In this document: one piece after another, positions 1-64,000 of the stretch | Layout: every line of letters starts with the position of its first letter | How positions within the stretch are numbered: position 1 is the stretch's first letter | NCBI GenBank assembly: GCA_028824575.1 | Contig: JAPPDN010001023.1 | Location: forward strand, 25,347 to 89,346 | DNA from: Candidatus Poribacteria bacterium | GTDB lineage: Bacteria > Poribacteria > WGA-4E > WGA-3G | Direction of reading: 5' to 3' | DNA: 64,000 nt | Notes under the pieces: model-generated | The model's database searches: none | What the model was told of the DNA's origin: nothing | What the model saw: the letters and a program-made list of their open reading frames with translations, nothing else | Translations under genes and position numbers: made by a program

Positions 1-569
1 AAGTAGGAGTAGATATGTTGTGCCTGTGTCCAGAGCATCAACTCGCGCATCTTTGTGTCCATCTCAATCACCATAATTATATGCTATTGAAGTGGTTTGT
101 GGACATCTATGCTCTTCTTCATAGATATAAGGAAGATTTGGATTGGCATTATATTATTGAAAAATTTGCAAACACTGGGACCGGGGTTTCTATTTACTAC
201 AGTCTATTACTCACAAGGCGACTTTTGGGAAGTATCATCCCCGACTGGGTTCTAAAGCCTCTCACCCCATCTGTAACCGCGAAGAAGTTATTTGAGGGGA
301 CTTGGGATATAGAAGAGATATCACAGCTCCATAATCCAACAGTAAAGCATCCGGATTTCAGAATGGCTATGATGTTGACCAAGAGGTTCCGAAACAAATA
401 CAAATTTATTCGTAATAATATCTTCCCGCCGCTGCGATGGCTTAGATGCCGATATAACGATTTTCCATCAAAGGATATATGGAGATTGTATTTTCTACAT
501 TATTGGATGATTTTTAACAAAAACAATGCTGAAGTACCAACGGAAAGTTGGACCAAAAAATCCGCATAG
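1..569 (+). CDS. PF14907-like nucleotidyltransferase-family protein, C-terminal part; 5' end outside the window
   Basis: The frame is open back to base 3, so the ATG at 15 is probably internal. CPEHQLAHLCVHLNHHNYMLLKWFVDIYALL...DWHYI aligns by eye with the C-terminal half of the 500-aa ORF at 29523..31025 (LEDCILIICSHISRHGYAKLRDLNDTHVVL...DWDYL). Confidence 0.5.
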   Translation, partial: VGVDMLCLCPEHQLAHLCVHLNHHNYMLLKWFVDIYALLHRYKEDLDWHYIIEKFANTGTGVSIYYSLLLTRRLLGSIIPDWVLKPLTPSVTAKKLFEGTWDIEEISQLHNPTVKHPDFRMAMMLTKRFRNKYKFIRNNIFPPLRWLRCRYNDFPSKDIWRLYFLHYWMIFNKNNAEVPTESWTKKSA

Positions 570-762
570 TTAAGACACAGGCAGCGTGCTCTGAAGTCCC
601 CGAAGGCCACTCAATTGGTGGGTGGAGATATGCCTGCGCGGGGGCGTTGGACGTTTCGGACGCTGGTGGGGTGTGCTTTCCTGGTGGTGTAAATCACCAT
701 CGGCTTCCAAATGCAATCGTGCGTTTAAAACTACAACTGCCCCATTCAAAGGAGAAATCAAA

Positions 763-1875
763 ATGAGAATTGTCCATTTAATTTATGATGATCTGGAAAA
801 CCCGTGGTTAGGGGGCGGAGGAGCGAAAAGAACCCACGAGATTTATAAAAGGTTAGCGAAAGAACATGATATCCTTGTTTTAACCGGAGGCTTTCCAGGT
901 GCATTACCAGAAATTGAGCGAGATCAAGTAACTTACAGAAGGATTGGACGTGGAAAAACTTACCTTCTCTCTGTGATTGATTATGTCCTTGGTGTCATCA
1001 AAGAAATCAGGAGTCTACCGTTTGATCTCCTCGTTGAAGATTTTTGTGCGTTTTTCCCGGTTTTCTCTCCACTTTGGGTGAACGCTCCAGTTATAGCCTC
1101 TATTCAGGCAATTTTTGGGATAGAAACCATCAAGAAACGGAAAGTCTTGGGACTCCCTGCCTTTGCGGCGGAAAAAGTTGGGCTACACTTTTATCGCAAT
1201 TTTATTGCTGTTTCACCTGCTCAGTGTCAATTTATAAAACAGAAAATTGGTCAAGCAACTAACATTGAATGGATTCCAAATGCCCCGGAAGAAACGCTCT
1301 TCCTTTCAAAATCTCAAGAGGAGAATTTTATACTATACCTAGGGAGGTTGGAAGTATATGGAAAGGGACTTGATACCCTGATAAAAGCATACGCCAAGGT
1401 AGCAGAGACAAAAACGCAGATTCACCTTAAGATAGCAGGGGATGGCAAAGATGCGGAAATAAAAAGATTAGAGAATTTAATCCATCGCTCCGGTTTAGTT
1501 GGTAGGGTTGAATTGGTAGGGAAAATTAAGGGTGAAAAGAAGGTTGAAATGCTATCCCGTTGTCTTTTTGTATGTATCCCTTCGCGATTTGAGGGCTGGC
1601 CTATAGTTGCTATTGAAGCAGCTGCTTCTCAAAAAGCCATCATTGGAACGAATATTCCTGGTTTATCAGATACCGTCCAGAATAGAAAGACGGGTATTCT
1701 TGTCAATCTGGAAGATATTGAAGCGTTATCAGGAGCAATGAACGATCTGATTGAAAATAAGGCGTTAAGGGTCTCTTTAGGGCAAAATGCCCGAGTGTGG
1801 GCGAGAAATTTCTCGTGGAATCAGTCAGCGATTCAACAAGAGCAATTTTATCTTCGTGTGGTTCGGCAAAGATAG
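763..1875 (+). CDS. Glycosyltransferase family 4 (GT-B, retaining type)
   Basis: The ATG at 763 is preceded by AAGGAG (749-754); the ORF-track start at 622 has no RBS. N-terminus is MRIVHLIYDDLENPWLGGGGAKR. E-x7-E motif is FEGWPIVAIEAAASQKAIIGTNIPGLSDTV. Confidence 0.85.
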   Translation: MRIVHLIYDDLENPWLGGGGAKRTHEIYKRLAKEHDILVLTGGFPGALPEIERDQVTYRRIGRGKTYLLSVIDYVLGVIKEIRSLPFDLLVEDFCAFFPVFSPLWVNAPVIASIQAIFGIETIKKRKVLGLPAFAAEKVGLHFYRNFIAVSPAQCQFIKQKIGQATNIEWIPNAPEETLFLSKSQEENFILYLGRLEVYGKGLDTLIKAYAKVAETKTQIHLKIAGDGKDAEIKRLENLIHRSGLVGRVELVGKIKGEKKVEMLSRCLFVCIPSRFEGWPIVAIEAAASQKAIIGTNIPGLSDTVQNRKTGILVNLEDIEALSGAMNDLIENKALRVSLGQNARVWARNFSWNQSAIQQEQFYLRVVRQR

Positions 1876-2001
1876 AATCAACGGCGGTCAAAATGTGGGT
1901 AAGGTAACTAATCATCCAGTTGGCACACAACTGAATTTCTGAAAAGTTATTTTTTCTTTAAGACGGCTCCTACAACTGTGGAATTTCAGTGTCTTCGCCA
2001 T

Positions 2002-3126
2002 CTACCTGGAGCGAACCACTTTGTCAATGAATCCTTCCATCTCAGAAGATGTCCTTTCCCAGTCAAATTGAGCAGCCCAGTTGAGCGCGTTTTTTTTCAT
2101 CTGGGTTCGCAAGGAATTGTTTCGCAGCAACCAAAGGATTTTTTGCGCCAATTGATTACTATTTTCCCTTTCAAAAAACAGCCCGGTGACCTGATCGATT
2201 ACCGAATCGCGTAACCCCGGTGCGTTGCTAGCTATAACAGGAGTCCCACACGCATTGGCTTCTAGGTTAGTTAGTCCCCACCCCTCAATGAGCGATGGAT
2301 TCACACAAATCCACGCTTGCTGATAATACTTCACTTTTTCCTCTGTCGATACATATCCTTTAAATTCAACCGTTCGCCAGAGTTCCAATCTCGAAGCGAT
2401 CTGCCGAAGCCGAGGCTCATCATCCCCTGTCCCTACAATGAACAGTTTGACCTGAGGAATTTGTTGAGCGACCCTTTTGATGGCAAAAAGTAGGGTTTCA
2501 ACGTTTTTATATCTTTTGAGCCTGCCGACATAAACGATAAGTGGGAAAGAAACTCTAGAAGTTGGTTTGAAAGTGTAAATGTGTGAATCAATTCCGTTAT
2601 AAATTACCTGAATTCGATTTGAATCGATCCCGTACTTCACCAATGCATCGCGGGTGCTTGGGGAAACGGCAGCAAAACGACAACGCGAATAAACCTGTGG
2701 AATAGCACGCTCTAAGAAATAAACGTAAGCAGCAAGGGGCCAGGCTGTCTGTCGAAAGATGGATCGCCCGAAAAGATGATGGGTTATCACAAGGACACGA
2801 CTTTGAGCGTATACTGGAGAAAAAAAGGGGAGCCGGTTCATATCTTCGATTAGCAAGTCAAACTTTTGCTTTCGGCAAATTTGTCGATAAAGGCGAGGAA
2901 CAAGAAAGTTAAAAATGGGACGGCTGCCGTGACGATAAATTTGAATTCCATCGATAACCTCTTTTGACGCGCCCCCCGGATACCGGCAACAGAGTAACGT
3001 TACTGAATGCCCCCGCAAGACAAGTCGCTTAAAGATTTCGTGAAAATGGACCTCGGCCCCCCCGGATCTCGGATCGGTGAAGTCATGCCAATTGATGACA
3101 AGTAGTCTTCGTTTATCAACTTGCAT
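2002..3126 (-). CDS. Glycosyltransferase family 4
   Basis: RSGGAEVHFHEIFKRL N-terminal motif and C-terminal IEGWGLTNLEANACGTPVIASNAPGLRDSV. A GGAAGGA RBS lies upstream of the ATG at 3126. Confidence 0.85.
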   Translation of the reverse strand: MQVDKRRLLVINWHDFTDPRSGGAEVHFHEIFKRLVLRGHSVTLLCCRYPGGASKEVIDGIQIYRHGSRPIFNFLVPRLYRQICRKQKFDLLIEDMNRLPFFSPVYAQSRVLVITHHLFGRSIFRQTAWPLAAYVYFLERAIPQVYSRCRFAAVSPSTRDALVKYGIDSNRIQVIYNGIDSHIYTFKPTSRVSFPLIVYVGRLKRYKNVETLLFAIKRVAQQIPQVKLFIVGTGDDEPRLRQIASRLELWRTVEFKGYVSTEEKVKYYQQAWICVNPSLIEGWGLTNLEANACGTPVIASNAPGLRDSVIDQVTGLFFERENSNQLAQKILWLLRNNSLRTQMKKNALNWAAQFDWERTSSEMEGFIDKVVRSR

Positions 3127-3503
3127 GTTTGTTTATCCTTCCGCGAATATTCAGCAATTGGCTTTACAGAGTAAGAAGTGATCACCAAGTTCCGAGGTCC
3201 ATTCGATCCGCTCCTAAAAGTGAAAACAACAACGCTTTATAGAAGAGGATACCTAATGGATATTTTAGCCGTTATCAGCCAAGAAGTCAAAACTATTTTT
3301 TCAGATGTGGTCAGTGATGCCTCGGTGTCAGAGGTTGGGAAACCTTGTCAGATAGTAGTGAAAGGAAGCATGGAAGGATAAAGCGAAAATAAGAGGTTTA
3401 AACCTCTGGTGAGAACGCAGTCGCTACGAAACCGAGGTCTCCCACGCCTTTAGGCGTTGGGGGCTATCACCGTTTGGCTACAAAAACGTCCAAGGAATGT
3501 GGG

Positions 3504-3887
3504 TCAAGGACTGACAATCCGCTGTTGCTTGATCGTTTCGATTTCCTGTGTAAGGGTTTCAATCTGTTTTTCGAGAGTGCGGTCTTTTCTGCTACGCCAC
3601 GCGATGATAACCTGTGGAAGTCCGACGGCTACCACAATGAGTGCCATAAGCCAATTGATGTGTTTGTCGAGACTGTCAAGTTTCCCGCGCGTCCATGCAA
3701 CGTCTGTCTCTACAGTTCGAAGCCGTGTGTCTAACCCATCAATTTTCGCGTTGGTTATCGTACTTTCTTTCTTGACTTCCTCGTTGACAATCAAACGGAT
3801 CTTATCCAGATCGGCATCGGTGAGTTCGCCAATTGCCGGCATCGCGATGGCACACAACAGTATTGAGAAAAGCAAAATCGGTTTCAT
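3504..3887 (-). CDS. Hypothetical secreted or membrane coiled-coil protein
   Basis: Signal-like N-terminus MKPILLFSILLCAIAMPAIG, heptad-like charged middle, hydrophobic helix WLMALIVVAVGLPQVIIAW and a charged tail. The overlapping plus-strand ORFs look low-complexity. Confidence 0.5.
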   Translation of the reverse strand: MKPILLFSILLCAIAMPAIGELTDADLDKIRLIVNEEVKKESTITNAKIDGLDTRLRTVETDVAWTRGKLDSLDKHINWLMALIVVAVGLPQVIIAWRSRKDRTLEKQIETLTQEIETIKQQRIVSP

Positions 3888-5182
3888 GGGTGTTCCAGTT
3901 CCAGTGCTTTATCCCCCTGCTACGGTGGGAGGGTGGCAGAACGGTTTGCACCGATCGTAGCAGTGCCACCCACAACTGGTTTTAAGAGTATATCAGAAAG
4001 GCGAACATTAAGCAAGTTACTTTTCGACGCGATGGATCCCCTGATCGTCGCGCGATGAAGTCCACAGATACTCGAAAACTAACTTGAACTCTTGTGCCGC
4101 CACTTACCCGATTTTGAGAATCTCTGCGGTTGTATCCTCGTGATTGCAAAGTTTTGAGAGAAGGATTCTGAGGGCAAGCGGAAGATTCAAGACGGTCCTA
4201 TCGGATTGACAAAGTCCGCCACGTGACGACTTGAGAAACTCAACGCGTGGGCGAAAGAGGTTGATGGACCTGCTGTCTTTATCTCCTATAAAGAATTTGT
4301 CAAGAGTGAGGCGTTCGCTGAAAAGGTAAGTGATTTTGAGGTCGTTACGCATTTTGATAAGATGATATCTTTATTTTTTCCTTACGTTTTGCTTGTGTTT
4401 TACCTTGTTTTTCGCTATATTCGGTGAGATACTCATTCATTGTCTGTGCCATGGCACCGCCATGTCAGAGCAGGGATCGATCCTGTCCATGATGAATGCT
4501 TCGAGTCGAAATATATCATTTTCAATGTCATTGGTTTCAAAACGACTAATAACCACGGAGGCGTTTGAAGTGGCATCAAATCGTTCGAGTCGTAAAATTG
4601 TCATCTTCGGGTCCTCAGATGCCTACCCTCGGATATCTCTACGAAATTTTTTCCGATGTGAGCGTTGATATTTCGCGAAAACGCTACCCAACCCAAAGTT
4701 CCCGTCGGACGCGATTCGCTTTCTGATGATTCCAAACGCACTGAAAAATCGTGCGATTTCTCTTGAGAACGATAAAAATCGTGATACCCCCTGGAATATG
4801 CTCACATTTTCTCAGGTATTATCGCACGTTTTTGATAAAAATCAACTGTCTTTTCACCCACAATCTAAACGGGGTGGTATCGCCGAAAATATCTGCCTCG
4901 GTGACTTTCGCAGACAGAAACACCGAGACACCCAAACGCTACATCTCATTGACGAAAACCCCATCACTCTCACCGACACCTGTCCGAGTCGCGACATCAT
5001 CCGTCAAGGACTTCGTTTTCAGGAGACTTAAACGCCTGTGGAGTCCGTGTAAGCCCTCATTTGAGAGGCAGTGGACGTCGAAGCAGGAAGTATGGCAACA
5101 GTCAAGCAAATACGTTAAATTTGTATAGATTTGAATAGATTTTAACATATTTGTGAGATTTGTATAGGTCCTACACAACGGT

Positions 5183-5923
5183 TTATCCAATCTTAACGAT
5201 TTCACCAGTTGTCAGTTTTTCTTGCTGCTCCTCGAGGTTATATCGGCGTTTTCTGAGTTCTGCTTGGAGTGTTTCTGAAGGGATGTCTTCCAGCGAGTTA
5301 TACATTTTGCCACTTCTGTAAGACTCAGAATCCAAACTGATTGCCTCTACCGCCTCGCGGGCATCAGCGTAGTTGACTCCCAAATACTGCTGTGTCGTCG
5401 AGACGTTCCGGTGTCCTAACAACTCTTTGACGAGATAGATGTCTCCGCTCTGCTCGTAAACCCGCTGGGCAAATGACTTACGGAGACTGTGCGTCGCGAT
5501 CTTGCCGTTCAAGCCTGCCGCGATAAACGCTTTTTTCAACATCTGGTGTGCGGTTTGCCGGTGCATCGGGACTGTTCCCGATTTGTGGCGCGACGGAAAC
5601 AACGGACGATCGGGTTTGGTGTTCTGGTACCGGTCCCTATGCCATTGAATCAGGCTGTCAATCGCGCCTCTGCCATCTCGGTTAACAGGGACGGCACGGC
5701 TGATCTCGCCGCCTTTTACGATGGATTTGTCAAAGAGCAGATCGGTGACGGCGGTGCGGTTCTGGTAGACATCTCCGATCGTTAGGCTGAGGAGTTCGGA
5801 GATGCGTCCGCCAGTCGAAACGCCGAGCATGAAGAGCCCGTGGTTGCGGGTCTTAAAGGTCCCGTCAAAACAGTCGGCGACTTTTCGGATTTCGTGAGTG
5901 TCAAGCGGGCGTGTGCCTTTCAT
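5183..5923 (-). CDS. Tyrosine recombinase / phage-integrase-family protein (small, Xer-like)
   Basis: C-terminal catalytic motifs ATHSLRKSFAQRVYE and LLGHRNVSTTQQYLG (H-x-x-R ... H ... Y). An AAAGGAAAAG RBS precedes the start. Confidence 0.9.
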   Translation of the reverse strand: MKGTRPLDTHEIRKVADCFDGTFKTRNHGLFMLGVSTGGRISELLSLTIGDVYQNRTAVTDLLFDKSIVKGGEISRAVPVNRDGRGAIDSLIQWHRDRYQNTKPDRPLFPSRHKSGTVPMHRQTAHQMLKKAFIAAGLNGKIATHSLRKSFAQRVYEQSGDIYLVKELLGHRNVSTTQQYLGVNYADAREAVEAISLDSESYRSGKMYNSLEDIPSETLQAELRKRRYNLEEQQEKLTTGEIVKIG

Positions 5924-5994
5924 GGTTTCTTTTCCTTTTTCGCGAAACTTACGAGAATGCCCCTTAAACGCCTTTTTAGAACATCCTCTGTGGT

Positions 5995-6273
5995 CTACGC
6001 TATCGGTGGTTTACCGTGCTTGACAAATAAGGCATTTAGCGCGTCTTTGTGTAGTTCCTGGATCGTTGTGTCCTGCTCCGCCGCCAAAATTTTCAATTGC
6101 AGATGTGCTTCCTTGCCGTAATACACCGTCACAGGTTTTTTTCCGACACGTGAAAGGCTTTGTTGACGACCCACAGGTGGTGGTGCTTTTTCCTTAGCTT
6201 CGGGTTCTGTGGGTGACAACTTCCCGCCGCTCTGCTGTAAAGCGTCTTTGAGATCTGTTTTGGGTCCTGCCAT
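5995..6273 (-). CDS. ParG-like ribbon-helix-helix partition/centromere-binding protein
   Basis: 92-aa protein starting 2 nt after the parA stop. It has a disordered basic N-terminus and an RHH-like C-terminus KPVTVYYGKEAHLQLKILAAEQDTTIQELHKDALNALF. The position is typical of type Ib par loci. Confidence 0.55.
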   Translation of the reverse strand: MAGPKTDLKDALQQSGGKLSPTEPEAKEKAPPPVGRQQSLSRVGKKPVTVYYGKEAHLQLKILAAEQDTTIQELHKDALNALFVKHGKPPIA

Positions 6274-6274
6274 A

Positions 6275-6898
6275 CTACACTCCCTTCAATTCTCTGGATA
6301 AATACGCGTACAAAATCCCGACCTCTCGGCTCGCCTTCCCCGTGGGTTCGTATTCTTGAGCGGTTATACCATCGACAACAGAATGCGAGAAAGCGACACG
6401 ATCCCCAAGGGTGCAGGGCGCGCACGGAACATCATAAATTTCCAGTGCCTTTTTCGCCTTGATAACAACGCTCCCTGACGGCTTGACGCCGTTCAAGACG
6501 ACCCGGATCGGTACCTTCGCCATATTCGCGATCTGGATGGTATCACCGACAGCCTCTAAATCAAAAATTGACGGACGCGAGGGGATCACCGCCAAGTCAG
6601 AGACTTTTGCGGCATCAAGAGCGGCTGACTCCGAATGCGGGGACGTATCTAAAATACACAAAGACACGCCTCTTTCTTCGGCAGTCTCCAAGACCTGGTT
6701 GAGTAACGTCGAATGCGCTGAGATAACCACAGGTGAATCCCCTTCGCGCCGGTGACTCCACTTCACCGCGGAAGCCTGTGGATCTAAATCTATCAGGGCA
6801 GTCGTGTGTCCAGCCTTTTCCGCAGCGACGGCGAGATGCACCGCAAAAGTGCTTTTCCCGCTTCCGCCTTTCCGGGAGAGAATCGCTAACGTCTTCAT
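6275..6898 (-). CDS. parA: ParA-family partition ATPase (deviant Walker A)
   Basis: MKTLAILSRKGGSGKSTFAVHLA (KGGxGKS/T), LIDLDPQ and ILDTSP motifs. I chose the start at MKTLAIL (6898) over the ORF-track start at 6928. Confidence 0.9.
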   Translation of the reverse strand: MKTLAILSRKGGSGKSTFAVHLAVAAEKAGHTTALIDLDPQASAVKWSHRREGDSPVVISAHSTLLNQVLETAEERGVSLCILDTSPHSESAALDAAKVSDLAVIPSRPSIFDLEAVGDTIQIANMAKVPIRVVLNGVKPSGSVVIKAKKALEIYDVPCAPCTLGDRVAFSHSVVDGITAQEYEPTGKASREVGILYAYLSRELKGV

Positions 6899-6917
6899 CA
6901 AAATACCTCTATGTATA

Positions 6918-6997
6918 CATGCCAGCATGCCAGCATGCCAGCAAACAAGTGTGACATGATGACATCATACCAGCGTGCCAGTATGACATCATGCCAG
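6918..6997. repeat. Centromere/operator-like cluster of short direct repeats upstream of parA
   Basis: CATGCCAG occurs three times in tandem (6918-6941), followed by CATACCAG, CGTGCCAG and CATGCCAG. Two ATGACATCAT copies are interleaved. The cluster begins 20 bp upstream of the parA start. Confidence 0.5.
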
Positions 6998-7020
6998 TAA
7001 TCCATCACAGAGATAAAACG

Positions 7021-7318
7021 TTAGATTCGCATCAGAGTTTCATAGGGTGGCAGAAAACTCCTGATCGGGTAATTGTCGGTGTAAGGAGCGTTGAAAACGA
7101 TATGGGTCTTGACCTGTGCCATATCCGCTATTTGGACAGTCAACTCGACAGCTTGTAAGTCAAAAATAGAAGGACGGCACGGGACGAGCGCGAAATGAGT
7201 GGCCTTTGCCGCATCCAGAGCTGCTGGTTCCGCGTGGGGTGATGTATCAATAATCGCAAGCGTGGCACCGTTGTGTTGCGCAGTATGCAAGATATGCCGT
7301 AGATTCTGAAAATCGTTT
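7021..7318 (-). pseudogene. parA fragment (internal portion only; no Walker A, C-terminus diverged)
   Basis: NDFQNLRHILHTAQHNGATLAIIDTSPHAEPAALDAAKATHFALVPCRPSIFDLQAVELTVQIADMAQV aligns with residues about 80-150 of the intact ParA (VSLCILDTSPHSESAALDAAKVSDLAVIPSRPSIFDLEAVGDTIQIANMAKV). It is bounded upstream by a stop and has no N-terminal ATP-binding region. Confidence 0.7.
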
Positions 7319-7384
7319 CAAGGCGCTCCGAGGACATCTAAGGCGAATCTGTTATTGAAGAGTAGTGTTGGTCATTGAAGAATA

Positions 7385-7813
7385 TTATGTTATGTCGTAT
7401 AACTGTAGTGCCGCTTGTAGTACCAAAGGGAGAGGTGCCGCAACCATTTGCCCACGATCGCGTCGCATGTAGGCCACTTGCTGCTCCCCTCGGGCGACAA
7501 GTTCCTCGCTTTCGCCGGTACGCCTGAAATACTCGAAAACCAATGTCACTCGGTTCTGCATACGGGTAGAAAGACGCATCCGGATCATCACTTCATCAAA
7601 CGCTTTTAGTTCCTCAAAATACTCACACGAACAACGGATCGTGGCAAGGGCAATGTCTCCAGCTTCAAGTTCCATAAGGACTTCGGGCGCATGGTCCCGA
7701 AGGAACATTTCTCGGCAGCGGCCCTGCCAACGAAGATGGTTCACATAGTACACGTTACCGACGAGGTTTGTTTCTTCAAACCCCACAATGTGTCTTAACT
7801 CATAGGTAGGCAT
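7385..7813 (-). CDS. Hotdog-fold (4HBT/YbgC-type) thioesterase; position matches the enediyne PKS partner thioesterase (SgcE10/CalE7/TEBC-like)
   Basis: MPTYELRHIVGFEETNLVGNVYYVNHLRWQGRCREMFL is a typical 4HBT N-terminus. About 142 aa, directly downstream of the PKS on the same strand. The start at 7813 has a GAGGAAG RBS. Confidence 0.75.
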   Translation of the reverse strand: MPTYELRHIVGFEETNLVGNVYYVNHLRWQGRCREMFLRDHAPEVLMELEAGDIALATIRCSCEYFEELKAFDEVMIRMRLSTRMQNRVTLVFEYFRRTGESEELVARGEQQVAYMRRDRGQMVAAPLPLVLQAALQLYDIT

Positions 7814-7960
7814 TGTCTTCCTCATGAAAACGTGACCGAGAAAGTTTAGCATTCATGCGCGCTACGGAATTAGTACAGGTATTGGTTGAATTGTAATTGT
7901 ATCCATCTTTGAGAGGAATCATTCGGCCAGTTTGCCTCTCTGAGTAGAATTTCTTATTGT

Positions 7961-10900
7961 TTAAACGAGCACAGCAAGGGTCAGGGGTTCCTCAGTTCCT
8001 CTAACAGGTGCCACAAAGGTGGCAGTGACGAGTTGTCCTGACCGAAACAAAATCCATCCATCAGGGGTAGCGGCGTGTAGCACCAATGGGGCATCTCTTC
8101 TTGCAGAAGCTTTCTTTAAGCACTCAGAAACCGTCCACACGCGAGTGGCAGCAAAAGCCAAGTCTTCTTCAGTCTCACGGGCAACAACCTTCGCTAATGA
8201 AAAACGATCGGGGCCGAGAATATCTCGCCAAACGGAAGAAGGTCTGGCAGCCACCGGTTCAATATCGCAACCTAGGGGCCCTGACCCAATAACTGCCAGT
8301 GTAAGGTCATCGGCGTGCGCCACGGATACCTCAAAATCACCAGAAACAAAGGGCTTTCCGTCGGGGCGCCTCCAAACAGACACCTTTTTGCCAAGGGCCC
8401 GCTGAATGGCCTGATTACTTTGTTGCTGTCGCTCTATTTTTGGTGAACGTTCGACGACAACAGCGGCTAAAGAGGTAGACACAAGTTCTCGCACACGGCG
8501 TTCAATATAAGGTCCCAAGAGCGATTCGACCCAGACATCTACCGGGGGAAAATCAACGACTTTGAGCCTAAGCCCGTCCCATTGCTCCAGTAATTGCCCA
8601 TCCACTCCTGTGACTTTTACGTCATAGGTGAAAATATCACCTTCATGGGATCGTTCATAGGCATGTAAAAACGCGTTTCCTAGTATCTGATCGGTAGAAG
8701 AATAAAGGCGTTCGATACCAATTGGTAACAATGTAGCATGAGGGACACAGACCTGAATCGCATGAATGGTAGCATCCCGTACCCCTGGATCGCTCATGAC
8801 TAATGTCTGGGGCAAGTACTTACTGAACCATGAGACCGTATCAGATAGAGCCACCTCGGCAAGGCACTCCCTAGCCATCAGTCGTCGGTAGCCACAGAGC
8901 CTCTGAAACCGTTCTCCTTGAAAGAGAATGCCCCCGTACAGGGAGTGTTTTGGGTCAATCGGCACAGATGGGAGATCCTCTACTGAAGTAACTCGATTTT
9001 TGTCTTTCGATTCTTCCGGAAGTCTTTTTGTTGATTCGCTTTTTTCATGAGTACTTTTGAGCCTGCACGTCGCCCGGAAGTAATCTACTTGGAAATCGGT
9101 TTCTTCGCTCCGCAGGACCACTTCAATGAGAGAATCCTCTTTGACAAGCGCAGCTAGGCGAATCGTTATCGGGTTGTTGGCCGACACGACCACTGGGCGA
9201 GCAAATTGGACGTTTTCAAAGATGGGCAAATTTTTTGTTCCCATCAGAGCCATTACCGCCTGTGCCATTGCTTCAAGCCCCATAACTGCAGGAAAAAGCC
9301 TTTCTCCCTGAAACACATGATCTAAAAGATATGGGTCTGTGCCACAAGACAATTCGGCATCAAGAACAATCTCCACACCCGGATAGAAGACACGGGGATA
9401 TTCAAGGAAACGGAGAAATGGCAGCTCGGTTTTTTCCATCTTCAGTGTCGGGGGTTCTCCAAAACGACCCGTCACCACTACAGCAACAGGACGGGATGAA
9501 GCATCACTTTGTCCATACTGGTTCATAAGATGGTGAAGCAGCCGGATGCCCTCATCCGGTGTAATAGGCGTAATTCCTTGTTGGACTAGGGCATCAATAC
9601 TTCCTAATCGCTCGCCCATTCCTATACCAGACCAGACAGACCACTTCACGGCAAGACATAGGCAATTTGGGTGGTGTGCTTGGAACTCTTCGGTCAAGGA
9701 GGTCAACCATTCGTTGGCAAGTGCGTAGTCCGCCTCGCCCTGCATGCCAGTAAGTGCAATGATAGAACTAAAGGTGAGCAAAAGTCGCAACCGTGAAGAA
9801 TTGACTGCTGCAAGCACGTTACGAAGTCCTTTTATTTTTGGTGCTAACGTTCGTTGAAATGCCGCTTCATCAAGGGAGAGAAGACGTTGTGGCACATTCA
9901 CCCCGGCACCGTGCAAGATTCCGGTGATTGGACCAAGTTCTGCTTCTGCCTTCTGGATGGCGGACTGGACGGACTCTGCTTCAGTAACGTCCGCCTGGAG
10001 ATAGCAGAAGTTGATCTTCGCCGCTTCCATCCGGGAAAGATTCGCAGCGAGGACGGCATCAGTTTCGGGATCGGATCTTCCCATGATAGCGAGGCTGACC
10101 CCTGTTTCTTTTGATAAAGAGAACGCACATTCGGACGTGATGCCTTTTCCACCTCCGGTGACGAGAAGAACATCCTCCGTATCCAAAAAATTGGTGGTTG
10201 ATGAGCCGTGCGCTACATCCAGCAACCGCAATACAGGTTCCCGTCTTGTCCCATTTGTGTCATAATGCGCCTCTGTGTACCCTGACGCAGCCCTCACTTC
10301 TGCGATCACCCATTCTATTGCCCGGGGATGGTCCTGTGGGATATCGATGACACATGTTGAAAATCTTGCTTTCTGCATGGTAGGATCAGTTAACACTTCC
10401 AAATGAAGTGTCCGAGCGAACGCAGCAGCACCCCCGCCATGCTGAAGCAGTACAAAACGCGTGAATTCGGCTTCTCTAAGAATCGCGCGGGATCCTTCCA
10501 ATAAGTAGTTAATATGGTCTTCTGAAGGGTTCGAGGGAAGACAGACGATAATTCCACCACCCCATTCCAATCGAGCAAACACCTCTTGTAGAGTTTGTGC
10601 GAAAGGATAGTCGGTCGGGGCAATGACTTTCCAAGTTGAGACATCTTGAGGTTGTTTTGAGTTCGGGAGGGCACGCTCCACGTACTCAACCGTGAAGGGG
10701 CGCACCCAAGTGTCAACCCCCGCGGGCAATTGCTCTATCACAGGTGTCCCTGGTGTAGCACCTGTATGCTTTTGTTCCTCTAACGCTTGGGCAACGGAGG
10801 CAACAGTGGCATCTGCATACTCCGTAGGGGCAACAGGTGGTGGCAAATCCAGATGTCTGTGAGCCTCGGTAACTAATTGACTCACAGAAATAGAATTTAG

Positions 10901-13900
10901 ATGAAGGTCGCTCAACAAGCGGTTGTTATCCTTTACAGCAGATAGTGGGAGCTCTGCACGTTGGGCTACAAGTTGGCGGATGAGCTCAGTTGTGGAAGGG
11001 TGATGGGTAGTTGGTGAGAGGTGAGTGTCTCCCTCTGGCATAGTTTTAGGTCGCGGTAGGGAAGCGATCGCCTCGGTTTCTTGACTTTGATTCTGGACAG
11101 GCAGAGCTCCTCCCATCGGTGCCACCGTTTCGGGCAGCGGGGCAAGTTCGCAGGGATTAACAAAGAAACGCGGCTGCCAATTGAGAGGGAATGGGCAGGT
11201 AAAACGATCGGCGAACAGTACTTTGTGGTTTACTTTAACCCCCAGGACAAACGCCGCTCCTACCACACCCAATAATCCTGTTAGCGACCTACCACAAGTA
11301 TCTAGGGAAACAACGGGGGTTTCGACTTGATCGCGGATGAGTCCACTCAGGACGTGACCCGGACCGACCTCAATGAATAGATCCACGTCCCCTACCCTGG
11401 TGAGTGCCGATGTAAATCGTACTGGCTCTGTCACCTGATGACAGAGAAGTTCGGCTATATCCGTATCTGGCATAAGAGGTGCCCCGGTCACCGTGGATAA
11501 GACCGTGCGCTGCAAAGGGCGGAAATCCTCACTGGCAAGGTGTTCGGATAATAGTGGGGCGGCTGCCTCAACTAGCGGAGAATGGAAAGCATGTGATACT
11601 GGCAAATTGACAACCTTTAATCCCTTTTCCCGGGCGCGTTTGATAATCTGCGCCACAGCGGTGGCTTCTCCAGAGATAACCGTTTGACGAAAAGAGTTCA
11701 AACCCGCAATGGCAACGCAGTCTCTCGGATTTTTCTCTACTTTCTTTTTCTGCCCGGACTTCTTATAAAAATCTAACAACAGTTCCTTCACGTCTGTTTC
11801 TCCAGCTTCAATACTAGCCATCGCACCGTTTTTCTTGCTCAACTCTTCCATCACCTGACCTCGAAGTGTAGCAACACGCTGCAGAGCCTCTGCATCGATC
11901 ACAGAAGCCCAGTGAAGAGCGGTTAATTCACCTAAGCTGTGTCCGATTGCCACAGACGCTGTGATATCAAGTGCCTCCAGGATCCGTAAACCTGAGAGAG
12001 ATGCGGTAACGATCGCTGGCTGTGCGACCTTCGTTGTCTCGGCATCACCTTCCGCCAGGAGCGTTACTTGGTCGTACAACTCTCGGACAAAGTTGAACCG
12101 ATGCCCCCAGATGCCGGGGTCTAGTCGAACTGGTGCCCCTTGTCCAGGAAAAAGAAAGGCGAGTCTTGGCACCATTTTGCCCATCCCCAGGAACACGCCT
12201 GAGTCGCTATCTATACGTGTTTGTGCTTCCTCGGTGAGCCAGGTCCGTAACATATCCAAACGACTTACCAGCATCTCAGGGCTTTTTGCAATAATAGCTG
12301 CTCGGATGACCCCCTCATCGAGTCTTCTCTCCAACTCAGAACCCAGGTCTGTCATCTCAGAAAAGGAAAGTTTTTGAGCAAAAGTCAACAGGTGTTCTAT
12401 CTGCTGCCGCAAATTATAGATGTCCGGCGCACTGAACAGGAATAACTCGGTATCCTGTGCTGTGGAGAGAAGCATGCGCTCCCGCGCGTTGAGTTTTTTG
12501 CGTCGTAAGACGGAGCCCCCTTCCAGCACAAGATGCGTATTAATTCCCCCAAAGCCCATCGCACTGACCCCCGCACGTAATAGTTGATCTTCTTGCCAGA
12601 GTTTCCCTTTGGGAAGCACTCTGAGGACAGATGATTTTTCGGTCAGCATTGGGTGGGGATTTGAACAGCCTGTCGTCGGGGGTAAGAGCTGAGTGTACAA
12701 TGCCATTGTTGCCTTAATCAACCCCGCGACCCCTGCAGCAGCCTTCGTGTGGCCAATATTCGCCTTAATAGAGGAAATAAAGGCGGGGCTTGCAGTAGAG
12801 GAGACTTCTCGACGAGCTCGTGACAGTGTTTGGAGTTCCGTAGTATCACCGACGCTAGTGCCGGTACCGTGCCCTTCAAAGTAAGGCACCGTTTCAACCC
12901 CAAACCCTGCGCGGCGATAGGCCCTACGTATTGCCAGAAGCTGTCCTTCAACTTTTGGGCGGGTGATACCACCGCTCCCATCGGAGGAGATGCCCCAGCC
13001 GCGAATGACTGCGTAAATACGGCAATCCTGTGCTACAGCATCTTGATGCCGCATTAACACCACAAATCCGCAACCTTCTCCAGGCCAAAAGCCATCGGAA
13101 CGGGTATCGTAGACTCGCATCTCTCTGGAGGTCAGTGCCCCAGTTTTGGCGAACCCGACTAGCTCGAAGGGATCCAGACTCAGATCAACTCCACCCGCCA
13201 GTGCCACATCCAAATCACCTGCCACAAGGGCGGAACACGCATTAGCGACTGCTAGCAGAGAGCTAGAACACGCCCCGTCTACCGTGTAGCCGCCCCCTTT
13301 GAGGTCAAAGTAGTTACAAATGCGCCCTGCGATAGTATTGGACAGACTGCCAGCGAGCGTTTCCGAGCCAACAGATGGGAAAGGTGCTTTGTACTGAGTT
13401 TCCAATTCCTCAAGGAACGCCCGCCGTTGCATAGGATCTTTGCCCTCCTCAATCAACAGAGACTCCACTACCCGGCGGACATAAGGCCAGCGCAGCCGTA
13501 ACGCATCTGCCCGTGAAAATTCACCTGTGAGTGTGTTCCCCAAAAGCACGCCAGTCGCTTCACGAGGGAGGGATTTGCCTTCTGGAAAACCAGCATCTGC
13601 TAGTGCTTTCGTGGCAACATCCAATGCAAGCCAATGTGCCATGTCCGCTTCCCGAAAAGTACTTCCGGAGACGCGGAAGCGTACTCGATCGAATTCATAA
13701 CCCTCAATGAGTGAGGCTTGGGCAATATAGGTAGAGTCAGGGGCATCTCTGTCTGTTGAGAGGTAATCTTCTAAACGCAAACGCGATTGAGGCATGCGCC
13801 TGAACGCCCGGCGTAGAGCGAGAACATTCTCCCACAGTTCGAGAGGGTTTCGGGCATCTGGATACTCACAAGCCATTCCAACGATAGCAATTTCAGGCAT

Positions 13901-13903
13901 CAT
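7961..13903 (-). CDS. Iterative type I polyketide synthase of the enediyne (PKSE) architecture: KS-AT-ACP-KR-DH-PPTase
   Basis: KS: DGACSSSLLAV, EGHGTGTSVGD, NIGHTKAAAG. AT: FLFPGQGAP, GHSLGE, HAFHSPL. ACP-like: DLHLNSISVSQL. KR: VTGGGKGITSE ... YALANEWL. DH: LLDHVFQGERLFPAVMGLE. C-terminal PPTase: VSVAHADDLTLAVIGSGPLGCDIEPV and WTVSECLKKA. The 1980-aa length matches PKSE proteins. Confidence 0.9.
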   Translation of the reverse strand: MMPEIAIVGMACEYPDARNPLELWENVLALRRAFRRMPQSRLRLEDYLSTDRDAPDSTYIAQASLIEGYEFDRVRFRVSGSTFREADMAHWLALDVATKALADAGFPEGKSLPREATGVLLGNTLTGEFSRADALRLRWPYVRRVVESLLIEEGKDPMQRRAFLEELETQYKAPFPSVGSETLAGSLSNTIAGRICNYFDLKGGGYTVDGACSSSLLAVANACSALVAGDLDVALAGGVDLSLDPFELVGFAKTGALTSREMRVYDTRSDGFWPGEGCGFVVLMRHQDAVAQDCRIYAVIRGWGISSDGSGGITRPKVEGQLLAIRRAYRRAGFGVETVPYFEGHGTGTSVGDTTELQTLSRARREVSSTASPAFISSIKANIGHTKAAAGVAGLIKATMALYTQLLPPTTGCSNPHPMLTEKSSVLRVLPKGKLWQEDQLLRAGVSAMGFGGINTHLVLEGGSVLRRKKLNARERMLLSTAQDTELFLFSAPDIYNLRQQIEHLLTFAQKLSFSEMTDLGSELERRLDEGVIRAAIIAKSPEMLVSRLDMLRTWLTEEAQTRIDSDSGVFLGMGKMVPRLAFLFPGQGAPVRLDPGIWGHRFNFVRELYDQVTLLAEGDAETTKVAQPAIVTASLSGLRILEALDITASVAIGHSLGELTALHWASVIDAEALQRVATLRGQVMEELSKKNGAMASIEAGETDVKELLLDFYKKSGQKKKVEKNPRDCVAIAGLNSFRQTVISGEATAVAQIIKRAREKGLKVVNLPVSHAFHSPLVEAAAPLLSEHLASEDFRPLQRTVLSTVTGAPLMPDTDIAELLCHQVTEPVRFTSALTRVGDVDLFIEVGPGHVLSGLIRDQVETPVVSLDTCGRSLTGLLGVVGAAFVLGVKVNHKVLFADRFTCPFPLNWQPRFFVNPCELAPLPETVAPMGGALPVQNQSQETEAIASLPRPKTMPEGDTHLSPTTHHPSTTELIRQLVAQRAELPLSAVKDNNRLLSDLHLNSISVSQLVTEAHRHLDLPPPVAPTEYADATVASVAQALEEQKHTGATPGTPVIEQLPAGVDTWVRPFTVEYVERALPNSKQPQDVSTWKVIAPTDYPFAQTLQEVFARLEWGGGIIVCLPSNPSEDHINYLLEGSRAILREAEFTRFVLLQHGGGAAAFARTLHLEVLTDPTMQKARFSTCVIDIPQDHPRAIEWVIAEVRAASGYTEAHYDTNGTRREPVLRLLDVAHGSSTTNFLDTEDVLLVTGGGKGITSECAFSLSKETGVSLAIMGRSDPETDAVLAANLSRMEAAKINFCYLQADVTEAESVQSAIQKAEAELGPITGILHGAGVNVPQRLLSLDEAAFQRTLAPKIKGLRNVLAAVNSSRLRLLLTFSSIIALTGMQGEADYALANEWLTSLTEEFQAHHPNCLCLAVKWSVWSGIGMGERLGSIDALVQQGITPITPDEGIRLLHHLMNQYGQSDASSRPVAVVVTGRFGEPPTLKMEKTELPFLRFLEYPRVFYPGVEIVLDAELSCGTDPYLLDHVFQGERLFPAVMGLEAMAQAVMALMGTKNLPIFENVQFARPVVVSANNPITIRLAALVKEDSLIEVVLRSEETDFQVDYFRATCRLKSTHEKSESTKRLPEESKDKNRVTSVEDLPSVPIDPKHSLYGGILFQGERFQRLCGYRRLMARECLAEVALSDTVSWFSKYLPQTLVMSDPGVRDATIHAIQVCVPHATLLPIGIERLYSSTDQILGNAFLHAYERSHEGDIFTYDVKVTGVDGQLLEQWDGLRLKVVDFPPVDVWVESLLGPYIERRVRELVSTSLAAVVVERSPKIERQQQSNQAIQRALGKKVSVWRRPDGKPFVSGDFEVSVAHADDLTLAVIGSGPLGCDIEPVAARPSSVWRDILGPDRFSLAKVVARETEEDLAFAATRVWTVSECLKKASARRDAPLVLHAATPDGWILFRSGQLVTATFVAPVRGTEEPLTLAVLV

Positions 13904-14844
13904 GATTCAGACCCCCTAATGGCAGTTGGCCCCTGTACTGCAGTCCCACTGCTCACCGCTCGGCTTAGGACCACGGATCGGACGTAAATGCCCAAACCTC
14001 GTAGCGCACAGACGACTGTCAGGGCGAAGAATAACCCAAATACCACATGCACCATCATCAGTAACGCGTAAGCGGCAGCAACACCTCCCCCGAATATCAC
14101 CTGTTTTAGCGGGTCACTTGGGGTCGTGGATGGATCTGTCACCATATAGAAGGTGTAGAGCACAAATGCTAGACCGGTCATGGGCAGCCAAGCCGCGACG
14201 GTGGGCGTGCCGAATATGACGCTTCTGAGAAGTGCCTGTATAGCAAAGCCACCTAACCAGGCAGCAATCAGAGGTATTCGCTTTGTGAACCGGACGTTGA
14301 GGAAGGTACCGGAGATCACAATCAATCCGGGTAAAATCCAATCGCCCATGCCGCTGAGATTTTCCGTGAAATGGTAAGGAGGCGCGATACCAACCCAAGG
14401 AAAGAGCAGAAGTGTTAGAGTAATTCCAAAGTTAGAGGGATTGAAGAAATGCCGACTTCCGTTCCTAAGGGAAACACGAAAGATGACCTTGGAGGACATC
14501 GCAGCAGCGGTAGCAAAGGCGATCGGAAACAATCGATCATTTGCGTAAATCAGCATGGCAACAGCAAGTCCCGTGATATGTGCAGACAATAAGAAATCGA
14601 TGAGTGTAGAAAAACCACCCGCGAAACGTGGTGGGCGTCGGTTTGTTAAAGCATCAATAAACTCGATCAGAAGCTCCGTACTGTAGGCGGTAGCCAATGC
14701 AATCAACGGCTGTCCCCATGATTGTTCAAAACCAAAAACAGTATGGCCTAAGATATTGAAGGTAGTAATGGCAAGGGCAAAGCGTCGCAATCCTCCTTTA
14801 CGGTTTGATTGGTACCAAACATCTTTTTTGTTGTTTTGGGTCAT
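13900..14844 (-). CDS. Polytopic membrane protein, UnbU/SgcE5-like by position and topology
   Basis: 314 aa with about 8 hydrophobic helices. Its stop overlaps the PKS start as ATGA (13900-13903), implying translational coupling. The placement immediately upstream of the PKSE gene matches the conserved enediyne cassette order. Confidence 0.65.
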   Translation of the reverse strand: MTQNNKKDVWYQSNRKGGLRRFALAITTFNILGHTVFGFEQSWGQPLIALATAYSTELLIEFIDALTNRRPPRFAGGFSTLIDFLLSAHITGLAVAMLIYANDRLFPIAFATAAAMSSKVIFRVSLRNGSRHFFNPSNFGITLTLLLFPWVGIAPPYHFTENLSGMGDWILPGLIVISGTFLNVRFTKRIPLIAAWLGGFAIQALLRSVIFGTPTVAAWLPMTGLAFVLYTFYMVTDPSTTPSDPLKQVIFGGGVAAAYALLMMVHVVFGLFFALTVVCALRGLGIYVRSVVLSRAVSSGTAVQGPTAIRGSES

Positions 14845-15318
14845 TATTCAGTCCTTTCACCACTTACACCAATTTTGGGGTGAGAGATTCTCTTGCCAAA
14901 GCGATTTATTAAAGCAAAAACTTATATTAATTACTAAAGTGTGGGCAATTTTTAAAAAAATAAGATGCAAAAAAGCAGATATCCTTTCGGAAATATCCCC
15001 ATATTTTGAAAGGATTGTAAAAACGGACCGCCTTTTCTGCCTAGAACGTATCCTAACAGATTTTCAGCATTTCTTCAACACACAAACTTTGCGCTTTTCC
15101 CAGCGTTTGTCATCGGACTGATAACCGACACAAAGGCGGGCATCTTGACACATCTCTATCAGGCAAGTACTTTGCAGACGCGACATTGGTCTTTTCCGAA
15201 GTTCCTTTCCCGGGGGCATTGCGAAAACAATGCTTAAGTCGCCGATAATGGCTCTCAAAGACCTGGTCCTTTTATCAGGATAACTATCAAAGGTGTAGGA
15301 GGAAAATGAAAGCACAAT

Positions 15319-17286
15319 CTACTTGACCTCCGTCCCCAGCAGCACAGTGTACCATCCCGGCAGAAGGTGTAATGTGTCCCTACAGACGCGGCCACTTGTA
15401 TCTCGCCAGTGCATCTCGACTCTCAGCTTGGTATCATCAGAGAGATGACCGAGTCCAAAGTGCAGAGCAGGACTACGTACACCAGAGTGGCCATTTCCAC
15501 CGTCCACCTGGCCCACAAGTTGCCGGCCATCTGGGAGGTAAACGGTTACAGCAGTGCCAATCGCAGGACGCCCGTAAGTGTCTGTCTCTGGATGTCCTGA
15601 ACGAGCAAAAGTCTTTGACGCATATTCCTTCTGGAGTGGCAACAGGAGATGGAGTCCCAAAAACGCACCAGGGTTGGGACTATCATTCCGGATGAAAACT
15701 GAAGGTTCCCATTGGTTAGCATAAACAAAGTCCAGATCGCCATCGCCATCCACATCAGCCGTTGCAATGCCACGAGTCACCATCGACTCATCGAGATCAA
15801 GTTCATGGGCTAGGTCATAGTACCTACCATCTTTAGCTCGCGCGAAGAAAGGATTGTGCTGTTTTCCGCTGAGGTCATCACCAGGTTGAAGACGGGGCCA
15901 ACTTTTGGGATAGGACAGCAGTTCGTCGTTTCCCATCGCCAATTCGTGTAACTCGGGCCAGCGATTAACTTCACCTTTCACAAAGCCTGTCGCCTGAAGT
16001 GCCTCGAGTACACCGTCGTTGTCGAAATCGCCTAGCCTAGATTCCCAGCCCCATCCGCTTCGGGATAGTCCGAGCGGCTCACTACAGTCTACATAGGGTG
16101 CGATACCTTTCTTCATGAGATCGACTTCGCCCGTACTGAGAAAGGCAAAATGGCTTTCTTCTAGCGCATATTCATCTGCGATGTTACTAACATAAATGTC
16201 GAGCCATCCGTCACCGTTAAGGTCACCAAAGTCAACACCCATGCCCTTAAACGAATCGCGACCCAGCACCTTTGAGTTGGGAGTCGTGAACTGTTTTTTT
16301 CCATCCAAACGCACAAACTTGAGTTCTCCTTGAGTTGAGCAGTTGTGCATCAAACGATCGGGTCCAAAATCATGGGCAAAATAGATTTCGGGAAGGAGGT
16401 CCCCATCGAGATCCGCAGCCCCAACTGCGAGCGTCCAACCCTGAGAAACTTGTTTGTCCAAAACGCCCCGTGCTTCCCAAAAATGCACCGTCGGTTGGTT
16501 TCCAGCAGTTGCCTCTGTCCATAGAAACAAGCGATTGGTCCCAGCGTTAAATGCCCGAGACATGGAATGTTGCATTTGCACACTGTCTGTTGCATGGGAG
16601 TCCAAGATGCGGTCGCCATCCCGAAAGTAATTGCCAATGATTACGTCCACATGCCCGTCCCCATCCAAATCAGCTAATGTAGCGGCATTGGTGTTCCAGC
16701 GTTCGACTTTCGGTACGAACTCGCGCCTCACAAAGCTTAAAGCATTGAGGCACTTTAGACTTGATGCGGATTCCTGTTTTCGGAGGAAAATGACAGGGGT
16801 TCGTCCCCAATAGTAGACGAGGACATCCATCAGTCCATCCTCGTTCAGATCCCCTAGTAAGGTGCCCATCGGTGCCGTTGTGGCCGGATCATAAGGAAGT
16901 GGTGCGGGATCCAACGCGAAAGGTTTATAACGCACAGGCGTTATTTCAACCTGAGCGACAATAACCTGGTCTGTCCTCGTATCCACATAACAAACGTCGT
17001 TGGGGAGTCCGTCCCTATCCAAGTCACCCAAGGCAACGGAGGCACCAACTGAAGAGACCCAAGCCTTTATGTGCTCCAGACTTGGATGAACTGCTCTGAC
17101 CAATTGGTGGGACTTTCCGGGCAACTCCGGTACCCTTTTTTTTGTGAATCGGAAGCGAGCCGCGAGGTGGGTGCGTTCAACTTCGGACAACTCTGGTAGC
17201 CGTGTGAATCCATATAGAACGACAATCAGCACGATTGCGACAATTTGCTTTATATAACGCAGAAAGAAACGGGCTAATCCTGTCAT
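15319..17286 (-). CDS. FG-GAP/VCBS repeat protein with C-terminal ASPIC/UnbV domain (UnbV/SgcE4-like)
   Basis: N-terminal signal anchor IVAIVLIVVLYGF. There are seven DxDxDG-type blades (DLDGDGHVDVIIGNYF, DLNGDGWLDIYVSN, DVDGDGDLDFVYANQ and others). C-terminal GGNGHSGVRSPALHFGLG is typical of the ASPIC/UnbV domain. ATGA overlap with the upstream gene at 17283-17286. Confidence 0.8.
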   Translation of the reverse strand: MTGLARFFLRYIKQIVAIVLIVVLYGFTRLPELSEVERTHLAARFRFTKKRVPELPGKSHQLVRAVHPSLEHIKAWVSSVGASVALGDLDRDGLPNDVCYVDTRTDQVIVAQVEITPVRYKPFALDPAPLPYDPATTAPMGTLLGDLNEDGLMDVLVYYWGRTPVIFLRKQESASSLKCLNALSFVRREFVPKVERWNTNAATLADLDGDGHVDVIIGNYFRDGDRILDSHATDSVQMQHSMSRAFNAGTNRLFLWTEATAGNQPTVHFWEARGVLDKQVSQGWTLAVGAADLDGDLLPEIYFAHDFGPDRLMHNCSTQGELKFVRLDGKKQFTTPNSKVLGRDSFKGMGVDFGDLNGDGWLDIYVSNIADEYALEESHFAFLSTGEVDLMKKGIAPYVDCSEPLGLSRSGWGWESRLGDFDNDGVLEALQATGFVKGEVNRWPELHELAMGNDELLSYPKSWPRLQPGDDLSGKQHNPFFARAKDGRYYDLAHELDLDESMVTRGIATADVDGDGDLDFVYANQWEPSVFIRNDSPNPGAFLGLHLLLPLQKEYASKTFARSGHPETDTYGRPAIGTAVTVYLPDGRQLVGQVDGGNGHSGVRSPALHFGLGHLSDDTKLRVEMHWRDTSGRVCRDTLHLLPGWYTVLLGTEVK

Positions 17287-18266
17287 CTTTTATTCTCCTT
17301 CGTAAAATGATCACGAATTCGCCGCCGCCAGACCTCATAAGCGGGTAAATTGCTATCGGATGGAAGATCCTTCAGAGCAACATCCGTGATGTAAGCAGCG
17401 GCTTTTGCCGACGTACCACACAGAATTTCACAGGCGAGTTCTGTATGCGGCGCGGGGTTCCTGGCTCGTTGACGCGCTTTTGCCGCAAAAGCTGCTCCTT
17501 GTGCCATATGAGATTGATGCACATCTGCTTGAGTCCGCAAAGTTTCTATAGCCGCACCATCCACACCGCCCGCATAAGCACAGGCAAGCCCTACGCCTGC
17601 CCAAAGGTCCTCATGCCGTGGTGGGGCGAAGGCCTTGATAGTTTTAGGAATCCTCTCAACATCGGCACCGTCCACAAACCAAAGGCTTCGCCCCAATCCC
17701 TGATCAAAAACCCGCATAGCGTAGTCAGAAAGTCGCTTAGGAGTCACATGCCCTTCAACGAAACGGGGCCAATGGAAGTATCCGGAGTGAAACCCATAAC
17801 CATCCTGAGCAAGCCAGCGCAGTAGCGGGTCCAAGCGCGCCAGAGCCCGCGTAACGTCAAGGCGAAGCCAAGGAAGCCTTGCAAGCACCCAACCAACGCC
17901 CACATGCATCATGTACACATGAGCCTCCCCTGGACCGGAAAGAAAGTCGTACAGACGTTTTCTGCGAAACGGGGAGAGATAATCAAGGAGGCAGAGGCCC
18001 ATCGCTGCTCCCTCGAATGCGAACCCGCGATGCTCAATATCAACAGCGAAAAGTCTTCTCTCAAGTATCTCTGGTTCGTCATCGAGAAGTGCCGCATGAT
18101 ATCCTACTAGGAAAGTGTGACCAATTTCCTCCAATCGCTGTTGTGCCCCAACGGGGCCCTTCCGAAAGCCACGCCGGGAAAAGGTCACTTCCTGTGGAGA
18201 GATGCCTAAGAGATGTTTCCGAATGTCCCCGAGAAAAGAAATTCCTGCTACAAGTGTTTTTCCCAC
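17283..18266 (-). CDS. Conserved hypothetical protein, UnbL/SgcE3-like (probably DUF1702, from memory) by position and size
   Basis: I chose the GTG at 18266, which is preceded by a perfect AAGGAGG with a 5-nt spacer; the ORF-track TTG at 18290 has no RBS. About 327 aa, translationally coupled to the UnbV-like gene. Assignment rests mainly on synteny. Confidence 0.6.
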   Translation of the reverse strand: MGKTLVAGISFLGDIRKHLLGISPQEVTFSRRGFRKGPVGAQQRLEEIGHTFLVGYHAALLDDEPEILERRLFAVDIEHRGFAFEGAAMGLCLLDYLSPFRRKRLYDFLSGPGEAHVYMMHVGVGWVLARLPWLRLDVTRALARLDPLLRWLAQDGYGFHSGYFHWPRFVEGHVTPKRLSDYAMRVFDQGLGRSLWFVDGADVERIPKTIKAFAPPRHEDLWAGVGLACAYAGGVDGAAIETLRTQADVHQSHMAQGAAFAAKARQRARNPAPHTELACEILCGTSAKAAAYITDVALKDLPSDSNLPAYEVWRRRIRDHFTKENKR

Positions 18267-18496
18267 TGAAACCTCCTTAAAAATATCCAAGAAATACGAC
18301 GATACGGGAGAAGAGTGTTGAAAAAGCGTTGGATCGTCCGATAACTCCCCCTTCTGAGGTACAACGCAATAGGTTCAGCATCGACACACGTCTCATCATC
18401 GCAAGGGGGCCCGGACACTACACAAGAAAACTGACGGAACTGTGTCATTGATAAATGTGGATACAAAACATTAAAGAGTGATAAAATGCCGGACAT
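18248..18496 (-). CDS. Small hypothetical protein (82 aa) heading the E3/E4 transcription unit
   Basis: ATG at 18496 preceded by AAGGAG. It overlaps the revised E3-like start by 19 nt. I recognise no family. Confidence 0.35.
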   Translation of the reverse strand: MSGILSLFNVLYPHLSMTQFRQFSCVVSGPPCDDETCVDAEPIALYLRRGSYRTIQRFFNTLLPYRRISWIFLRRFQWEKHL

Positions 18497-18620
18497 GGGT
18501 AAATCTCCTTTTTCAGTTATAGTTTTTCGTTATTCATAACTTAAGGTATTGCTGAAACGTTTCCAAAATATTCTGAGATTTTTCATCGCGAAACTCAATC
18601 CTGTGTAGCCGTAGAGCCGA

Positions 18621-20873
18621 TCATAGATTCCACAAATAAGAGATTTTGGCGACGATAACTCGATCCGAAAACCGAAGTCTGTCGGCGGAAGTGTCCCAAT
18701 CCTCATTATAAGCAATGAAGAAATGGCTTTTTGGACTGTATTCCCAACCGACAAGAAAACTGATAAGATACTTGAGGCTTATTTCTCTCTGATCGTAATA
18801 CATCCGGTTCCAGAGGGCTTGGGCGAATAACCGACAAAAAAGATCCCTCGTCAACAGATAAGTAACTCGAAAAGAATTGGCAAGAAATTTCCCGTCTGTT
18901 TCGCCATCCGGATTTGAAGTTTGGGCATAGCCAGTGGTCAACTCAAAAGTTAGGTTATTTTTAGGACGCAGGGTGCCGGAGAGATTAAAACCGCTTTGCT
19001 TACCGACGTACTTTTGGGAAAAATTATAAAAGTCGCCCATATTCAATTGCAAGGTCGTGAAAATTCGCTTGGCTGTATCGGTTCTCAGGAAAATGCTTCC
19101 TGTTTTCGCCCAGAAAAAGTCCGTGAGTTCAGATTCCTTGGAGTAACTAAACATCACTCCAAACTGCTCCAACACCGACTCTCGAAATCTCATCTGAACC
19201 CACATAATGTTTGACCAAAGGAGGATATCTGGATCAAAAAAAGGGCTGATTTTGAGGTTAGGGTTCTTTAACGCCAAATCGAGGAAGTAGTCGTCGGTAT
19301 AAAGTCCTTGAAACAGATGTCCTTGTGTCCCAATGAAAAGTTTCTCAAGTCCTAACACAGAAGGACGGGGAGTATATTCGAGTTTAGTCCCAATACCCTG
19401 CCACCCTCGGTAGAGCTCCTTTTGAAGGAAACCTGTTTGATTCGCTGAAAATTCTGGTTCCATCCGATCCATAGAGACTTCTGTGTTGAAGCGGTCAGTT
19501 TTTCTGGTGAACGTAAGCAAATACGCTCTGGCAGGTTCGAGTTTGCTCAAGGCGTTCCAACTTTGAGCGATTTGTCCGATGAAAAACGCATTTTCTCCGA
19601 CTTCAACGTTGGCATCCAAACCGAGGACCCGTTGGTTTTCATCCATCATTTCTTTCCCAGCATACAGTATGCCAATGTTAGATTTTTCAAGGATATCCCG
19701 CTTTGTTCTGAGGATGGTGAACAACGCCCGTTCTTTCGTTTCTGTTTCATCTTGGAGACCAAAATAGTTCCAGTCCCCTGTCTGGCTCGAAATAAAGCCC
19801 AGGGTGTAGTTTCCGACTTTGCCAGTCACATTAGTTCCCCATAAGATATCCCCTCTATTACCGATTCGGCGGCTATAGTAAAGTTCCAACGGGGTTGCAA
19901 AAATGCTATTTCCTTCAATGAAAAACGGACGTTTCTCCGCGAACCTTGTCGGAAATCGGGTTAGGTTGATTTCCAATTGATCGGCTTCCACCTGAGCAAA
20001 GTCTGGATTGACCATGCTACTTAACCGAAACTGATTGGTAAGTCTGTATTGAAAATCAATACCGAGGTCACTTCGACCTTTAACGCCTTTCCCTTGACTT
20101 TCTGTCGTCCCTCCCATAAAGTACGGATAAACTTCCACGTGTTCGCTTGATTGGATACCTTCTAATCCAATCAAATGTCCAAGTGCTGACATCCGGGTCC
20201 AGTATCCCCCATCACTGCCGAGGGGTTTCCATGCGTCTGTTTCCCGTTTTCGTCGAATGAACCGTTCAAAGTTAATGCCCCAAACCTGCTTTTCCGTATC
20301 AGTAAAGCGAAAATTACTGAACGGAATTTTGAATTCGGCAGTCCACCCCAAGTCATCAATATTACCTTCTGCCCACCAAACGCCCTCCCAAGAGGAATCC
20401 GCTTTTGAGTCATCATATCGATAATTGTCGTCTTTCACTCCACCAGGGGTACAGACAAACTTATATCCCGTTCGATGGTCGTGATAAGGATCGATAAAGA
20501 AAGAGATGACATCAGAATCAAACGCATTACCACGGCGGCTGATCCGGTTTACAATGTTCTCTGGTTCTGAGTCGTAACACCGAAATCCAACATATAAGTG
20601 ATACCGATCGTAAACAATATAACAAACCGTCTCCTCAGAGGCAACTTTCTCCGGAAAATCCTTCCAAACGAAACCACTGACGGGAGAAGCTTTCTTCCAT
20701 GCCTCATCGTTTAAAATTCCGTCAATCTTAGGAGGTGAGACTTCCTTTAGTGGGTATGCTCTAGCAGTATAGTTCCCTAAACCATCTTCATGAGCGTTGA
20801 GTGGAATTGAGGGCGGAAGAGATACGAAACTCATAATGAATAAAGCAAATTTCAATCGGCACATCCGGGTCAT
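18621..20873 (-). CDS. CBM9-like / DUF5916 family outer-membrane-type protein
   Basis: Signal peptide, then KIDGILNDEAWKKASPVSGFVWKDFPEKVASEETVCYIVYDRYHLYVGFRCYD (CBM9-like N-domain). A long beta-rich C-terminal region ends AKISYLWNL. AAGGAG RBS. Confidence 0.7.
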   Translation of the reverse strand: MTRMCRLKFALFIMSFVSLPPSIPLNAHEDGLGNYTARAYPLKEVSPPKIDGILNDEAWKKASPVSGFVWKDFPEKVASEETVCYIVYDRYHLYVGFRCYDSEPENIVNRISRRGNAFDSDVISFFIDPYHDHRTGYKFVCTPGGVKDDNYRYDDSKADSSWEGVWWAEGNIDDLGWTAEFKIPFSNFRFTDTEKQVWGINFERFIRRKRETDAWKPLGSDGGYWTRMSALGHLIGLEGIQSSEHVEVYPYFMGGTTESQGKGVKGRSDLGIDFQYRLTNQFRLSSMVNPDFAQVEADQLEINLTRFPTRFAEKRPFFIEGNSIFATPLELYYSRRIGNRGDILWGTNVTGKVGNYTLGFISSQTGDWNYFGLQDETETKERALFTILRTKRDILEKSNIGILYAGKEMMDENQRVLGLDANVEVGENAFFIGQIAQSWNALSKLEPARAYLLTFTRKTDRFNTEVSMDRMEPEFSANQTGFLQKELYRGWQGIGTKLEYTPRPSVLGLEKLFIGTQGHLFQGLYTDDYFLDLALKNPNLKISPFFDPDILLWSNIMWVQMRFRESVLEQFGVMFSYSKESELTDFFWAKTGSIFLRTDTAKRIFTTLQLNMGDFYNFSQKYVGKQSGFNLSGTLRPKNNLTFELTTGYAQTSNPDGETDGKFLANSFRVTYLLTRDLFCRLFAQALWNRMYYDQREISLKYLISFLVGWEYSPKSHFFIAYNEDWDTSADRLRFSDRVIVAKISYLWNL

Positions 20874-20997
20874 GAAGTATCTCCTTCTAGATTGTACCCC
20901 GCTGTTTCCTGCTCGGGGTGTGGCGTGTATAGAAAAATATCGGTTTTCGCAAAATCTGCCTGCATCATCTGTTCATGAAAGCATGTGAGCTTAACAT

Positions 20998-22557
20998 CTA
21001 CGGTTCTCCTTTCTTGGCTACCAGATAAAGATGAAACGCTTCACTGCTAACTATTGATCCCGTGAATTTTGCCAATTCCGTCAGCGAGTGCTGCGCAACC
21101 AAATCCTGCTCCAACATCCGATTAAGAATTATCAGAACATCTGCTTCGGACTCCACCCCAATTTTCTTAGCACTCTCAATGACCTGCTCGTCTGAAACCT
21201 CATGAATCCTTGCCTGATTCCAGACGATGAAAGATCCGAACCGGTCACTACGCGGGTAGTAGAACGATCTTTTTTCCGTATAGCCAACAATTGTGCTTAC
21301 AGCCGAGTCTTTATCGCCGACTATCAACATTTCTTGCAGCCCTTCGGTCTGAATGAATTCTGCTGTTGCCTTACCATAAGAGAAAACATAGCGATAATCC
21401 GTGCAAACAGCGATAATACCACCGATGAGGTGGAAGATGAGAATGAATGTTAACACCGGACGGAATGATTTCTGACAGATAGCACTAAATCTGTCAATGG
21501 ATGTTGACCCTTTTGGACCTTCACAGCTTTGGTAGATCCAAGCAACCATAACGAAGACGATAAATAAAAACCCATGATGACGAAGGCTACCATAATACTT
21601 GCTGTAGAAAAGGATAAGCAGCCCGATCGTCCCCAAAAGAAAAATCAACCACGCGATCGGTCTTCGGAATAGCATCAGTGAAAACCAGATCACCAAAAAA
21701 CAAGACAACATGAATTGAATCTTCGCATAGAATTGGAACTGTCCCAACCACTGGGTCCCCCAAAAATGGCGTGTCGCTTCCGGGACAGGGAAGAATGCAT
21801 CTGTTAGAGTCTTGATGACTTTCGCGAGGCGATCCGCATCATAATGGGTGTACCAGCCGACCGCAAAGCCGCTATCGGCAGGAGGAATGATTTGCAGGAG
21901 AGATGTCAAAATCCCAAGTCCCATCAAACTGAACCCGATAACAATATGCGATTCCTTGATTGAAGTCTCTGCCAAGATACAATTTCGACGGGAGATATAG
22001 TCCACTAATAGCGCAAAACTCACAGTTATAGCGACAATTAGGGCATGAACGCTCGTATGTCCTAATAGAAAGAGAACTGTACCGACCCATAAGAACCTGA
22101 AGTAACGCCGCTGAAATAGAACACAAAATATGCAGATTAACAGAACGCCGAGGGCATAGTTTCGACAAATAATTGAATATTCATAGAGGGAAAAATATCC
22201 GAAGGCAAACAAAAATTTGTGGAGATGTGTAAAAGGCGAGTACCGTCCAAAGAGGTAGATAGTTGTCGCGGCAATTAGCAGATGGAACACCTGCATAATA
22301 CCAGGCGATTGTGTAAAACGACTGAGCATCAGCAGACAAGCGTGCCAAAGTCCAGGGTGCCCTTCGTATTTGAGGTTACGATACAAATCAAGAAGGGATA
22401 TACTATCTCGAGCAAGCAGCCAGGCTTGAATCTCATCTCTCCACATCTCATGATGTAATGCCGTGAGCGTCCCAACACAGAGAAAAATCGTCGTCAGACT
22501 AATCCCATAGATTTGATCAAATCTATCTTTGACCATAGGACTGATGCCTATGCGCAT
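20998..22557 (-). CDS. Polytopic membrane protein, GT-C (ArnT/PMT-like) glycosyltransferase candidate
   Basis: At least 10 hydrophobic helices and an acidic first-loop motif HHEMWRDEIQAW. The start at MRIGISPM (22557) has GGAGG 4 nt upstream; the ORF-track TTG start is at 22596. The family call is tentative. Confidence 0.5.
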   Translation of the reverse strand: MRIGISPMVKDRFDQIYGISLTTIFLCVGTLTALHHEMWRDEIQAWLLARDSISLLDLYRNLKYEGHPGLWHACLLMLSRFTQSPGIMQVFHLLIAATTIYLFGRYSPFTHLHKFLFAFGYFSLYEYSIICRNYALGVLLICIFCVLFQRRYFRFLWVGTVLFLLGHTSVHALIVAITVSFALLVDYISRRNCILAETSIKESHIVIGFSLMGLGILTSLLQIIPPADSGFAVGWYTHYDADRLAKVIKTLTDAFFPVPEATRHFWGTQWLGQFQFYAKIQFMLSCFLVIWFSLMLFRRPIAWLIFLLGTIGLLILFYSKYYGSLRHHGFLFIVFVMVAWIYQSCEGPKGSTSIDRFSAICQKSFRPVLTFILIFHLIGGIIAVCTDYRYVFSYGKATAEFIQTEGLQEMLIVGDKDSAVSTIVGYTEKRSFYYPRSDRFGSFIVWNQARIHEVSDEQVIESAKKIGVESEADVLIILNRMLEQDLVAQHSLTELAKFTGSIVSSEAFHLYLVAKKGEP

Positions 22558-22718
22558 AAAGCCTCCAGAAGTTACAGAAAGTTTTTCAGAGATCAAAGCC
22601 TATTGAGAACACATCCGTAGACGATCAAAACCAATTACATTTTTTTACGAGTAATAAGTATAGCTGCGAATAAAAGTTTTAGGCATTCAAAGACAAACGG
22701 ACCCAATGTAAACACGAC

Positions 22719-23717
22719 TTAGATATCTTCCGAATATATTTCTTTCACAACTGCTTCAATTGTTGGTTCTTCAATCTTCATGTCCCGTGGATGGAAGTGG
22801 TCAAGGATCGTTTGAATGATATTAATTGCCGAAATTTCATTTTTGTCAAATGAAATCGTTAATGAGTAATCGTTTCGTTTTGTGAATTCGAGTTGGGCGA
22901 TATTTAACTTCTCACGAATAACATCTATATCAATGTGCTCATAAAGGTCTATCTGAATTTTTCGTTTTCTTGCCAACTCATTTTTTGCTTTTTCTAGGTC
23001 CCCGTCAAAGATAATTTTACCTTGATCAATAATGAGGGTTCTTTGGCAGAGATACTCGATGTCACTGAGGTCATGCGTCGTTAAAATTATGGTCGTTCCG
23101 AGACTCGCATTCATTTCTTTAATGAATTCTCGAATATTCGATTTCACTGCAACATCGAGTCCAATCGTAGGCTCATCGAGAAAAACAACAGGTGGATTAT
23201 GTAATAAAGAAGCAGCAATATCACACCGCACCCTCTGCCCCAAGCTTAATTTTCGGACAGGAATATGGAGGAGTGGACCAATTTCTAACACCTCATCAAA
23301 CTTTTTTAACTGCTTTTGAAAATCATTTTTGCTGACTTCATAGATGTCCCTGAGGAGAGTAAAGGCCTCAATGACAGCTATATCCCACCACAATTGGGAA
23401 CGTTGTCCAAAAACAACACCTATATTTTTTACATGTTGCCTTCTCTGCTTATGAGGGACAAGACCGTTCACCTCCACCCTTCCCTCGGTGGGGGTAAGAA
23501 TCCCTGTCAATATTTTAATTGTCGTTGATTTGCCGGCACCGTTTGGACCAATGTAACCGAGAGTCTCTCCTTGTTCAACATGGAAACTTATATTATCTAC
23601 TGCTTGAACGAATTGATACTCTCTTTTGACCAAGTTCATCAAAGCACCCGATAATCCCTCCCTACGCTTAGAAATTTTGAACGTTTTGGTCAGGGTTTCG
23701 ACCTCGATTAAAGCCAT
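22719..23717 (-). CDS. ABC transporter ATP-binding protein (ABC-2 exporter type)
   Basis: Walker A GPNGAGKSTT, signature LSLGQRVR, Walker B VVFLDEPTIGLD, H-loop TTHDL. GGAGGA RBS. Confidence 0.9.
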   Translation of the reverse strand: MALIEVETLTKTFKISKRREGLSGALMNLVKREYQFVQAVDNISFHVEQGETLGYIGPNGAGKSTTIKILTGILTPTEGRVEVNGLVPHKQRRQHVKNIGVVFGQRSQLWWDIAVIEAFTLLRDIYEVSKNDFQKQLKKFDEVLEIGPLLHIPVRKLSLGQRVRCDIAASLLHNPPVVFLDEPTIGLDVAVKSNIREFIKEMNASLGTTIILTTHDLSDIEYLCQRTLIIDQGKIIFDGDLEKAKNELARKRKIQIDLYEHIDIDVIREKLNIAQLEFTKRNDYSLTISFDKNEISAINIIQTILDHFHPRDMKIEEPTIEAVVKEIYSEDI

Positions 23718-23755
23718 TAGACCATTCCTCCATCATTTCAGCATGAAAAACTCAA

Positions 23756-24565
23756 TCAAGAACCAGCACTCTCATACCTTTGAAGGCCCCTCTTCCATAT
23801 GAACAACCCGATTCCCCATGTCAAAAGGGCAATGAGAGGAGTCATTCTCACGTGAAAGATATAATCCGTTCTCTCCAAAAAGAGCGTTGCCGGATAAAAT
23901 GAAGTAAATGCCAAGGGGAGTATCCAAGAAAGAAATACTTGTAATGGAGCACTGTAAATCGTGATTGGATATTTCGCGAAATCACGAATTGTCATTAAAG
24001 GCCAAGCGATTGCCCCTGTTGGATCCTTCACCCAAAAAGTTAGGCTAACCAAAATCAACACGACCCCCCCCAAAATCAAGACAGCAGAAAAAATCAGGAC
24101 AACAAAAAAGAAAAGCAAATGGTAGGAGAAAGACAAATTTAACTTAACAGCGGCGTAGGATAAAGCACCGAATCCCAGCGCTAAAGTGGAGAACGAACCA
24201 ATGTCCAATCGCTCAATGATAATCTGAAGCAGAGGTGGCAGCGGGCGAAGCAGGACGCGGTCCAAGTTTCCATCAAGAATGTAAAGACGTCCGAGGTTGA
24301 TGAGATTTGAAAAGAACATTGAAAACAAAGCCATGGAGGTTTGGGAAAACCCGTAAATAAAAAGAATCTCCCCATAACTCCAGCCATTAATGTCAGGGAT
24401 ATGGTTGAAGATAGTCAATACAAAAATAAGCGTTCCGATTTGAGCTGAGAGAGCAGATACTATCTGAATCAAAACATCGGCTCGATACTCGAGGCGGGAT
24501 TTTAAATACTGACTAAGATATCGAAAATATATCTTGCTATAAAAAAAGAGGGACCGCATCGACAA
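23756..24565 (-). CDS. ABC-2 family transporter permease
   Basis: Six-helix hydrophobic protein in an operon with the ATPase and a paralogous permease. Possible TTG start at 24565, or ATG at 24559. Confidence 0.7.
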   Translation of the reverse strand: MSMRSLFFYSKIYFRYLSQYLKSRLEYRADVLIQIVSALSAQIGTLIFVLTIFNHIPDINGWSYGEILFIYGFSQTSMALFSMFFSNLINLGRLYILDGNLDRVLLRPLPPLLQIIIERLDIGSFSTLALGFGALSYAAVKLNLSFSYHLLFFFVVLIFSAVLILGGVVLILVSLTFWVKDPTGAIAWPLMTIRDFAKYPITIYSAPLQVFLSWILPLAFTSFYPATLFLERTDYIFHVRMTPLIALLTWGIGLFIWKRGLQRYESAGS

Positions 24566-24570
24566 AAAAA

Positions 24571-25431
24571 TTAGCCCCCTTGTATAGTTATCTTTTGAAT
24601 GGAATTTTTAAATAAAAAATATCCTGCTGTGGACAAAGCGAACACCCAGACAGTTTGAGCGCACAACACAGCGATTCCGGCTTCTTTGCCTAAATGACCT
24701 AAGTAAATTTCCATAGGCTGATAAAAGATGAACCGAAATGGTAAGTAATTCATCGTTGAGACCAGCCATGCAGGATACATCACCAATGGAATCAATGTTC
24801 CCGATAACAGTTCAATAATCGCAGAGGTTGCGTGGAGAATACCTGAGTTATCTTCGACATAGAAGATGGTTAGCCCCACCAAAAAAGCGATTCCAGCATG
24901 AACCAAAGCCCCTAATACAAGACTGGTGAGAAATATTGCCAGATGGTCTGGGGCAGTTAATCCGACTAGTAATGCCCACAGGGTTAAGACTGGAACAATC
25001 CTAAAGACGGAGTGAAACAAAATGCCTCCGAATGCGTGGAAATAAATGTACAGTTGGTAACTGACTGGTTTTAAGAGATTCATAATCAGTTCGCCGGTAC
25101 GGTACTGCCCTCCCATTTCACGAGAAATTGCCCCCGAAAATTCGTTTATAAAAAAGCGAAATACACCAGCAATTGCCACGTATGTAACCATATCTTTGAG
25201 AGAATATCCTCGAATCACTCTTCCATCGGTCAAAATTGCTTTCCAAAGAAAATAACTCACGATCACTATCAGAAGATATTCCGTTAAAACTAAAAAAAAA
25301 TGGGCGCGGTAACTGAGTTTATCAACAAAGCGAATCTTGCTGAATCTGATATAAATTCTGAGATGTCTCCAAGACTTTCTGAGATTTTCCATTACAAAAA
25401 GCGAGATAAGAATTGACACTCTCATATGCAC
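24571..25431 (-). CDS. ABC-2 family transporter permease
   Basis: Polytopic protein, same operon. The start is ambiguous between 25431 and MENLRK at 25392; neither has a clear RBS. Confidence 0.65.
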   Translation of the reverse strand: MHMRVSILISLFVMENLRKSWRHLRIYIRFSKIRFVDKLSYRAHFFLVLTEYLLIVIVSYFLWKAILTDGRVIRGYSLKDMVTYVAIAGVFRFFINEFSGAISREMGGQYRTGELIMNLLKPVSYQLYIYFHAFGGILFHSVFRIVPVLTLWALLVGLTAPDHLAIFLTSLVLGALVHAGIAFLVGLTIFYVEDNSGILHATSAIIELLSGTLIPLVMYPAWLVSTMNYLPFRFIFYQPMEIYLGHLGKEAGIAVLCAQTVWVFALSTAGYFLFKNSIQKITIQGG

Positions 25432-25469
25432 TCAAAATTCTACAGCGTGTAGAGGGTATCCTTGGGAGA

Positions 25470-26474
25470 TCAGAAACTTATTTTTTCATGTGACCTTGCT
25501 AAAAATGAAAAATAAAATTCCTCGTATCGCTTGGCAACGTTTACTACGTCAAATCTTTCCCGCGCTGTTCGTAAGGCGTTTTGACTAAGGATTCGCCGTA
25601 GAGATTTATCCCTAATCAAAGAACCAATCGCTTTCTCCAATGCCCGTTGGTCGCCATAAGGCACAAGAAGACCTTCCTTTAGATGGGTGACGGCATCTCT
25701 CACACATTCAACATCTGATAAAACGCAGGCAGTGCCCATTGCCATGGTTTCAAGAACACAATTATCCATTGCTCCTCTTTGAGGGTGTGGTGTATAGACA
25801 AAAATGTCTGTTTGAGCGAGGATATCTGGAATTTCACTTGCCCGCCTCACGCCGAGAAACTTAATTCTGTCTGTTGACGTTCCGTCTTCCCCTACAATCC
25901 AGAGTTCAGCATTCTGAAAAGTTTCTAGCACTCTTTCCAAAACTGGCCAGAAGTACTCGGCACAACGTGAAGGACGGCAGACGCGCGTCAAGATGACTTT
26001 ATCTTTGTTTTGTTTTCGACGATAGGCAAATGCGCTTAAATCAACTCCATTCAAGATAGTGGTGCAATCGTTGGCAGGTTCTTGGAGTTCCCGAACGGCA
26101 GAGGCAACACAGATGATAGGACAATCTAAGACGGGTAACTTGTTAAAGTATCTCAGGGTAATGACAAAAGGTTTTCTGGTATCCTTGAGTAGTTGATAAA
26201 GTGATTCCTTGTTTCTAAATGAGAGAATATGTAGATTAATTAAGTCCGCGTTCATTAAGAGGCTGAGGGCTCGTTCTTCATCAATAATCTCATAATCAAC
26301 AGCAGGGGTCAGGAAAATCGGAATCTCTATTTTCCTGAATTCCTGAATCATTTCCCCATCACTCAGCACCAAGACGAACGGGTCGGTTTTTTGACTAAAT
26401 TGACAAAGGTTTTTTACCGACCGTTCTGTGCCTCCATAATTCGCCCATGGAAGAATATGAGCCACCTTTAACAT
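25470..26474 (-). CDS. Glycosyltransferase (GT-B, GT4/GT1-like)
   Basis: MLKVAHILPWANYGGTERSV N-terminus and C-terminal AMDNCVLETMAMGTACVLSDVECVRDAV. Confidence 0.75.
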   Translation of the reverse strand: MLKVAHILPWANYGGTERSVKNLCQFSQKTDPFVLVLSDGEMIQEFRKIEIPIFLTPAVDYEIIDEERALSLLMNADLINLHILSFRNKESLYQLLKDTRKPFVITLRYFNKLPVLDCPIICVASAVRELQEPANDCTTILNGVDLSAFAYRRKQNKDKVILTRVCRPSRCAEYFWPVLERVLETFQNAELWIVGEDGTSTDRIKFLGVRRASEIPDILAQTDIFVYTPHPQRGAMDNCVLETMAMGTACVLSDVECVRDAVTHLKEGLLVPYGDQRALEKAIGSLIRDKSLRRILSQNALRTARERFDVVNVAKRYEEFYFSFLARSHEKISF

Positions 26475-26567
26475 CTCTAATGTTATCCCTTAAAAGTTGG
26501 GTAGCACCTCAGAGACAAACTTTATACTACTTTGGAAATCGGTAGAATTCTGTCATGCTGATATTTT

Positions 26568-28328
26568 TTACTCTGAGGGACTCGTTGCAAATCGGAGTTC
26601 GGCGTTCGGGTCAGAAACGTGCAGGGAATATCCCCACATCCCGGTATATTCTGCACACTTAACCAAAACGGTGTTCCATCCCTTCTTCAACGTCAATATG
26701 AAATAGTTTGGGCGGCTGCTATAGCCGAGATATGGGAGGGTTTCCTTCTGATTAACAAGTATTTTTGTAATGTCGTCGCTCTGGATGCTGGCAAACACTT
26801 GCCGATCAGAAGGGCTATAGACATAGCTGAGCCCATAAGCGATCACAAAGTCATCGGAGTAGATAGATTTGAGGTCAAGCCATCCCTGGTTATCAGTCAT
26901 CGCCTCCTGCCACGTGACCTGCTCGGATCCTACCAAATATGTCTCTGTGCGCTCCCAGGTCTTCTCTGGTTCAAGTGCTTGCGCAAATGCGGGGATGGCG
27001 CGTTCCACTTCTGCGTCGTCCGCATCCTCCCGAACGCCAAGGTCGAAAGGACCAATCACCATCCACTCTTTTATAGGAATCAAGTTTTCGACGGGCACCG
27101 GCGCGAAATGATCCGACCACTGCCGCACTTGAGTTCCTCCGTAAGATATCTCATATGTGACAGAAGGAAGGGGTAAGAAATCCAGGCAAGATGCCTTAAA
27201 AACGAAATCCGCAGTCCTGCCTGGCTTGACGACAGCCCTGATTTCTCTCGGCGTAATGTCCCACGAACTTCCGTCCGGAATGGAAAACTTAAGGGTAGCC
27301 GTGACCTTCTTTTCCAACGTATTTTTGAGATGTCCGATGAACTGCCCTTCGTTCAGATCTTGGGTATAAGGAAAATGTTTCTCCCAAGTGAACAATTGGC
27401 TTATTTTCTCTCGGAATTCGCGCGGTGCGATATCATAAGGATGGAGACTCCCGGGTTCAATGATCGCGATATGCACAGCATCTCCGTCCACGGTGACCGT
27501 TGTATAGTGGTGAAATGATCCGTACTCCAAAACCTCGCTGGGAGTCAGTCCCCCCCCGGTTGCACTTAAAACAAAATAGGGACGATTGTGACGCATTTCG
27601 TAGGCAAGACCGTGGAAATGCCCTGCAAACACAGTTACGGGCAATCCTTCTAGCCAAGACTCAATCATCTCCCACTGGGCATATTCTTCGCCGGTGTAAT
27701 ACCAGACTGGACGATGCATAAATATAAAAATATGCTTGGTTTCCCGATGGGCAGCAATATCCATCTGGATCCATTCCATCTGTTCTAAGCCAAATGTGGT
27801 TTCGCCCGACCGCCATCCTTCTTCCGTGTTTAACAACATGAAATGGCATCCTTTATAGTTGAACGAGTAGTAGGTCTTTCCAACATTTGCTTTCCAGTAG
27901 TCATACATCACCTTATTGGAGATGTCATGGTTTCCCGGAAGAAAGAAGAGGGGGATCCGGATCCGGTTGGCGTGCTCTAGGAATTTCTTCCATTCGACCT
28001 CAACAACTTCGACATCAGAGGTGTAACCTTGGATGAGGTCACCTACCATTATAGCAAAGTCGGGTCGTAAATGGCTGACTTCATCCATGGCGCGGTCGAA
28101 GATGTACCAGTTTTTCTCGCCACCGCCGGTCTTATCGCCGATGATAGCAAATGTGAACTTCTCTTGATCCCGTGGAAAGGGACGCTCAATACCCGGCACG
28201 TTAGGAGAAAGCGTCGGAGCTAGGCCTTCTAACCCGTGCACATAGGCATTGAGGTTTTTGGGTGTAAAAAAGAGAAGCATCCCTAAGACTACAAACATGT
28301 TGACTTTTCTCATGCGTTCTGATTTCAT
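26568..28328 (-). CDS. Secreted calcineurin-like metallophosphoesterase with a C-terminal beta-sandwich-like domain
   Basis: Signal peptide. Motifs are IIGDKTGG, VGDLIQG, LPGNHD, FMHRP and AGHFHG. GAAGGAAG RBS. Confidence 0.85.
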   Translation of the reverse strand: MKSERMRKVNMFVVLGMLLFFTPKNLNAYVHGLEGLAPTLSPNVPGIERPFPRDQEKFTFAIIGDKTGGGEKNWYIFDRAMDEVSHLRPDFAIMVGDLIQGYTSDVEVVEVEWKKFLEHANRIRIPLFFLPGNHDISNKVMYDYWKANVGKTYYSFNYKGCHFMLLNTEEGWRSGETTFGLEQMEWIQMDIAAHRETKHIFIFMHRPVWYYTGEEYAQWEMIESWLEGLPVTVFAGHFHGLAYEMRHNRPYFVLSATGGGLTPSEVLEYGSFHHYTTVTVDGDAVHIAIIEPGSLHPYDIAPREFREKISQLFTWEKHFPYTQDLNEGQFIGHLKNTLEKKVTATLKFSIPDGSSWDITPREIRAVVKPGRTADFVFKASCLDFLPLPSVTYEISYGGTQVRQWSDHFAPVPVENLIPIKEWMVIGPFDLGVREDADDAEVERAIPAFAQALEPEKTWERTETYLVGSEQVTWQEAMTDNQGWLDLKSIYSDDFVIAYGLSYVYSPSDRQVFASIQSDDITKILVNQKETLPYLGYSSRPNYFILTLKKGWNTVLVKCAEYTGMWGYSLHVSDPNAELRFATSPSE

Positions 28329-28382
28329 AATTCTTCCTTCTCTGTTCCAACTTCATTTGCATACTTTTAAGAGCATCTTGTG

Positions 28383-29435
28383 TTAACCACCTTTTTGATG
28401 TCTATATTCTAAGTTATGTCCATAACGTTCACACTGATCTTTAACCAATTGATAATAATCTCTCATAACTTGTTTTTTTTCGACTAAGTCATAGTATTGC
28501 TGAACCATCACGTTATAAGTATGTATATCCAATTGGTAGGTGCTAAGGCGCCAATGAAGGTAAATCTCAATGTAGGGATGTTTTTGGCAGAATTTAATAT
28601 AATTGCCGACTTTGCTTACAATTTTATGCTCATCTGAGAGTTGATGCATCAATCGGTAAACAATTGCTTCCCTATCGAGGACAAAGCGAAGTCCCCGTTT
28701 ATAGAGACGATACCCCATCTCGAAATCTTCGAGTCCCCAACCTTTAAATTTTTCATCGAATAGTTCCATATGTCTGCCCAGATGACGCTTTTTGACAGAA
28801 ACATTTGACGTTACGAACAATAGCCATGGAAGTACAAATCCGTTCATATTAGAGGTGTAAGTGTCATAAACCTGCTCCCATCGGTCTCTCTCTCCCCAAT
28901 AAGACAATTGGACGAGTTTATCGAATCCATGACGCAGAATATCTTCTGGGCGAATCAATGCTGTGTTTTCAGGGACGTTTTTTAAATAGTGAAGCATTTT
29001 GTGCCTTTTTAATTGCTCAATCAAAATGCCTTTGTTCGCAGAGGAATCTGGGAGCATCTTAAAAAACGTTTGATACCTGTATCCAATAACGCTGAAGTTG
29101 TCGCTTTCACTGTGAAATTTCTGATGTCTTTCTATAAATGTTGGGGCCGGGATGCAGTCATCATCAATAAAAATTATCGTCTCACCTTTTGCCTGTTCTA
29201 TCCCACGATTCCGCGCAGCGGATCGTCCTTTATTCTCCTGTCGCGTGTAGTTGATCTGGTAAGGAACTTTGAGAGATGAAATGAAGTCATCAGTTTGGTC
29301 AGTTGATCCATCATTGACGACAACGACCTCATATTTATCTATTGGATAAGTTTGCAATTTAAGTGCTGTCAATGTGATTTCAAGAAATTCTTTTTTATTA
29401 TATGTCGGAATTACTACGCTTACATCAATAGCCAT
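28383..29435 (-). CDS. Glycosyltransferase family 2
   Basis: VSVVIPTYNKKEFLEITL, VVVVNDGSTDQT and IIFIDDDCIP (DxD). Confidence 0.85.
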   Translation of the reverse strand: MAIDVSVVIPTYNKKEFLEITLTALKLQTYPIDKYEVVVVNDGSTDQTDDFISSLKVPYQINYTRQENKGRSAARNRGIEQAKGETIIFIDDDCIPAPTFIERHQKFHSESDNFSVIGYRYQTFFKMLPDSSANKGILIEQLKRHKMLHYLKNVPENTALIRPEDILRHGFDKLVQLSYWGERDRWEQVYDTYTSNMNGFVLPWLLFVTSNVSVKKRHLGRHMELFDEKFKGWGLEDFEMGYRLYKRGLRFVLDREAIVYRLMHQLSDEHKIVSKVGNYIKFCQKHPYIEIYLHWRLSTYQLDIHTYNVMVQQYYDLVEKKQVMRDYYQLVKDQCERYGHNLEYRHQKGG

Positions 29436-29522
29436 TATTGTCCTCGCAAAAATCGCGGCAACTCAGCCGCCTTGTTTATACCTCGTGTAGTTTTGGTGTA
29501 TGACAAGAATTTACGAGCGTAT

Positions 29523-31025
29523 CTATAACGCAACAAGTTTCCCAAGGATCGCACCGACCTCACTCAATTGGGAGACGACTTCCCAAGCAATCCGTTGGAT
29601 TTTCTCCAGAGTATTATTACATAAATGACCGTCATAAGGACTTTGGGCGTAAATCCCCTCAGGCGTAAGTAACAACTCATTTGGATGACCTACATTCCAG
29701 ATGATTACCTGGTTCCCAACCCATTCTATAGCTATACCTGACTTTGCAGCAAATTTCTGAACCTTAGGTAGTAAAATTTGCTCGATTTGCCAGCACTCCT
29801 TGTGAGTTGTGGCTTCAATGGGAATAATAACAATTCGCCGGTTGGAAGAGAAAGATTGAATATGTCGTTGTCTCCAGAGTCGATAAGGACGTCCACTCTG
29901 AAAGAGAAAGTACAGGCCTGAAAGAGATTCCTTGGTCGCGGTAAGGAAACCCGCTCGCTCAAGGTAGTAACGATACAAGAATGCAGTTTGTAAAAAACGC
30001 CCTAAAAACAGCCGTCTCCCCCCATGAAAGTTTAGATTTTCTCTCCCGGGTTTAAACAAAAATTTTGATGTGAGTATATCAAGCCCATCTGGTTTCAATT
30101 TTGAAATGACTTCAGTGGGAAGTTCAACTTCATAGTCTCTCTGAAGTCTCAAAAGCAACCCATAAAGAATCGTTTGGAGAGAATTTTTTCGAGCAAACTG
30201 ATATAAATAATCCCAATCGAAATTATTCCCAGCATGTCTTAAGACTACATGAGTATCATTTAAATCTCTTAATTTAGCGTATCCGTGTCGACTAATATGT
30301 GAACATATAATGAGAATACAATCCTCTAACGATGCCACCAAAACTTCTCGGTGCCCCACGCGTAATGGAATTGCCCGATCCCACATATTTGATTCTAAGA
30401 TACTATCACCACATCCTGGAAATGCTCCCAAATGTAAATCAAAGGGTAAAGCCCTCGGGTCACCATCCAAGTCCAACATTTCGGCAATTCCAAAGATTCC
30501 ATCAGACGACTGTGCTGAATAAGGATACTTCTCCAATCGAATTCGCTTTGGACGATGCCGAATTCGTTTGAAGGCATCGATTCCTTTCCAGACGGTATCT
30601 TGAGAAATTACCAAGTCTATATCCCCCATCTGTCGAAAGGACTCTGCTGGATATAGATTCTGAAAACATGCGCCTTTGATGACCATGAAGCGCCCACCTA
30701 TTGCTGAGACCTCTGCATGAAATAATTCTAAATCGGCAAATAGTCTCATGATATATTTCTTTCTTTCTTCTAAGTCCTGCTGTGCCTGAAGAAAAAATTG
30801 ATTTAAGAACGTGAGGTGTTGGCTTTGTTCTTTAAGGCAAAGAATATTGTGATAAACCTGAGGAGCAACCCCCTGAGCCCATGCAATATCCACCAAAGTC
30901 GTCGCATCAAGGTTTTGATTTTCATGCAGGAAAGATTTAGCTTGTCTCATTTCTTTTTTTGATGGCCACAACTTTCCAACCAATCCTACCAGTCTATTAT
31001 ATGGGTGCTCATTTCTAAAAAACAT
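29523..31025 (-). CDS. PF14907-like uncharacterised nucleotidyltransferase-family protein
   Basis: FMVIKGACFQNLYPAESFRQMGDIDLVI (NTase G..D.D core) and downstream CSHISRHGYAKLRDLND. It is a paralogue of the truncated ORF at 1..569. Confidence 0.65.
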   Translation of the reverse strand: MFFRNEHPYNRLVGLVGKLWPSKKEMRQAKSFLHENQNLDATTLVDIAWAQGVAPQVYHNILCLKEQSQHLTFLNQFFLQAQQDLEERKKYIMRLFADLELFHAEVSAIGGRFMVIKGACFQNLYPAESFRQMGDIDLVISQDTVWKGIDAFKRIRHRPKRIRLEKYPYSAQSSDGIFGIAEMLDLDGDPRALPFDLHLGAFPGCGDSILESNMWDRAIPLRVGHREVLVASLEDCILIICSHISRHGYAKLRDLNDTHVVLRHAGNNFDWDYLYQFARKNSLQTILYGLLLRLQRDYEVELPTEVISKLKPDGLDILTSKFLFKPGRENLNFHGGRRLFLGRFLQTAFLYRYYLERAGFLTATKESLSGLYFLFQSGRPYRLWRQRHIQSFSSNRRIVIIPIEATTHKECWQIEQILLPKVQKFAAKSGIAIEWVGNQVIIWNVGHPNELLLTPEGIYAQSPYDGHLCNNTLEKIQRIAWEVVSQLSEVGAILGKLVAL

Positions 31026-31402
31026 AGAATCGTTGCCTCAAAGGGAACAGTCGACAGTTCAGAGATTATCAGTATGTCAACATTTTACCTTCTGAAGCGA
31101 TTTTCTGTCAAGATTTTTTGACATTACCGCTCTTTAGGGTTCAAAGCAGCATTGAGACCTTCAAGTGCCAAAGCCTTCCAGGTTCTCTCGATGATTCGGG
31201 GTGAAACTTCAATCGCCTCTTGTATCTGTTTATCGGTGTAAATCTTTTGGTTTTTCGAAAAATCATTGACGAATTCACCGATTTGGCATATAATCTAATA
31301 TGGAAGCCACAATTTCGAGGTTTGTCAATAAACTTGAGACACCAGAACTCTAATCATCTATGGACTGTTTTCACAGAGGAGAAGTTAAAGGGAACACGAA
31401 AA

Positions 31403-32104
31403 ATGACGGAACTAAGATACTCTCCAGAGCATGAAGTTACATTTGTCCTCCCTGCCACCGCTTTTGAAAATATATTTCAAAGCCTTCAGCCCCCGACTGG
31501 GATGATCACTGTAGGGCAGAGAGATTACAAATTATTTCGACGAAAACGCAATGTTGCTCTGCATTTTTTCGCCAAGAGTGATGACCTAGACATCAAGTTG
31601 CGATTACAATTTCGCTTCAAGAAGGGCCAGATAAAAGCTCGCTTTTCTCCCAAGATGGTCGTTGGAAATCAAATTGTGGAAGGGAGGTGGAAAGAGGATA
31701 TAGAAATTGGAAAAGCCTTTTCAAAGGTAAACGGTTTTGGCCCTATAATAGCTAGTTTCATTAAAGAACAGTTTAAGCAAACCTATGTGTCGGGAGGGAG
31801 AAGGTTACAACTCTCACTAGACAAAGTTATAGGCTTCAATCCGGAAGCTTCCGGGCAGCACGGTCTACCATTTTACCATTTAGAAGTTGAAAGTGATTAC
31901 CCACAATCCTTAGAAGAATTCACTAATTGTGATTACTTTCACAATCACATCTCACCTTGGGTCAGGTGTATGGAACACTATGATACTAAATGGCTTCAAG
32001 CCAGTTTATACTGCAAAGGAGATTTCTGCTTCAAATTTAGCACAGAGAGTAGCTTATTGGACTATTTAATGTCAATCAAACAAAAACTACTCCCAAGGAT
32101 TTGA
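31403..32104 (+). CDS. CYTH-like (triphosphate tunnel) protein with a degenerate signature
   Basis: I chose the start at MTELRY (31403). EHEVTF stands in place of the ExExK motif. Alternating charged beta strands are RLQFRFKKGQIKARF, WKEDIEIG, RRLQLSLDKV and FYHLEVES. Confidence 0.45.
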   Translation: MTELRYSPEHEVTFVLPATAFENIFQSLQPPTGMITVGQRDYKLFRRKRNVALHFFAKSDDLDIKLRLQFRFKKGQIKARFSPKMVVGNQIVEGRWKEDIEIGKAFSKVNGFGPIIASFIKEQFKQTYVSGGRRLQLSLDKVIGFNPEASGQHGLPFYHLEVESDYPQSLEEFTNCDYFHNHISPWVRCMEHYDTKWLQASLYCKGDFCFKFSTESSLLDYLMSIKQKLLPRI

Positions 32105-32191
32105 GATGAGAGCACTCCGCGATGAATGTTATTCGTGGAGGGGCTAAGTAAAAAGTAAACGAGCCCAGTCTCGTATGGAAGGAGCACTACT

Positions 32192-32938
32192 TTGATAAAA
32201 GGAATTGAACCAGTACCTTACAATGAATTAGATGCCATTGAACATGAACTCAAATTTGTGATCGATCAAGATTGTGATCAAAAGGCAATCTTGGATTTCG
32301 CTTTTTCCCCTTATGGAAAAATCCAAAAGTTCAGGACATCTTCCGTCGAGGATATCTATCTGGATACCTCCGATTATTGTCTTGCCAAACACGGTGCCTT
32401 TTTCCGGTTAAGAGAAGGTTGGAAGAAGAACAAGATCACCATAAATTTCAAGTTTCCTGGTGAACAACGCGACGGCGTTTTTGCCCGCAGAGAAGTTAGA
32501 AGTCGATTTAAGCCCGGTCCCATTGACATTAACAGGGCATTGGATGTTTCATGTGAGGCATCGCTCGCTGCCATTTCATTTTTTAAAACATATGCACCTA
32601 CGGGGTCGGACCCACAAGAGGTGTCTTGCCGTTTACGAGTGACGACTAGACGTGTGCTGTACGCGCTTTTTGGAGGCGACGATGAATGGGAAGAGTGTGG
32701 CATAATCTTCTTTGATACTTCCACATACCATCGTTCAACATCTCCGCAGGAAAAAAGAGAGGATTTCGAGCTTGAATTCGAGATTAGTTCTGACCTGATT
32801 TCCAGAAGAACATTGGATTTATTAGACGAAATAAACAATAGGTTATTGAGTTTTGGTTTGTTACCGAGCCGGAAAAATAAATATGCGCGGGGGCTTGAAC
32901 TTTTTGGTGTGGATGTTTCTAGCAAGAGTTCTACGTAA
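32192..32938 (+). CDS. CYTH domain protein (triphosphate tunnel metalloenzyme family)
   Basis: TTG start with GGAAGGAG 7 nt upstream. Canonical ExExK is present (IEHELKFVI). Other motifs are FFRLREG, ARREVRSRF, RLRVTTRR and FELEFEIS. Confidence 0.7.
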   Translation: MIKGIEPVPYNELDAIEHELKFVIDQDCDQKAILDFAFSPYGKIQKFRTSSVEDIYLDTSDYCLAKHGAFFRLREGWKKNKITINFKFPGEQRDGVFARREVRSRFKPGPIDINRALDVSCEASLAAISFFKTYAPTGSDPQEVSCRLRVTTRRVLYALFGGDDEWEECGIIFFDTSTYHRSTSPQEKREDFELEFEISSDLISRRTLDLLDEINNRLLSFGLLPSRKNKYARGLELFGVDVSSKSST

Positions 32939-33106
32939 AAACTCGCAACACTTCCCTAGTGTCTGTCTCGATGCTTATCGTTATGAGTAGTCGTATTTCT
33001 ATAACGAATTGAAACACTATAAATTAAAGAGCTATCCAGCGGCAAAAGCAAAGTCTTTCCCGATGTGTGTAGCAAATTTGAGAGTACCTCAAGGTAGAAA
33101 GTCGCA

Positions 33107-34363
33107 ATGAACTTACTAAACCAAATTCCGGAAATCGTCGCAAAATATTCAACACCTTTATATCTTGTGAATGAGGCTTTGCTACGACAAACTATTCGGA
33201 ATTTCGTTTCTGCTTTTCGCCAATTCCGTGCGAATACACAAATAGCTTATTCATACAAGACAAACCCACTCCTTGCCATCTGTCAGATTATGCATCAAGA
33301 GGGGATATGGGCAGAGGTAGTTTCTGGGGACGAACTTCAAAATGCACAGAAACTTGAAGTCCCCTATTCAAATATTGTGTTTAACGGACCATATAAAACC
33401 GATGACGAACTCGAGTTGGCTCTTCGAGAGAAAATTATCTTAAACCTTGATAATTTTATCGAATTAGAGAAGGCAGAAACGATAGCACGGTCTCTCCTGA
33501 TGAAAGGTAGGGTTGGACTACGGATATCAATGGGATATTCGACGGGGCATCTTAGCGGTTCGGACTCTAAATTTGGATTTAGCCTCAAAACTGGCGAAGT
33601 TAAACGTGCTATTGAGCGAGTTATAGAGAGCGATGTTCTAGTTCTTGAAGGGTTACACTTTCATCTGGGTACAAACCTCAAACATGTAGATTATCATCTC
33701 AAGGCAATTGAGGAAATTAACGCTTTTTTCCAAGGCTTAACACATTCGCAACGCAAAAGACTTCGCTATATAGACATAGGTGGCGGCTTTGCTATTAGAG
33801 AAAATCGCCCTCTTGACATTGAGCCGCAAGATTGGCATGTTCCCAGTGTCAATGAGCTAGCAGCAGAGATTTGTACTACGATTAATAAGGTGTTTCCTCA
33901 GGAAACCTTACTGCTTGTAGAGCCTGGTCGTGCTTTAATAGCAGACAGCTGGTGGTTTGTGGCAAAAGTTATTCATGTCAAACACCGGCAGCTGGGCTTC
34001 TACGGGATACTCAATGGTGGTTCTAATCTCGTTCCGTCAACATATTACCACGCCCACCCTATAGAGATAATCTCACACACCAATCCGGATGAGAGAACCA
34101 CTTCTATAAACGGAACAAAGGTGGATTTCTTTGGACCTTTATGCATGTCCATCGATCTTATGGCTAGTTGCCAAATGACAAATCCACCAAATGTTGGTGA
34201 TATAGTTATATTTCAAAGTATTGGGGCCTATAACTATTCAGAAGCCTGGACTTTCTCGCGCGGTAAACCTCCGGTCATTCTTTTACGAACAGATGGTTCC
34301 CTCTTCACTATTCGCGATAGCGAGCCCTTTAATGTCCTTCATCACTTAGAACATTTACTATAG
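33107..34363 (+). CDS. PLP-dependent decarboxylase, Orn/DAP/Arg decarboxylase (alanine-racemase fold) family
   Basis: PLP-lysine motif YSYKTNP. Other motifs are HFHLGT, IDIGGGF, EPGRALI, GPLCMSIDL and IGAYN. Confidence 0.85.
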   Translation: MNLLNQIPEIVAKYSTPLYLVNEALLRQTIRNFVSAFRQFRANTQIAYSYKTNPLLAICQIMHQEGIWAEVVSGDELQNAQKLEVPYSNIVFNGPYKTDDELELALREKIILNLDNFIELEKAETIARSLLMKGRVGLRISMGYSTGHLSGSDSKFGFSLKTGEVKRAIERVIESDVLVLEGLHFHLGTNLKHVDYHLKAIEEINAFFQGLTHSQRKRLRYIDIGGGFAIRENRPLDIEPQDWHVPSVNELAAEICTTINKVFPQETLLLVEPGRALIADSWWFVAKVIHVKHRQLGFYGILNGGSNLVPSTYYHAHPIEIISHTNPDERTTSINGTKVDFFGPLCMSIDLMASCQMTNPPNVGDIVIFQSIGAYNYSEAWTFSRGKPPVILLRTDGSLFTIRDSEPFNVLHHLEHLL

Positions 34364-37003
34364 TTATTCGGTCTCTAAATGGACATACCCCGACGATCCA
34401 TCCACAGTCACGATTTGATTATTAGATACAACTTTTGTGGCTATATCTGTACCAACGACTGCCGGTATCCCATATTCTCTGGCTACGACTGCTGGATGTG
34501 ATAACATAACGCCCATATCAGTAATAAGTCCTCCGATGATACCAAATAATGGTGTCCATGCGGGTGTCGTAATAGGGCACACGAGGATGTCGCCTTTAGT
34601 CACTTGTCTTGATTCAGCAATTGAGTGAATGACACGCGCTTGGGCCTTAACACGTCCAGGTGAACCCGCCTCACCCCGCAACAATTTGCTCTCACGTACA
34701 GCAGCGAGTCTGGTTTGTGGAGAGAGTATAAGTCCTTCGTTAATTTCTGGCAGGATTTTTTCCTTCTCAGGATAGAGGATATCCCATTGATATTTCATGT
34801 TAGGGGGTAGCTGCGTCGGTGGTGAGCCAATTATTCTTGGAGGAACTACCTTTTCAAAATATTTAAGTTCATCACGGCGATGGGCGATCACTTCACTCCA
34901 ATTGAAGCTTCCCCCCTTATGATTTATAATCTCCTCGACTTCATCCATCATCAAGAAAAAAATATCCTGTGGCTCTTCTATCCACGAGGAGGCAACCAAA
35001 TGGTGTCCGATTTCCAGCAGAATTTCTCGTAATATAGCATAACTTTGCGTCACATTAATAATATAACGATCCTGTCCTATTGGCAGAGCTTTTTGGGCGC
35101 GCTGAAGATTTTTCAAGAAGTGATTCAGTTGTTGTTGATTACCAGATAGATGCTTCGCTACTTCGTTGGTGGCAATCTCGCGCTTTCGCTCCAGACGCTG
35201 CAAACGTTCAGATGGTGTTTCCCCCTGTTGGCTAATTCTTTGGGATAAAATCGATAATAAAGATGTTGGTTTCTCTTTCCACGAAGGCGTTAATAGGTTA
35301 TCTCCTCCGAAATGCCCAGACTTCGTCAGGAACTGTTCAAAGAGTTGCCAGTAGCCAGTACCACGAATCATCTTCAAGGCGAGGTCTGGCGGGTTATTGA
35401 GAACAATCGATGATAATTCAGATTCCAGTTTTATCTTCTTCGTCAATTCCCATAGTGTCTCTTCCACTTCATAGGCTTTACTTTTCAGCCCCTGTAATAG
35501 CGTGTTTATATCAATTTCATAATCGTTTCCTAATAACTCTTTAAGGAATTTCGTTAAGTTTTCAACGATGGGATACCATATTACCCCGGCAATAGCACCG
35601 AGATATTCGTGGTGTTTGTGTTGTGATAGAACCTTTTGCAAATGTCCGATCAATTCTCCTAAAGACGCATTTTTCAAATCGAATTGGGACCATTCCTTAA
35701 TATCACGCTCTATTTCTGGCAACCACTCCTTATACCATTGCTCAGGAACTTCCTCCATCAATTTCACTATCGTCTGTTCATACGCTTTGCGGTAGGTAGC
35801 GATCTCTTCCTCATTTAGTTGGAGTGGAATATCGGTTGTGTAAAGGTACCCATTCACTACTAACGCACGATATCTGAAAATCGAGTGCCAATTTTTTCTT
35901 GCTTTGTTAAAAGAGTCTACAAACATCATAAATAGATGCGCTTCCCAAGGACATAAAGGTGTTGGTGCAAGTTCATCTTCGCGGCAGAATGGAAGGGTAG
36001 AATCTTGTGGATGAGTCCATACAACTGGAAAACCAGCTTCTACTCGGAGGGCAGTAATTGGGCGAGATTGAAGTAAATAAAGGGTTCCCGCACTATAACT
36101 CCATTCTATATCCTGAGGGAGCCCAAAACGTTCCTCAACTAAACGTCCAGCATCTAACAACTCAGTTATTTGTTGCTTTTCGAGTGCAGGTATGTCTCTT
36201 TGTTCAGGAGACACGGCGACTTCTAGAGTTTCGCCCTCTTCTAAGGCAATCACTTTTAATCGCTTTGATGCAACTTTGTGCTGTAGCAGTAGAGCATCGC
36301 TTTTGCGTACGATGTAAGTATCTGAAGAAACTTTACCTGAAACGATTGCCTCTCCTAGTCCGAAACTTGCATTAATGACTATTTCATTTTCGCTGCCATT
36401 GACAGGATTTGCCGTAAACATAATTCCCGATATATCGCTATCAACCATTTCTTGAACCAGGACTGCCATTCTAATGTCAGTTTCCGATATTCGGTGGTGA
36501 CGACGATAGTACAAGGCGCGTTCTGACCAAAGAGATGCCCAACACCCCTTCACTCCTTCAAACAAGGCTTTTTCGTTGCGTACATTCAGAATTGTCTTAT
36601 ACTGTCCTGCAAAACTGACATGGGGTAAATCCTCCAAACTAGCAGATGAGCGAACCGCCACGGGAACCATAAGTTTACGCCCTTGGCTTAAATGATGATA
36701 GGCCTCACGGATATCTTTCAATAAGAATTGGGGGATATCCTCGCTGAGAATGATTCCCTGACACTTTTGAGCACACACCGCCAGTTTTGAAGGATCATCC
36801 GTATCATATGATTGCAGGATTTCTCTTAGTCTTTCTTCAATACCTGTATCCCTCGCATAAGCATAGTACCCTTCTGTAGTGATACAAAAACCTTCAGGGA
36901 TATGAATTCCACAAGACATTAGTTGGCTCAGATTAGCTACTTTCCCACCAACTTTGGTTTTAAGAATTTCAGCGTTTTTTGTCAACCAGCGAATATATTG
37001 CAA
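34364..37003 (-). CDS. PEP-utilising enzyme with PPDK_N ATP-grasp N-domain and C-terminal swivel His domain (rifampicin-phosphotransferase-like architecture)
   Basis: N-terminus GGKVANLSQLMSCGIHIPEGFCITT. C-terminus GDILVCPITTPAWTPLF...TDMGVMLSHPAVVAREYGIPAVVG. 879 aa with no PEP TIM-barrel domain. TTG start with GGAG upstream. Confidence 0.8.
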   Translation of the reverse strand: MQYIRWLTKNAEILKTKVGGKVANLSQLMSCGIHIPEGFCITTEGYYAYARDTGIEERLREILQSYDTDDPSKLAVCAQKCQGIILSEDIPQFLLKDIREAYHHLSQGRKLMVPVAVRSSASLEDLPHVSFAGQYKTILNVRNEKALFEGVKGCWASLWSERALYYRRHHRISETDIRMAVLVQEMVDSDISGIMFTANPVNGSENEIVINASFGLGEAIVSGKVSSDTYIVRKSDALLLQHKVASKRLKVIALEEGETLEVAVSPEQRDIPALEKQQITELLDAGRLVEERFGLPQDIEWSYSAGTLYLLQSRPITALRVEAGFPVVWTHPQDSTLPFCREDELAPTPLCPWEAHLFMMFVDSFNKARKNWHSIFRYRALVVNGYLYTTDIPLQLNEEEIATYRKAYEQTIVKLMEEVPEQWYKEWLPEIERDIKEWSQFDLKNASLGELIGHLQKVLSQHKHHEYLGAIAGVIWYPIVENLTKFLKELLGNDYEIDINTLLQGLKSKAYEVEETLWELTKKIKLESELSSIVLNNPPDLALKMIRGTGYWQLFEQFLTKSGHFGGDNLLTPSWKEKPTSLLSILSQRISQQGETPSERLQRLERKREIATNEVAKHLSGNQQQLNHFLKNLQRAQKALPIGQDRYIINVTQSYAILREILLEIGHHLVASSWIEEPQDIFFLMMDEVEEIINHKGGSFNWSEVIAHRRDELKYFEKVVPPRIIGSPPTQLPPNMKYQWDILYPEKEKILPEINEGLILSPQTRLAAVRESKLLRGEAGSPGRVKAQARVIHSIAESRQVTKGDILVCPITTPAWTPLFGIIGGLITDMGVMLSHPAVVAREYGIPAVVGTDIATKVVSNNQIVTVDGSSGYVHLETE

Positions 37004-37100
37004 TTTATAATCTCCGCCGAATACCGGTCACTACGTAAAGAACGCGGTCATAACTCAGAATACCAATAGATGTAAAGACTCAATAGAGATTTGCCATCTG

Positions 37101-37679
37101 CTAATATTTGAGTGCCGGCTCCCAATTATTTGGACCCTCGGCGAGCAAATCAAAAAGATGCCAAACTGCACAGAAGGGATCACCCGGACCTAAATCTGCC
37201 TTTGAAATTCGAGCGATTCCGCCGTTAGTCTTTCTGTAAAAAGTTGAAACACCAGGGAGCCAACCGTCTTCGTTCTTGAAACCCATATCTTCTGTAAACT
37301 TCGATCCTTCACTGGAATACATCTGAAATCGCCAACCCCTTTTTTGAGCAAAAGTGGCTTGTCTCTCAGGAGAATCTGGTGATACTACAACAAACTCCGC
37401 ACGGCTTTCCAAGTGTTGAAGGACCCCATTAAATCCATCGGCCCACATGGTACAATAAGAACAACTGCTGCCCATAGTATGAATGACAATCAAATCATCT
37501 TTGTCATCAAACATCTCAGAAAGCTTGACCTTTTTACCACTTGGTCCCTTTAAAACATAGTCTGGCACTTCTTGTGGTGGCAGCTGTCTTCTAAGATCTC
37601 TCAATCTTTTTTGCCTTTCCATAAGTTCGGTCTCCAAGCAAGCAATTTCATTCTTAAGGGTTGTTTGATTTAATACCAT
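37101..37679 (-). CDS. DUF899 thioredoxin-fold protein
   Basis: N-terminal coiled segment ELMERQKRLRDLRRQLP, CxxC-like SCSYC, and the size and layout of DUF899. Perfect AAGGAGG RBS. Confidence 0.7.
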   Translation of the reverse strand: MVLNQTTLKNEIACLETELMERQKRLRDLRRQLPPQEVPDYVLKGPSGKKVKLSEMFDDKDDLIVIHTMGSSCSYCTMWADGFNGVLQHLESRAEFVVVSPDSPERQATFAQKRGWRFQMYSSEGSKFTEDMGFKNEDGWLPGVSTFYRKTNGGIARISKADLGPGDPFCAVWHLFDLLAEGPNNWEPALKY

Positions 37680-37852
37680 TTTATCCTCCTTAGTTAACTG
37701 CCTTTGCGGTTACACCGTTGACTCCTGAGATGCCTTTTTTCTCCTACAATACCGTCGCTTAAGAAACAGGAACAGCAGAATTGTATTTGCAGAGCGGACA
37801 CGTAAATCTGGATTGGACAGGACAATTTTGTCAAACCTTGCGCATAATGAAA

Positions 37853-38596
37853 TCAAGCAAATTCGGAAATCGAATACCCTTGATCATATAGGTGGATATC
37901 TTTGTCAGGCATCTTTACTCCAAGTAGCCGCAATCGTTGTTCACCGGCATTTTCCAGTGCCTGCCACGGTGGACTCAAATGCCAATTGTAGCGCTTAAGC
38001 CACCAGTAACCGTAGTAGGGGTGAACAACGCGCCTTAGCCCGCCGGACCGGTTGTGACCACCGGTATGCCAAATAGATGCATTAATGAATAATGCATCGC
38101 CAGCATCAGCATAGATGCTGACCTCTCCCGGTAGTGGTTCATCCGCGGATTTTTGAGGGGGCCACACTTCTCCCCGGTGACTTCCGGGCACGACTCGTGT
38201 CGGACCTTGGTCTTCTGTCATGTCATCAAGATATAGAAGACCGTTGATCGCCAGGGGCCACTCGCCTCGGAAGGTGAAGTCACGGTGCCAATGCCAATGG
38301 ACTTCGCTTGTAGGATCCTGGCGGGATAACTCGTATTGGAGGAGTTGAGTCTGTGAACCGAAGATTGCATAAAGACGCTTAAGAATCGGCGGGTGCTCAA
38401 TCAACTCAATGAAAGCCTTATGTTTGAGTACCCTTGGTTCGTTGAGAAACTGGTTAGAACTTACATGTGGTTTTTCCAGTTCCCACACACGATCAAACTC
38501 CTTTTGGATGAAAGCGAGATACTCGCTGTTAAGTATGCCACGCACATGTAGATACCCATGTTCCATAAAGAAATTCTTTTCATTTGGTGTGTTCAT
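37853..38596 (-). CDS. Phytanoyl-CoA dioxygenase (PhyH) family Fe(II)/2-oxoglutarate oxygenase
   Basis: FFMEHGYLHVRG N-terminus, HxD in WHWHRDF, distal His in IWHTGGHNRS. I chose the ATG at 38596; the ORF-track TTG start is at 38617. Confidence 0.8.
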   Translation of the reverse strand: MNTPNEKNFFMEHGYLHVRGILNSEYLAFIQKEFDRVWELEKPHVSSNQFLNEPRVLKHKAFIELIEHPPILKRLYAIFGSQTQLLQYELSRQDPTSEVHWHWHRDFTFRGEWPLAINGLLYLDDMTEDQGPTRVVPGSHRGEVWPPQKSADEPLPGEVSIYADAGDALFINASIWHTGGHNRSGGLRRVVHPYYGYWWLKRYNWHLSPPWQALENAGEQRLRLLGVKMPDKDIHLYDQGYSISEFA

Positions 38597-38636
38597 AGTA
38601 AATTCCGCGTTGGTCAAAAGTCAAGTCGATTTATTT

Positions 38637-39428
38637 CTAATTTCTCTGGGCAACCCAAATTTGCTCACTACCAGGCTTGAAAGGTTCACGTTGAAAACTT
38701 CCATATAGGGTTTTCACCCGATAACCGCACAACTGTAATAAATACTCCATCTCGTAGCGATAAAAGTAACGGAGGGAAAAGGGGTTACTATAAGTCCTTG
38801 ATACTACCCTGCCACTATCACTCAACTCCTCAAAGAGATTACGCACAACTATCATCTGCAATTCGGGATCGTGTTTATATGTTCCCCAAACAATTACCGA
38901 GTGTCCTGTATATGGAGATATGAACTCTGATTCCTTTCTTAAGGCAGGGCCAAAAGAGCCGGAATCGATGTCAGTGGGAATGTAACCTTCTTGTGGATCG
39001 AAAAGATTGAAAACAAGACATCCACCTTCTGTCAGATGCGCACGAATACAACAGAGTGCTTGTCTCTGTTTTTCTACACTCAATAAATGCATAAAGCTTC
39101 GATAAGGGATCATGATGAGTTTAAAGGACCTCTCCAACGAGAAGTTATGCATATCACCCTTTACCAACTCAATACGGCGTTGTGTTTCAATATTAAGTTG
39201 CGTTACCTTCTTTTCCAGCATCGTAAGCATCGCTTGCGAGCGATCAAGACCGACGATTGTTATTCCTGACTCTGCTACCGGAATCAAGATGCGCCCAGTC
39301 CCGCAGCCAAGATCCAAGACAGGACCTCCTGTTTTTTGAACCTCCTCAACGTAGAATTGGATGTCGCCTTTTAACCCAGTGGCGTAGTAATCATAGAAAA
39401 TTGAATTAACTTTATTATATTCTTCCAT
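38637..39428 (-). CDS. Class I SAM-dependent methyltransferase
   Basis: Motif I VLDLGCGTGRILIPVAESG and post-I VGLDRS. Confidence 0.85.
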   Translation of the reverse strand: MEEYNKVNSIFYDYYATGLKGDIQFYVEEVQKTGGPVLDLGCGTGRILIPVAESGITIVGLDRSQAMLTMLEKKVTQLNIETQRRIELVKGDMHNFSLERSFKLIMIPYRSFMHLLSVEKQRQALCCIRAHLTEGGCLVFNLFDPQEGYIPTDIDSGSFGPALRKESEFISPYTGHSVIVWGTYKHDPELQMIVVRNLFEELSDSGRVVSRTYSNPFSLRYFYRYEMEYLLQLCGYRVKTLYGSFQREPFKPGSEQIWVAQRN

Positions 39429-39469
39429 ACTAAAGTTTGACCAATATTGTAAGTTTCAAGCTGCTTTGT

Positions 39470-39650
39470 CAAAAGGCAGCGTGGTATCGTGTTCAGATAA
39501 CGATTGATGCTTTTGCGGGACTTGGCCTGATACGCATCGAAACCGAAGTGCTGCTTCGCATCTCGAAAAGAGAATAAGTCCTCGGGGTATCTTTTCGCAG
39601 ATACGTCGCAACGCTGCGTCCCCTTTATCTCTAGGCGTCTGAGGAACAAT
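39470..39650 (-). pseudogene. C-terminal remnant of a DDE transposase (IS4/IS701-like)
   Basis: YPEDLFSFRDAKQHFGFDAYQAKSRKSINRYLN matches the conserved ...E..F...K...G....Q.R.......H tail of IS4-superfamily transposases. No catalytic core is present. Confidence 0.4.
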
Positions 39651-39685
39651 GAGTTTCACCCAAATATGGACCTCTAACTATTGTT

Positions 39686-40654
39686 TTAACTATTTACTTT
39701 CAGATCGACGGGCCACATGCGAAATATTGGTAAAACGAATGCTGGGTGGTAAGAAAACTTAGCTCGGCGAACATCGCTGAAACCACAGTCATCCATGGCA
39801 TTGATCCAAGTGCATCCCACAAACTGTTCCGCAAAAGTTTTGTCGATGAATGGTGCTAATCCATTTACTTCAAGATCCGTTCTCAAGGTTAATATACATG
39901 CCGTGTCAGATGAAATTTGCACTCCAAACGTAAAAGCAGCAACCTCACCGTCCACTAAAACTATACCTCCTTTCAGCCCAAGGGAGTTATATAGATTCAT
40001 AACCTTTAGGTCCATCTCTAGTGAAAGGTTAAGGAAAGAATCATATAAGGGATGTTTGTGCAATAATCTACGATTTTGCTTTTGTTGGCACCACTTCTGT
40101 GAAACTCTCAAGCAGTCCTGTCTATACTCATTGCTAAAGTCCTTGTATTCGACTTCATGATTTCTTAACAAATAGTTGATGGAATGCCGCTTACTTTTAT
40201 AAGCACGACCACGCATCTGGACTAATGAATCTCGATGATAAATATACTCCAAGGCATCCAGATTTACCTGAAAGCGATCAATCGGAATACGGGGCACAAA
40301 TGCTTGGTCTACAATCTCTATGTTTGATTCAGGCGTGTCTTGACCGATGTGATCCATGTAGTCAGACATGTAGTCGAAACAAATATCCAGAGTCTCCACC
40401 CACGAACTGTTACCCAACGGGGGTAGAAGCATGATAATCCCCTTCTCGTTGCAAGAGAAAATACAAAGATTATCATTTATCAACATCCACTTAAGATTAA
40501 ATGACACAGACCCAAAGAGATAGAACACCGGAAAAGAGTACATAGAAAGTCGCGCTTGTGTCCGAGACGCGTAGGTCCGAAATAGTTTCCATTCACTTAG
40601 CCCCAAGTCAATTAATTGATCCATAATTATCAAAACCGTTGTCAAAACCTTCAT
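39686..40654 (-). CDS. DUF2156 (LPG_synthase_C-like, GNAT-fold aminoacyl-transferase-type) protein
   Basis: Stand-alone 310-320-aa protein. YIYHRDSLVQMRGRAYKSKRHSINYLLRNHEVEYKDF is typical of DUF2156. An alternative start is MDQLIDLG at 40624. Confidence 0.65.
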   Translation of the reverse strand: MKVLTTVLIIMDQLIDLGLSEWKLFRTYASRTQARLSMYSFPVFYLFGSVSFNLKWMLINDNLCIFSCNEKGIIMLLPPLGNSSWVETLDICFDYMSDYMDHIGQDTPESNIEIVDQAFVPRIPIDRFQVNLDALEYIYHRDSLVQMRGRAYKSKRHSINYLLRNHEVEYKDFSNEYRQDCLRVSQKWCQQKQNRRLLHKHPLYDSFLNLSLEMDLKVMNLYNSLGLKGGIVLVDGEVAAFTFGVQISSDTACILTLRTDLEVNGLAPFIDKTFAEQFVGCTWINAMDDCGFSDVRRAKFSYHPAFVLPIFRMWPVDLKVNS

Positions 40655-40788
40655 ACTTTAACTTCAGAATGTAGACAACACCTTCGTGTATCAGACTACA
40701 TACAAACAACTGCAAATTACTTGACATCTTGACCCGTTTATTGAAACTTTGAAGTGCCAACGTTTATTTACACCACAATTTAGCAAAG

Positions 40789-41011
40789 TTAAGACAAGGT
40801 TTGTTGCTGAAATTCCACAGGTGTCAAATGGTTTCCTAATGCTGAATACGGGCGTTTCTGGTGATACACTTGTGTGATAAAATGACCGATGAGATCTCTC
40901 GCTTCATGAATGTCCTCATAGTCATTGAGGTGAACTTTGACCGCTAAGTGCCTCAAGAACGACCTCTGCTTTAAACTCAGGGGTGAAGTTTCTTCGTTTT
41001 CGTTTCACCAT
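40789..41011 (-). pseudogene. Internally deleted IS3-family element relic (OrfA N-terminus joined to OrfB C-terminus)
   Basis: MVKRKRRNFTPEFKAEVVLEALSGQ (IS3 OrfA HTH start) is followed, out of frame, by YEDIHEARDLIGHFITQVYHQKRPYSALGNHLTPVEFQQQ (IS3 OrfB tail). Confidence 0.6.
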
Positions 41012-41373
41012 CGGAGACTCCTTTCAGCGAGATTGTTATTGTATCACAATCTTGGTTTAGAGAGTGGTCCAAATTTCCGATGGCAGTACACTTCCTGGAA
41101 TAGTGATATAGAAAAAATGGGAGTAACCCCTCTTTATCCCGCCTGCACAACTTATTAATTATAAAAATTATACGACTGGTGTTAGTCGTTCCATATTGAG
41201 TTTGAGGCTTAGTTTTAGGATTCCATGAAGAATTCCTGAACATGTTCTGTCCAGTTTAAACTGAGGGGCGGTTCGTAGTGGGGCAATTCATTGCGCTATA
41301 GGAGAAGCGATGAATCGCCTTACTACGAACTGGGTTTACCCTTCATTTCAAAGTTGATAAAGCACTAGAGCTC

Positions 41374-42615
41374 TCACGACTGATAGGCCCGACTGGACTG
41401 TGTGACATTTGGTACGTCGGGTACACCATCAAGATCTGTATCAACCTCTCCTGCAAGAGTCGCATGAATATCAAATGGGTTGAACTCTAGAACACCATCA
41501 CCGTCTGTATCACGCAGCCGACCCTTGAATGACCCTGTAATGAACGTATTCGTGAGTGGTCCAACTTCAGGATGATGGAGTGTAGAGAGCAGAGCATTGC
41601 CCGGTTGGATTGGGTCAACGCCGGCTTCACTAATGCGTTGCAAGTTTACATATCCCCAACCTTGGAAACTACCCCGGACGTAACGAATAGCGAGGTCACC
41701 ATTGAGCGGAAGATTTTCGTCGAGGAACCACGTTCCCATCCTCATGAATCCGACTGGAACGTCCTTAATTACGCCTTGTGAGAAATCTTCGGCTTTGCCA
41801 GATAAGAAAAAGGCACGTGGCCCGTTACTCTCAAAATAGAAGTTACCTACGGTTGATTCTGTTCGTTCGGTAAATCCGCGAAAGAGGAAACTCTCGTAAT
41901 AATCAGAACCATCGCTATGAAGCCCTTTGAGATCCTTGGCAATAACAATTTGTTGATCTCGCGTAGCGATCATAGGACACGCATATGCTTGTCCAAAAAT
42001 ACGCGCTAAACCAAGTGGAGAAAGACGCATCTTTCCCCATGCTGTACCACCTTCATTTAGACGGATGTATAGATCACAGCTGATGTGAAGGAATAAAGTC
42101 TCATCGAATAGTTTCCCAGGAACGCTTTGGGCTGTTCTGGGAATATCTGTGAATGTCACCTTACCTTCAAGAGAATTCATCTCTTCTGCAAAAATTGCAG
42201 CCCACTCGCTTACATCAGGGTCTAGATCTGATTTGGCTTCTATGATGGTTTCCTGTGCGTCAGGCGTTCCAATTTTCTGGATCGCCCATAATAGGTTTTG
42301 ACGGACCATCGTATCAGGAACTTCAAGAAAGGCTTTTTTAAGGGTAGCCAAAGCATCTGCGCCTTGGCGGCTTGCTAACTCAAAGAGGGCCTGTTCACGC
42401 ATTACCGGATCAGTATCTTCAATACCAATTTTTGCCAATAATTCGTCCGTCCGTGGATCAATAGGCGTTGCAACTCTAGATAAAGCCGCAGCAAAATTGC
42501 TATATTCTGACGGGTCGCCTAATATTCGATGACCAGTAGTAGGATCGATATGTTCTAATGGATCACGAAGGTTTACAGGAAAAGGTAGAGTTGATTGGCT
42601 AACATCAATGGCCAT
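41374..42615 (-). CDS. Hypothetical protein with a HEAT-like N-region and Ca-binding-like DxDxDG C-terminus
   Basis: The start at MAIDVSQ (42615) has an AAGGAG RBS. HEAT-like REQALFELASRQGADALATLKKAFLEVPDTMVRQNLLWAIQKIG. C-terminus DTDGDGVLEF...DTDLDGVPD. Confidence 0.6.
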   Translation of the reverse strand: MAIDVSQSTLPFPVNLRDPLEHIDPTTGHRILGDPSEYSNFAAALSRVATPIDPRTDELLAKIGIEDTDPVMREQALFELASRQGADALATLKKAFLEVPDTMVRQNLLWAIQKIGTPDAQETIIEAKSDLDPDVSEWAAIFAEEMNSLEGKVTFTDIPRTAQSVPGKLFDETLFLHISCDLYIRLNEGGTAWGKMRLSPLGLARIFGQAYACPMIATRDQQIVIAKDLKGLHSDGSDYYESFLFRGFTERTESTVGNFYFESNGPRAFFLSGKAEDFSQGVIKDVPVGFMRMGTWFLDENLPLNGDLAIRYVRGSFQGWGYVNLQRISEAGVDPIQPGNALLSTLHHPEVGPLTNTFITGSFKGRLRDTDGDGVLEFNPFDIHATLAGEVDTDLDGVPDVPNVTQSSRAYQS

Positions 42616-42900
42616 TGTAATCTCCTTTGAAAAACGCAAATCAAAATAGGAAGATTTATTTCTTAGATGTACCCGGTTAACACTCTTCAAAAACGGAAAA
42701 AATACGGACCATTGAACAATGATCGAAACCTAGTCCGTTGATCCAGACCGTCTGAAGACTTCTGTATCATTTCTCATTAAAAATTTAGCATTCTCATTCA
42801 AGAGAGAAACATTAAGATAATAGTGATATCCAGATATTGAAAGTGTTAATCGGTTGATGAATCTCCCCATGGTTGTTAACTGAAAGTGACTCTTAGTGGT

Positions 42901-42929
42901 AGTATAACCCTTTGAATTGTATTTGTCAA
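42901..42929 (-). promoter_or_regulatory. Near-consensus sigma-70-type promoter facing the 41374..42615 gene
   Basis: The minus strand reads TTGACA, a 17-nt spacer, then TATACT. This predicts a leader of about 275 nt. Confidence 0.4.
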
Positions 42930-43570
42930 GGAAATTTTTATAATTCTGCCGCTCCCATAGGAGAGTATTTTCGCATGCTTCCGGACGCTAAGCAATCGAG
43001 GGTTTACCAAGATTGACGAAATGCGCATTCAGGGCATCTGCAAGGACTTGGTTAGATGAACCCTTCCACATTTTTCCTCGATTTCTCTGACTTTTAGAAT
43101 TAAATTCAGTTTTTTCATCCTTTTGTCAATCTTGCACGTTTTCTGCGTAAAATTTAAGTCTTTAAGTATATCGCTGTGACTTTGAGTGATTTACCCCTAC
43201 AACATGCATTGCGGAAAGGGGTCTGAATTGTCGGATAAGAAAACGTTCATTTTTCTGAAAAAAAAATCGCTTTAAAAAATACCGCAGGAGAAGTGGCATG
43301 AGGATTTGGAAAAAGGTACGGAAACCTTAATAAGGGACTAAAACGAAAAGGGGGCCAGGGGAGGCCTTCAAATCTTGTCACGGAAATTACAAGAAGGGAT
43401 CTTGCAAGACGAGTGCCTCGGATTTACAGGGTTCGGTGCGGTCAACCGAAAAAAATCGGTAGATATTCAGTTTTATAAGTATATCATTTTCCGATATAAA
43501 AATGCCAATAATTTGATGGTATAGACTTAAAAGCCTCCCCTACCTCCAGTATCATAACTGGAAAATTCTC

Positions 43571-44515
43571 TTGAGAAAATCAAAATATCAAGACCAAAGG
43601 AACATAACGCATCGCCCTTTTCATGGGCTGGTAAACCGAAAGTGTGTTATTGCTTCGCTTGAGGACAAAGCCAATATTACCGGTTATCAATGGACACTCC
43701 CGCCAAATATCCCACAGGGGTTTGTCGAGAAACGCAGTAAGAACGGGGATTTCCTTCACTACTCACACACCAAGCTGGTCACAATTCAGGATGTTGATGG
43801 GCGCGAGAAGCAGACAACCCGAACCGCTTTCTTTGATGCCAATAAACAGCCGAAAAATGAACCTGCTCCGTTTCATAGGGAATGGATTCAAGGATTAGCG
43901 GGAAAGTATCACGGCAGACTTTCACACAACTGGAAACAAGAGAACCTAACGCTTACAGAGATAATTGATCTACTCAACGCCGGTTATGCGTTTGCTCCGG
44001 GCTTTTTCAACGCGCCGCCGGGTGAATCACACCGATTCGCGGATTACTGTGAACACTGCCCTCTTATTCTTTTCGACGGCAACGAATGGACAGATGAACA
44101 CGCGCCCGCTCTTGATCTTGATGATCTCCTAAACAAATACCCGAATCTATCCGAGGATTTCTACTGGATCGGTGAAAGCATCTCAAGTCGTAGCAGTCTA
44201 AAGCCTGAACTCCGTACGCGATTGATGTTAGTACTGCCGAAACCGATTTACAACTGACAAGAGGCATTATGGGAAACGGTTATTGATGCGCTGGTTGAGA
44301 AATATCCTTTTATCGCTCGGGGTGTGGGTATTGACAAGGTCCGGCTTTCGTTTAGCAATGCCCGCTCGGACTGCGAGAATCGTGTTCTTGGAGGTCGGGT
44401 TTCTCCTGATCTGTTTTCCGACTAGGACCGTATTGCAATCGAAAAGCAGGCCGAAGCGGTAGCAGAACATCAGAACCGAACTCTCAAGACGCGGGCATCC
44501 CCTCATAGACAGTAA
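43571..44515 (+). pseudogene. Disrupted mobile-element replication gene, possibly an archaeo-eukaryotic primase (Prim-Pol)-like protein
   Basis: The reading frame continues with protein-like sequence through in-frame TGA (44255-44257) and TAG (44423-44425) to TAA at 44513-44515. Weak AEP-like strings are LILFDGNEW, RLMLVLPKPI and KVRLSFSNARSD. The family call is low confidence. Confidence 0.35.
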
Positions 44516-44696
44516 AGATCTGCTTGTGGTGTTCTGCGAAACCGATGCTGCACGCGTATTACAGGATTTAGAGCTTGCCTGGCCACTTTCTGGAAACTCG
44601 TGGAATTGGCACGAGAGCTCGCCGGGCCGATTCTCGGTAACTGTGGTTTCTCAATGTTTTTCGCTGTATAGGCGGAGACAAAAAAGGAGATTTTCA

Positions 44697-46169
44697 ATGA
44701 ACCGTGACATCTTCCGAGCGTATGATATTCGAGGTATTTTTGGCGTAGACTTTGCCCAGAAGGACTTTTATAGAATTGCCCGTGCCTTTGCTGCTCGCTT
44801 TCAACCGAAAACCGTTATAGTAGGACACGATGTCCGAGAAAGTTCACCACAACTTGGGCAGCAGGTCACTGAAGGACTCCGAGACTCAGGCGTTGATGTT
44901 CTCAATCTGGGTCAGATTTCAACCGATATGCTCTACTTCGCTGTGGCACACTATCAGACGGACGGTGGCATTACCATCTCCGCCTCCCATAATCCCGCAG
45001 CATATAACGGCATGAAACTGGTGCTCCGAAATGCAACACCCCTTTCATCAGACACTGGACTCTTTGACTTGCGCGATGAACTTGAACGCGGGAGCCGATT
45101 TCGGACACAAAGCACACACAGGCAAGGCACCCTTGCGTCTCTTCCATTTCTTGAGGCATACCTCACACACCTCCGCACGTTTATTAACTGGCAACATCTC
45201 TGCCAGAAACGGATCGTCATCAACGCTAACAGTGGGCTTGCGGGGCAGGTTGCCGAACGCCTGTTAGCGGGGACACCGATTCATATCTGTGAACGGTTGT
45301 TTACACAACCCGATGGCACATTCTCCGGCATTCCGGAGGGACGTCCCGACCCGTTGCGGCCGGAGAATCGTGGATTAACCACAAGGGCGATAAAACAGAC
45401 TGGAGCCGACTTCGCTGTCGCATGGGATGCGGATGCTGATAGGTGCTTTTTCTTTGATGAATATGGTGGATTTGTCGAGGGATGCTACATCACAGCCTTA
45501 TTTGCTGAATGTCTCCTTCAGCAAAACAGGGGCGGGGGGGTCATCTTTGATCCAAGGGCGATTTGGGCGGTAGAAGATGCTGTTCAAAACGCTAACGGCA
45601 CGCCTATCCTCAACCGATGCGGACATTCTTTTATCAAAGCTCGTATGCGAGAAATGGATGCACTTTTTGCGGGAGAGGCGAGCGGGCACTACTATTTCCG
45701 AGACAATTTCTATGCCGATAACGGCATGATTCCCTTTCTGCTTGTCCTTGAAAACCTCTGTGCCAAGCGACATTCACTCGCAGAATGGGTCGCTCGGCTC
45801 CGAGCAGAATATCCGGTCTCTGGCGAAATCAACTTTGCCTTTGAAAGCCACGGCCTGATGCGTGATGCTATGAACGCAGTCCAGCACACGCTGCACCGTT
45901 GGGGGACCCCCAGCATTGAAGCACCCATCGACGGGCTATCGGTCCGATTTCTCACGTCGTCTCGAAAACACACCACAGATCCGTTCGGGCGCGGCAACTG
46001 GCGGTTCAATCTTCGAGAGTCGAACACCGAACCTCTTTTGCGACTCAACGTTGAGACAAGGGGAAACGAAAATCTACTCATCGAGAAGACTGAAATACTC
46101 AGCAACGTGTTAGAGACACTTGGAGGCCGGAGAGAAACAAGGTTTCGTTGGGAGACAGGGTCTCGTTGA
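44697..46169 (+). CDS. Phosphomannomutase/phosphoglucomutase (alpha-D-phosphohexomutase)
   Basis: The start at MNRDIFRAYDIRG has an AAGGAG RBS. Active-site TISASHNPAAYNGMKL, metal loop DADADRCFFFDE, sugar loop GEASGHYYF. Confidence 0.9.
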   Translation: MNRDIFRAYDIRGIFGVDFAQKDFYRIARAFAARFQPKTVIVGHDVRESSPQLGQQVTEGLRDSGVDVLNLGQISTDMLYFAVAHYQTDGGITISASHNPAAYNGMKLVLRNATPLSSDTGLFDLRDELERGSRFRTQSTHRQGTLASLPFLEAYLTHLRTFINWQHLCQKRIVINANSGLAGQVAERLLAGTPIHICERLFTQPDGTFSGIPEGRPDPLRPENRGLTTRAIKQTGADFAVAWDADADRCFFFDEYGGFVEGCYITALFAECLLQQNRGGGVIFDPRAIWAVEDAVQNANGTPILNRCGHSFIKARMREMDALFAGEASGHYYFRDNFYADNGMIPFLLVLENLCAKRHSLAEWVARLRAEYPVSGEINFAFESHGLMRDAMNAVQHTLHRWGTPSIEAPIDGLSVRFLTSSRKHTTDPFGRGNWRFNLRESNTEPLLRLNVETRGNENLLIEKTEILSNVLETLGGRRETRFRWETGSR

Positions 46170-46198
46170 CATACGCTCCCTGCTAAAGCATGGGAGTT

Positions 46199-46467
46199 TT
46201 AGGTTCGGAAGTTTTTGATAACACAAGGTGCGACATTCACTATCGGGCACTTCGCCATGTTACCGACGAAGATTGTCTTTTCTATTTGAGATCGAACGCT
46301 CCAAGTTTACACGGGATAATCGCCATATCTGCGGCTTTCGCGGCATCCAGTGCGATGTCCTCAATTTTTTGGGGTGTATCGAGGAGAGCGAAGGTTATGC
46401 CATGATGTTTGAGTTCGTGGAGTTCTTGGGGCAGGCGAGCGGAATGGACGGAAATCACCGCTGTGAA
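46199..46467 (-). pseudogene. parA relic (frameshifted, lacks the Walker A N-terminus)
   Basis: The minus strand translates to LPQELHELKHHGITFALLDTPQKIEDIALDAAKAADMAIIPCKLGAFDLK, then a stop. After a frameshift it continues EKTIFVGNMAKCPIVNVAPCVIKN, collinear with the intact ParA at 6275..6898. Confidence 0.6.
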
Positions 46468-46494
46468 TCAAGTTTTTAACTTTTTTCGGGATTA

Positions 46495-46521
46495 TGCACC
46501 CTTCGGACCCAAAGCTGTGTC
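46495..46521 (+). promoter_or_regulatory. Copy 1 of the conserved ECF-type promoter-like motif TGCACCCTT-N12-TGTGTC
   Basis: TGCACCCTT cggacccaaagc TGTGTC tttaagtt lies upstream of the mini-ORF, 64-aa peptide and RRE-GT operon. Confidence 0.45.
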
Positions 46522-46543
46522 TTTAAGTTACAAAGGAGGGCGC

Positions 46544-46594
46544 ATGGAAGTCGCCCTAACCCCCAAGTCAATAAACGCATTCGCAATGTCTTGA
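46544..46594 (+). CDS. Candidate 16-codon mini-ORF (MEVALTPKSINAFAMS)
   Basis: ATG 5 nt after a perfect AAGGAGG (46532-46538), about 25 nt downstream of the promoter-like motif. There is no further support. Confidence 0.25.
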   Translation: MEVALTPKSINAFAMS

Positions 46595-46636
46595 CTACGG
46601 GATTTACAAAATCTGAATGAAAGGAGGTAAAACCTA

Positions 46637-46831
46637 ATGAAAACCGCTAAACTGAATCGGATTAAAGAAGTCGGTAAAAAAACTGTTTCTGAATTCGTCC
46701 GTTCCGAAACTGGAAGTGTCGGTGTCAAGAATGCTGCAGCTATTGGAGCCTTCGCAGCCGCCCTCGCACTTAGCCAAACTCCCAGCGAAGCCATTACAGT
46801 GAGTATTGGTGGAGTTGTCACAGCAATATAA
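46637..46831 (+). CDS. 64-aa small peptide: candidate precursor or secreted peptide with an Flp-like N-terminus
   Basis: AAGGAGG RBS 9 nt upstream. MKTAKLNRIKEVGKKTVSEFVRSETGSVGVKNAAAIGAFAAALALSQTPSEAITVSIGGVVTAI. The N-terminal 40 aa are paralogous to the peptide at 58309..58581. A 13-bp stem-loop (46853-46885) follows the stop. Confidence 0.6.
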   Translation: MKTAKLNRIKEVGKKTVSEFVRSETGSVGVKNAAAIGAFAAALALSQTPSEAITVSIGGVVTAI

Positions 46832-47260
46832 CCCCACATACCCGAATCACTATGCCTTGGTTATCGTAGGCTGATAATCAAGGCACAGCGATTCGATATC
46901 AACACCCCCAACATTCCGTTCGCATAAAGATAGGGATCAGGTTTTATAGCGACTCCGTTTTCCCGATATGTCAAACGGCTGACTATTGTTCTACCAGAGG
47001 GTTAATATTCCGAATCAGATTTAGACGTTTTGTGAGGTGCGACCTGTCCCAAACCTTATCACAGGTTAGGATAGAACACTCTCAAGCGTCAAGGTCATAA
47101 TTCTATCCGGCATATTCTATAAGAGTATACTACAATTTTAAACGAAAGTCAAATTTTTAAAGCAACACTCCGTTCTCATACCCAAAGGCGGGCTGCATCC
47201 CCACGCGAAAGTGCGGAGATTTCTCCGGTAAATTTGAAAAAAATATATTGAGGAAGACCC

Positions 47261-48970
47261 ATGCTTAAATGTCCAGCAACACCCCATCGTCTCCACAAAT
47301 TCAGACACAAAGATAGGTTATATTTAGCGGATCTGAATCTGTTTCGGTTAATTGAAGTCAATCAAATTGCTTGGGATGCTGTGGAATTGTCCGTGACGCT
47401 GAAAACACCTGAGTTAATAGATCAGTTAAGCAAAATCTATCCGAAGCCATCCGTCATTGAAACTTTAGAAGCCTTGGGGGATCTTCAAAATAACGATCAT
47501 ATCTTTTATGCCGATTCACAGCAACATGCACCCACAGAAATTAGAGATCGGTTGAAAATTTATGTGCCCCAAAGCAAAGAGGCATGGTTTAAAGATCCGG
47601 AATCACTTTGCGCCGGAACGAATATCGCTTTATATCAAACAATGCAAAGTCTCTCGAAGTTCGCTGATGTTTACATATCGGGAGAATCAGAAGAAGAAAT
47701 CATTCCTGGCGTTCGCACAATAAAACTTTCGAGGGAGGAACTACAAGAATCACCGAGAAGATTCAATCAAAGCCTGAATGAATTGAAAGTGAACGGCATC
47801 TTGGCTTATCAAACCTGTGGCACTTATGACCTTTTACCCTTGCTCCGGGGCGTTAATGTGCCGATCGTTATCCAAAACCATGGTCCCCGAGGACATGCGG
47901 GTTTAGCGATTAATACCACACTGCTACATCACGCCTTAATGCGTCCGTTTGATGCCATTACGGCACCTTCAGAGTCCGTCGCCAAATTCTACGCAAAATT
48001 CGTCGGGGATACCCACCATTTTCACAGCAATCCCAATGGTGTAGATGCTCAGACCTTCAGACCCATGGATAAATCCGAGGCAAAAGCGCAACTCGCTGAA
48101 CTGATGCAAGATAATCGGATTCAAGAGCAATTCACCGTCGGATTTCTCTCGCGATTCCAACCCGAAAAGGGGGGGCATGTCTTTGTCCAATTGGCTGAAA
48201 AGCATCCGGACCTACTTTTTCTGGTAGGTGGGTCGTATTTACTCCGTCCATCCGCCCAGCAATTACCCGATAACCTCATCTATGTCGGCTTTTTACCTCG
48301 GAAACAGTTACCAATGCTCTACAACGCTTTTGATGTCTACTGTTTTCCGACAATGGCGGGAGAAGAGACGTTTGGACTCACACTCTTGGAAGCCATGGCG
48401 TGCGGGGTCCCCCCCGTGGTTCCGAGGTTTGATGGATTGCCTGAAGTTGTTGGAGAGGCAGGTGTCATTGTCGATGCCGAAGAGTTAGCAGAAGATATGG
48501 CAGGTTTCGCAGCTACTGTTTCCGCGGAGTCCCTATCTAAGGGCGTTCAGGAATTGATTGCGGATGAATTTCGCCTCGAAATCGGACAGAAGGCACGCAC
48601 TCGCGCCCTGACGCTCACATGGGATAACAACGCCAAACGTCTCGTTCAACTTTTCCAAGAATTAAATCAAATCAAACAGAACCAGCGGAACGCACCAGAC
48701 TTATCTGTGGGTTTCGTTAACCATTATGATGCGTTTCAAAATCAAGTGGAGAGTCAAGCACTCCTGCTCAATTTAACACCGTTGTTGGAGGCACCCTTAC
48801 AGAAAAAGAGTGGATATGTTCAAACAATGGAAGAAGGATTGGCACTCACTTTGCTAAAACGGCATACCCCCAAACAGGTGGAAGCCGTTCTATCGCACGT
48901 GTTAGACGATGCATCCAACGCCCCTAAAATTGTTCAAAGGGTTCTGAACTTCCTGAATGTGTTGGCGTAG
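47261..48970 (+). CDS. Fusion protein: N-terminal PqqD/RRE-like domain + GT4-type glycosyltransferase + conserved C-terminal module
   Basis: N-terminus HKFRHKDRLYLADLNLFRLIEVNQIAWDAVELSVTLKTPELIDQLSKIYP...ETLEALGDLQNNDHIF (PqqD-like pattern). GT motif GEETFGLTLLEAMACGVPPVVPRFDGLPEVV. C-terminal EEGLALTLLKRHTPKQVEAVLSHVL is shared with the next gene. Confidence 0.7.
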   Translation: MLKCPATPHRLHKFRHKDRLYLADLNLFRLIEVNQIAWDAVELSVTLKTPELIDQLSKIYPKPSVIETLEALGDLQNNDHIFYADSQQHAPTEIRDRLKIYVPQSKEAWFKDPESLCAGTNIALYQTMQSLSKFADVYISGESEEEIIPGVRTIKLSREELQESPRRFNQSLNELKVNGILAYQTCGTYDLLPLLRGVNVPIVIQNHGPRGHAGLAINTTLLHHALMRPFDAITAPSESVAKFYAKFVGDTHHFHSNPNGVDAQTFRPMDKSEAKAQLAELMQDNRIQEQFTVGFLSRFQPEKGGHVFVQLAEKHPDLLFLVGGSYLLRPSAQQLPDNLIYVGFLPRKQLPMLYNAFDVYCFPTMAGEETFGLTLLEAMACGVPPVVPRFDGLPEVVGEAGVIVDAEELAEDMAGFAATVSAESLSKGVQELIADEFRLEIGQKARTRALTLTWDNNAKRLVQLFQELNQIKQNQRNAPDLSVGFVNHYDAFQNQVESQALLLNLTPLLEAPLQKKSGYVQTMEEGLALTLLKRHTPKQVEAVLSHVLDDASNAPKIVQRVLNFLNVLA

Positions 48971-49025
48971 AACGTTTTCACATTTCTGCGGACGGGCGAG
49001 CATTTGCAACAGTGGAGGATTTACA

Positions 49026-50690
49026 ATGATTCAATTACCCAAAAGCCTTCAGCCAATTCATACATTTGAAGAAGCCGGTGTCTGGTATGTCGCACATCTC
49101 CAGAGGGGAGATGTCCTTAAAATTGACCCACTCACAGCCGATATTCTCACTTTATGTAGCACAACTGATAGCGCAGGGATTGTTAAAAAACTGGCGGACA
49201 CATACACAGAAGGCGAGATTCTTGAAAGTCTGAAAAATTTGAGTGGCGATATGGAGGAATTTCTGTTTGAACCTGAGGACATACCTGCTTTCCGCCGTAA
49301 AATAACGCAATCCAGATTAAGGATTTTTATTCCCCACGGCTTCATGAAGTATAGGGAAGTTCTGGGACCGACAGTGAATGCCGGGATTTATAACCTACTC
49401 GTAACGCTTACAAAATATGCCGATGTGTTTGTAGAGGCTGATAACAATCCTACCGTTATGGAACAGCGGGAGCAGCTAATGGCACTCGGTATTGAGTTCG
49501 TATCCGACCTCTTTGAAGCCAATAAGAATACCCCGGTGCATGCCGCAAATCGTTCTATCATTGAAGAGTGTGACGGCATCCTGACCCTTTCCCCACACCC
49601 ACATGAAGAATTGAATTATTTCCGGCATAACACGATCCCCGTAATTTCGCGCGTCTTTAGTGACAGAAATTTACGCGCAGCAACAATTAACAAAGTCCTC
49701 AGCCACCATTCCCTCCACCGCAGTTTTGATGTGGTTTGTCCAGATACGCCGTGGATATCAGAAGAGTTAGAGACAGTCACAGGGGCGCATTTCAATGGAT
49801 TAACCACGATTCCGAGCGGTGTTGATACTGAAGTCTATTCGCCTCAGAATCGTCAGAAGGCACGCGAAGTCGTCGCTTCCATCGTAGAGGAAGAAAGCAT
49901 TCTACAAATGCCATGTGTTGGATTCATTAATGGCTTTCAACCCCAAAATAACCTCAGAATGATAGAAGAGTTAGCAGTCTTACACAAAGACCTTGCCTTC
50001 ATCATCCTTGACCCAATTCTCTCGCGTCATCATTCCCAAAAACCCCGGAATGTTTTTTACATTGACCTGCAAAGTCCGGAGGATACGCTCGCGCTTTCTT
50101 GGATTTATAGCGCGTGTGAGTTTGTCATATTCCCATCCGTCATTGGGACCCCTTTTTCTATGGTCCTTGAGGCATTGGCGTGCGGGGTACCCGCACTCGC
50201 ACTCGCGCCAACACGTTTGTCTGAAGACTTGCGGGGTTGCATAAAATCCGTACCGATCACCCGAGAGACAACGACGGGTAAATTCGTTATCCCTACGGCT
50301 GCTGTCTCCGAAGAAATAAACGCCCTGCTGCGCGCGCCAAAGCAACGAGCGACCCTATCACGGAAAGCACGGGAAATCGCATCCAATTATTCCTGGGATC
50401 AAACAGCTCGAGAGATTATACAACTCTTTACTGCCCTCAATGAAAAGAAGATGCAGAAGGCAGTACCCACCTATCCCGATGTCGCTTTTTCGCCGTATTA
50501 CAACAAAGCGGAAAATGTCGTAAAAAGTGGTGCCCTACAGTTTGATGGTTTTTTTCAACATCGCGTTGAGGAAGGATTAGCGCAGACACTCTTAGCAGAA
50601 CACACGCCCGAGGAGGTCGGGGTGGTTTTGCGATACATACTCAAGGATGCAGAGAAAGCAGACGAAGTCTTATCTACACTGATATCTTAA
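49026..50690 (+). CDS. Paralogous fusion protein: PqqD/RRE-like domain + GT-B glycosyltransferase + conserved C-terminal module
   Basis: The start at MIQLPKS has a GGAGGA RBS. N-terminus FEEAGVWYVAHLQRGDVLKIDPLTADILTLCSTTDSAGIVKKLADTYTEGEILESLKNL. GT motif GTPFSMVLEALACGVPALALAP. C-terminus EEGLAQTLLAEHTPEEVGVVLRYIL. Confidence 0.7.
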   Translation: MIQLPKSLQPIHTFEEAGVWYVAHLQRGDVLKIDPLTADILTLCSTTDSAGIVKKLADTYTEGEILESLKNLSGDMEEFLFEPEDIPAFRRKITQSRLRIFIPHGFMKYREVLGPTVNAGIYNLLVTLTKYADVFVEADNNPTVMEQREQLMALGIEFVSDLFEANKNTPVHAANRSIIEECDGILTLSPHPHEELNYFRHNTIPVISRVFSDRNLRAATINKVLSHHSLHRSFDVVCPDTPWISEELETVTGAHFNGLTTIPSGVDTEVYSPQNRQKAREVVASIVEEESILQMPCVGFINGFQPQNNLRMIEELAVLHKDLAFIILDPILSRHHSQKPRNVFYIDLQSPEDTLALSWIYSACEFVIFPSVIGTPFSMVLEALACGVPALALAPTRLSEDLRGCIKSVPITRETTTGKFVIPTAAVSEEINALLRAPKQRATLSRKAREIASNYSWDQTAREIIQLFTALNEKKMQKAVPTYPDVAFSPYYNKAENVVKSGALQFDGFFQHRVEEGLAQTLLAEHTPEEVGVVLRYILKDAEKADEVLSTLIS

Positions 50691-50772
50691 CGAAGGGAAT
50701 TTTCAGTGAACAATTTCGCAAGTCAGTACGCCATACACCATTGCGATAAAATTAAAAAGAGGAAACCAAGAA

Positions 50773-52389
50773 ATGTCGAGACTCAAAATTGAACGACTTT
50801 TACGCATTGTTTTTATTTTAATTTTCTGTCTGATGCTGCTTCCATCTTTGGTTAAACGCCTGCTGCCGGCACCTAAGATTATCCAAACGATACCCGCTTT
50901 ATCGGAAACCACTAACATCCCAATTGAAACAAAACAGATTCGGATCGTATTTAATCAGCCGATGACAGAAGAGAAAAACATTCAATATCGAGGTATGCGG
51001 ATCAAAGGTCAACCGAAATGGGTCGATGAGAAGCGAACAATTTTAGCATTGACATTGACAGAACCCCTGGAACCCGAAGCGTTTTATAGTATCGTTTTGA
51101 ATGGAAGTTTAAATGGAAGATCCCAGAGCGATGACACAATGAAAGGGCAGTGGGGGAAACCGCTCCCTGAATATGCCTTGACGTTTATAACCGCGCCCTC
51201 CGAGACGATGCAAAAACGGATCGCTGCGTTTCAGTCGGGCACCCTCCATGACACCGATACCGACGGATTGGATGATACCCTCGAAGCCGAACTTGGCACC
51301 CTTTCTACAACACCTGATACGGATGGAGATGGATTGTCGGATTATGAAGAATATTGCAAATACCGAACAGATCCAACCTCAGCCGATAGTGATAGAGATG
51401 GAATCTCCGACGCAGATTGGAATGAGAGAAGGGAGTATACCTATAGTCTCAGAGTCGTTCTTGATATAAAACCGCCATGGAGTCTTGCGTCGATGAACGA
51501 CCTTTTCCAAGATGCCCGACACCTGGCGCACACGCAGTCTAATTATGAGAAGGTAGAAGTTATCGTTTATCCGTATGCTTCGCCTATGCTACTTCCGACC
51601 CGATATCCTTCTCAAATCGCATCTAAGTCCTTGAAAAAATATATTCAACCCACTTGTGATCTGAATTACTCACCAGAAATGCAGAGGGCAATAAAGGAAA
51701 TACTCTCTAATGAAACGCATACACTTGGGGTTATTGATAGATTGCAGCAGGAAGTCGGTCAAATGAAATTAACCGTGCCGCTTTACGATCCATTTATTTA
51801 TACCTATATGAATCACGGAGAATTGATAGTGGACCAAGAATTTTTCGACAGCATGGACAGAAAAATGACCGAAACAGAGATCGAAGAGGTATTGGCTGTG
51901 AATTACTTTGGGGATTCAATGTTCAAGCGAAAGCAGCACGGGGCTTGTATCTCTCGGGCTCGGATCCTTGCGACAATGTTGAGAGCTGCCGGTATCCCTG
52001 CTCGTGTAACCATGGGGGTGCCTCTGATATATTACTACAAAGGAACAGGTGAATGGGAACATCTTATTAAAAACCTAAATAATGAAGAAGTCGCAGGGAG
52101 TTTCTCTTACGAGCGTCCGTCGGCACCTAATGAAGTTGGCATCGTCGGACACAGTCAGGTTGAAGTTTATCTTAACAACCATTGGATTCGGTTGGGCTAT
52201 CAACTCAATGAAGGTCCTATATTTGCTGCGACAGACCTTGTGTTCATCAAGATCATTGACGCATCGGACTTCGCTTCAATAGATTTTACAAAAACTTGGG
52301 CACCCAGATCCTGGCTTAAAGCGCGTCCTTATCGCACTGTTGCGTTATCAGACCAAGCCGCGAAATATCAACCACATTCCTCCTATTAA
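50773..52389 (+). CDS. Secreted multidomain protein: Ig-like (SbsA/Big_5-type) + thrombospondin-type-3 Ca repeats + transglutaminase-like cysteine protease core
   Basis: Signal anchor LLRIVFILIFCLMLLPSL. IRIVFNQPM Ig-like motif. DTDTDGLDD...DTDGDGLSDYEE...DSDRDGISD repeats. HGACISRARILATMLRAAGIPARVTMG (Cys) and GHSQVEVYLNNHWIRLG (His). Confidence 0.7.
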   Translation: MSRLKIERLLRIVFILIFCLMLLPSLVKRLLPAPKIIQTIPALSETTNIPIETKQIRIVFNQPMTEEKNIQYRGMRIKGQPKWVDEKRTILALTLTEPLEPEAFYSIVLNGSLNGRSQSDDTMKGQWGKPLPEYALTFITAPSETMQKRIAAFQSGTLHDTDTDGLDDTLEAELGTLSTTPDTDGDGLSDYEEYCKYRTDPTSADSDRDGISDADWNERREYTYSLRVVLDIKPPWSLASMNDLFQDARHLAHTQSNYEKVEVIVYPYASPMLLPTRYPSQIASKSLKKYIQPTCDLNYSPEMQRAIKEILSNETHTLGVIDRLQQEVGQMKLTVPLYDPFIYTYMNHGELIVDQEFFDSMDRKMTETEIEEVLAVNYFGDSMFKRKQHGACISRARILATMLRAAGIPARVTMGVPLIYYYKGTGEWEHLIKNLNNEEVAGSFSYERPSAPNEVGIVGHSQVEVYLNNHWIRLGYQLNEGPIFAATDLVFIKIIDASDFASIDFTKTWAPRSWLKARPYRTVALSDQAAKYQPHSSY

Positions 52390-52446
52390 GGAGAGAGTGT
52401 CTGACCCTACCAAATCAGAATTTTAATGACTCAGGAGGTTTTGGAA

Positions 52447-53691
52447 ATGTTACAAATTAACGGACGGTTTAAAACAATCTCGACCCCGGCACTTTTCTTG
52501 ACGACTTTATTGATGAGCATAGGTTTGACGCTAACGCCCCACGCCGACATCGATCGAGGCCTCTTTTGTGCAGAGACACTCAGAGACCCGGGCAGTTTAG
52601 CGGTGAAACTCCAAGACAGGCGTGCCGCAGTGTCTGTATCCATAGCCAAGCGATTGCCGATTAATACACAGCAGTTGTTAGCGGAATACGATGGCCGAAG
52701 CAGTCCATCCTCTGAGCTGCAGGAAACACTACTTGCTGATTTGAATCGACTGATTCAAGTAGAATCTCTCTACGATGCTCAAGTGTTCGCAGATATTCAA
52801 CTCAGTGAACAGACGCAGGCACTCATTTCGCGAAAACCGCAAAGTAGAGAGGCACTGGTTCGCCTAAATCGGCACCTCTTAGCGGATGCCTATCCTTATG
52901 AATTAGCCTCGCCTTCAGAGAAACAGACACCTCGGCATTCTGAAGGTATTGCGCTATGTAGAGAAAATTTGCGGCGGATCAAACTCGCTCTTGACAGTTA
53001 TCGGGCTTCCACAGATACAGACCCGCAATGGCTTTCCGATCTTTCACCACACTATCTCGAGAAGAACGTGCTGCTCTGCCCCGCAGACGCGACAGCCGGG
53101 ACACCCGGCGTCCTAACTGATGGCGGTGCCGACCCAACGCATCCTTGCAGTTATCTCTATGAGATGCGTCCTGCTCAGAAAACCGATCACGAACTTTTAC
53201 GAACACTCGAAGGTGAGATGACACCTATCGTTCGGTGTGAACACCATCGTCTCAACCTAAGCATCAGCGGAAAACTCTATCGTAACGGTCCGCAAAGAGG
53301 CATCTATACCAGCAACAAGACAGAAATATCTTTGCTAACTGACTGTAGGAAAGACCTACAGATGCAACTCGGAGAAGATTTCCTAAAAACGCAGGAAAGT
53401 CGACAGAAACTCAAGAGAGAAGCTGAAAAACTGATTATCAAACAGTTGGTGCCGAAAATCATCAGCCACTCAGAGAAAGAGGTTTACTCTCAACTTGAAG
53501 CGCAACTCGGAAAAGGTCTTCTGAAAACACCAATAGGGAAGGGTGTCTTCAAACAAGTCATAACGCAGGTAAAAGAAAAGCTTAATGAAAAATTACAGTT
53601 GCAACTTCAAGCGCAACTCGGAGCGGAATTTTTTGAAACCCAAGAAGGGAAAGACGTACTTCAACAATTATCCGTGTTGATGTCCCCTTAA
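52447..53691 (+). CDS. Hypothetical secreted protein with C-terminal QLGxxF(L/F)xTQEG repeats
   Basis: The start at MLQINGRF has GGAGG 8 nt upstream. Signal-like ALFLTTLLMSIGLTLTPHA. Repeats are MQLGEDFLKTQESRQ, AQLGKGLLKTPIGKG and AQLGAEFFETQEGKD. Confidence 0.55.
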   Translation: MLQINGRFKTISTPALFLTTLLMSIGLTLTPHADIDRGLFCAETLRDPGSLAVKLQDRRAAVSVSIAKRLPINTQQLLAEYDGRSSPSSELQETLLADLNRLIQVESLYDAQVFADIQLSEQTQALISRKPQSREALVRLNRHLLADAYPYELASPSEKQTPRHSEGIALCRENLRRIKLALDSYRASTDTDPQWLSDLSPHYLEKNVLLCPADATAGTPGVLTDGGADPTHPCSYLYEMRPAQKTDHELLRTLEGEMTPIVRCEHHRLNLSISGKLYRNGPQRGIYTSNKTEISLLTDCRKDLQMQLGEDFLKTQESRQKLKREAEKLIIKQLVPKIISHSEKEVYSQLEAQLGKGLLKTPIGKGVFKQVITQVKEKLNEKLQLQLQAQLGAEFFETQEGKDVLQQLSVLMSP

Positions 53692-53784
53692 GGTCTTTAT
53701 CCCTGAATATATTCTAATCTAAGGTTTCCGCTGTTAGGAAAGATGAAGCACTTAAGTGGATAAAAAAATGGAGGAGGAATTCCC

Positions 53785-55212
53785 ATGTTAATGACATTAA
53801 TTCAAAAAGAAATTATGCATCATGTTCTGAGTGTTCGGTTTGTCGCACTCCTATTGATGTGTGTTTTGCTCATCCCACTGACCCTTTCCATCAATCATCG
53901 TAAGTATAGCCAGAACCTGATAGACTATCAGGAATCGGTGAAACGCGCCCGTACAGAAGCGAAGGAGAATCCACCAGATGCCCAGAACCCAAACACAGAA
54001 GTTTCCAAACTTTTTCTCAAACCGACACCGTTGAGCGTCTTCGCAAGCGGCTTAGAGGAGGCATTGCCTACCTATCTTGGGATGACGCGTAATGGGGTCC
54101 GGCAGGGGTCAACGGGACTTGCTCAGGCATCTGTGGCGTATGTGCTTGGTAATCTTGATTTTCTATTTATTGTGGGGACGGTTTTCAGTCTGTTGGCACT
54201 TCTGTTCACGTTTGATGCCGTTGCTGGAGAGAGAGAAGCTGGGACCCTTCGGGTAAATCTGTCAAACCCCCTTCCCCGAGATGTCTTTTTGTGGAGCAAG
54301 CTGATCGGGGGATACATTGTGTTTGTGGTTCCATTTCTGGTGTCTTTCCTCTTGGGATTGCTCATACTCGTGGGGCAGAAATTTCCTTTAGGCGAGTTCG
54401 AGGTTATTGCACCTGTGTTGGGGCTCCTGCTTATCTCGTTACTTTATATTGCTGTGTTTTTCGCAATAGGTGTGTTCATCTCAACATACCTGGATAACTC
54501 TAAGACGGCACTGATTGTCGCTTTTACGTTTTGGGTATTTGCGGTGCTGGTTGCACCCCGAGGGGCATTTGTGATTGCTAAACTTGGCGCACCTACGCAA
54601 ACACAGCAGGCTGTTTACATGAAAAAAACAGCACTTCACAATAACTTGACGCAAGATAAGCAAAGCAAAATCGATAAAAAAGTGAGTGAAACCTTGGGGA
54701 CCAATTTAAATTTAAACGCGGAGACGCAAAAAAGGTTGGATGAAATCAGAAAACCGATTGAAGAGAAATTCCGATTGGAACTTCAGAACCAATCGGCTAA
54801 GATTGACAAAGAATACCAGCGCGAAAAGGATCGTCAAGAACAGGTTGGAGAAATGCTCTCTCGGATCACGCCAACGTCTTCTCTGATGTATGCTGCGATA
54901 AACCTAACCCAAACGGGTAAGTTAAAAAGGAACGCTTATTTTCAGACAGGTGAAAAGTATTACAGTCAACTTGAGGATTCGTATTTCAGCGAAATTTCCG
55001 ACGATGTGCTGGCACAGATACTGCGAATAGCAGCTCGGATGGACACTTCTTCCGAATCAAAAACAGAAGAAATCCTACCGCCCCCAAGCCTGACGGAACC
55101 CACTTTTTCTGAAACGTTGCGTCGGTCTACCCTGGATGTGTTCCTGCTCGTTTTCGCTGCTTTAGCGTTTACAACGATGGCGTTTCTGAGATTCTTCCGT
55201 TCTGATATTTAA
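53785..55212 (+). CDS. ABC-2-type transporter permease-like membrane protein (no cognate ATPase adjacent)
   Basis: GGAGGAGG RBS. MLMTLIQKEIMHHVLSVRFVALLLMCVLLIPL is a typical ABC-2/NosY-like start. Five further helices, then a long charged coiled segment and a terminal helix. Confidence 0.6.
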   Translation: MLMTLIQKEIMHHVLSVRFVALLLMCVLLIPLTLSINHRKYSQNLIDYQESVKRARTEAKENPPDAQNPNTEVSKLFLKPTPLSVFASGLEEALPTYLGMTRNGVRQGSTGLAQASVAYVLGNLDFLFIVGTVFSLLALLFTFDAVAGEREAGTLRVNLSNPLPRDVFLWSKLIGGYIVFVVPFLVSFLLGLLILVGQKFPLGEFEVIAPVLGLLLISLLYIAVFFAIGVFISTYLDNSKTALIVAFTFWVFAVLVAPRGAFVIAKLGAPTQTQQAVYMKKTALHNNLTQDKQSKIDKKVSETLGTNLNLNAETQKRLDEIRKPIEEKFRLELQNQSAKIDKEYQREKDRQEQVGEMLSRITPTSSLMYAAINLTQTGKLKRNAYFQTGEKYYSQLEDSYFSEISDDVLAQILRIAARMDTSSESKTEEILPPPSLTEPTFSETLRRSTLDVFLLVFAALAFTTMAFLRFFRSDI

Positions 55213-55326
55213 ATCATTGGGCTGGGTCCATCCTTTGAAGGGATTGTGTAAGCAGTCCCTTCAATACGACTCCTGTTCTGACACGGAGCAACTGCAACAC
55301 CGTTTTTTTCATTTGTAAAGCACGAG

Positions 55327-55389
55327 TAAAATTCCCATAGTGACCCCTAAAATTCCCATAGTGACCCCTAAAATTCCCATAGTGACCCC
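55327..55389. repeat. Three perfect tandem copies of a 21-bp unit (iteron-like)
   Basis: TAAAATTCCCATAGTGACCCC occurs three times head-to-tail. An AT-rich stretch and the short inverted repeat GAAAGCGCGTTTCGCGCT follow. The repeats lie 200 bp from the 3' end of the Rep-like gene. Confidence 0.8.
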
Positions 55390-55588
55390 CCGTAATTCTT
55401 AATAAGTATGTAAACCCCTGATTTTACTGGGTTCGTTGAAAGCGCGTTTCGCGCTATATAAGTACTCTTATATTAAAGAAAGAATTATAGAACTCAGCCC
55501 CCACCCCTCCTGTGCAGAATAAAGGCGTTTTGGCGGAGGGGCCCATAAATTTTAATTTTCAACACAAGAAAGAGAAGATTTCGCACCA

Positions 55589-56554
55589 TCAGTCTTTCCT
55601 TTGCGACAACCGCTGAATTTGGCAATGTAACACAACATAGCGTTCAAAATCGCTGGAGATTGATTTCGGCATCACCTGGGCCCTGTGATGGTCACTCACC
55701 CGCTTCCACGTTCCGTCGCGTTGCCGTCTTTCGATCTTCATGTAATCTTCGAGCGGGCACCGATACTGGAGATTGTTGCTATACCAGTAGGTGTCATCGG
55801 TTTTCTGGCATTTCCCGTTGACCCATTCTTCGCGGATCGGTTCAGTTTGTGTCCGTCCTGGGAGGGGCTTGGGATATAACTGAAAGATCGCGGGTTTCGA
55901 TTTAGGGCTCAACCGTTCCAGCATCCCTACCTGCGTGAGTTCGGTGAGTATCGAGTGAAAAGTTGCGAGTTTGATTCGACATCTTTTCGACAGTTCGAGG
56001 AGTGTTGCCTGTTCTGTCTGTCCTGCGGTGTCCTCGTGTGCCTTCCAGTTCGATCGAAGTTTCAACACAATCCAGACGAGGGCGGCTTTCCATGAGATGT
56101 CGCCATCAAAACAGCGTTCCAAGGGACCTCCGGGCCCGCGTGGCACTGCGAACGTCAACGGCTTCCCATCTTTATTGACAGGAACATCCTGATACGGACA
56201 AAGATGATGTCGAATCCGATAGCGTTTTCCCGCAGGGTTGTCAGCGTCGATCGTCTTGAGCCAGCCTTTATCCTTGAGGCTCGTTAAATTCTTGATGATG
56301 TACGGTTTTGACATTCCCGGTCCTAATTTCCCTGATAAATAATTGCCCGACATGGGCCAGGTTATCCCAGAATCCCATGAGCTGCCGTGGTGGAGACACA
56401 GACAAATCATTGCTTGGGCTGTCGTGAGGTTACCCTCTCGGAGTTCCCACAGGACACTATATTGACCGCGGGGCACAGGCAGTGTGTCGGTTTCAAACTC
56501 ATACGGGATCGGGTATTTGCCACCAAGAGGCAGATAAATTTGCTGACTGCTCAT
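55589..56554 (-). CDS. Two-winged-helix DNA-binding protein, candidate replication initiator (Rep-like)
   Basis: Two wHTH-like segments: MSKPYIIKNLTSLKDKGWLKTID and ATLLELSKRCRIKLATFHSILTELTQVGMLERL. Iteron-like repeats are adjacent. An 11-bp perfect inverted repeat (56651-56685) lies upstream of the start. The function is inferred. Confidence 0.4.
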   Translation of the reverse strand: MSSQQIYLPLGGKYPIPYEFETDTLPVPRGQYSVLWELREGNLTTAQAMICLCLHHGSSWDSGITWPMSGNYLSGKLGPGMSKPYIIKNLTSLKDKGWLKTIDADNPAGKRYRIRHHLCPYQDVPVNKDGKPLTFAVPRGPGGPLERCFDGDISWKAALVWIVLKLRSNWKAHEDTAGQTEQATLLELSKRCRIKLATFHSILTELTQVGMLERLSPKSKPAIFQLYPKPLPGRTQTEPIREEWVNGKCQKTDDTYWYSNNLQYRCPLEDYMKIERRQRDGTWKRVSDHHRAQVMPKSISSDFERYVVLHCQIQRLSQRKD

Positions 56555-57271
56555 AGTAGAATCTTTCTAAAAAGAGAAAGGCATTGCAGAGCGGGTATCC
56601 GGAGAATGCCGGTATATTTGATAGGCATCTAAAAATCTATATGGAGATGCAGTGCTATGCAGATACAAAGCGCGTGCATAGCACTCTCTGAAGTAAAAGA
56701 CATAATATTCAAAAGTGGTATCGCTTCGGTGTTTCGCTCCGCCACTGGCAGCAAAACGTTTCCGATCTAAGCAACAACCTCCGCCAAGAGGTTGGGGAGG
56801 AGGAACCATTCCCTTGAGAGGGAATTTGGCAGAGATTCCTCCACACCGAAGCTTAGATAGGGAGTGCCAAGAAAATAGCACTCAGAATGTCTGTCTCCAG
56901 AACATTCCATAGATAATTATACCCGACTTCTTGTGAAAAAGTCAAGAAGAAATATCTTTTTCCTTATAGTGATACTTACTGATATACTTAAAGACTTAAC
57001 TTTTATGCAGAAAACGTGCAAGATTGACAAAAATATGAAAAAAACTGAATTTATAGTAGGGTCAATAATTACTTGGACACTCTGATTGTAGCGCAAACTT
57101 TTAGTTTGCGTGCCACCCCCGCACAAACTAAAAGTTTATGCTACGAATGTTCACTTATTTTTCGGTTTTACTATAATTCTGAAGATCAGAGAAATCGAGG
57201 GGAAATGTGGAAGGGGGCATCTCACCGAGAAAATTGTTGGAAAGGCTTGCTCCGCAACACCGCTGCACGTG

Positions 57272-58093
57272 CTATGTTTGCTCGGAAATGGCTCTATCAA
57301 CCCTTAAACTCACTAAACTCATAACCAAATGCTTCGCTACAACGAAAACAACGAAATACATCCCTAAGAAAAAGATAATACTCGAAAAAAACGCCTCCAC
57401 ACACACTGATAACTGCAGTGAAACCCATACGGTCAGAAAACCAGTAATCGCATAATAAACGGGCGTTCTCGGAACACACGACACCAATTTCCCCAGCACA
57501 GTGAACACGCTCAATACCATAACCAGACGCACAAATCCATCCGGCTGCCACCCTAGCCAGTCCGACAGATACGTCAACCCAGAACTGACACCGATCAGGA
57601 GAAGCACGTTAAAGCATTGCTCAAGGAGTGCGGATTTCTCGAAATTTGACATCACAAAACTCTGGAAAAGCAACAACTTGTCGCGTTTTAGGGCGAATCT
57701 GAAAAAGAGGTACACCAGCACGGCTACCGAATACGGGAGGATGATGTTCAGCGCAAGGATCAACGGGGGAAAACTGAACGTCCCGTCCAGGCGTGTCAAT
57801 AGCGATCGCGGAAAGACCAGACATAACCCGCAAAGCAATTTTGAATCCCCAGGCGAGAAAATACCGAACCAATACACCCCAAACGCCATAAAACCGATCC
57901 CTAAAAAAAGCAACAACACATAAATCGGCGCTGTCATACGAAGATACCATGCCATCAATGTGCTCAACGTCCGCGCATGAAGCAGCCCCAGCGAACAAAC
58001 ATTGCGGATCCGCCCCGTCTTCAGGTCGGTATAACCCGCATACCCACGGAAAGTAGGGACTAACGATAGAAGAACGCTCTCGTAGTGTGACAT
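57272..58093 (-). CDS. A24-family (prepilin/TadV-CpaA-type) aspartyl peptidase-like membrane protein
   Basis: The start at MSHYESV has an AAGGAG RBS. First Asp motif YTDLKTGRIRN, second Asp motif IFSPGDSKLLCGL. Polytopic. Confidence 0.65.
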   Translation of the reverse strand: MSHYESVLLSLVPTFRGYAGYTDLKTGRIRNVCSLGLLHARTLSTLMAWYLRMTAPIYVLLLFLGIGFMAFGVYWFGIFSPGDSKLLCGLCLVFPRSLLTRLDGTFSFPPLILALNIILPYSVAVLVYLFFRFALKRDKLLLFQSFVMSNFEKSALLEQCFNVLLLIGVSSGLTYLSDWLGWQPDGFVRLVMVLSVFTVLGKLVSCVPRTPVYYAITGFLTVWVSLQLSVCVEAFFSSIIFFLGMYFVVFVVAKHLVMSLVSLRVDRAISEQT

Positions 58094-58308
58094 CGGTGTC
58101 TCCTTTTCATGAAACCTGTATGCCTCAACCCCGGTAGGTGCGATTTCATGAAGTTTCAAAAAATATTTCGGTAATTCTCTATTTCCCCCGACCCGGTAGG
58201 TGTGGTTTCTAACCGCACCGGCATCGTTGGGAAATTACCAAATTAATAAATTAATCTTCATTTAACCGCACCGGAGATTATTAGAAAATTACTTACCCGG
58301 ACCACGAG

Positions 58309-58581
58309 TCAAACGCATTTGTCTACCCACTCCCCATTGCATTCGGTCCCTTGCAGCGTTCCCTCACACACCTCTTCACAACTTTCCCACAAGTTACAGT
58401 CAAAGTCACTATCACACTCTTCTTTTCCAGAATCATAAGAATGTGCAGAAGGCGGCAGCAGGGCTTGCGCTAACAGCACGCTCCCACTTGCTATGCCTAA
58501 TACCAAGGGTGTTTTCAGACCGACACGTCCCTCTTCAGATGTCAGAAATTGCTTAATTTTTCCACGAAGTTTAGTTTTCAT
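58309..58581 (-). CDS. 90-aa peptide: Flp-like N-terminus plus acidic 6-cysteine C-terminal module
   Basis: ATG at 58581 with an AAGGAG RBS; the longer ORF-track form to 58827 has none. MKTKLRGKIKQFLTSEEGRVGLKTPLVLGIASGSVLLAQALLPPSAHS then YDSGKEECDSDFDCNLWESCEEVCEGTLQGTECNGEWVDKCV. Confidence 0.55.
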   Translation of the reverse strand: MKTKLRGKIKQFLTSEEGRVGLKTPLVLGIASGSVLLAQALLPPSAHSYDSGKEECDSDFDCNLWESCEEVCEGTLQGTECNGEWVDKCV

Positions 58582-58749
58582 CTCGAATTTCTCCTTTTTG
58601 TAATGTGCTATTATCAGGATGGGGCTCCTCACCACGATGGACGGAAACCCGTTGCCGGTGCTCATCGTATTGCACGTTGGAGTAAATCTACACGCTGGAA
58701 CGGGTAATAAAGTTTTCCAGGCGATACCCTTCAGTGCTTTAAACTTAAA

Positions 58750-58776
58750 GACACCGTTATAGGCGAAAAGGGTGCA
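58750..58776 (-). promoter_or_regulatory. Copy 2 of the promoter-like motif (minus strand, GGTGTC variant)
   Basis: The minus strand reads TGCACCCTT ttcgcctataac GGTGTC tttaagttt. It lies about 170 nt upstream of the 90-aa peptide gene. Confidence 0.4.
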
Positions 58777-58974
58777 TAGTGCTAAAAAAGTCTTAAAGGT
58801 TTTAATTCCGTTCACCGATCCCTCCACAGCGAATAACAGAAAAAATTCCGAAAAAACAGATACATTCTATGCTACACTCAAAGGCAATTAACATGCCGTG
58901 TGGGGCTCCGGAACAAAATTGAATTGGCGTTAAAATAAAAAAAATCTGCATTTCCTAAATATTTTTGATACAGA

Positions 58975-59001
58975 TGCACCCTTTTGAAAATAAATTGTGT
59001 C
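58975..59001 (+). promoter_or_regulatory. Copy 3 of the promoter-like motif
   Basis: TGCACCCTT ttgaaaataaat TGTGTC ttttaatt, 85 nt upstream of the ECF sigma fusion gene and divergent from copy 2. Confidence 0.45.
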
Positions 59002-59085
59002 TTTTAATTTTAAAGAGGGGTGGACTGCTCTTAAGATTTCGGATTTTAAGAGGGGTTCATTGACCAAAAAGATGGGAGAATTCTG

Positions 59086-62016
59086 ATGGTAGATAACGAC
59101 GTTCAACTGATTCGCAGAATTTTGTCGGGCGACGATGAAGCGTTCAGTACATTAATGCGGAAGCACCAAAAAGGCGTTCACGCGCTGATCTGGCGGAAAA
59201 TTGGGGACTTTCAAATCGCTGAGGAAATTACCCAAGATACCTTTATCCAGGTTTACAAAAAACTCGGGACCCTCGACGATCCCAAACGATTTTCCGGCTG
59301 GCTTTATGTCATCGCGAATCGCCTCTGTATTAATTGGCTCCAACGCGATAAGGTAAAAATGGATAAGTTGAATACACAATCCTTCGAGGATACACATCCA
59401 GAGGAAATAGAAGAGGCCTCTCACCTACACCATGCGTCACATCAACGTGAAGCTGAAGCCGAGAGTCGTCGACGGAATCTCGTAAAAACGCTTTTGGAGA
59501 AACTCCCGGAGAGCGAACGCACTGTCGTGACGCTTTACTTTCTCGGTGAAATGACGGCCAAAGAGATCGGCAATTTTTTAGGCGTATCCATCAACACAAT
59601 TAAGAGCCGACTCCGCCGGGCGCGCAAACGTCTCCAAGAAGAGGAAGCCTTGGTCCAAGAAACGCTTAGGGGTGTGCAATTGTCTGACAGTCTCACTGAG
59701 AATGTGATGCGACACATTGCCGAGCTGAGCCCACCCGCGCCACCCCCGTCTAAGAAACCCTTACTTCCTTTGGCGGCACTCGGTGCCGTAGCCGTCTTGG
59801 CGGTCCTCTTCGGTATCGGGGGGCAATATCTCCTCCGGTTTCAGGCACCATACAGTTTCGATGCCGACGCTGAGCCTACCATCGAAATCGTTGATGAACT
59901 CGTCTACCTTGAGATTCTCGCCAAACCCGCAGTGCGGAACCGGAGCGGCAGAACGATCGCACCCGGTGAAAACAGCGGTGCCGGGATGCAAACCGCCGAG
60001 CCTCACTTCACCGCAAACGCAGCGGACGACACGGGGGCCGACTCACAGTGGACACAGGCAATCGGCCCGACAGGCAGTATTGTCTACAATATCTTTGAAG
60101 CCGCTGACGGAACCCTCTACGCTGCCGCAAAAACAGGGCTCTATAAATTGACACCCGAGGCAACATGGGTGCTTCTTAACGCTGACATCCCGATTGGACA
60201 GTACCGAATCCCTATCACCGAGCACCACGGCACCCTCTATACCGTCTCCGCTGATGAAGTGTTGGCTTCAGAAAATGGGGGTGAGACTTGGGATGCCCTT
60301 GGCGCGCGCCCAAAGGGCATCGCGAATGGACTCATCATCACCGAGTCACCCGAGACAGAAGGTATCACCCTGTCCCTCGCCCTTCAAGAGAAAGGCATCT
60401 TCCGATCTACCGATACCGGTCAGCACTGGATGCCCCTCACCACCGGATTGACAGGGAAACGGATTTATACCCTCGCTGCCATCGGAAATACCTTATTCGC
60501 TGGCACCAACCAAGGCCTCTATCGGCTCGATTCAAACGAATGGCACCCATTGCTCACAGACGCAGCCGATGCCATCTACGCCGTGACCGTTGACGGAAGC
60601 GACCTGTATGTCGGAATGGGTCGAGATGTCGAGAGGTCGGTATCCAGGAGACTCAGGCGCCCTAAATCCATAGACAAAAGAATCTTCCACTCCGCGGATC
60701 TTGGAGCGTCATGGACGGACATAACGCCTATAGATGAATCCCAAGTGATGCATCTCGACTCCGGCCTACAGATTTTGGCTGTAGATAAAACGCTCTTCGT
60801 CCTCGGCGTAACCGAATTTCGATCCGGGGATGGCGGGAAAACCTGGACACGCCTCAGATCTAACATAAGTTCAAAGGACACATCGAGATTCCCAGCGATC
60901 GCTATCGATGCGAATACATTTTACAAAGTCGATCCGCACGGAATCAGCCGCACCACCGATGCCGGTGAGTCCTGGCACCCGCTTGTAAACGGGATGACAG
61001 GTCCCAGAACATACGACTTAATTGCCCTGAATCAGAGACTCTATATGCATATCGGTGGACACCTGGTCCACTCCACCGATGCCGGTCAGACCTGGCAACG
61101 CCTGCGCTTCAATACCGATGCGCCGACACCCACATTGGATCCCGATTTTTATGCACGCATAAGACTCACAACTGCCAATAATCGCCTCTATGGCATTTCA
61201 ATTGTGGAGAACAGACCGAGTCTTTTCCGAACATCCGATGCCGGAGATGAACTCATCCCCCTCCAAGGGGTCCCCGCTTTTGAACCCGAGCCACCCCCAG
61301 CCAGGGCAAGCGATAGGTTGCGTCTATCGAGAAAAGTAGGTTTAAGAATCAAAGCCTTCGCTGTCTGGGGTGAGACGTTTTACGCGAAATATCAGGAGAA
61401 ACTTTACAAATGGCACCCCGGAGATACCGAATGGACAGACACAGGACTTGCCGATCTCGACTTTCTATCTTCTATCTTGGCTGTTTCTGGGGAAACTGTC
61501 TACATCAGTAAGCCGTACGGTAAGCCGCGCGGAACATTGTTTCAATCTTTAGACGGCGGAGACTCTTGGAAAGACATCACTGCAAGGCTGCCGAGCGGAT
61601 CCACACGTTCTTTAGACGACGGAGATGTCTTGAAACACAAGGGCATACTGACGAGAAGCCACTTCACACGTTTTAAGGAGATGACCTTCATCGGTTCAGC
61701 CGTTTGTATCGCAACCGACACAGGTGTCCTCACCTCACACACCGGAGAACACTGGCGGGTTATCACAGATAAAAACCGGATGCCCATCGTCATAGAAAAA
61801 TTCGCTACAGACGGCACAACCCTCTACGGGGTCAGCAAGAACGGTGCCTACCGCTTCAATGCTGCCGGAGACTGGGAACTGATTTCCTCAGAGGTTCCCA
61901 ACGGTTCGATTCAATCTCTCGTTATCAGTAACAATCGACTTTACATCGCAACCTCCAGCGACGGCATATTCCACATCTCGCTTGAGGAGCAGATCGATAT
62001 CGCCAACTCGTTCTAA
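59086..62016 (+). CDS. ECF sigma-70 factor fused through one transmembrane helix to a large BNR/Asp-box beta-propeller ectodomain
   Basis: Sigma region 2 AEEITQDTFIQVYKKLGTLDDPKRFSGWLYVIANRLCINWLQR. Region 4 LPESERTVVTLYFLGEMTAKEIGNFLGVSINTIKSRLRRARKRL. TM LLPLAALGAVAVLAVLFGIGG. At least 7 Asp-boxes (SENGGETW, STDTGQHW, SADLGASW, SGDGGKTW, TTDAGESW, STDAGQTW, SLDGGDSW). Confidence 0.85.
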   Translation: MVDNDVQLIRRILSGDDEAFSTLMRKHQKGVHALIWRKIGDFQIAEEITQDTFIQVYKKLGTLDDPKRFSGWLYVIANRLCINWLQRDKVKMDKLNTQSFEDTHPEEIEEASHLHHASHQREAEAESRRRNLVKTLLEKLPESERTVVTLYFLGEMTAKEIGNFLGVSINTIKSRLRRARKRLQEEEALVQETLRGVQLSDSLTENVMRHIAELSPPAPPPSKKPLLPLAALGAVAVLAVLFGIGGQYLLRFQAPYSFDADAEPTIEIVDELVYLEILAKPAVRNRSGRTIAPGENSGAGMQTAEPHFTANAADDTGADSQWTQAIGPTGSIVYNIFEAADGTLYAAAKTGLYKLTPEATWVLLNADIPIGQYRIPITEHHGTLYTVSADEVLASENGGETWDALGARPKGIANGLIITESPETEGITLSLALQEKGIFRSTDTGQHWMPLTTGLTGKRIYTLAAIGNTLFAGTNQGLYRLDSNEWHPLLTDAADAIYAVTVDGSDLYVGMGRDVERSVSRRLRRPKSIDKRIFHSADLGASWTDITPIDESQVMHLDSGLQILAVDKTLFVLGVTEFRSGDGGKTWTRLRSNISSKDTSRFPAIAIDANTFYKVDPHGISRTTDAGESWHPLVNGMTGPRTYDLIALNQRLYMHIGGHLVHSTDAGQTWQRLRFNTDAPTPTLDPDFYARIRLTTANNRLYGISIVENRPSLFRTSDAGDELIPLQGVPAFEPEPPPARASDRLRLSRKVGLRIKAFAVWGETFYAKYQEKLYKWHPGDTEWTDTGLADLDFLSSILAVSGETVYISKPYGKPRGTLFQSLDGGDSWKDITARLPSGSTRSLDDGDVLKHKGILTRSHFTRFKEMTFIGSAVCIATDTGVLTSHTGEHWRVITDKNRMPIVIEKFATDGTTLYGVSKNGAYRFNAAGDWELISSEVPNGSIQSLVISNNRLYIATSSDGIFHISLEEQIDIANSF

Positions 62017-62142
62017 ACCTTCACCGCACCCCTACCCCCCGGTTCTTTTTTTCCCCGAATACGGGTGGCAATTCAGAATCGGGGGATTCCCAATTGCCAC
62101 TTGCCACCCGGCGATTGCTGCCGACTTCCATTTCTCAGAGTA

Positions 62143-62169
62143 TGCACCCTTTTGGACACAAAATGTGTC
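62143..62169 (+). promoter_or_regulatory. Copy 4 of the promoter-like motif
   Basis: TGCACCCTT ttggacacaaaa TGTGTC cttaaatt, upstream of repeat element R1 and the 134-aa ORF. Confidence 0.4.
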
Positions 62170-62292
62170 CTTAAATTATAAAAAGCAACGCGTAGATACG
62201 ACTTTAACGGCAAGCTCCGTTCGCGCGACGCGTAGAACCCTTTCATGGAGCTTACCTCACATTTACGAAAGTTTGGACAATTTGAGGATTTA

Positions 62293-62426
62293 TGGTGAAT
62301 TATATAAATAAGTTTACATTTACAAATCGTAGTCCCTTACCGAAACCGTGGAATTCCCCCCTGATAAGGGGGGTTAGGGGGGTTAGATGTTGTTGGATGC
62401 TGTCTAAGTAATTCTAAAATCTACCA
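62293..62426. repeat. 134-bp repeat element R1 (three invariant blocks, two variable spacers, imperfect terminal inverted repeats)
   Basis: Blocks are TGGTGAATTATATAAATAAGT, AATTCCCCCCTGATAAGGGGGGTTAGGGGGGTTA and TGTCTAAGTAATTCTAAAATCTACCA. All three are identical to R2 and have identical spacing (38-nt and 15-nt spacers). Confidence 0.8.
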
Positions 62427-62451
62427 TAAATACGAACAGAGGACTAAAAAC

Positions 62452-62856
62452 ATGGATTCAAACTATAGGTATAAAGATGCACGTCTGAAGCCTAAAATCG
62501 CCAAAGCCATCATCTTAGAACAGTTTGCCGGAAAAACCATGAGCAGACGAGAGATTGATGCTGCCGTTATCCAACACCATGAATCAAACGGAGGGCTTCC
62601 GTCAACGGCTAAGACAAACCCTATCAAAGCGGCGCTTAGATATTTAAAAGACAAGAATTTTGCCGAAAATGTTTCCAGCGGTTCAGGCAGCACGTGGCGA
62701 ATTTTTGAGAATCCCAAACCTGTTTCCGAACCCTTGGGTACCCAACGGCTTATCGAAATGATTAAAGCAGAAATCCAATATCTCACAACGCTGATGAAAT
62801 CCTTTGAACATCGAGTCGCCGAACTTGAAGCGATACTCACCAAAGAAAATCAATAG
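62452..62856 (+). CDS. Hypothetical protein (134 aa) with a C-terminal coiled coil
   Basis: GAGGA RBS. I recognise no family motif. The gene is flanked by R1 and R2. Confidence 0.5.
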   Translation: MDSNYRYKDARLKPKIAKAIILEQFAGKTMSRREIDAAVIQHHESNGGLPSTAKTNPIKAALRYLKDKNFAENVSSGSGSTWRIFENPKPVSEPLGTQRLIEMIKAEIQYLTTLMKSFEHRVAELEAILTKENQ

Positions 62857-62952
62857 TATTTCGCAAGAGCATCAGCTTATGGGGAGGTCCCTAATAGCCC
62901 GGCATCCTCCCCGCCTCCCTGTCCATATCCGTTACCACCGTTCTCCAATCCT

Positions 62953-63086
62953 TGGTGAATTATATAAATAAGTAGACTTATGCAAGTCAATGTATCCTGA
63001 GCAAGACCACTAATTCCCCCCTGATAAGGGGGGTTAGGGGGGTTAAGTCCTCATCTGTAATGTCTAAGTAATTCTAAAATCTACCA
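62953..63086. repeat. 134-bp repeat element R2
   Basis: It has the same three invariant blocks as R1, exactly 660 bp downstream of each R1 block. The spacers are the same length but only about 40% identical. Confidence 0.8.
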
Positions 63087-63129
63087 CTGTTGCTGTCCCG
63101 TGAGAGCTCAAGACGATTCTTCCGCAGTA

Positions 63130-63156
63130 TGCACCCTTTTCGCCCAAAGTTGTGTC
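63130..63156 (+). promoter_or_regulatory. Copy 5 of the promoter-like motif
   Basis: TGCACCCTT ttcgcccaaagt TGTGTC cttaattg, about 50 nt upstream of the ECF sigma gene start. Confidence 0.45.
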
Positions 63157-63208
63157 CTTAATTGTAAAAGGGAGTAACACTTTATACACTGACATTCGGG
63201 AGGCAAAT

Positions 63209-63826
63209 ATGAAGGCGACTTTAACGGAACGTGGAAAACTCGATTGTCTTGATGAGCCCCAACTCATCACGCGAATTCAGAAGGGCGATACAGAGGCGTT
63301 TACGCCTATCGTGCTTATGTATCGAGAAAGAATCTATAAACTGATTTACCGATGGGTTCACCACCACGAAACAGCGGAGGATCTCTGCCAAGAAGTATTC
63401 CTGAAAGCCTGGCAGGCGTTGCCGGGGTTCAGAGGCGGCTCTTTAATCTATAGTTGGCTCTACCGAATTGCTGTCAATTGCTGTAAAGATTTCTTGCGCA
63501 GCCAACGTAAACAAATTGTATTTGCGTGTGAGGCACTCCCCGATAACCCAGATGATGTGATCCGAACAACACGGATGCACCCCAGTCCAGATGAAATCCT
63601 TGAAAAGGAGGAACTCAGAAGCATCGTAAGCGAGTGTGTGCGTCAACTTCCGTCTCCCCAGCGCCGCGTTTTTTATCTCCATTACCGAGAGGGGTACTCG
63701 ATAAAAGAGATCGCCGCACACTTGAAAAAGCCGGAAGGTACCATTAAATCGCACTTATATCACGCCCGTCAAAAGCTCCAGCACATGCTACGACCTTACC
63801 TAACACACGAGGAGACACTCCCATGA
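63209..63826 (+). CDS. ECF (RpoE-like) sigma-70 family factor
   Basis: The start at MKATLTE has a GGGAGG RBS. Region 2 AEDLCQEVFLKAWQALPGFRGGSLIYSWLYRIAVNCCKDFLRS. Region 4 LPSPQRRVFYLHYREGYSIKEIAAHLKKPEGTIKSHLYHARQKL. Confidence 0.9.
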   Translation: MKATLTERGKLDCLDEPQLITRIQKGDTEAFTPIVLMYRERIYKLIYRWVHHHETAEDLCQEVFLKAWQALPGFRGGSLIYSWLYRIAVNCCKDFLRSQRKQIVFACEALPDNPDDVIRTTRMHPSPDEILEKEELRSIVSECVRQLPSPQRRVFYLHYREGYSIKEIAAHLKKPEGTIKSHLYHARQKLQHMLRPYLTHEETLP

Positions 63827-64000
63827 AAGTAATTTTTCCATTGGCAGAACGTCGGTTTCCCTGTTTAAAGACGTGTACGCACCATACATTACAATCGCCA
63901 CGCCCGTGTAAAGCGGGACCGACACTCGCCCATCTACTGGAACCGCTGTGTCAACTGCCGGTTTCCGAGTTTATTTTTCTTGTCAATTATCAGAGTCATG
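63823..64000 (+). CDS. Partial ORF translationally coupled to the ECF sigma gene (possible anti-sigma factor by position only); 3' end outside the window
   Basis: ATGA start/stop overlap at 63823-63826, with GAGGAG upstream. The frame is open to the window end. The Cys-containing N-terminus (CLKTCTHH) is not a clean HxxxCxxC motif. Confidence 0.3.
   Translation, partial: MKVIFPLAERRFPCLKTCTHHTLQSPRPCKAGPTLAHLLEPLCQLPVSEFIFLVNYQSH

Follow-up and report, generated by a model that had tools for sequence, protein, structure and literature searches.

A gene for a small cysteine-rich peptide lies beside a gene for a membrane protein with A24 aspartyl peptidase motifs in a 64,000-nucleotide stretch of Candidatus Poribacteria DNA (contig JAPPDN010001023.1; this whole stretch is referred to as the window). 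To our knowledge, A24-type GxGD proteases have until now been known only as prepilin and preflagellin peptidases, and Poribacteria are uncultured. Does this pair of genes belong to a pilus, or to a system that matures and exports peptides of another kind? A preliminary description of the locus had likened the peptide to Flp prepilins, while suggesting a family of peptidase-processed peptides rather than a pilus. Literature on Poribacteria combined with prepilin peptidases, Flp, or RiPPs gave no account of the gene cassette described here.

The Precursor Peptide and the Neighboring Protease

The features of the locus are:

58309..58581, minus strand: gene of the 90-amino acid precursor peptide, stop codon included (ORF and translation)
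58510..58581, minus strand: leader, residues 1-24, a cationic n-region with the motif R-x-K-I-x-x-F-L-x-S-E-E-G-[KR]-V-G-x-K
58456..58509, minus strand: hydrophobic segment PLVLGIASGSVLLAQALL, residues 25-42, with the maximum Kyte-Doolittle 15-residue window starting at residue 26
58438..58455, minus strand: Pro-rich c-region, residues 43-48, whose last residues, A-H-S, form an AxA-type site like those of signal peptidase I
58312..58437, minus strand: hypervariable acidic six-Cys core, residues 49-90, with the Cys framework kept and the remainder variable
57272..58093, minus strand: 3′-truncated gene of an A24-type (GxGD) membrane aspartyl protease, 273 amino acids compared with 378 in most homologs
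58025-58027 and 57845-57847, minus strand: codons of the predicted catalytic residues D23 and D83 of the protease

The 90-amino acid ORF (58581..58309) is translated as MKTKLRGKIKQFLTSEEGRVGLKTPLVLGIASGSVLLAQALLPPSAHSYDSGKEECDSDFDCNLWESCEEVCEGTLQGTECNGEWVDKCV. The six cysteines and the acidic character attributed to its C-terminal module were both confirmed, the spacing being C-x5-C-x5-C-x3-C-x8-C-x7-C and the net charge of the core -11. In an AF2 model, the core contains a beta-hairpin (pLDDT 73-88). A Foldseek search produced no significant PDB fold match to it, the best being cystine-dense peptides and omwaprin with E>4. The peptide did not match any Pfam family at E≤0.1, any NCBIfam model at E≤1, or any PADLOC model.

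The 273-amino acid ORF (58093..57272) starts 215 bp downstream of the peptide ORF, as had been reported, and its polytopic product contains both A24 motifs, YTDLKTGRIRN (D23) and SPGDSKLL (D83). The window protein itself has no Pfam or NCBIfam match and none in PADLOC; its assignment to A24 is based on the matches of its homologs, so that the Peptidase_A24 search that had been recommended was positive for the family and negative for this copy. Among 48 homologs, 43 match PF01478 at E≤0.01 (best, 1e-6) and 37 match PF06819. The PF01478 gathering score of 26.5 is reached by P0008 (27.2 bits) and P0065 (26.6), while P0118 and P0087 fall just under it and are above the Arc_PepC score. The homologs, found in Poribacteria only and normally 378 amino acids long, have Peptidase_A24 at residues 11-118 and Arc_PepC at residues 246-338. 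The stretch S80-P81-G82-D83-S84-K85-L86 is invariant in the 48 sequences, D23 (Y-T-D-L-K-T) is at least 90% conserved, and the first Gly of GxGD is replaced by Ser throughout the family. PDB searches with the single protease sequence and with the 48-sequence profile returned no A24 structure. The AF2 model was poor (pLDDT 52.7) because the alignment used, 48 sequences all at least 56% identical, is shallow in diversity; in this low-confidence model D23 and D83 are both inside predicted helices. The motifs and the homologs' matches support the prediction that the membrane protein is a member of the A24-type (GxGD) aspartyl protease family.

A Conserved Leader Joined to Variable Cores

The 90-amino acid peptide has 19 close relatives and 475 at the profile level, and the named sources are Candidatus Poribacteria only. 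Among 1.84 billion proteins, the leader family has only 97 representatives at E≤1e-3. A logo was made with 124 sequences, namely 122 unique peptides from 62 loci and two peptides from the window. In the leader, F12 (98%), S15 (99%), E16 (100%), G18 (99%), V20 (92%), and K23 (92%) are nearly fixed, and in the hydrophobic segment P25, L26, G29, L36, and Q39 are conserved. The cores have four Cys in 47 peptides and six in 63. The dN/dS ratio was about 0.2 for the leader and about 1.0-1.25 for the core of close pairs (1.04-1.25 in the three closest). Both the logo and these ratios agree with the conserved-leader, variable-core organization that had been proposed.

A second peptide in the window belongs to the same family:

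46637..46831, plus strand: 64-amino acid paralogous precursor with the same leader type, an 8-amino acid insertion in the n-region, and a PSEA site

The N-terminal pattern that this ORF was said to have in common with the 90-amino acid peptide is present, and paralogy was corroborated when an HMM of 123 relatives of the latter was run over all 1217 six-frame ORFs of the window: it matched the 64-amino acid ORF with E=8.5e-5, and the next match had E=0.43. A tblastn comparison of the peptide with family leaders gave up to 50% identity over 32 residues. Its core is only 12 amino acids long, Cys-free, and hydrophobic. One near relative, P0324, was found among the 1.84 billion representatives, and there was no NCBIfam match at E≤1.

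The layout of the peptides resembles that of a signal peptide, with an n-region of charge +5, an 18-residue hydrophobic region, and a Pro-rich c-region; the n-region takes up 24 residues and carries the motif. At columns 46 and 48, AxA is present in 63 of 113 peptides and VxA in 14 of 113, mostly 2-3 residues ahead of the first Cys. The reading of this site as one for signal peptidase I was made by motif inspection. A Tat signal was rejected because Ile takes the place of the first Arg in the family motif K-I-R-x-F-L.

Comparison with Flp Prepilins

The preliminary description had noticed Lys in place of the canonical Glu at +5 and no Tyr, and the family follows this pattern: position +5 is K (92%) or R (8%), and +6 is S, A, or T. 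The helix begins at +7 from G18, while in the Flp pattern the Gly is followed by x-x-x-x-E-Y. As to the resemblance itself, a short motif of 14 columns can be recognized, but the 90-amino acid peptide has no Flp_Fap match, Pfam detected no Flp match in the 64-amino acid peptide, and hhalign against three Flp sequences (two of them from RefSeq plasmids) returned a probability of 5%.

If the peptides were Flp-like (type IVc) prepilins, the A24 enzyme would cut after G18 and the helix would be retained, either to build a fiber or to display the Cys module on the surface. The n-region does look like those of real Flp leaders (RFLKDESG/ATAIEY versus QFLTSEEG/RVGLKT), a conserved A24-family protease is encoded adjacent to it, and a methyltransferase gene located directly 5′ of the protease gene in 26 of 62 loci recalls PilD, a bifunctional peptidase/N-methylase. 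However, the result of the profile comparisons and the residues at +5, never Glu, and +6, never Tyr, count against prepilins, and the conserved AxA past the helix argues for removal of the helix. No Tad ATPase, secretin, or platform protein was identified by Pfam among about 40 window ORFs, in agreement with what had been stated for the window, and no Tad or type IV pilus genes were present in six Pfam-annotated related contexts (L001, L002, L004, L007, L072, and L074). The RRE-bearing modifying enzymes and Hxs-type relatives described below also point to peptide maturation. We consider prepilins very improbable and advise against annotating the window locus by analogy with Flp. The earlier interpretation thus stands for the A24 family, the pairing, the leader and core organization, and the suggestion that this is not a pilus; it falls for the Flp likeness, and it missed the RRE and Hxs context.

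A Multi-Gene Cassette in Poribacteria

The protease family is present in 62 loci, all from Poribacteria. Conservation of the peptide-protease pairing, on which the earlier proposal depended, was found in 58 of them, where one or more leader peptides are encoded within 10 kb and always on the same strand; the four loci where no leader peptide was found are contigs of 4.4-10.9 kb. The protease gene is often immediately after a peptide gene. Intact cassettes start with an RRE-GT4 glycosyltransferase pair, followed by at least one pair of peptide and PD40 propeller genes, the methyltransferase, and the A24 protease; then come a tetraheme-cytochrome/thioredoxin-fold protein, another peptide, and an NTP-transferase with a phosphoglucomutase (PGM). 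Every gene is on one strand, and there are up to three copies per chromosome or contig. The 62 loci include the oxidoreductase in 49 cases, the GT pair in 45, PD40 in 36, PGM in 32, and the methyltransferase in 26. The tetraheme/thioredoxin-fold protein combines a signal anchor with four CxxCH motifs and a DsbA/thioredoxin-like domain. This mix of enzymes is previously undescribed. Many of the source genomes are sponge-associated.

Two comparisons were set aside. The small subunit of methylamine/quinohemoprotein amine dehydrogenase, another case of a Cys-rich peptide with a propeller and a cytochrome, was kept as an analogy only because the propellers are of the PD40/Tricorn type and the Me-amine-dh_H match is weak. 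The sponge 'srp' proteusin RiPPs of Poribacteria are unrelated, having NHLP leaders and YcaO enzymes.

The window includes a divergent cassette, with the 64-amino acid peptide, at 44.7-50.7 kb, and a gene of another kind beside the 90-amino acid peptide:

44697..46169, plus strand: phosphoglucomutase/phosphomannomutase, 72% identical to the PGM of the L001 cassette
47261..48970, plus strand: RRE-GT4 glycosyltransferase, catalytic member of the pair, with EX7E intact (Glycos_transf_1, E=2e-23)
49026..50690, plus strand: second RRE-GT4-like protein, with Gly for the first Glu of EX7E and weak GT matches only
59086..62016, plus strand: ECF sigma factor fused to a BNR/Sortilin-type propeller (Pfam), divergent from the peptide gene

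The PGM is a recurrent cassette member, for sugar-nucleotide supply, and the RRE-GT pair directly follows the 64-amino acid peptide. The ECF sigma/propeller gene recurs beside three related cassettes (L007, L072, and L074), and its product is a possible regulator. A 321-amino acid protein encoded at 55589..56554 has no similarity to the Rep3 proteins flanking related loci.

RRE Domains and Relatives of the Leader

The N-terminal region of about 100 amino acids of the GT4 proteins was compared with known recognition elements. A profile of these N-termini (A5) matched residues 6-93 of CteB (5wgg_A) with E=1.4e-13, and the NCBIfam models not_ScfB and SCIFF maturase matched in 19 and 18 of 21 cases, respectively. 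The RRE is visible by profile search only: a phmmer search of the PDB that started from one GT N-terminus gave no match, and BLASTP of the GT N-termini against the N-terminus of the L077 HxsB-like protein detected no similarity. By these profile matches, the GT4 N-termini are RRE domains. The RRE of CteB binds the precursor leader as an added beta-strand (PMC6231123), and until now genome mining alone has pointed to fusions of RREs with glycosyltransferases (PMC7470986). The two members of the pair are not alike. EX7E is intact in 47 of 50 first members, while in the second members the first Glu is Gly in 39 of 50 and Glu in none of the 50; the second RRE-GT4-like protein is probably a non-catalytic partner.

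The leader has relatives outside the cassette. The peptides P0323, P0329, and P0331 match the HxsA3 model NF038309 over the N-terminus (E=2e-15 to 2e-6), and the leader family profile reaches HxsA3-type peptides at library-wide E values of 2.5e-5 to 2.1e-4. The gene of P0323 is flanked by radical-SAM/SPASM and HxsB-like genes, that of P0331 comes after an HxsD-like gene, and the 10-kb contig L077 carries HxsD, an HxsB-like gene, and peptide/PD40 arrays together. Neither window peptide matches NF038309 (NCBIfam, E≤1), and their cores lack HxS repeats; they are related to HxsA3 by the leader only, through the intermediates P0323, P0329, and P0331. These profile comparisons show homology between the leader and those of HxsA3-type precursors, whose maturases are radical-SAM enzymes. 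Since the GT4 proteins carry RREs and HxsA3-type precursors share the leader, the conserved N-terminus would be, first of all, a leader for recognition by a maturase. We infer that residues 1-24 of the 90-amino acid peptide are an RRE-recognition leader with a candidate GxGD cleavage site after G18. The E-E-G motif is retained in the radical-SAM-type relatives, where no A24 gene was seen (L077, 10-kb contig); therefore, its conservation may reflect RRE binding and not recognition by the protease.

Deletion History of the Locus

Alignment of the locus to L074, the nearest intact cassette, located the end of the truncated protease gene at a junction:

57229..57288, minus strand: deletion junction, homologous to the 3′ end of the tetraheme/thioredoxin-fold gene

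In the blastn comparison, the protease homology ends at L074 position 10807 and resumes at 13312-13372, in the gene that comes after the protease in intact cassettes. This 2.5-kb deletion removed the C-terminus of the window protease, including the Arc_PepC region, and no remnant of the C-terminus was found downstream. There are two deletions compared with L074, both common to the TARA contig L072. With them went the GT pair, the C-terminal part of the protease, and the gene of the oxidoreductase, so that the peptide would need to be serviced in trans by another cassette. Judged from these alignments, the locus at 57.27-58.58 kb is a deletion-damaged remnant of the multi-gene Poribacteria cassette.

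Such a history could mean that the locus is non-functional in this genome and that what is left is heading for decay. Besides the deletions, Rep3-type replication genes adjoin related loci (with an integrase in L074 only), homologs of the protease show D23N (P0001) or an 18-amino acid insertion beside the active-site Asp (P0002 and P0003), and the core dN/dS is about 1. However, both ORFs are intact, both catalytic motifs are within the retained N-terminal 90 residues, and the leader is under purifying selection. The dN/dS of the truncated protease, 0.31, is the same as that of full-length gene comparisons (0.29-0.30), and diversifying selection would equally well give a core ratio of about 1 while the Cys framework is strictly retained. 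A non-functional relic is, in our judgment, rather unlikely. In the lineage of the window the protease may be decaying, as the truncation, D23N, and insertions suggest, though its dN/dS is not raised.

Proposed Maturation and Release of the Core

Most likely, the cassette is a system for the tagging, export, and trimming of small disulfide-rich peptides and not one for building a pilus. That the 90-amino acid ORF is the precursor of a Poribacteria-specific, RiPP-like maturation and export cassette, and its neighbor a truncated copy of the cassette's GxGD (A24 plus Arc_PepC) protease, is a proposition to which we give an even chance.

In the pathway we propose, numbered as in the 90-amino acid peptide, residues 1-24 (I-x-x-F-L-x-S-E-E-G) would stay in the cytoplasm, bound by the RREs of a GT4 heterodimer of one catalytic and one degenerate member. 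The pair would then glycosylate the peptide with a sugar nucleotide supplied by the PGM and the NTP-transferase. Residues 25-42 would enter the membrane in the N-in/C-out orientation that GxGD proteases require, and the A24-type protease would cut at the cytoplasmic boundary, most likely after G18, releasing the leader. Signal peptidase I may subsequently cut the AxA site (residues 46-48), freeing a core of about 40 residues, whose six Cys would be oxidized in the periplasm, plausibly by the tetraheme/thioredoxin-fold protein. The mature core might then act with, or on, the adjacent PD40 propeller. We know of no exact precedent for cytoplasmic glycosylation followed by Sec export of a peptide with a hydrophobic leader.

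A simpler route would use Sec only. Export of the peptides would be through Sec and their release by a signal peptidase I cut at AxA, the long conserved n-region would serve only for RRE or maturase binding or for the timing of export, and the A24-type protein would clear the N-in leftover, like a signal-peptide peptidase, or act on another substrate. This route gains weight from the conservation of the AxA-type site, which precedes the first Cys by 2-3 residues. In its favor are the +5 n-region, the 18-residue hydrophobic region, the Pro-rich c-region, and the AxA or VxA site of 77 of the 113 peptides, and a conserved AxA would by itself account for release of the core, so that an A24 cut is not needed. 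Distant relatives retain this layout (...PQPALA/VCPC and ...SPKASA/WDGC), and E-E-G is still present in relatives of the radical-SAM type, near which no A24 gene was seen; the contigs of the distant relatives P0323, P0326, and P0331, all under 1.6 kb, are too short to show a nearby one. On the other hand, the protease gene is within the cassette on the same strand in 58 of 62 loci, often right after a peptide gene, and G18, 99% conserved, is exactly at the n/h boundary where A24 enzymes cut. With this evidence, we consider release by Sec and signal peptidase I only to be unlikely.

The fuller reading, in which the A24-type GxGD protease is the dedicated leader peptidase, goes further. The products would be a new RiPP-like class of glycosylated, disulfide-knotted mini-proteins of about 40 residues, made by the RRE-GT4 heterodimer, exported by a signal-like leader, oxidized by the tetraheme/thioredoxin-fold protein, and matched one-to-one to PD40 propellers, with several cassettes per chromosome in sponge-associated and marine Poribacteria and cores under diversifying selection. 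We advance this whole reading tentatively, as a possibility short of an even chance. The cassette could be a defense or host-interaction arsenal, with the anti-phage HXS systems as its evolutionary source or sister group.

If the proposed mechanism is correct, leader-guided protein glycosylation by RRE-GT4 pairs would join peptide natural-product enzymology, and a GxGD/A24 membrane protease would remove leaders outside pilus biogenesis. The shared leader ties a multi-copy, Poribacteria-only system to the recently characterized anti-phage HXS system and gives a handle on the swapping of maturase modules (radical SAM versus GT4) on one leader scaffold. A family of secreted, cystine-rich peptides that are hypervariable and have one propeller partner each may plausibly have a role in phage defense or host interaction. 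The result for the window is more modest, its locus being a deletion remnant.

Comparison with Known Systems

Flp and TadV/CpaA of the Tad pilus share with the cassette small precursors in which F-L-x-[DS]-E-x-G precedes a hydrophobic helix, a nearby gene for an aspartyl protease of family A24, and a required N-in topology. The Poribacteria peptides differ in having K for E at +5, S/A/T for Y at +6, and AxA past the helix, their protease is a protein of about 378 amino acids with an archaeal-type Arc_PepC region, and no Tad machinery is present. The same domain architecture, Peptidase_A24 plus Arc_PepC, is found in archaeal class III signal peptidases (A24 with PF06819), but the Poribacteria family is bacterial, was found in this phylum only, and is linked to RRE enzymes through its substrates. 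Archaeal A24 enzymes favor K/R at positions -2 and -3, where the Poribacteria leader has E-E.

Glycocins such as sublancin (SunA, SunS, BdbA/B, and SunT) are ribosomal peptides with disulfides and glycosylation, encoded in clusters that unite the precursor and a glycosyltransferase with thiol-disulfide oxidoreductases and with a leader protease or exporter. They use a GT2 enzyme with no RRE, a double-Gly leader, and a C39-ABC exporter, unlike the Poribacteria cassette with its RRE-GT4 pair, signal-like leader, and GxGD protease. In the GtfA/GtfB system of serine-rich repeat adhesins, two paralogous GT-B proteins, one a catalytic GT4 and one degenerate, act before export on a substrate with an unusually long conserved signal region; the Poribacteria cassette has unrelated substrates, lacks an accessory Sec system, and has RRE domains on its glycosyltransferases.

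The SCIFF/ranthipeptide system (CteA and CteB, PDB 5WGG) is similar in that the N-terminal 90 or so residues of both GTs match the CteB RRE and in that a conserved precursor leader precedes a Cys-rich core of about 40 residues. The Poribacteria GTs have no radical-SAM/SPASM domain, the precursor is twice as long and has a membrane or export segment, and the modification is probably glycosylation and disulfides, not thioethers. The HXS system (HxsA3 variant; HxsB/HxsC and HxsD) differs in its radical-SAM/SPASM catalytic domains, for which the Poribacteria enzymes have GT4, and in its His-x-Ser repeats, in place of which the Poribacteria cores are Cys-rich. The Poribacteria cassettes examined contain no HxsD homolog, and they have in addition a methyltransferase, an A24 protease, and a tetraheme/thioredoxin-fold protein. 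What the two systems share is a homologous leader and two paralogous maturases, and the E. coli HXS product undergoes N-terminal processing and has its site of action in the periplasm (PMC13128918).

Two leader peptides in the window

The preliminary description concerned the following genes.

58581..58309, minus strand: gene of a 90-aa peptide
58093..57272, minus strand: gene of a 273-aa polytopic protein, after a 215-bp gap
46637..46831: ORF of a 64-aa peptide sharing an N-terminal pattern with the 90-aa peptide

The features read there from the sequence were borne out: the 90-aa peptide, the Cys spacing of its acidic core (net charge -11), the two Asp motifs of the 273-aa protein (YTDLKTGRIRN and SPGDSKLL), and the likeness of the 64-aa leader. 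An HMM trained only on 123 relatives of the 90-aa peptide scored the 64-aa ORF at E = 8.5e-5, with the runner-up among the 1217 six-frame ORFs of the window at E = 0.43. Many family leaders also aligned with this ORF by tblastn, with an 8-residue insertion in its n-region. The 64-aa peptide has a PSEA site followed by a 12-residue core without Cys, and a single near relative, P0324. An 18-nt direct repeat, CCCGGTAGGTG(C/T)G(A/G)TTTC, is found at 58130-58147 and 58192-58209, both copies lying inside the peptide-protease spacer.

The leader logo, built from 122 unique peptides from 62 loci plus the two window peptides, read M-K-x-N-L-R-G-K-I-R-E-F-L-x-S-E-E-G-[KR]-V-G-V-K-x-P-L-x-L-G ... L-L-A-Q-A ... 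P-x-A-x-A. The hypervariable cores that follow carry four Cys in 47 peptides and six in 63; of 113 peptides, 77 have AxA or VxA in columns 46-48, usually 2-3 residues ahead of the first Cys. The dN/dS ratio was about 0.2 for the leader and 1.04-1.25 for the core in the three closest pairs, the latter being estimates from only about 42 codons that are not robust. AF2 confidently modeled the core as a small beta-hairpin fold, and a comparison of this fold with the PDB gave no significant match. An exhaustive search of 1.84 billion representatives with the leader-family HMM returned only 97 matches. Among the most distant of these, P0323, P0329 and P0331 matched the NCBIfam HxsA3 model at their N-termini (E = 2e-15 to 2e-6). 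P0323 is flanked by a radical-SAM/SPASM gene and an HxsB-like gene, P0331 is preceded by an HxsD-like gene, and on one contig (L077) peptide/PD40 propeller arrays occur together with HxsD and an HxsB-like maturase.

The interpretation offered for these genes stood in part: an A24-type protease and its conserved pairing with the peptide were recovered, and membership in the Flp family was not. Two genuine Flp pilins from RefSeq plasmids read ...RFLKDESG/ATAIEYGLI..., and hhalign superposed IKQFLTSEEGRVGL on FTRFLKDESGATAI, as had been proposed, at a probability of 5% over 14 columns. Flp membership is unsupported because this alignment is weak, Flp_Fap was not matched, position +5 is K/R, Tyr is absent, an AxA site follows the helix, and Tad genes are lacking; neither Tad nor type IV pilus genes were found in the window or in six Pfam-annotated related contexts.

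A divergent membrane protease, truncated in the window

The window copy of the protease matched no model in Pfam or NCBIfam, but its family could be placed through 506 homologs, nearly all of about 378 aa among the matches listed. Peptidase_A24 (PF01478) was matched by 43 of 48 scanned homologs (residues 11-118) and Arc_PepC (PF06819), the archaeal A24 C-terminal domain, by 37 (residues 246-338), with scores at or around the gathering thresholds. In the alignment S80-P-G-D-S-K-L86 is invariant and D23 nearly so. These matches and the conserved Asp motifs therefore identify a predicted divergent GxGD/A24-type family of archaeal-like architecture. The AF2 model was poor (pLDDT 52.7), and PDB sequence searches with the protease were empty.

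Residue 273 is the last of the window protease, and the DNA downstream showed no trace of the missing C-terminus. Compared at the DNA level with TARA contig L074, the nearest intact locus, the window has two deletions. The first (L074 5880 to 9310) removed the glycosyltransferase (GT) pair; the second (10807 to 13312) joined protease codon ~269 to the terminal ~120 bp of the gene that follows. Both deletions are also present in another TARA contig, L072. The closest protease relatives carry D23N (P0001) or an 18-aa insertion at D23 (P0002, P0003). The dN/dS of the truncated gene, 0.31, is not raised relative to full-length comparisons (0.29-0.30). The locus at 57.27-58.58 kb is a remnant, a degraded copy. 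Near the deletion junction, ~130 bp downstream of the truncated stop, a 21-nt inverted repeat (57088-57144; 90% complementary, 15-nt spacer) may represent a terminator hairpin or the end of a mobile element.

A conserved cassette in Poribacteria

Scanning one genome per GTDB species identified 62 protease loci, every one in Poribacteria, with at most three per chromosome or contig. All named matches and the 62 loci are labelled Candidatus Poribacteria or 'uncultured bacterium', which assigns the source of the window to that group. The proposed peptide-protease pairing proved to be conserved: in 58 loci at least one leader-bearing ORF lies within 10 kb of the protease, always on the same strand, and the four loci without one are contigs of 4.4-10.9 kb. 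L022, L025, L027, L037, L043, L045 and L067 show the window layout as well, the peptide being located ~450 bp upstream of the protease. The recurrent order is GT pair, at least one peptide-PD40 pair, methyltransferase, A24 protease, 618-aa protein, peptide, NTP-transferase and phosphoglucomutase/phosphomannomutase (PGM).

Cassette components accompanying the protease (loci of 62)
Leader peptide: 58
618-aa tetraheme/thioredoxin-fold protein: 49
GT pair: 45
PD40 propeller: 36
PGM: 32
Methyltransferase: 26

Both GTs have a ~100-aa N-terminal domain. A profile of 21 such domains matched chain A of PDB 5WGG at residues 6-93 (E = 1.4e-13), which are the RiPP recognition element (RRE), the precursor-leader binding part, of the SCIFF maturase CteB (PMC6231123). 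The NCBIfam models not_ScfB and SCIFF maturase matched 19 and 18 of the 21, in agreement with this, and by homology the domains are RREs. The GT4 EX7E motif is kept in the first GT of 47/50 pairs, whereas in the second its first Glu is present in 0/50 and replaced by Gly in 39/50, which suggests a catalytic subunit with a degenerate partner.

In the 618-aa protein, a signal anchor is combined with four CxxCH haem motifs and a DsbA/thioredoxin-like domain, consistent with periplasmic oxidation of the Cys-rich cores. It also contains a degenerate metallophosphatase-like region (as in L001 2436-4292), and its thioredoxin/DsbA-like active site is C-P-Y-G, with a single Cys. This domain content makes up an unusual haem-linked thiol oxidoreductase architecture.

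At 44.7-50.7 kb the window has a separate, divergent cassette, in which PGM and the 64-aa peptide are followed by two RRE-GTs, the second of them degenerate. These GTs share at most 40% identity with any of ~100 GTs in the 62 loci. Three genes directly 3' of this pair (50773-55212, plus strand, as the GTs) may be additional members.

First: secreted Big_5/TSP3/transglutaminase-core protein, 538 aa
Second: 421-aa protein of no assigned family
Third: ABC-2 permease with a long coiled insert, 475 aa

Neighboring genes

A gene fusing an ECF sigma-70 domain, a transmembrane segment and a large BNR/Sortilin propeller (window 59086-62016; L007 1015-3885; L072 6008-8926; L074 2919-5318) is divergent from the cassette in these four independent contexts, making it a candidate one-component regulator. 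Genes for STT3-type oligosaccharyltransferases are present no more than 10 kb from the cassette in 6/62 loci (L026, L045, L053, L055, L056, L057) and in L007 (13501-16267), and may reflect a link to protein N-glycosylation or coincidence. Rep3-type replication initiators occur in L072 (10936-12231) and L074 (14233-21137), the latter also with an integrase; the window has an integrase and a ParA gene (5183-6928), and the cassette-bearing contig L004 (182 kb) is labelled circular. The cassettes may therefore travel on integrative or plasmid elements.

Elsewhere in the window, 20998-31025 (minus strand) encodes an ABC transporter ATPase and two ABC-2 permeases (22719..25431), then a GT4, metallophosphatase, GT2 and NTP_transf_5 cluster; a role of this region in making exopolysaccharide or glycoconjugates is probable. 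A PKS region, which we assume may be of the sponge-symbiont 'Sup' type known from Poribacteria, spans 7385-18290 (minus strand).

7385..7852: thioesterase-like gene
7961..13903, minus strand: single-module PKS (KS-AT-KR-DH), 1980 aa
13900..14844: RnfD/NqrB-like membrane protein
15319..17286: FG-GAP/ASPIC protein
17283..18290: DUF1702 protein

Proposed maturation and comparison with known systems

The analysis establishes homologies, gene linkage, conserved motifs and the history of deletions, whereas all of the biochemistry below is inferred. We favor, with evenly balanced confidence, leader-guided maturation followed by export of the 90-aa-type peptides, in these steps. The cytoplasmic N-terminal 24 residues would be bound by the RREs of the two GT4 proteins, and the peptide would be glycosylated from a sugar nucleotide that PGM and the NTP-transferase provide. 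The hydrophobic segment would then enter the membrane N-in/C-out, the GxGD protease would cleave near G18, and signal peptidase I possibly at the AxA site. The core would be oxidized and work with its PD40 partner. The main competing explanation, which we consider rather unlikely, is that signal peptidase I alone frees the core and the A24 enzyme clears leftovers like a signal-peptide peptidase, or has another role; it is favored by the AxA site and by retention of the E-E-G motif in radical-SAM-type relatives whose sequenced surroundings show no A24 gene. Although the window copy is degraded, the cassette as a whole merits experimental follow-up.

If the favored maturation holds, the likeness to Flp prepilins would come down to functional analogy, in that an A24 enzyme cleaves an N-in substrate where the n- and h-regions meet. 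In the E. coli HXS system, N-terminal processing of HxsA requires HxsB, HxsC and HxsD, and the site of HxsA action is the periplasm (PMC13128918). The E. coli protein and HxsA3 represent different subtypes. RRE-glycosyltransferase fusions are on record only as unexplored genome-mining hits (PMC7470986). The cassette points to an RRE-dependent, Hxs-related peptide maturation system with an unprecedented enzyme set: a GT4 pair, an A24 protease and a tetraheme/thioredoxin-fold protein.

Follow-up and report, generated by a model that had tools for sequence, protein, structure and literature searches.

Two partly identical 134-nt repeats in a Poribacteria genome as very likely independent MITE insertions linked to an IS630-family transposase

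The closest counterparts of the repeats analyzed in this work are RUP, with its partner IS630-Spn1, and the other bacterial miniature inverted-repeat elements (MITEs) of IS630/Tc1-mariner type. These elements are non-coding, span about 100-150 bp and carry ends matching those of an IS630-family insertion sequence (IS); the RUP-type ones insert at TA with duplication of that dinucleotide and exist as many intergenic copies that fall into subfamilies differing inside the element. Correia elements (CREE/NEMIS) of Neisseria provide a second point of reference, with 26-bp inverted repeats, a TA duplication, a length of about 100-155 bp and a central IHF site; they are frequent in leaders and between genes, with possible effects on neighbouring transcripts, and we know of no autonomous partner for them. 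The two repeats described here, R1 and R2, share with RUP-type MITEs all of the features listed above, and with Correia elements the length of the inverted repeats, the TA duplication, the overall size, the presence of a central module and a leader or intergenic location. They differ from RUP in their unrelated sequence, in their Poribacteria host and in a strictly conserved GC hairpin that is common to other repeat families, and from Correia elements in the lack of any sequence similarity and in having a partner IS that can be identified. This partner also departs from the IS630-Spn1/RUP case in its unusual shortness, at 905 bp, and in having a stop codon within the right inverted repeat. A search of the literature on Poribacteria miniature inverted-repeat elements found no paper.

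R1 (62293..62426, plus strand) and R2 (62953..63086, plus strand) reside in a 64,000-nt stretch of a Candidatus Poribacteria contig (the window), which belongs to an assembly of 5.57 Mb in 1032 contigs that is 81% complete (G000). A repeat search and direct comparison define them as two 134-nt copies in direct orientation, 660 nt apart, that share three blocks with zero mismatches: B1, of 21 nt (62293-62313 in R1 and 62953-62973 in R2), a central block of 34 nt (62352-62385 and 63012-63045) and B3, of 26 nt (62401-62426 and 63061-63086). The segments between the blocks have kept their length and little else, with 16/38 identical positions (42%) in the 38-nt segment (S1) and 4/15 (27%) in the 15-nt segment (S2). 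The shared 34-mer has two occurrences in the window and none in 100 shuffles. The ends of both copies are imperfect inverted repeats with 17/26 matches (TGGTGAATTATATAAATAAGTAGACA versus the reverse complement TGGTAGATTTTAGAATTACTTAGACA), and in R1 the left repeat comprises B1 plus 5 nt (62293..62318) and the right one coincides with B3 (62401..62426). In the sequence, R1 is bordered by a TA target-site duplication (left copy at 62291..62292, right copy at 62427-62428), and R2 by an atypical CT/CT pair. No ORF of at least 40 aa is contained in either repeat, and the only ORFs that overlap their edges enter from outside. R1 occupies the leader of a 134-aa gene (62452..62856, plus strand; an ORF with no Pfam domain), between a promoter-like repeated motif (62139-62174) and the ATG start codon at 62452; R2 is placed 3' of that ORF, ahead of a further motif copy (63126-63161) located upstream of an ECF sigma-factor gene. 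The original prediction had described the mismatch-free blocks with their divergent spacers of equal length, the imperfect inverted ends (here read over 26 nt), the 2-bp flanks, a C6-TGATAA-G6 hairpin followed by a second G6 run, and the placement of both copies relative to the gene and the motifs, and all of these are confirmed. Its suggestion that the repeats are MITE-like, based on the inverted ends and the 2-bp duplication, is likewise borne out.

Further copies, both in the same genome and in its relatives, establish R1 and R2 as members of a dispersed family. Profile searches of G000 recover about 70 B1-like and about 70 B3-like ends, and the pairing of such ends defines 32 complete elements of 93-165 nt, with TA at the left flank in 31 of the 32 and at the right flank in 28. 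All 32 conform to the pattern T(A/G)GT(G/A)AA...AATAAGTnGACA ... TGTnnAAnTAATT...CTAC(T/C)A, and their interiors are swappable, harbouring various hairpins. The paired-end profile search also locates a further member of this superfamily in the window, a 120-nt element on the minus strand (57054-57173; TAGTAAAACC...CCCTACTA / TAGTAAAACCGAAAAATAAGTGAACA...TGTCCAAGTAATTATTGACCCTACTA, TA/TA) in which a long GTAGCATAAACTTTTAGTTTG... palindrome stands in place of the C/G hairpin. Sister genomes contain dozens more elements with these ends, as a rule accompanied by TA duplications. Copies of R type (TGGTGAATTAT...core...AATTCTAAAATCTACCA, with the central hairpin as core) are found in other genomes of the genus (16 in G131, 8 in G137, 7 in G127 and 4 in G174), and R-type elements are present in a second family too (G049 and G051). 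The full-length copies in relatives measure 124-135 nt and mostly show TA flanks, and some of them bear nested inserts.

The same ends delimit transposase genes. R-type ends enclose IS630-family (DDE_3) genes in three genomes (G154, G140 and G127), and in G154 the enclosed unit is a 905-bp IS on the minus strand (L100 1465-2369, G154:C1) with TA flanks on both sides, TGGTGAATGCTAAAAATATATAGACA as its left end and ...TGTATAAGTAATTCTAAAATCTACCA / ...ATGTATAAGTAATTCTAAAATCTACCA as its right end. R1 and R2 agree with this IS at 25/26 positions in the right end and at 19-20/26 in the left end (19/26 for the left repeat of R1), and the IS copies of G140 and G127 close with the same right end, which the right repeat of R1 also matches at 25/26. 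The G154 IS encodes an orfA product with an HTH_Tnp_IS630 domain (79.6 bits) and an orfB product with a DDE_3 domain (111.8 bits), in two frames; the overlap between them falls at an A8 run, suggestive of a programmed frameshift. The transposase stop codon falls within the right inverted repeat (...ATG TAT AAG TAA), and hence the end of the transposase gene is predicted to overlap the binding site of the transposase itself. Judging from the match to this IS, the outer blocks of R1 and R2 are probably protein-binding sites, in the form of transposase-binding inverted repeats. The proposal of modular protein-binding sites put forward in the original prediction thus probably holds for the outer blocks. 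Neither the G154 IS nor its transposase has a match by blastn or tblastn in the 81% of the genome represented in G000. Several loci of this assembly were rejected as autonomous partners: the ends of the sole DDE_3 gene, on C310, are unrelated (GGACTATTCAGTTTT), an ATPase-like gene and an ordinary ORF are all that is enclosed by a 2.7-kb B1...B3 pair on C500, and R-type ends are lacking at the Y1_Tnp and DDE_Tnp_1 loci. The matching IS may belong to the fifth of the genome that the assembly lacks, or else R1 and R2 may be orphans.

At the level of sequence, then, R1 and R2 present every feature of a MITE of IS630/Tc1-mariner type save for the CT/CT flanks of R2: they are small and non-coding, with terminal inverted repeats, a TA duplication (R2 excepted), many dispersed copies, presence or absence at orthologous sites and ends that match those of a transposase-encoding IS. 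With the family, its ends and TA duplications, the variable occupancy of the orthologous locus and the matching IS all directly observed, it is very likely that R1 and R2 are two independent non-autonomous insertions, moved in trans by a 0.9-kb IS630-family transposase and belonging to two old subfamilies. The mobilisation step itself is our inference. The transposase would move elements of this type by cut-and-paste into TA sites, and the outer identical blocks would be the terminal inverted repeats of about 26 bp required for its binding. The central block would be a GC hairpin module borne by every copy of the family and shared with other Poribacteria repeat families, and the 38-nt and 15-nt segments would be unconstrained filler, diverged between the subfamilies and equal in length through common descent without indels.

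The existence of two subfamilies emerges from a whole-locus search across 65 genomes of the genus. Full-length copies of R2 are found in G140 and G154 at 87-93% identity and with TA flanks, and one of R1 in G169 at 89% identity; all of them lie at unrelated loci, most with TA flanks. Within a subfamily, then, both filler segments (38 and 15 nt) are conserved, and they do not behave as variable guides. Furthermore, the filler can be aligned between subfamilies in a gapped alignment of the family (e.g. a shared ...CCTGAGC.AA.ACC... motif), pointing to old diverged homologues rather than unrelated inserts and thereby explaining the equal lengths. When 26 R-type copies drawn from 15 genomes are aligned, the commonest base at a position has a mean frequency of 0.92 in B1, 0.93 in B3 and 0.88 in the core, against 0.66 in S1 and 0.63 in S2. 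Among the 325 pairs of copies, the 209 with spacers less than 50% identical average 86% identity in the ends and 82% in the core, and a dozen pairs attain 96% in the ends. Conservation of the ends and hairpin across the family, over a drifting filler, fits selection for transposability, since a copy leaves descendants only if its cis-acting parts are intact. The original prediction had judged the blocks too well kept for neutral decay, and in this it was right, inasmuch as they correspond to constrained parts of the element. It had also supposed that an ordinary MITE would diverge uniformly along blocks and spacers; such uniformity is not seen, and the greater conservation of ends and core relative to filler should be the pattern expected of the cis-acting parts of a MITE.

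Constraint alone may not account for every base shared by R1 and R2, some of which could stem from recent co-mobilisation or from conversion of short tracts. A stronger form of this argument, in which the identity of the blocks stems from recent local gene conversion or recombination between neighbouring copies and not from functional constraint, strikes us as improbable. It draws on the fact that R1 and R2 are the most extreme of the 325 pairs, with ends and core at 100% and spacers at 38%, and that they lie just 660 bp apart in direct orientation. Moreover, the left block of R2 agrees with that of R1 (TGGTGAATTA) and not with the variant of its own subfamily (TGGTAAATCC in G140 and G154), this being the one difference in the blocks between R2 and those relatives. 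Conversion would nonetheless need three separate short tracts sparing the two segments in between. In addition, all the blocks of R1 and R2 are in the consensus state of the C6/G6 clade, with the same states seen in G169, G136 and G133; TGGTAAATCC is plausibly a derived change of G140 and G154, and many cross-subfamily pairs from different genomes already agree at 96% of their end positions.

A much less probable alternative is that R1 and R2 are structured-RNA genes or leaders, after the fashion of a bridge RNA, an omega-RNA or a crRNA, in which an invariant scaffold presents two guide or seed segments; the original prediction had been reminded of guide-bearing or seed-bearing RNAs. The layout of blocks and spacers does invite such a reading, as do the position of R1 within a probable 5' leader and the retention of the stem through a single compensatory change from C-G to U-A between clades. 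The remaining evidence runs against it. A permissive Rfam search of positions 61500-64000 returns only two chance snoRNA-like matches, below threshold, and hence no family, and single-sequence folds of R1 and R2 on both strands are no better than those of shuffles (z-scores of -0.06 to -1.1). When 16 diverse copies are folded as a consensus, all that survives is a 5-bp terminal pairing, the core hairpin and weak G-U pairings; the switch between C-G and U-A, at the base of the core hairpin, separates two clades, the covariation term amounts to -0.54 kcal/mol, no covariation is found outside the hairpin, and S1 and S2 enter no conserved helix. The putative guides are those same segments that are conserved within subfamilies across genomes (87-93% for R2 and 89% for R1), and they match nothing else in G000 and no entry among 50,697 phage records. 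The neighbourhood of R1 and R2 contains no IS110, TnpB or Cas gene, and both repeats are missing at orthologous loci. The guide-and-scaffold proposal is accordingly not supported.

The occupancy of this locus differs among related genomes. The 134-aa gene has ECF sigma genes as neighbours, in the order BNR-fused sigma gene, 134-aa gene, ECF sigma gene, and six relatives (G160, G118, G153, G171, G168 and G146) keep this order without R1 or R2, at 79-84% DNA identity. R1 is absent from the orthologous leader of G153, G171 and G168, where the leader (AAAGTTTGGACAATTTG...) continues directly into the ribosome-binding site, as seen by reading the leader sequences themselves, since MAFFT mis-threaded R1 when aligning them; R2 is absent from the orthologous intergenic region of G153, G171, G146, G160 and G118. 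The occurrence of a syntenic locus devoid of both repeats in six relatives indicates that the repeats are later arrivals and that, on the comparison of gene order, the 134-aa gene is a resident and not cargo. Least probable of all is hence that R1 and R2 form the ends of a composite transposon or cassette carrying the 134-aa gene, or recombination sites for it: two direct copies do flank a single small gene, and the left end of R1 and the right end of R2 would make a valid inverted-repeat pair, but the gene is syntenic without any MITE in those six relatives, each repeat is framed by a matching pair of its own (TA/TA and CT/CT) with no shared outer duplication, and no second copy of the gene occurs elsewhere in any of the 65 genomes.

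Several other features of the locus deserve mention. A scan for promoters and terminators of positions 61900-63300 yields sites no commoner than in shuffles. Just 3' of the 134-aa gene there is a hairpin (GGGGAGG-N18-CCTCCCC, 62881-62912), conserved in G146, G160, G118 and G168, that is probably the terminator of the gene, or a processing site. The leader also contains, 5' of R1, a 60-nt segment (62200-62259) with an internal inverted repeat (GCAAGCTCC...GGAGCTTAC), which the leaders of G153, G171 and G168 lack although they can be aligned elsewhere, and which is unique in the genome by blastn. In G168 (L067), a lone right-end fragment of a related MITE (...TTATAGGATCTACCA|TAAAT) lies 3' of the 134-aa orthologue, near the position of R2, which suggests that this intergenic region is a repeated landing site.

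The remaining component of R1 and R2 is the central hairpin module (AATT-C6-TGATAA-G6-TTA-G6-TTA), located at 62352..62385 in R1 (plus strand) and, 100% identical, at 63012..63045 in R2. The core of this module (C5-6-TGATAA-G5-6, then (T)TTA-G5-6-TT) is matched 93 times in G000 when the strands are counted separately and at most two mismatches are allowed, corresponding to about 70-80 sites given that palindromic copies match both strands. Most of these cores fall inside a repeat family of the form TAGGACTTACGCA...TGCGTAAGTCCTA, and others are found in the loop region of GGTAGG...hairpin elements or in the context ...CCCATCTTATT[core]TATCTTCG... An exact 26-mer of the core is present in 92 of 176 Poribacteria genomes, which belong to only four genera in two families, with copy numbers from 0 to about 330 per genome (331 in G174, 283 in G131, 48 in G000) and none for the reversed control. 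The core was rejected as a secondary insertion into R-type MITEs, because all 30 R-type elements retrieved solely by their ends carry it (30/30); the hairpin is thus integral to the R-type family and not a later, polymorphic addition.

A core that is common to unrelated repeat families and almost invariant across two bacterial families raises the question of function, and we infer selection on the module. One tentative and rather doubtful reading is that the hairpin is a functional module acquired and required by several unrelated Poribacteria repeat families. This would explain a conservation second only to that of the inverted repeats, the maintenance of the stem by compensatory change and the presence of the same 26-mer in two families. 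As to its role, the hairpin could be a binding site for a host or transposase factor required in excision or integration, or, with A-rich and T-rich tracts on its sides, a bidirectional transcription stop or insulator that softens the harm done by insertion. Homogenisation among copies numbering in the hundreds is a further possibility.

The behaviour of the core invites comparison with REP/REPIN (RAYT) sequences and with the nested small dispersed repeats of cyanobacteria, which likewise comprise hairpin units within repeats or in tandem arrays and have a copy number that is highly variable between related genomes. Unlike REPs, however, the core has no GTAG foot, has no dedicated transposase linked to it and is integral to all R-type MITEs, and for want of that foot it was rejected as a REP/REPIN; GTAG-footed hairpins do occur in the interiors of other members of the superfamily, though not in the core of R1 or R2. 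Nested structures abound in G000. On contig C602 (~6510-6900) the core forms a tandem array with a 42-nt period (TTCTTCCAATCAAAG plus core) in which C5/G5 and C4/G4 versions alternate. In some places the core is interrupted between GGGG and TTTAGGGGG by a 35-36-nt element, CGGGGAATGCCCATAAGGCATTCATACCGTTGATTC, which may be present two times over and constitutes a third level of nesting (contigs C612, C686, C827 and C22; loci L036, L043, L048, L051 and L058), and a 22-23-nt unit, TGTTTTTGCTGGGGTGTTTCTT, appears between the core hairpin and the second G run on contigs C506, C553, C831, C886, C995 and C532, with C506 and C743 exemplifying its presence and absence. A second large repeat family of this genome is bounded by (T/C)AGGACTTACGCA...TGCGTAAGTCCT(A/G) and has 117 strand-specific matches, or about 60 distinct elements of 60-256 nt, the interiors of which vary interchangeably between the C/G core, GTAG-footed hairpins and other MITEs and the ends of which resemble those of the C310 IS630-like gene (TAGGACTATTCAC...). 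G000 contains three Y1_Tnp (IS200/RAYT-like) genes, on contigs C367, C428 and C594, and many MITE interiors with GTAG-foot hairpins (e.g. GGTAGGCGAGGTTTCCTAACCTCGCC), and the two together suggest a REP/RAYT-type system in this genome.

Taken as MITEs, R1 and R2 are ordinary selfish DNA in the genome of a sponge symbiont and not guide-carrying RNAs. Repeats of this type call for masking as mobile DNA rather than annotation as regulatory or guide RNAs, which avoids mis-annotation, and their dispersal explains part of the fragmentation of Poribacteria assemblies. What novelty remains is restricted to the hairpin module, the repeats belonging otherwise to the already known class of IS630/Tc1-mariner-derived MITEs. 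Together with its very short IS630 partner of 905 bp, the family constitutes a compact natural system in which to address what MITEs require in cis beyond their inverted repeats. At the locus studied here, the insertion of R1 has placed a strong GC hairpin in the leader of a conserved small gene situated between two ECF sigma-factor genes, and it could thereby alter the expression of the 134-aa gene in this lineage.
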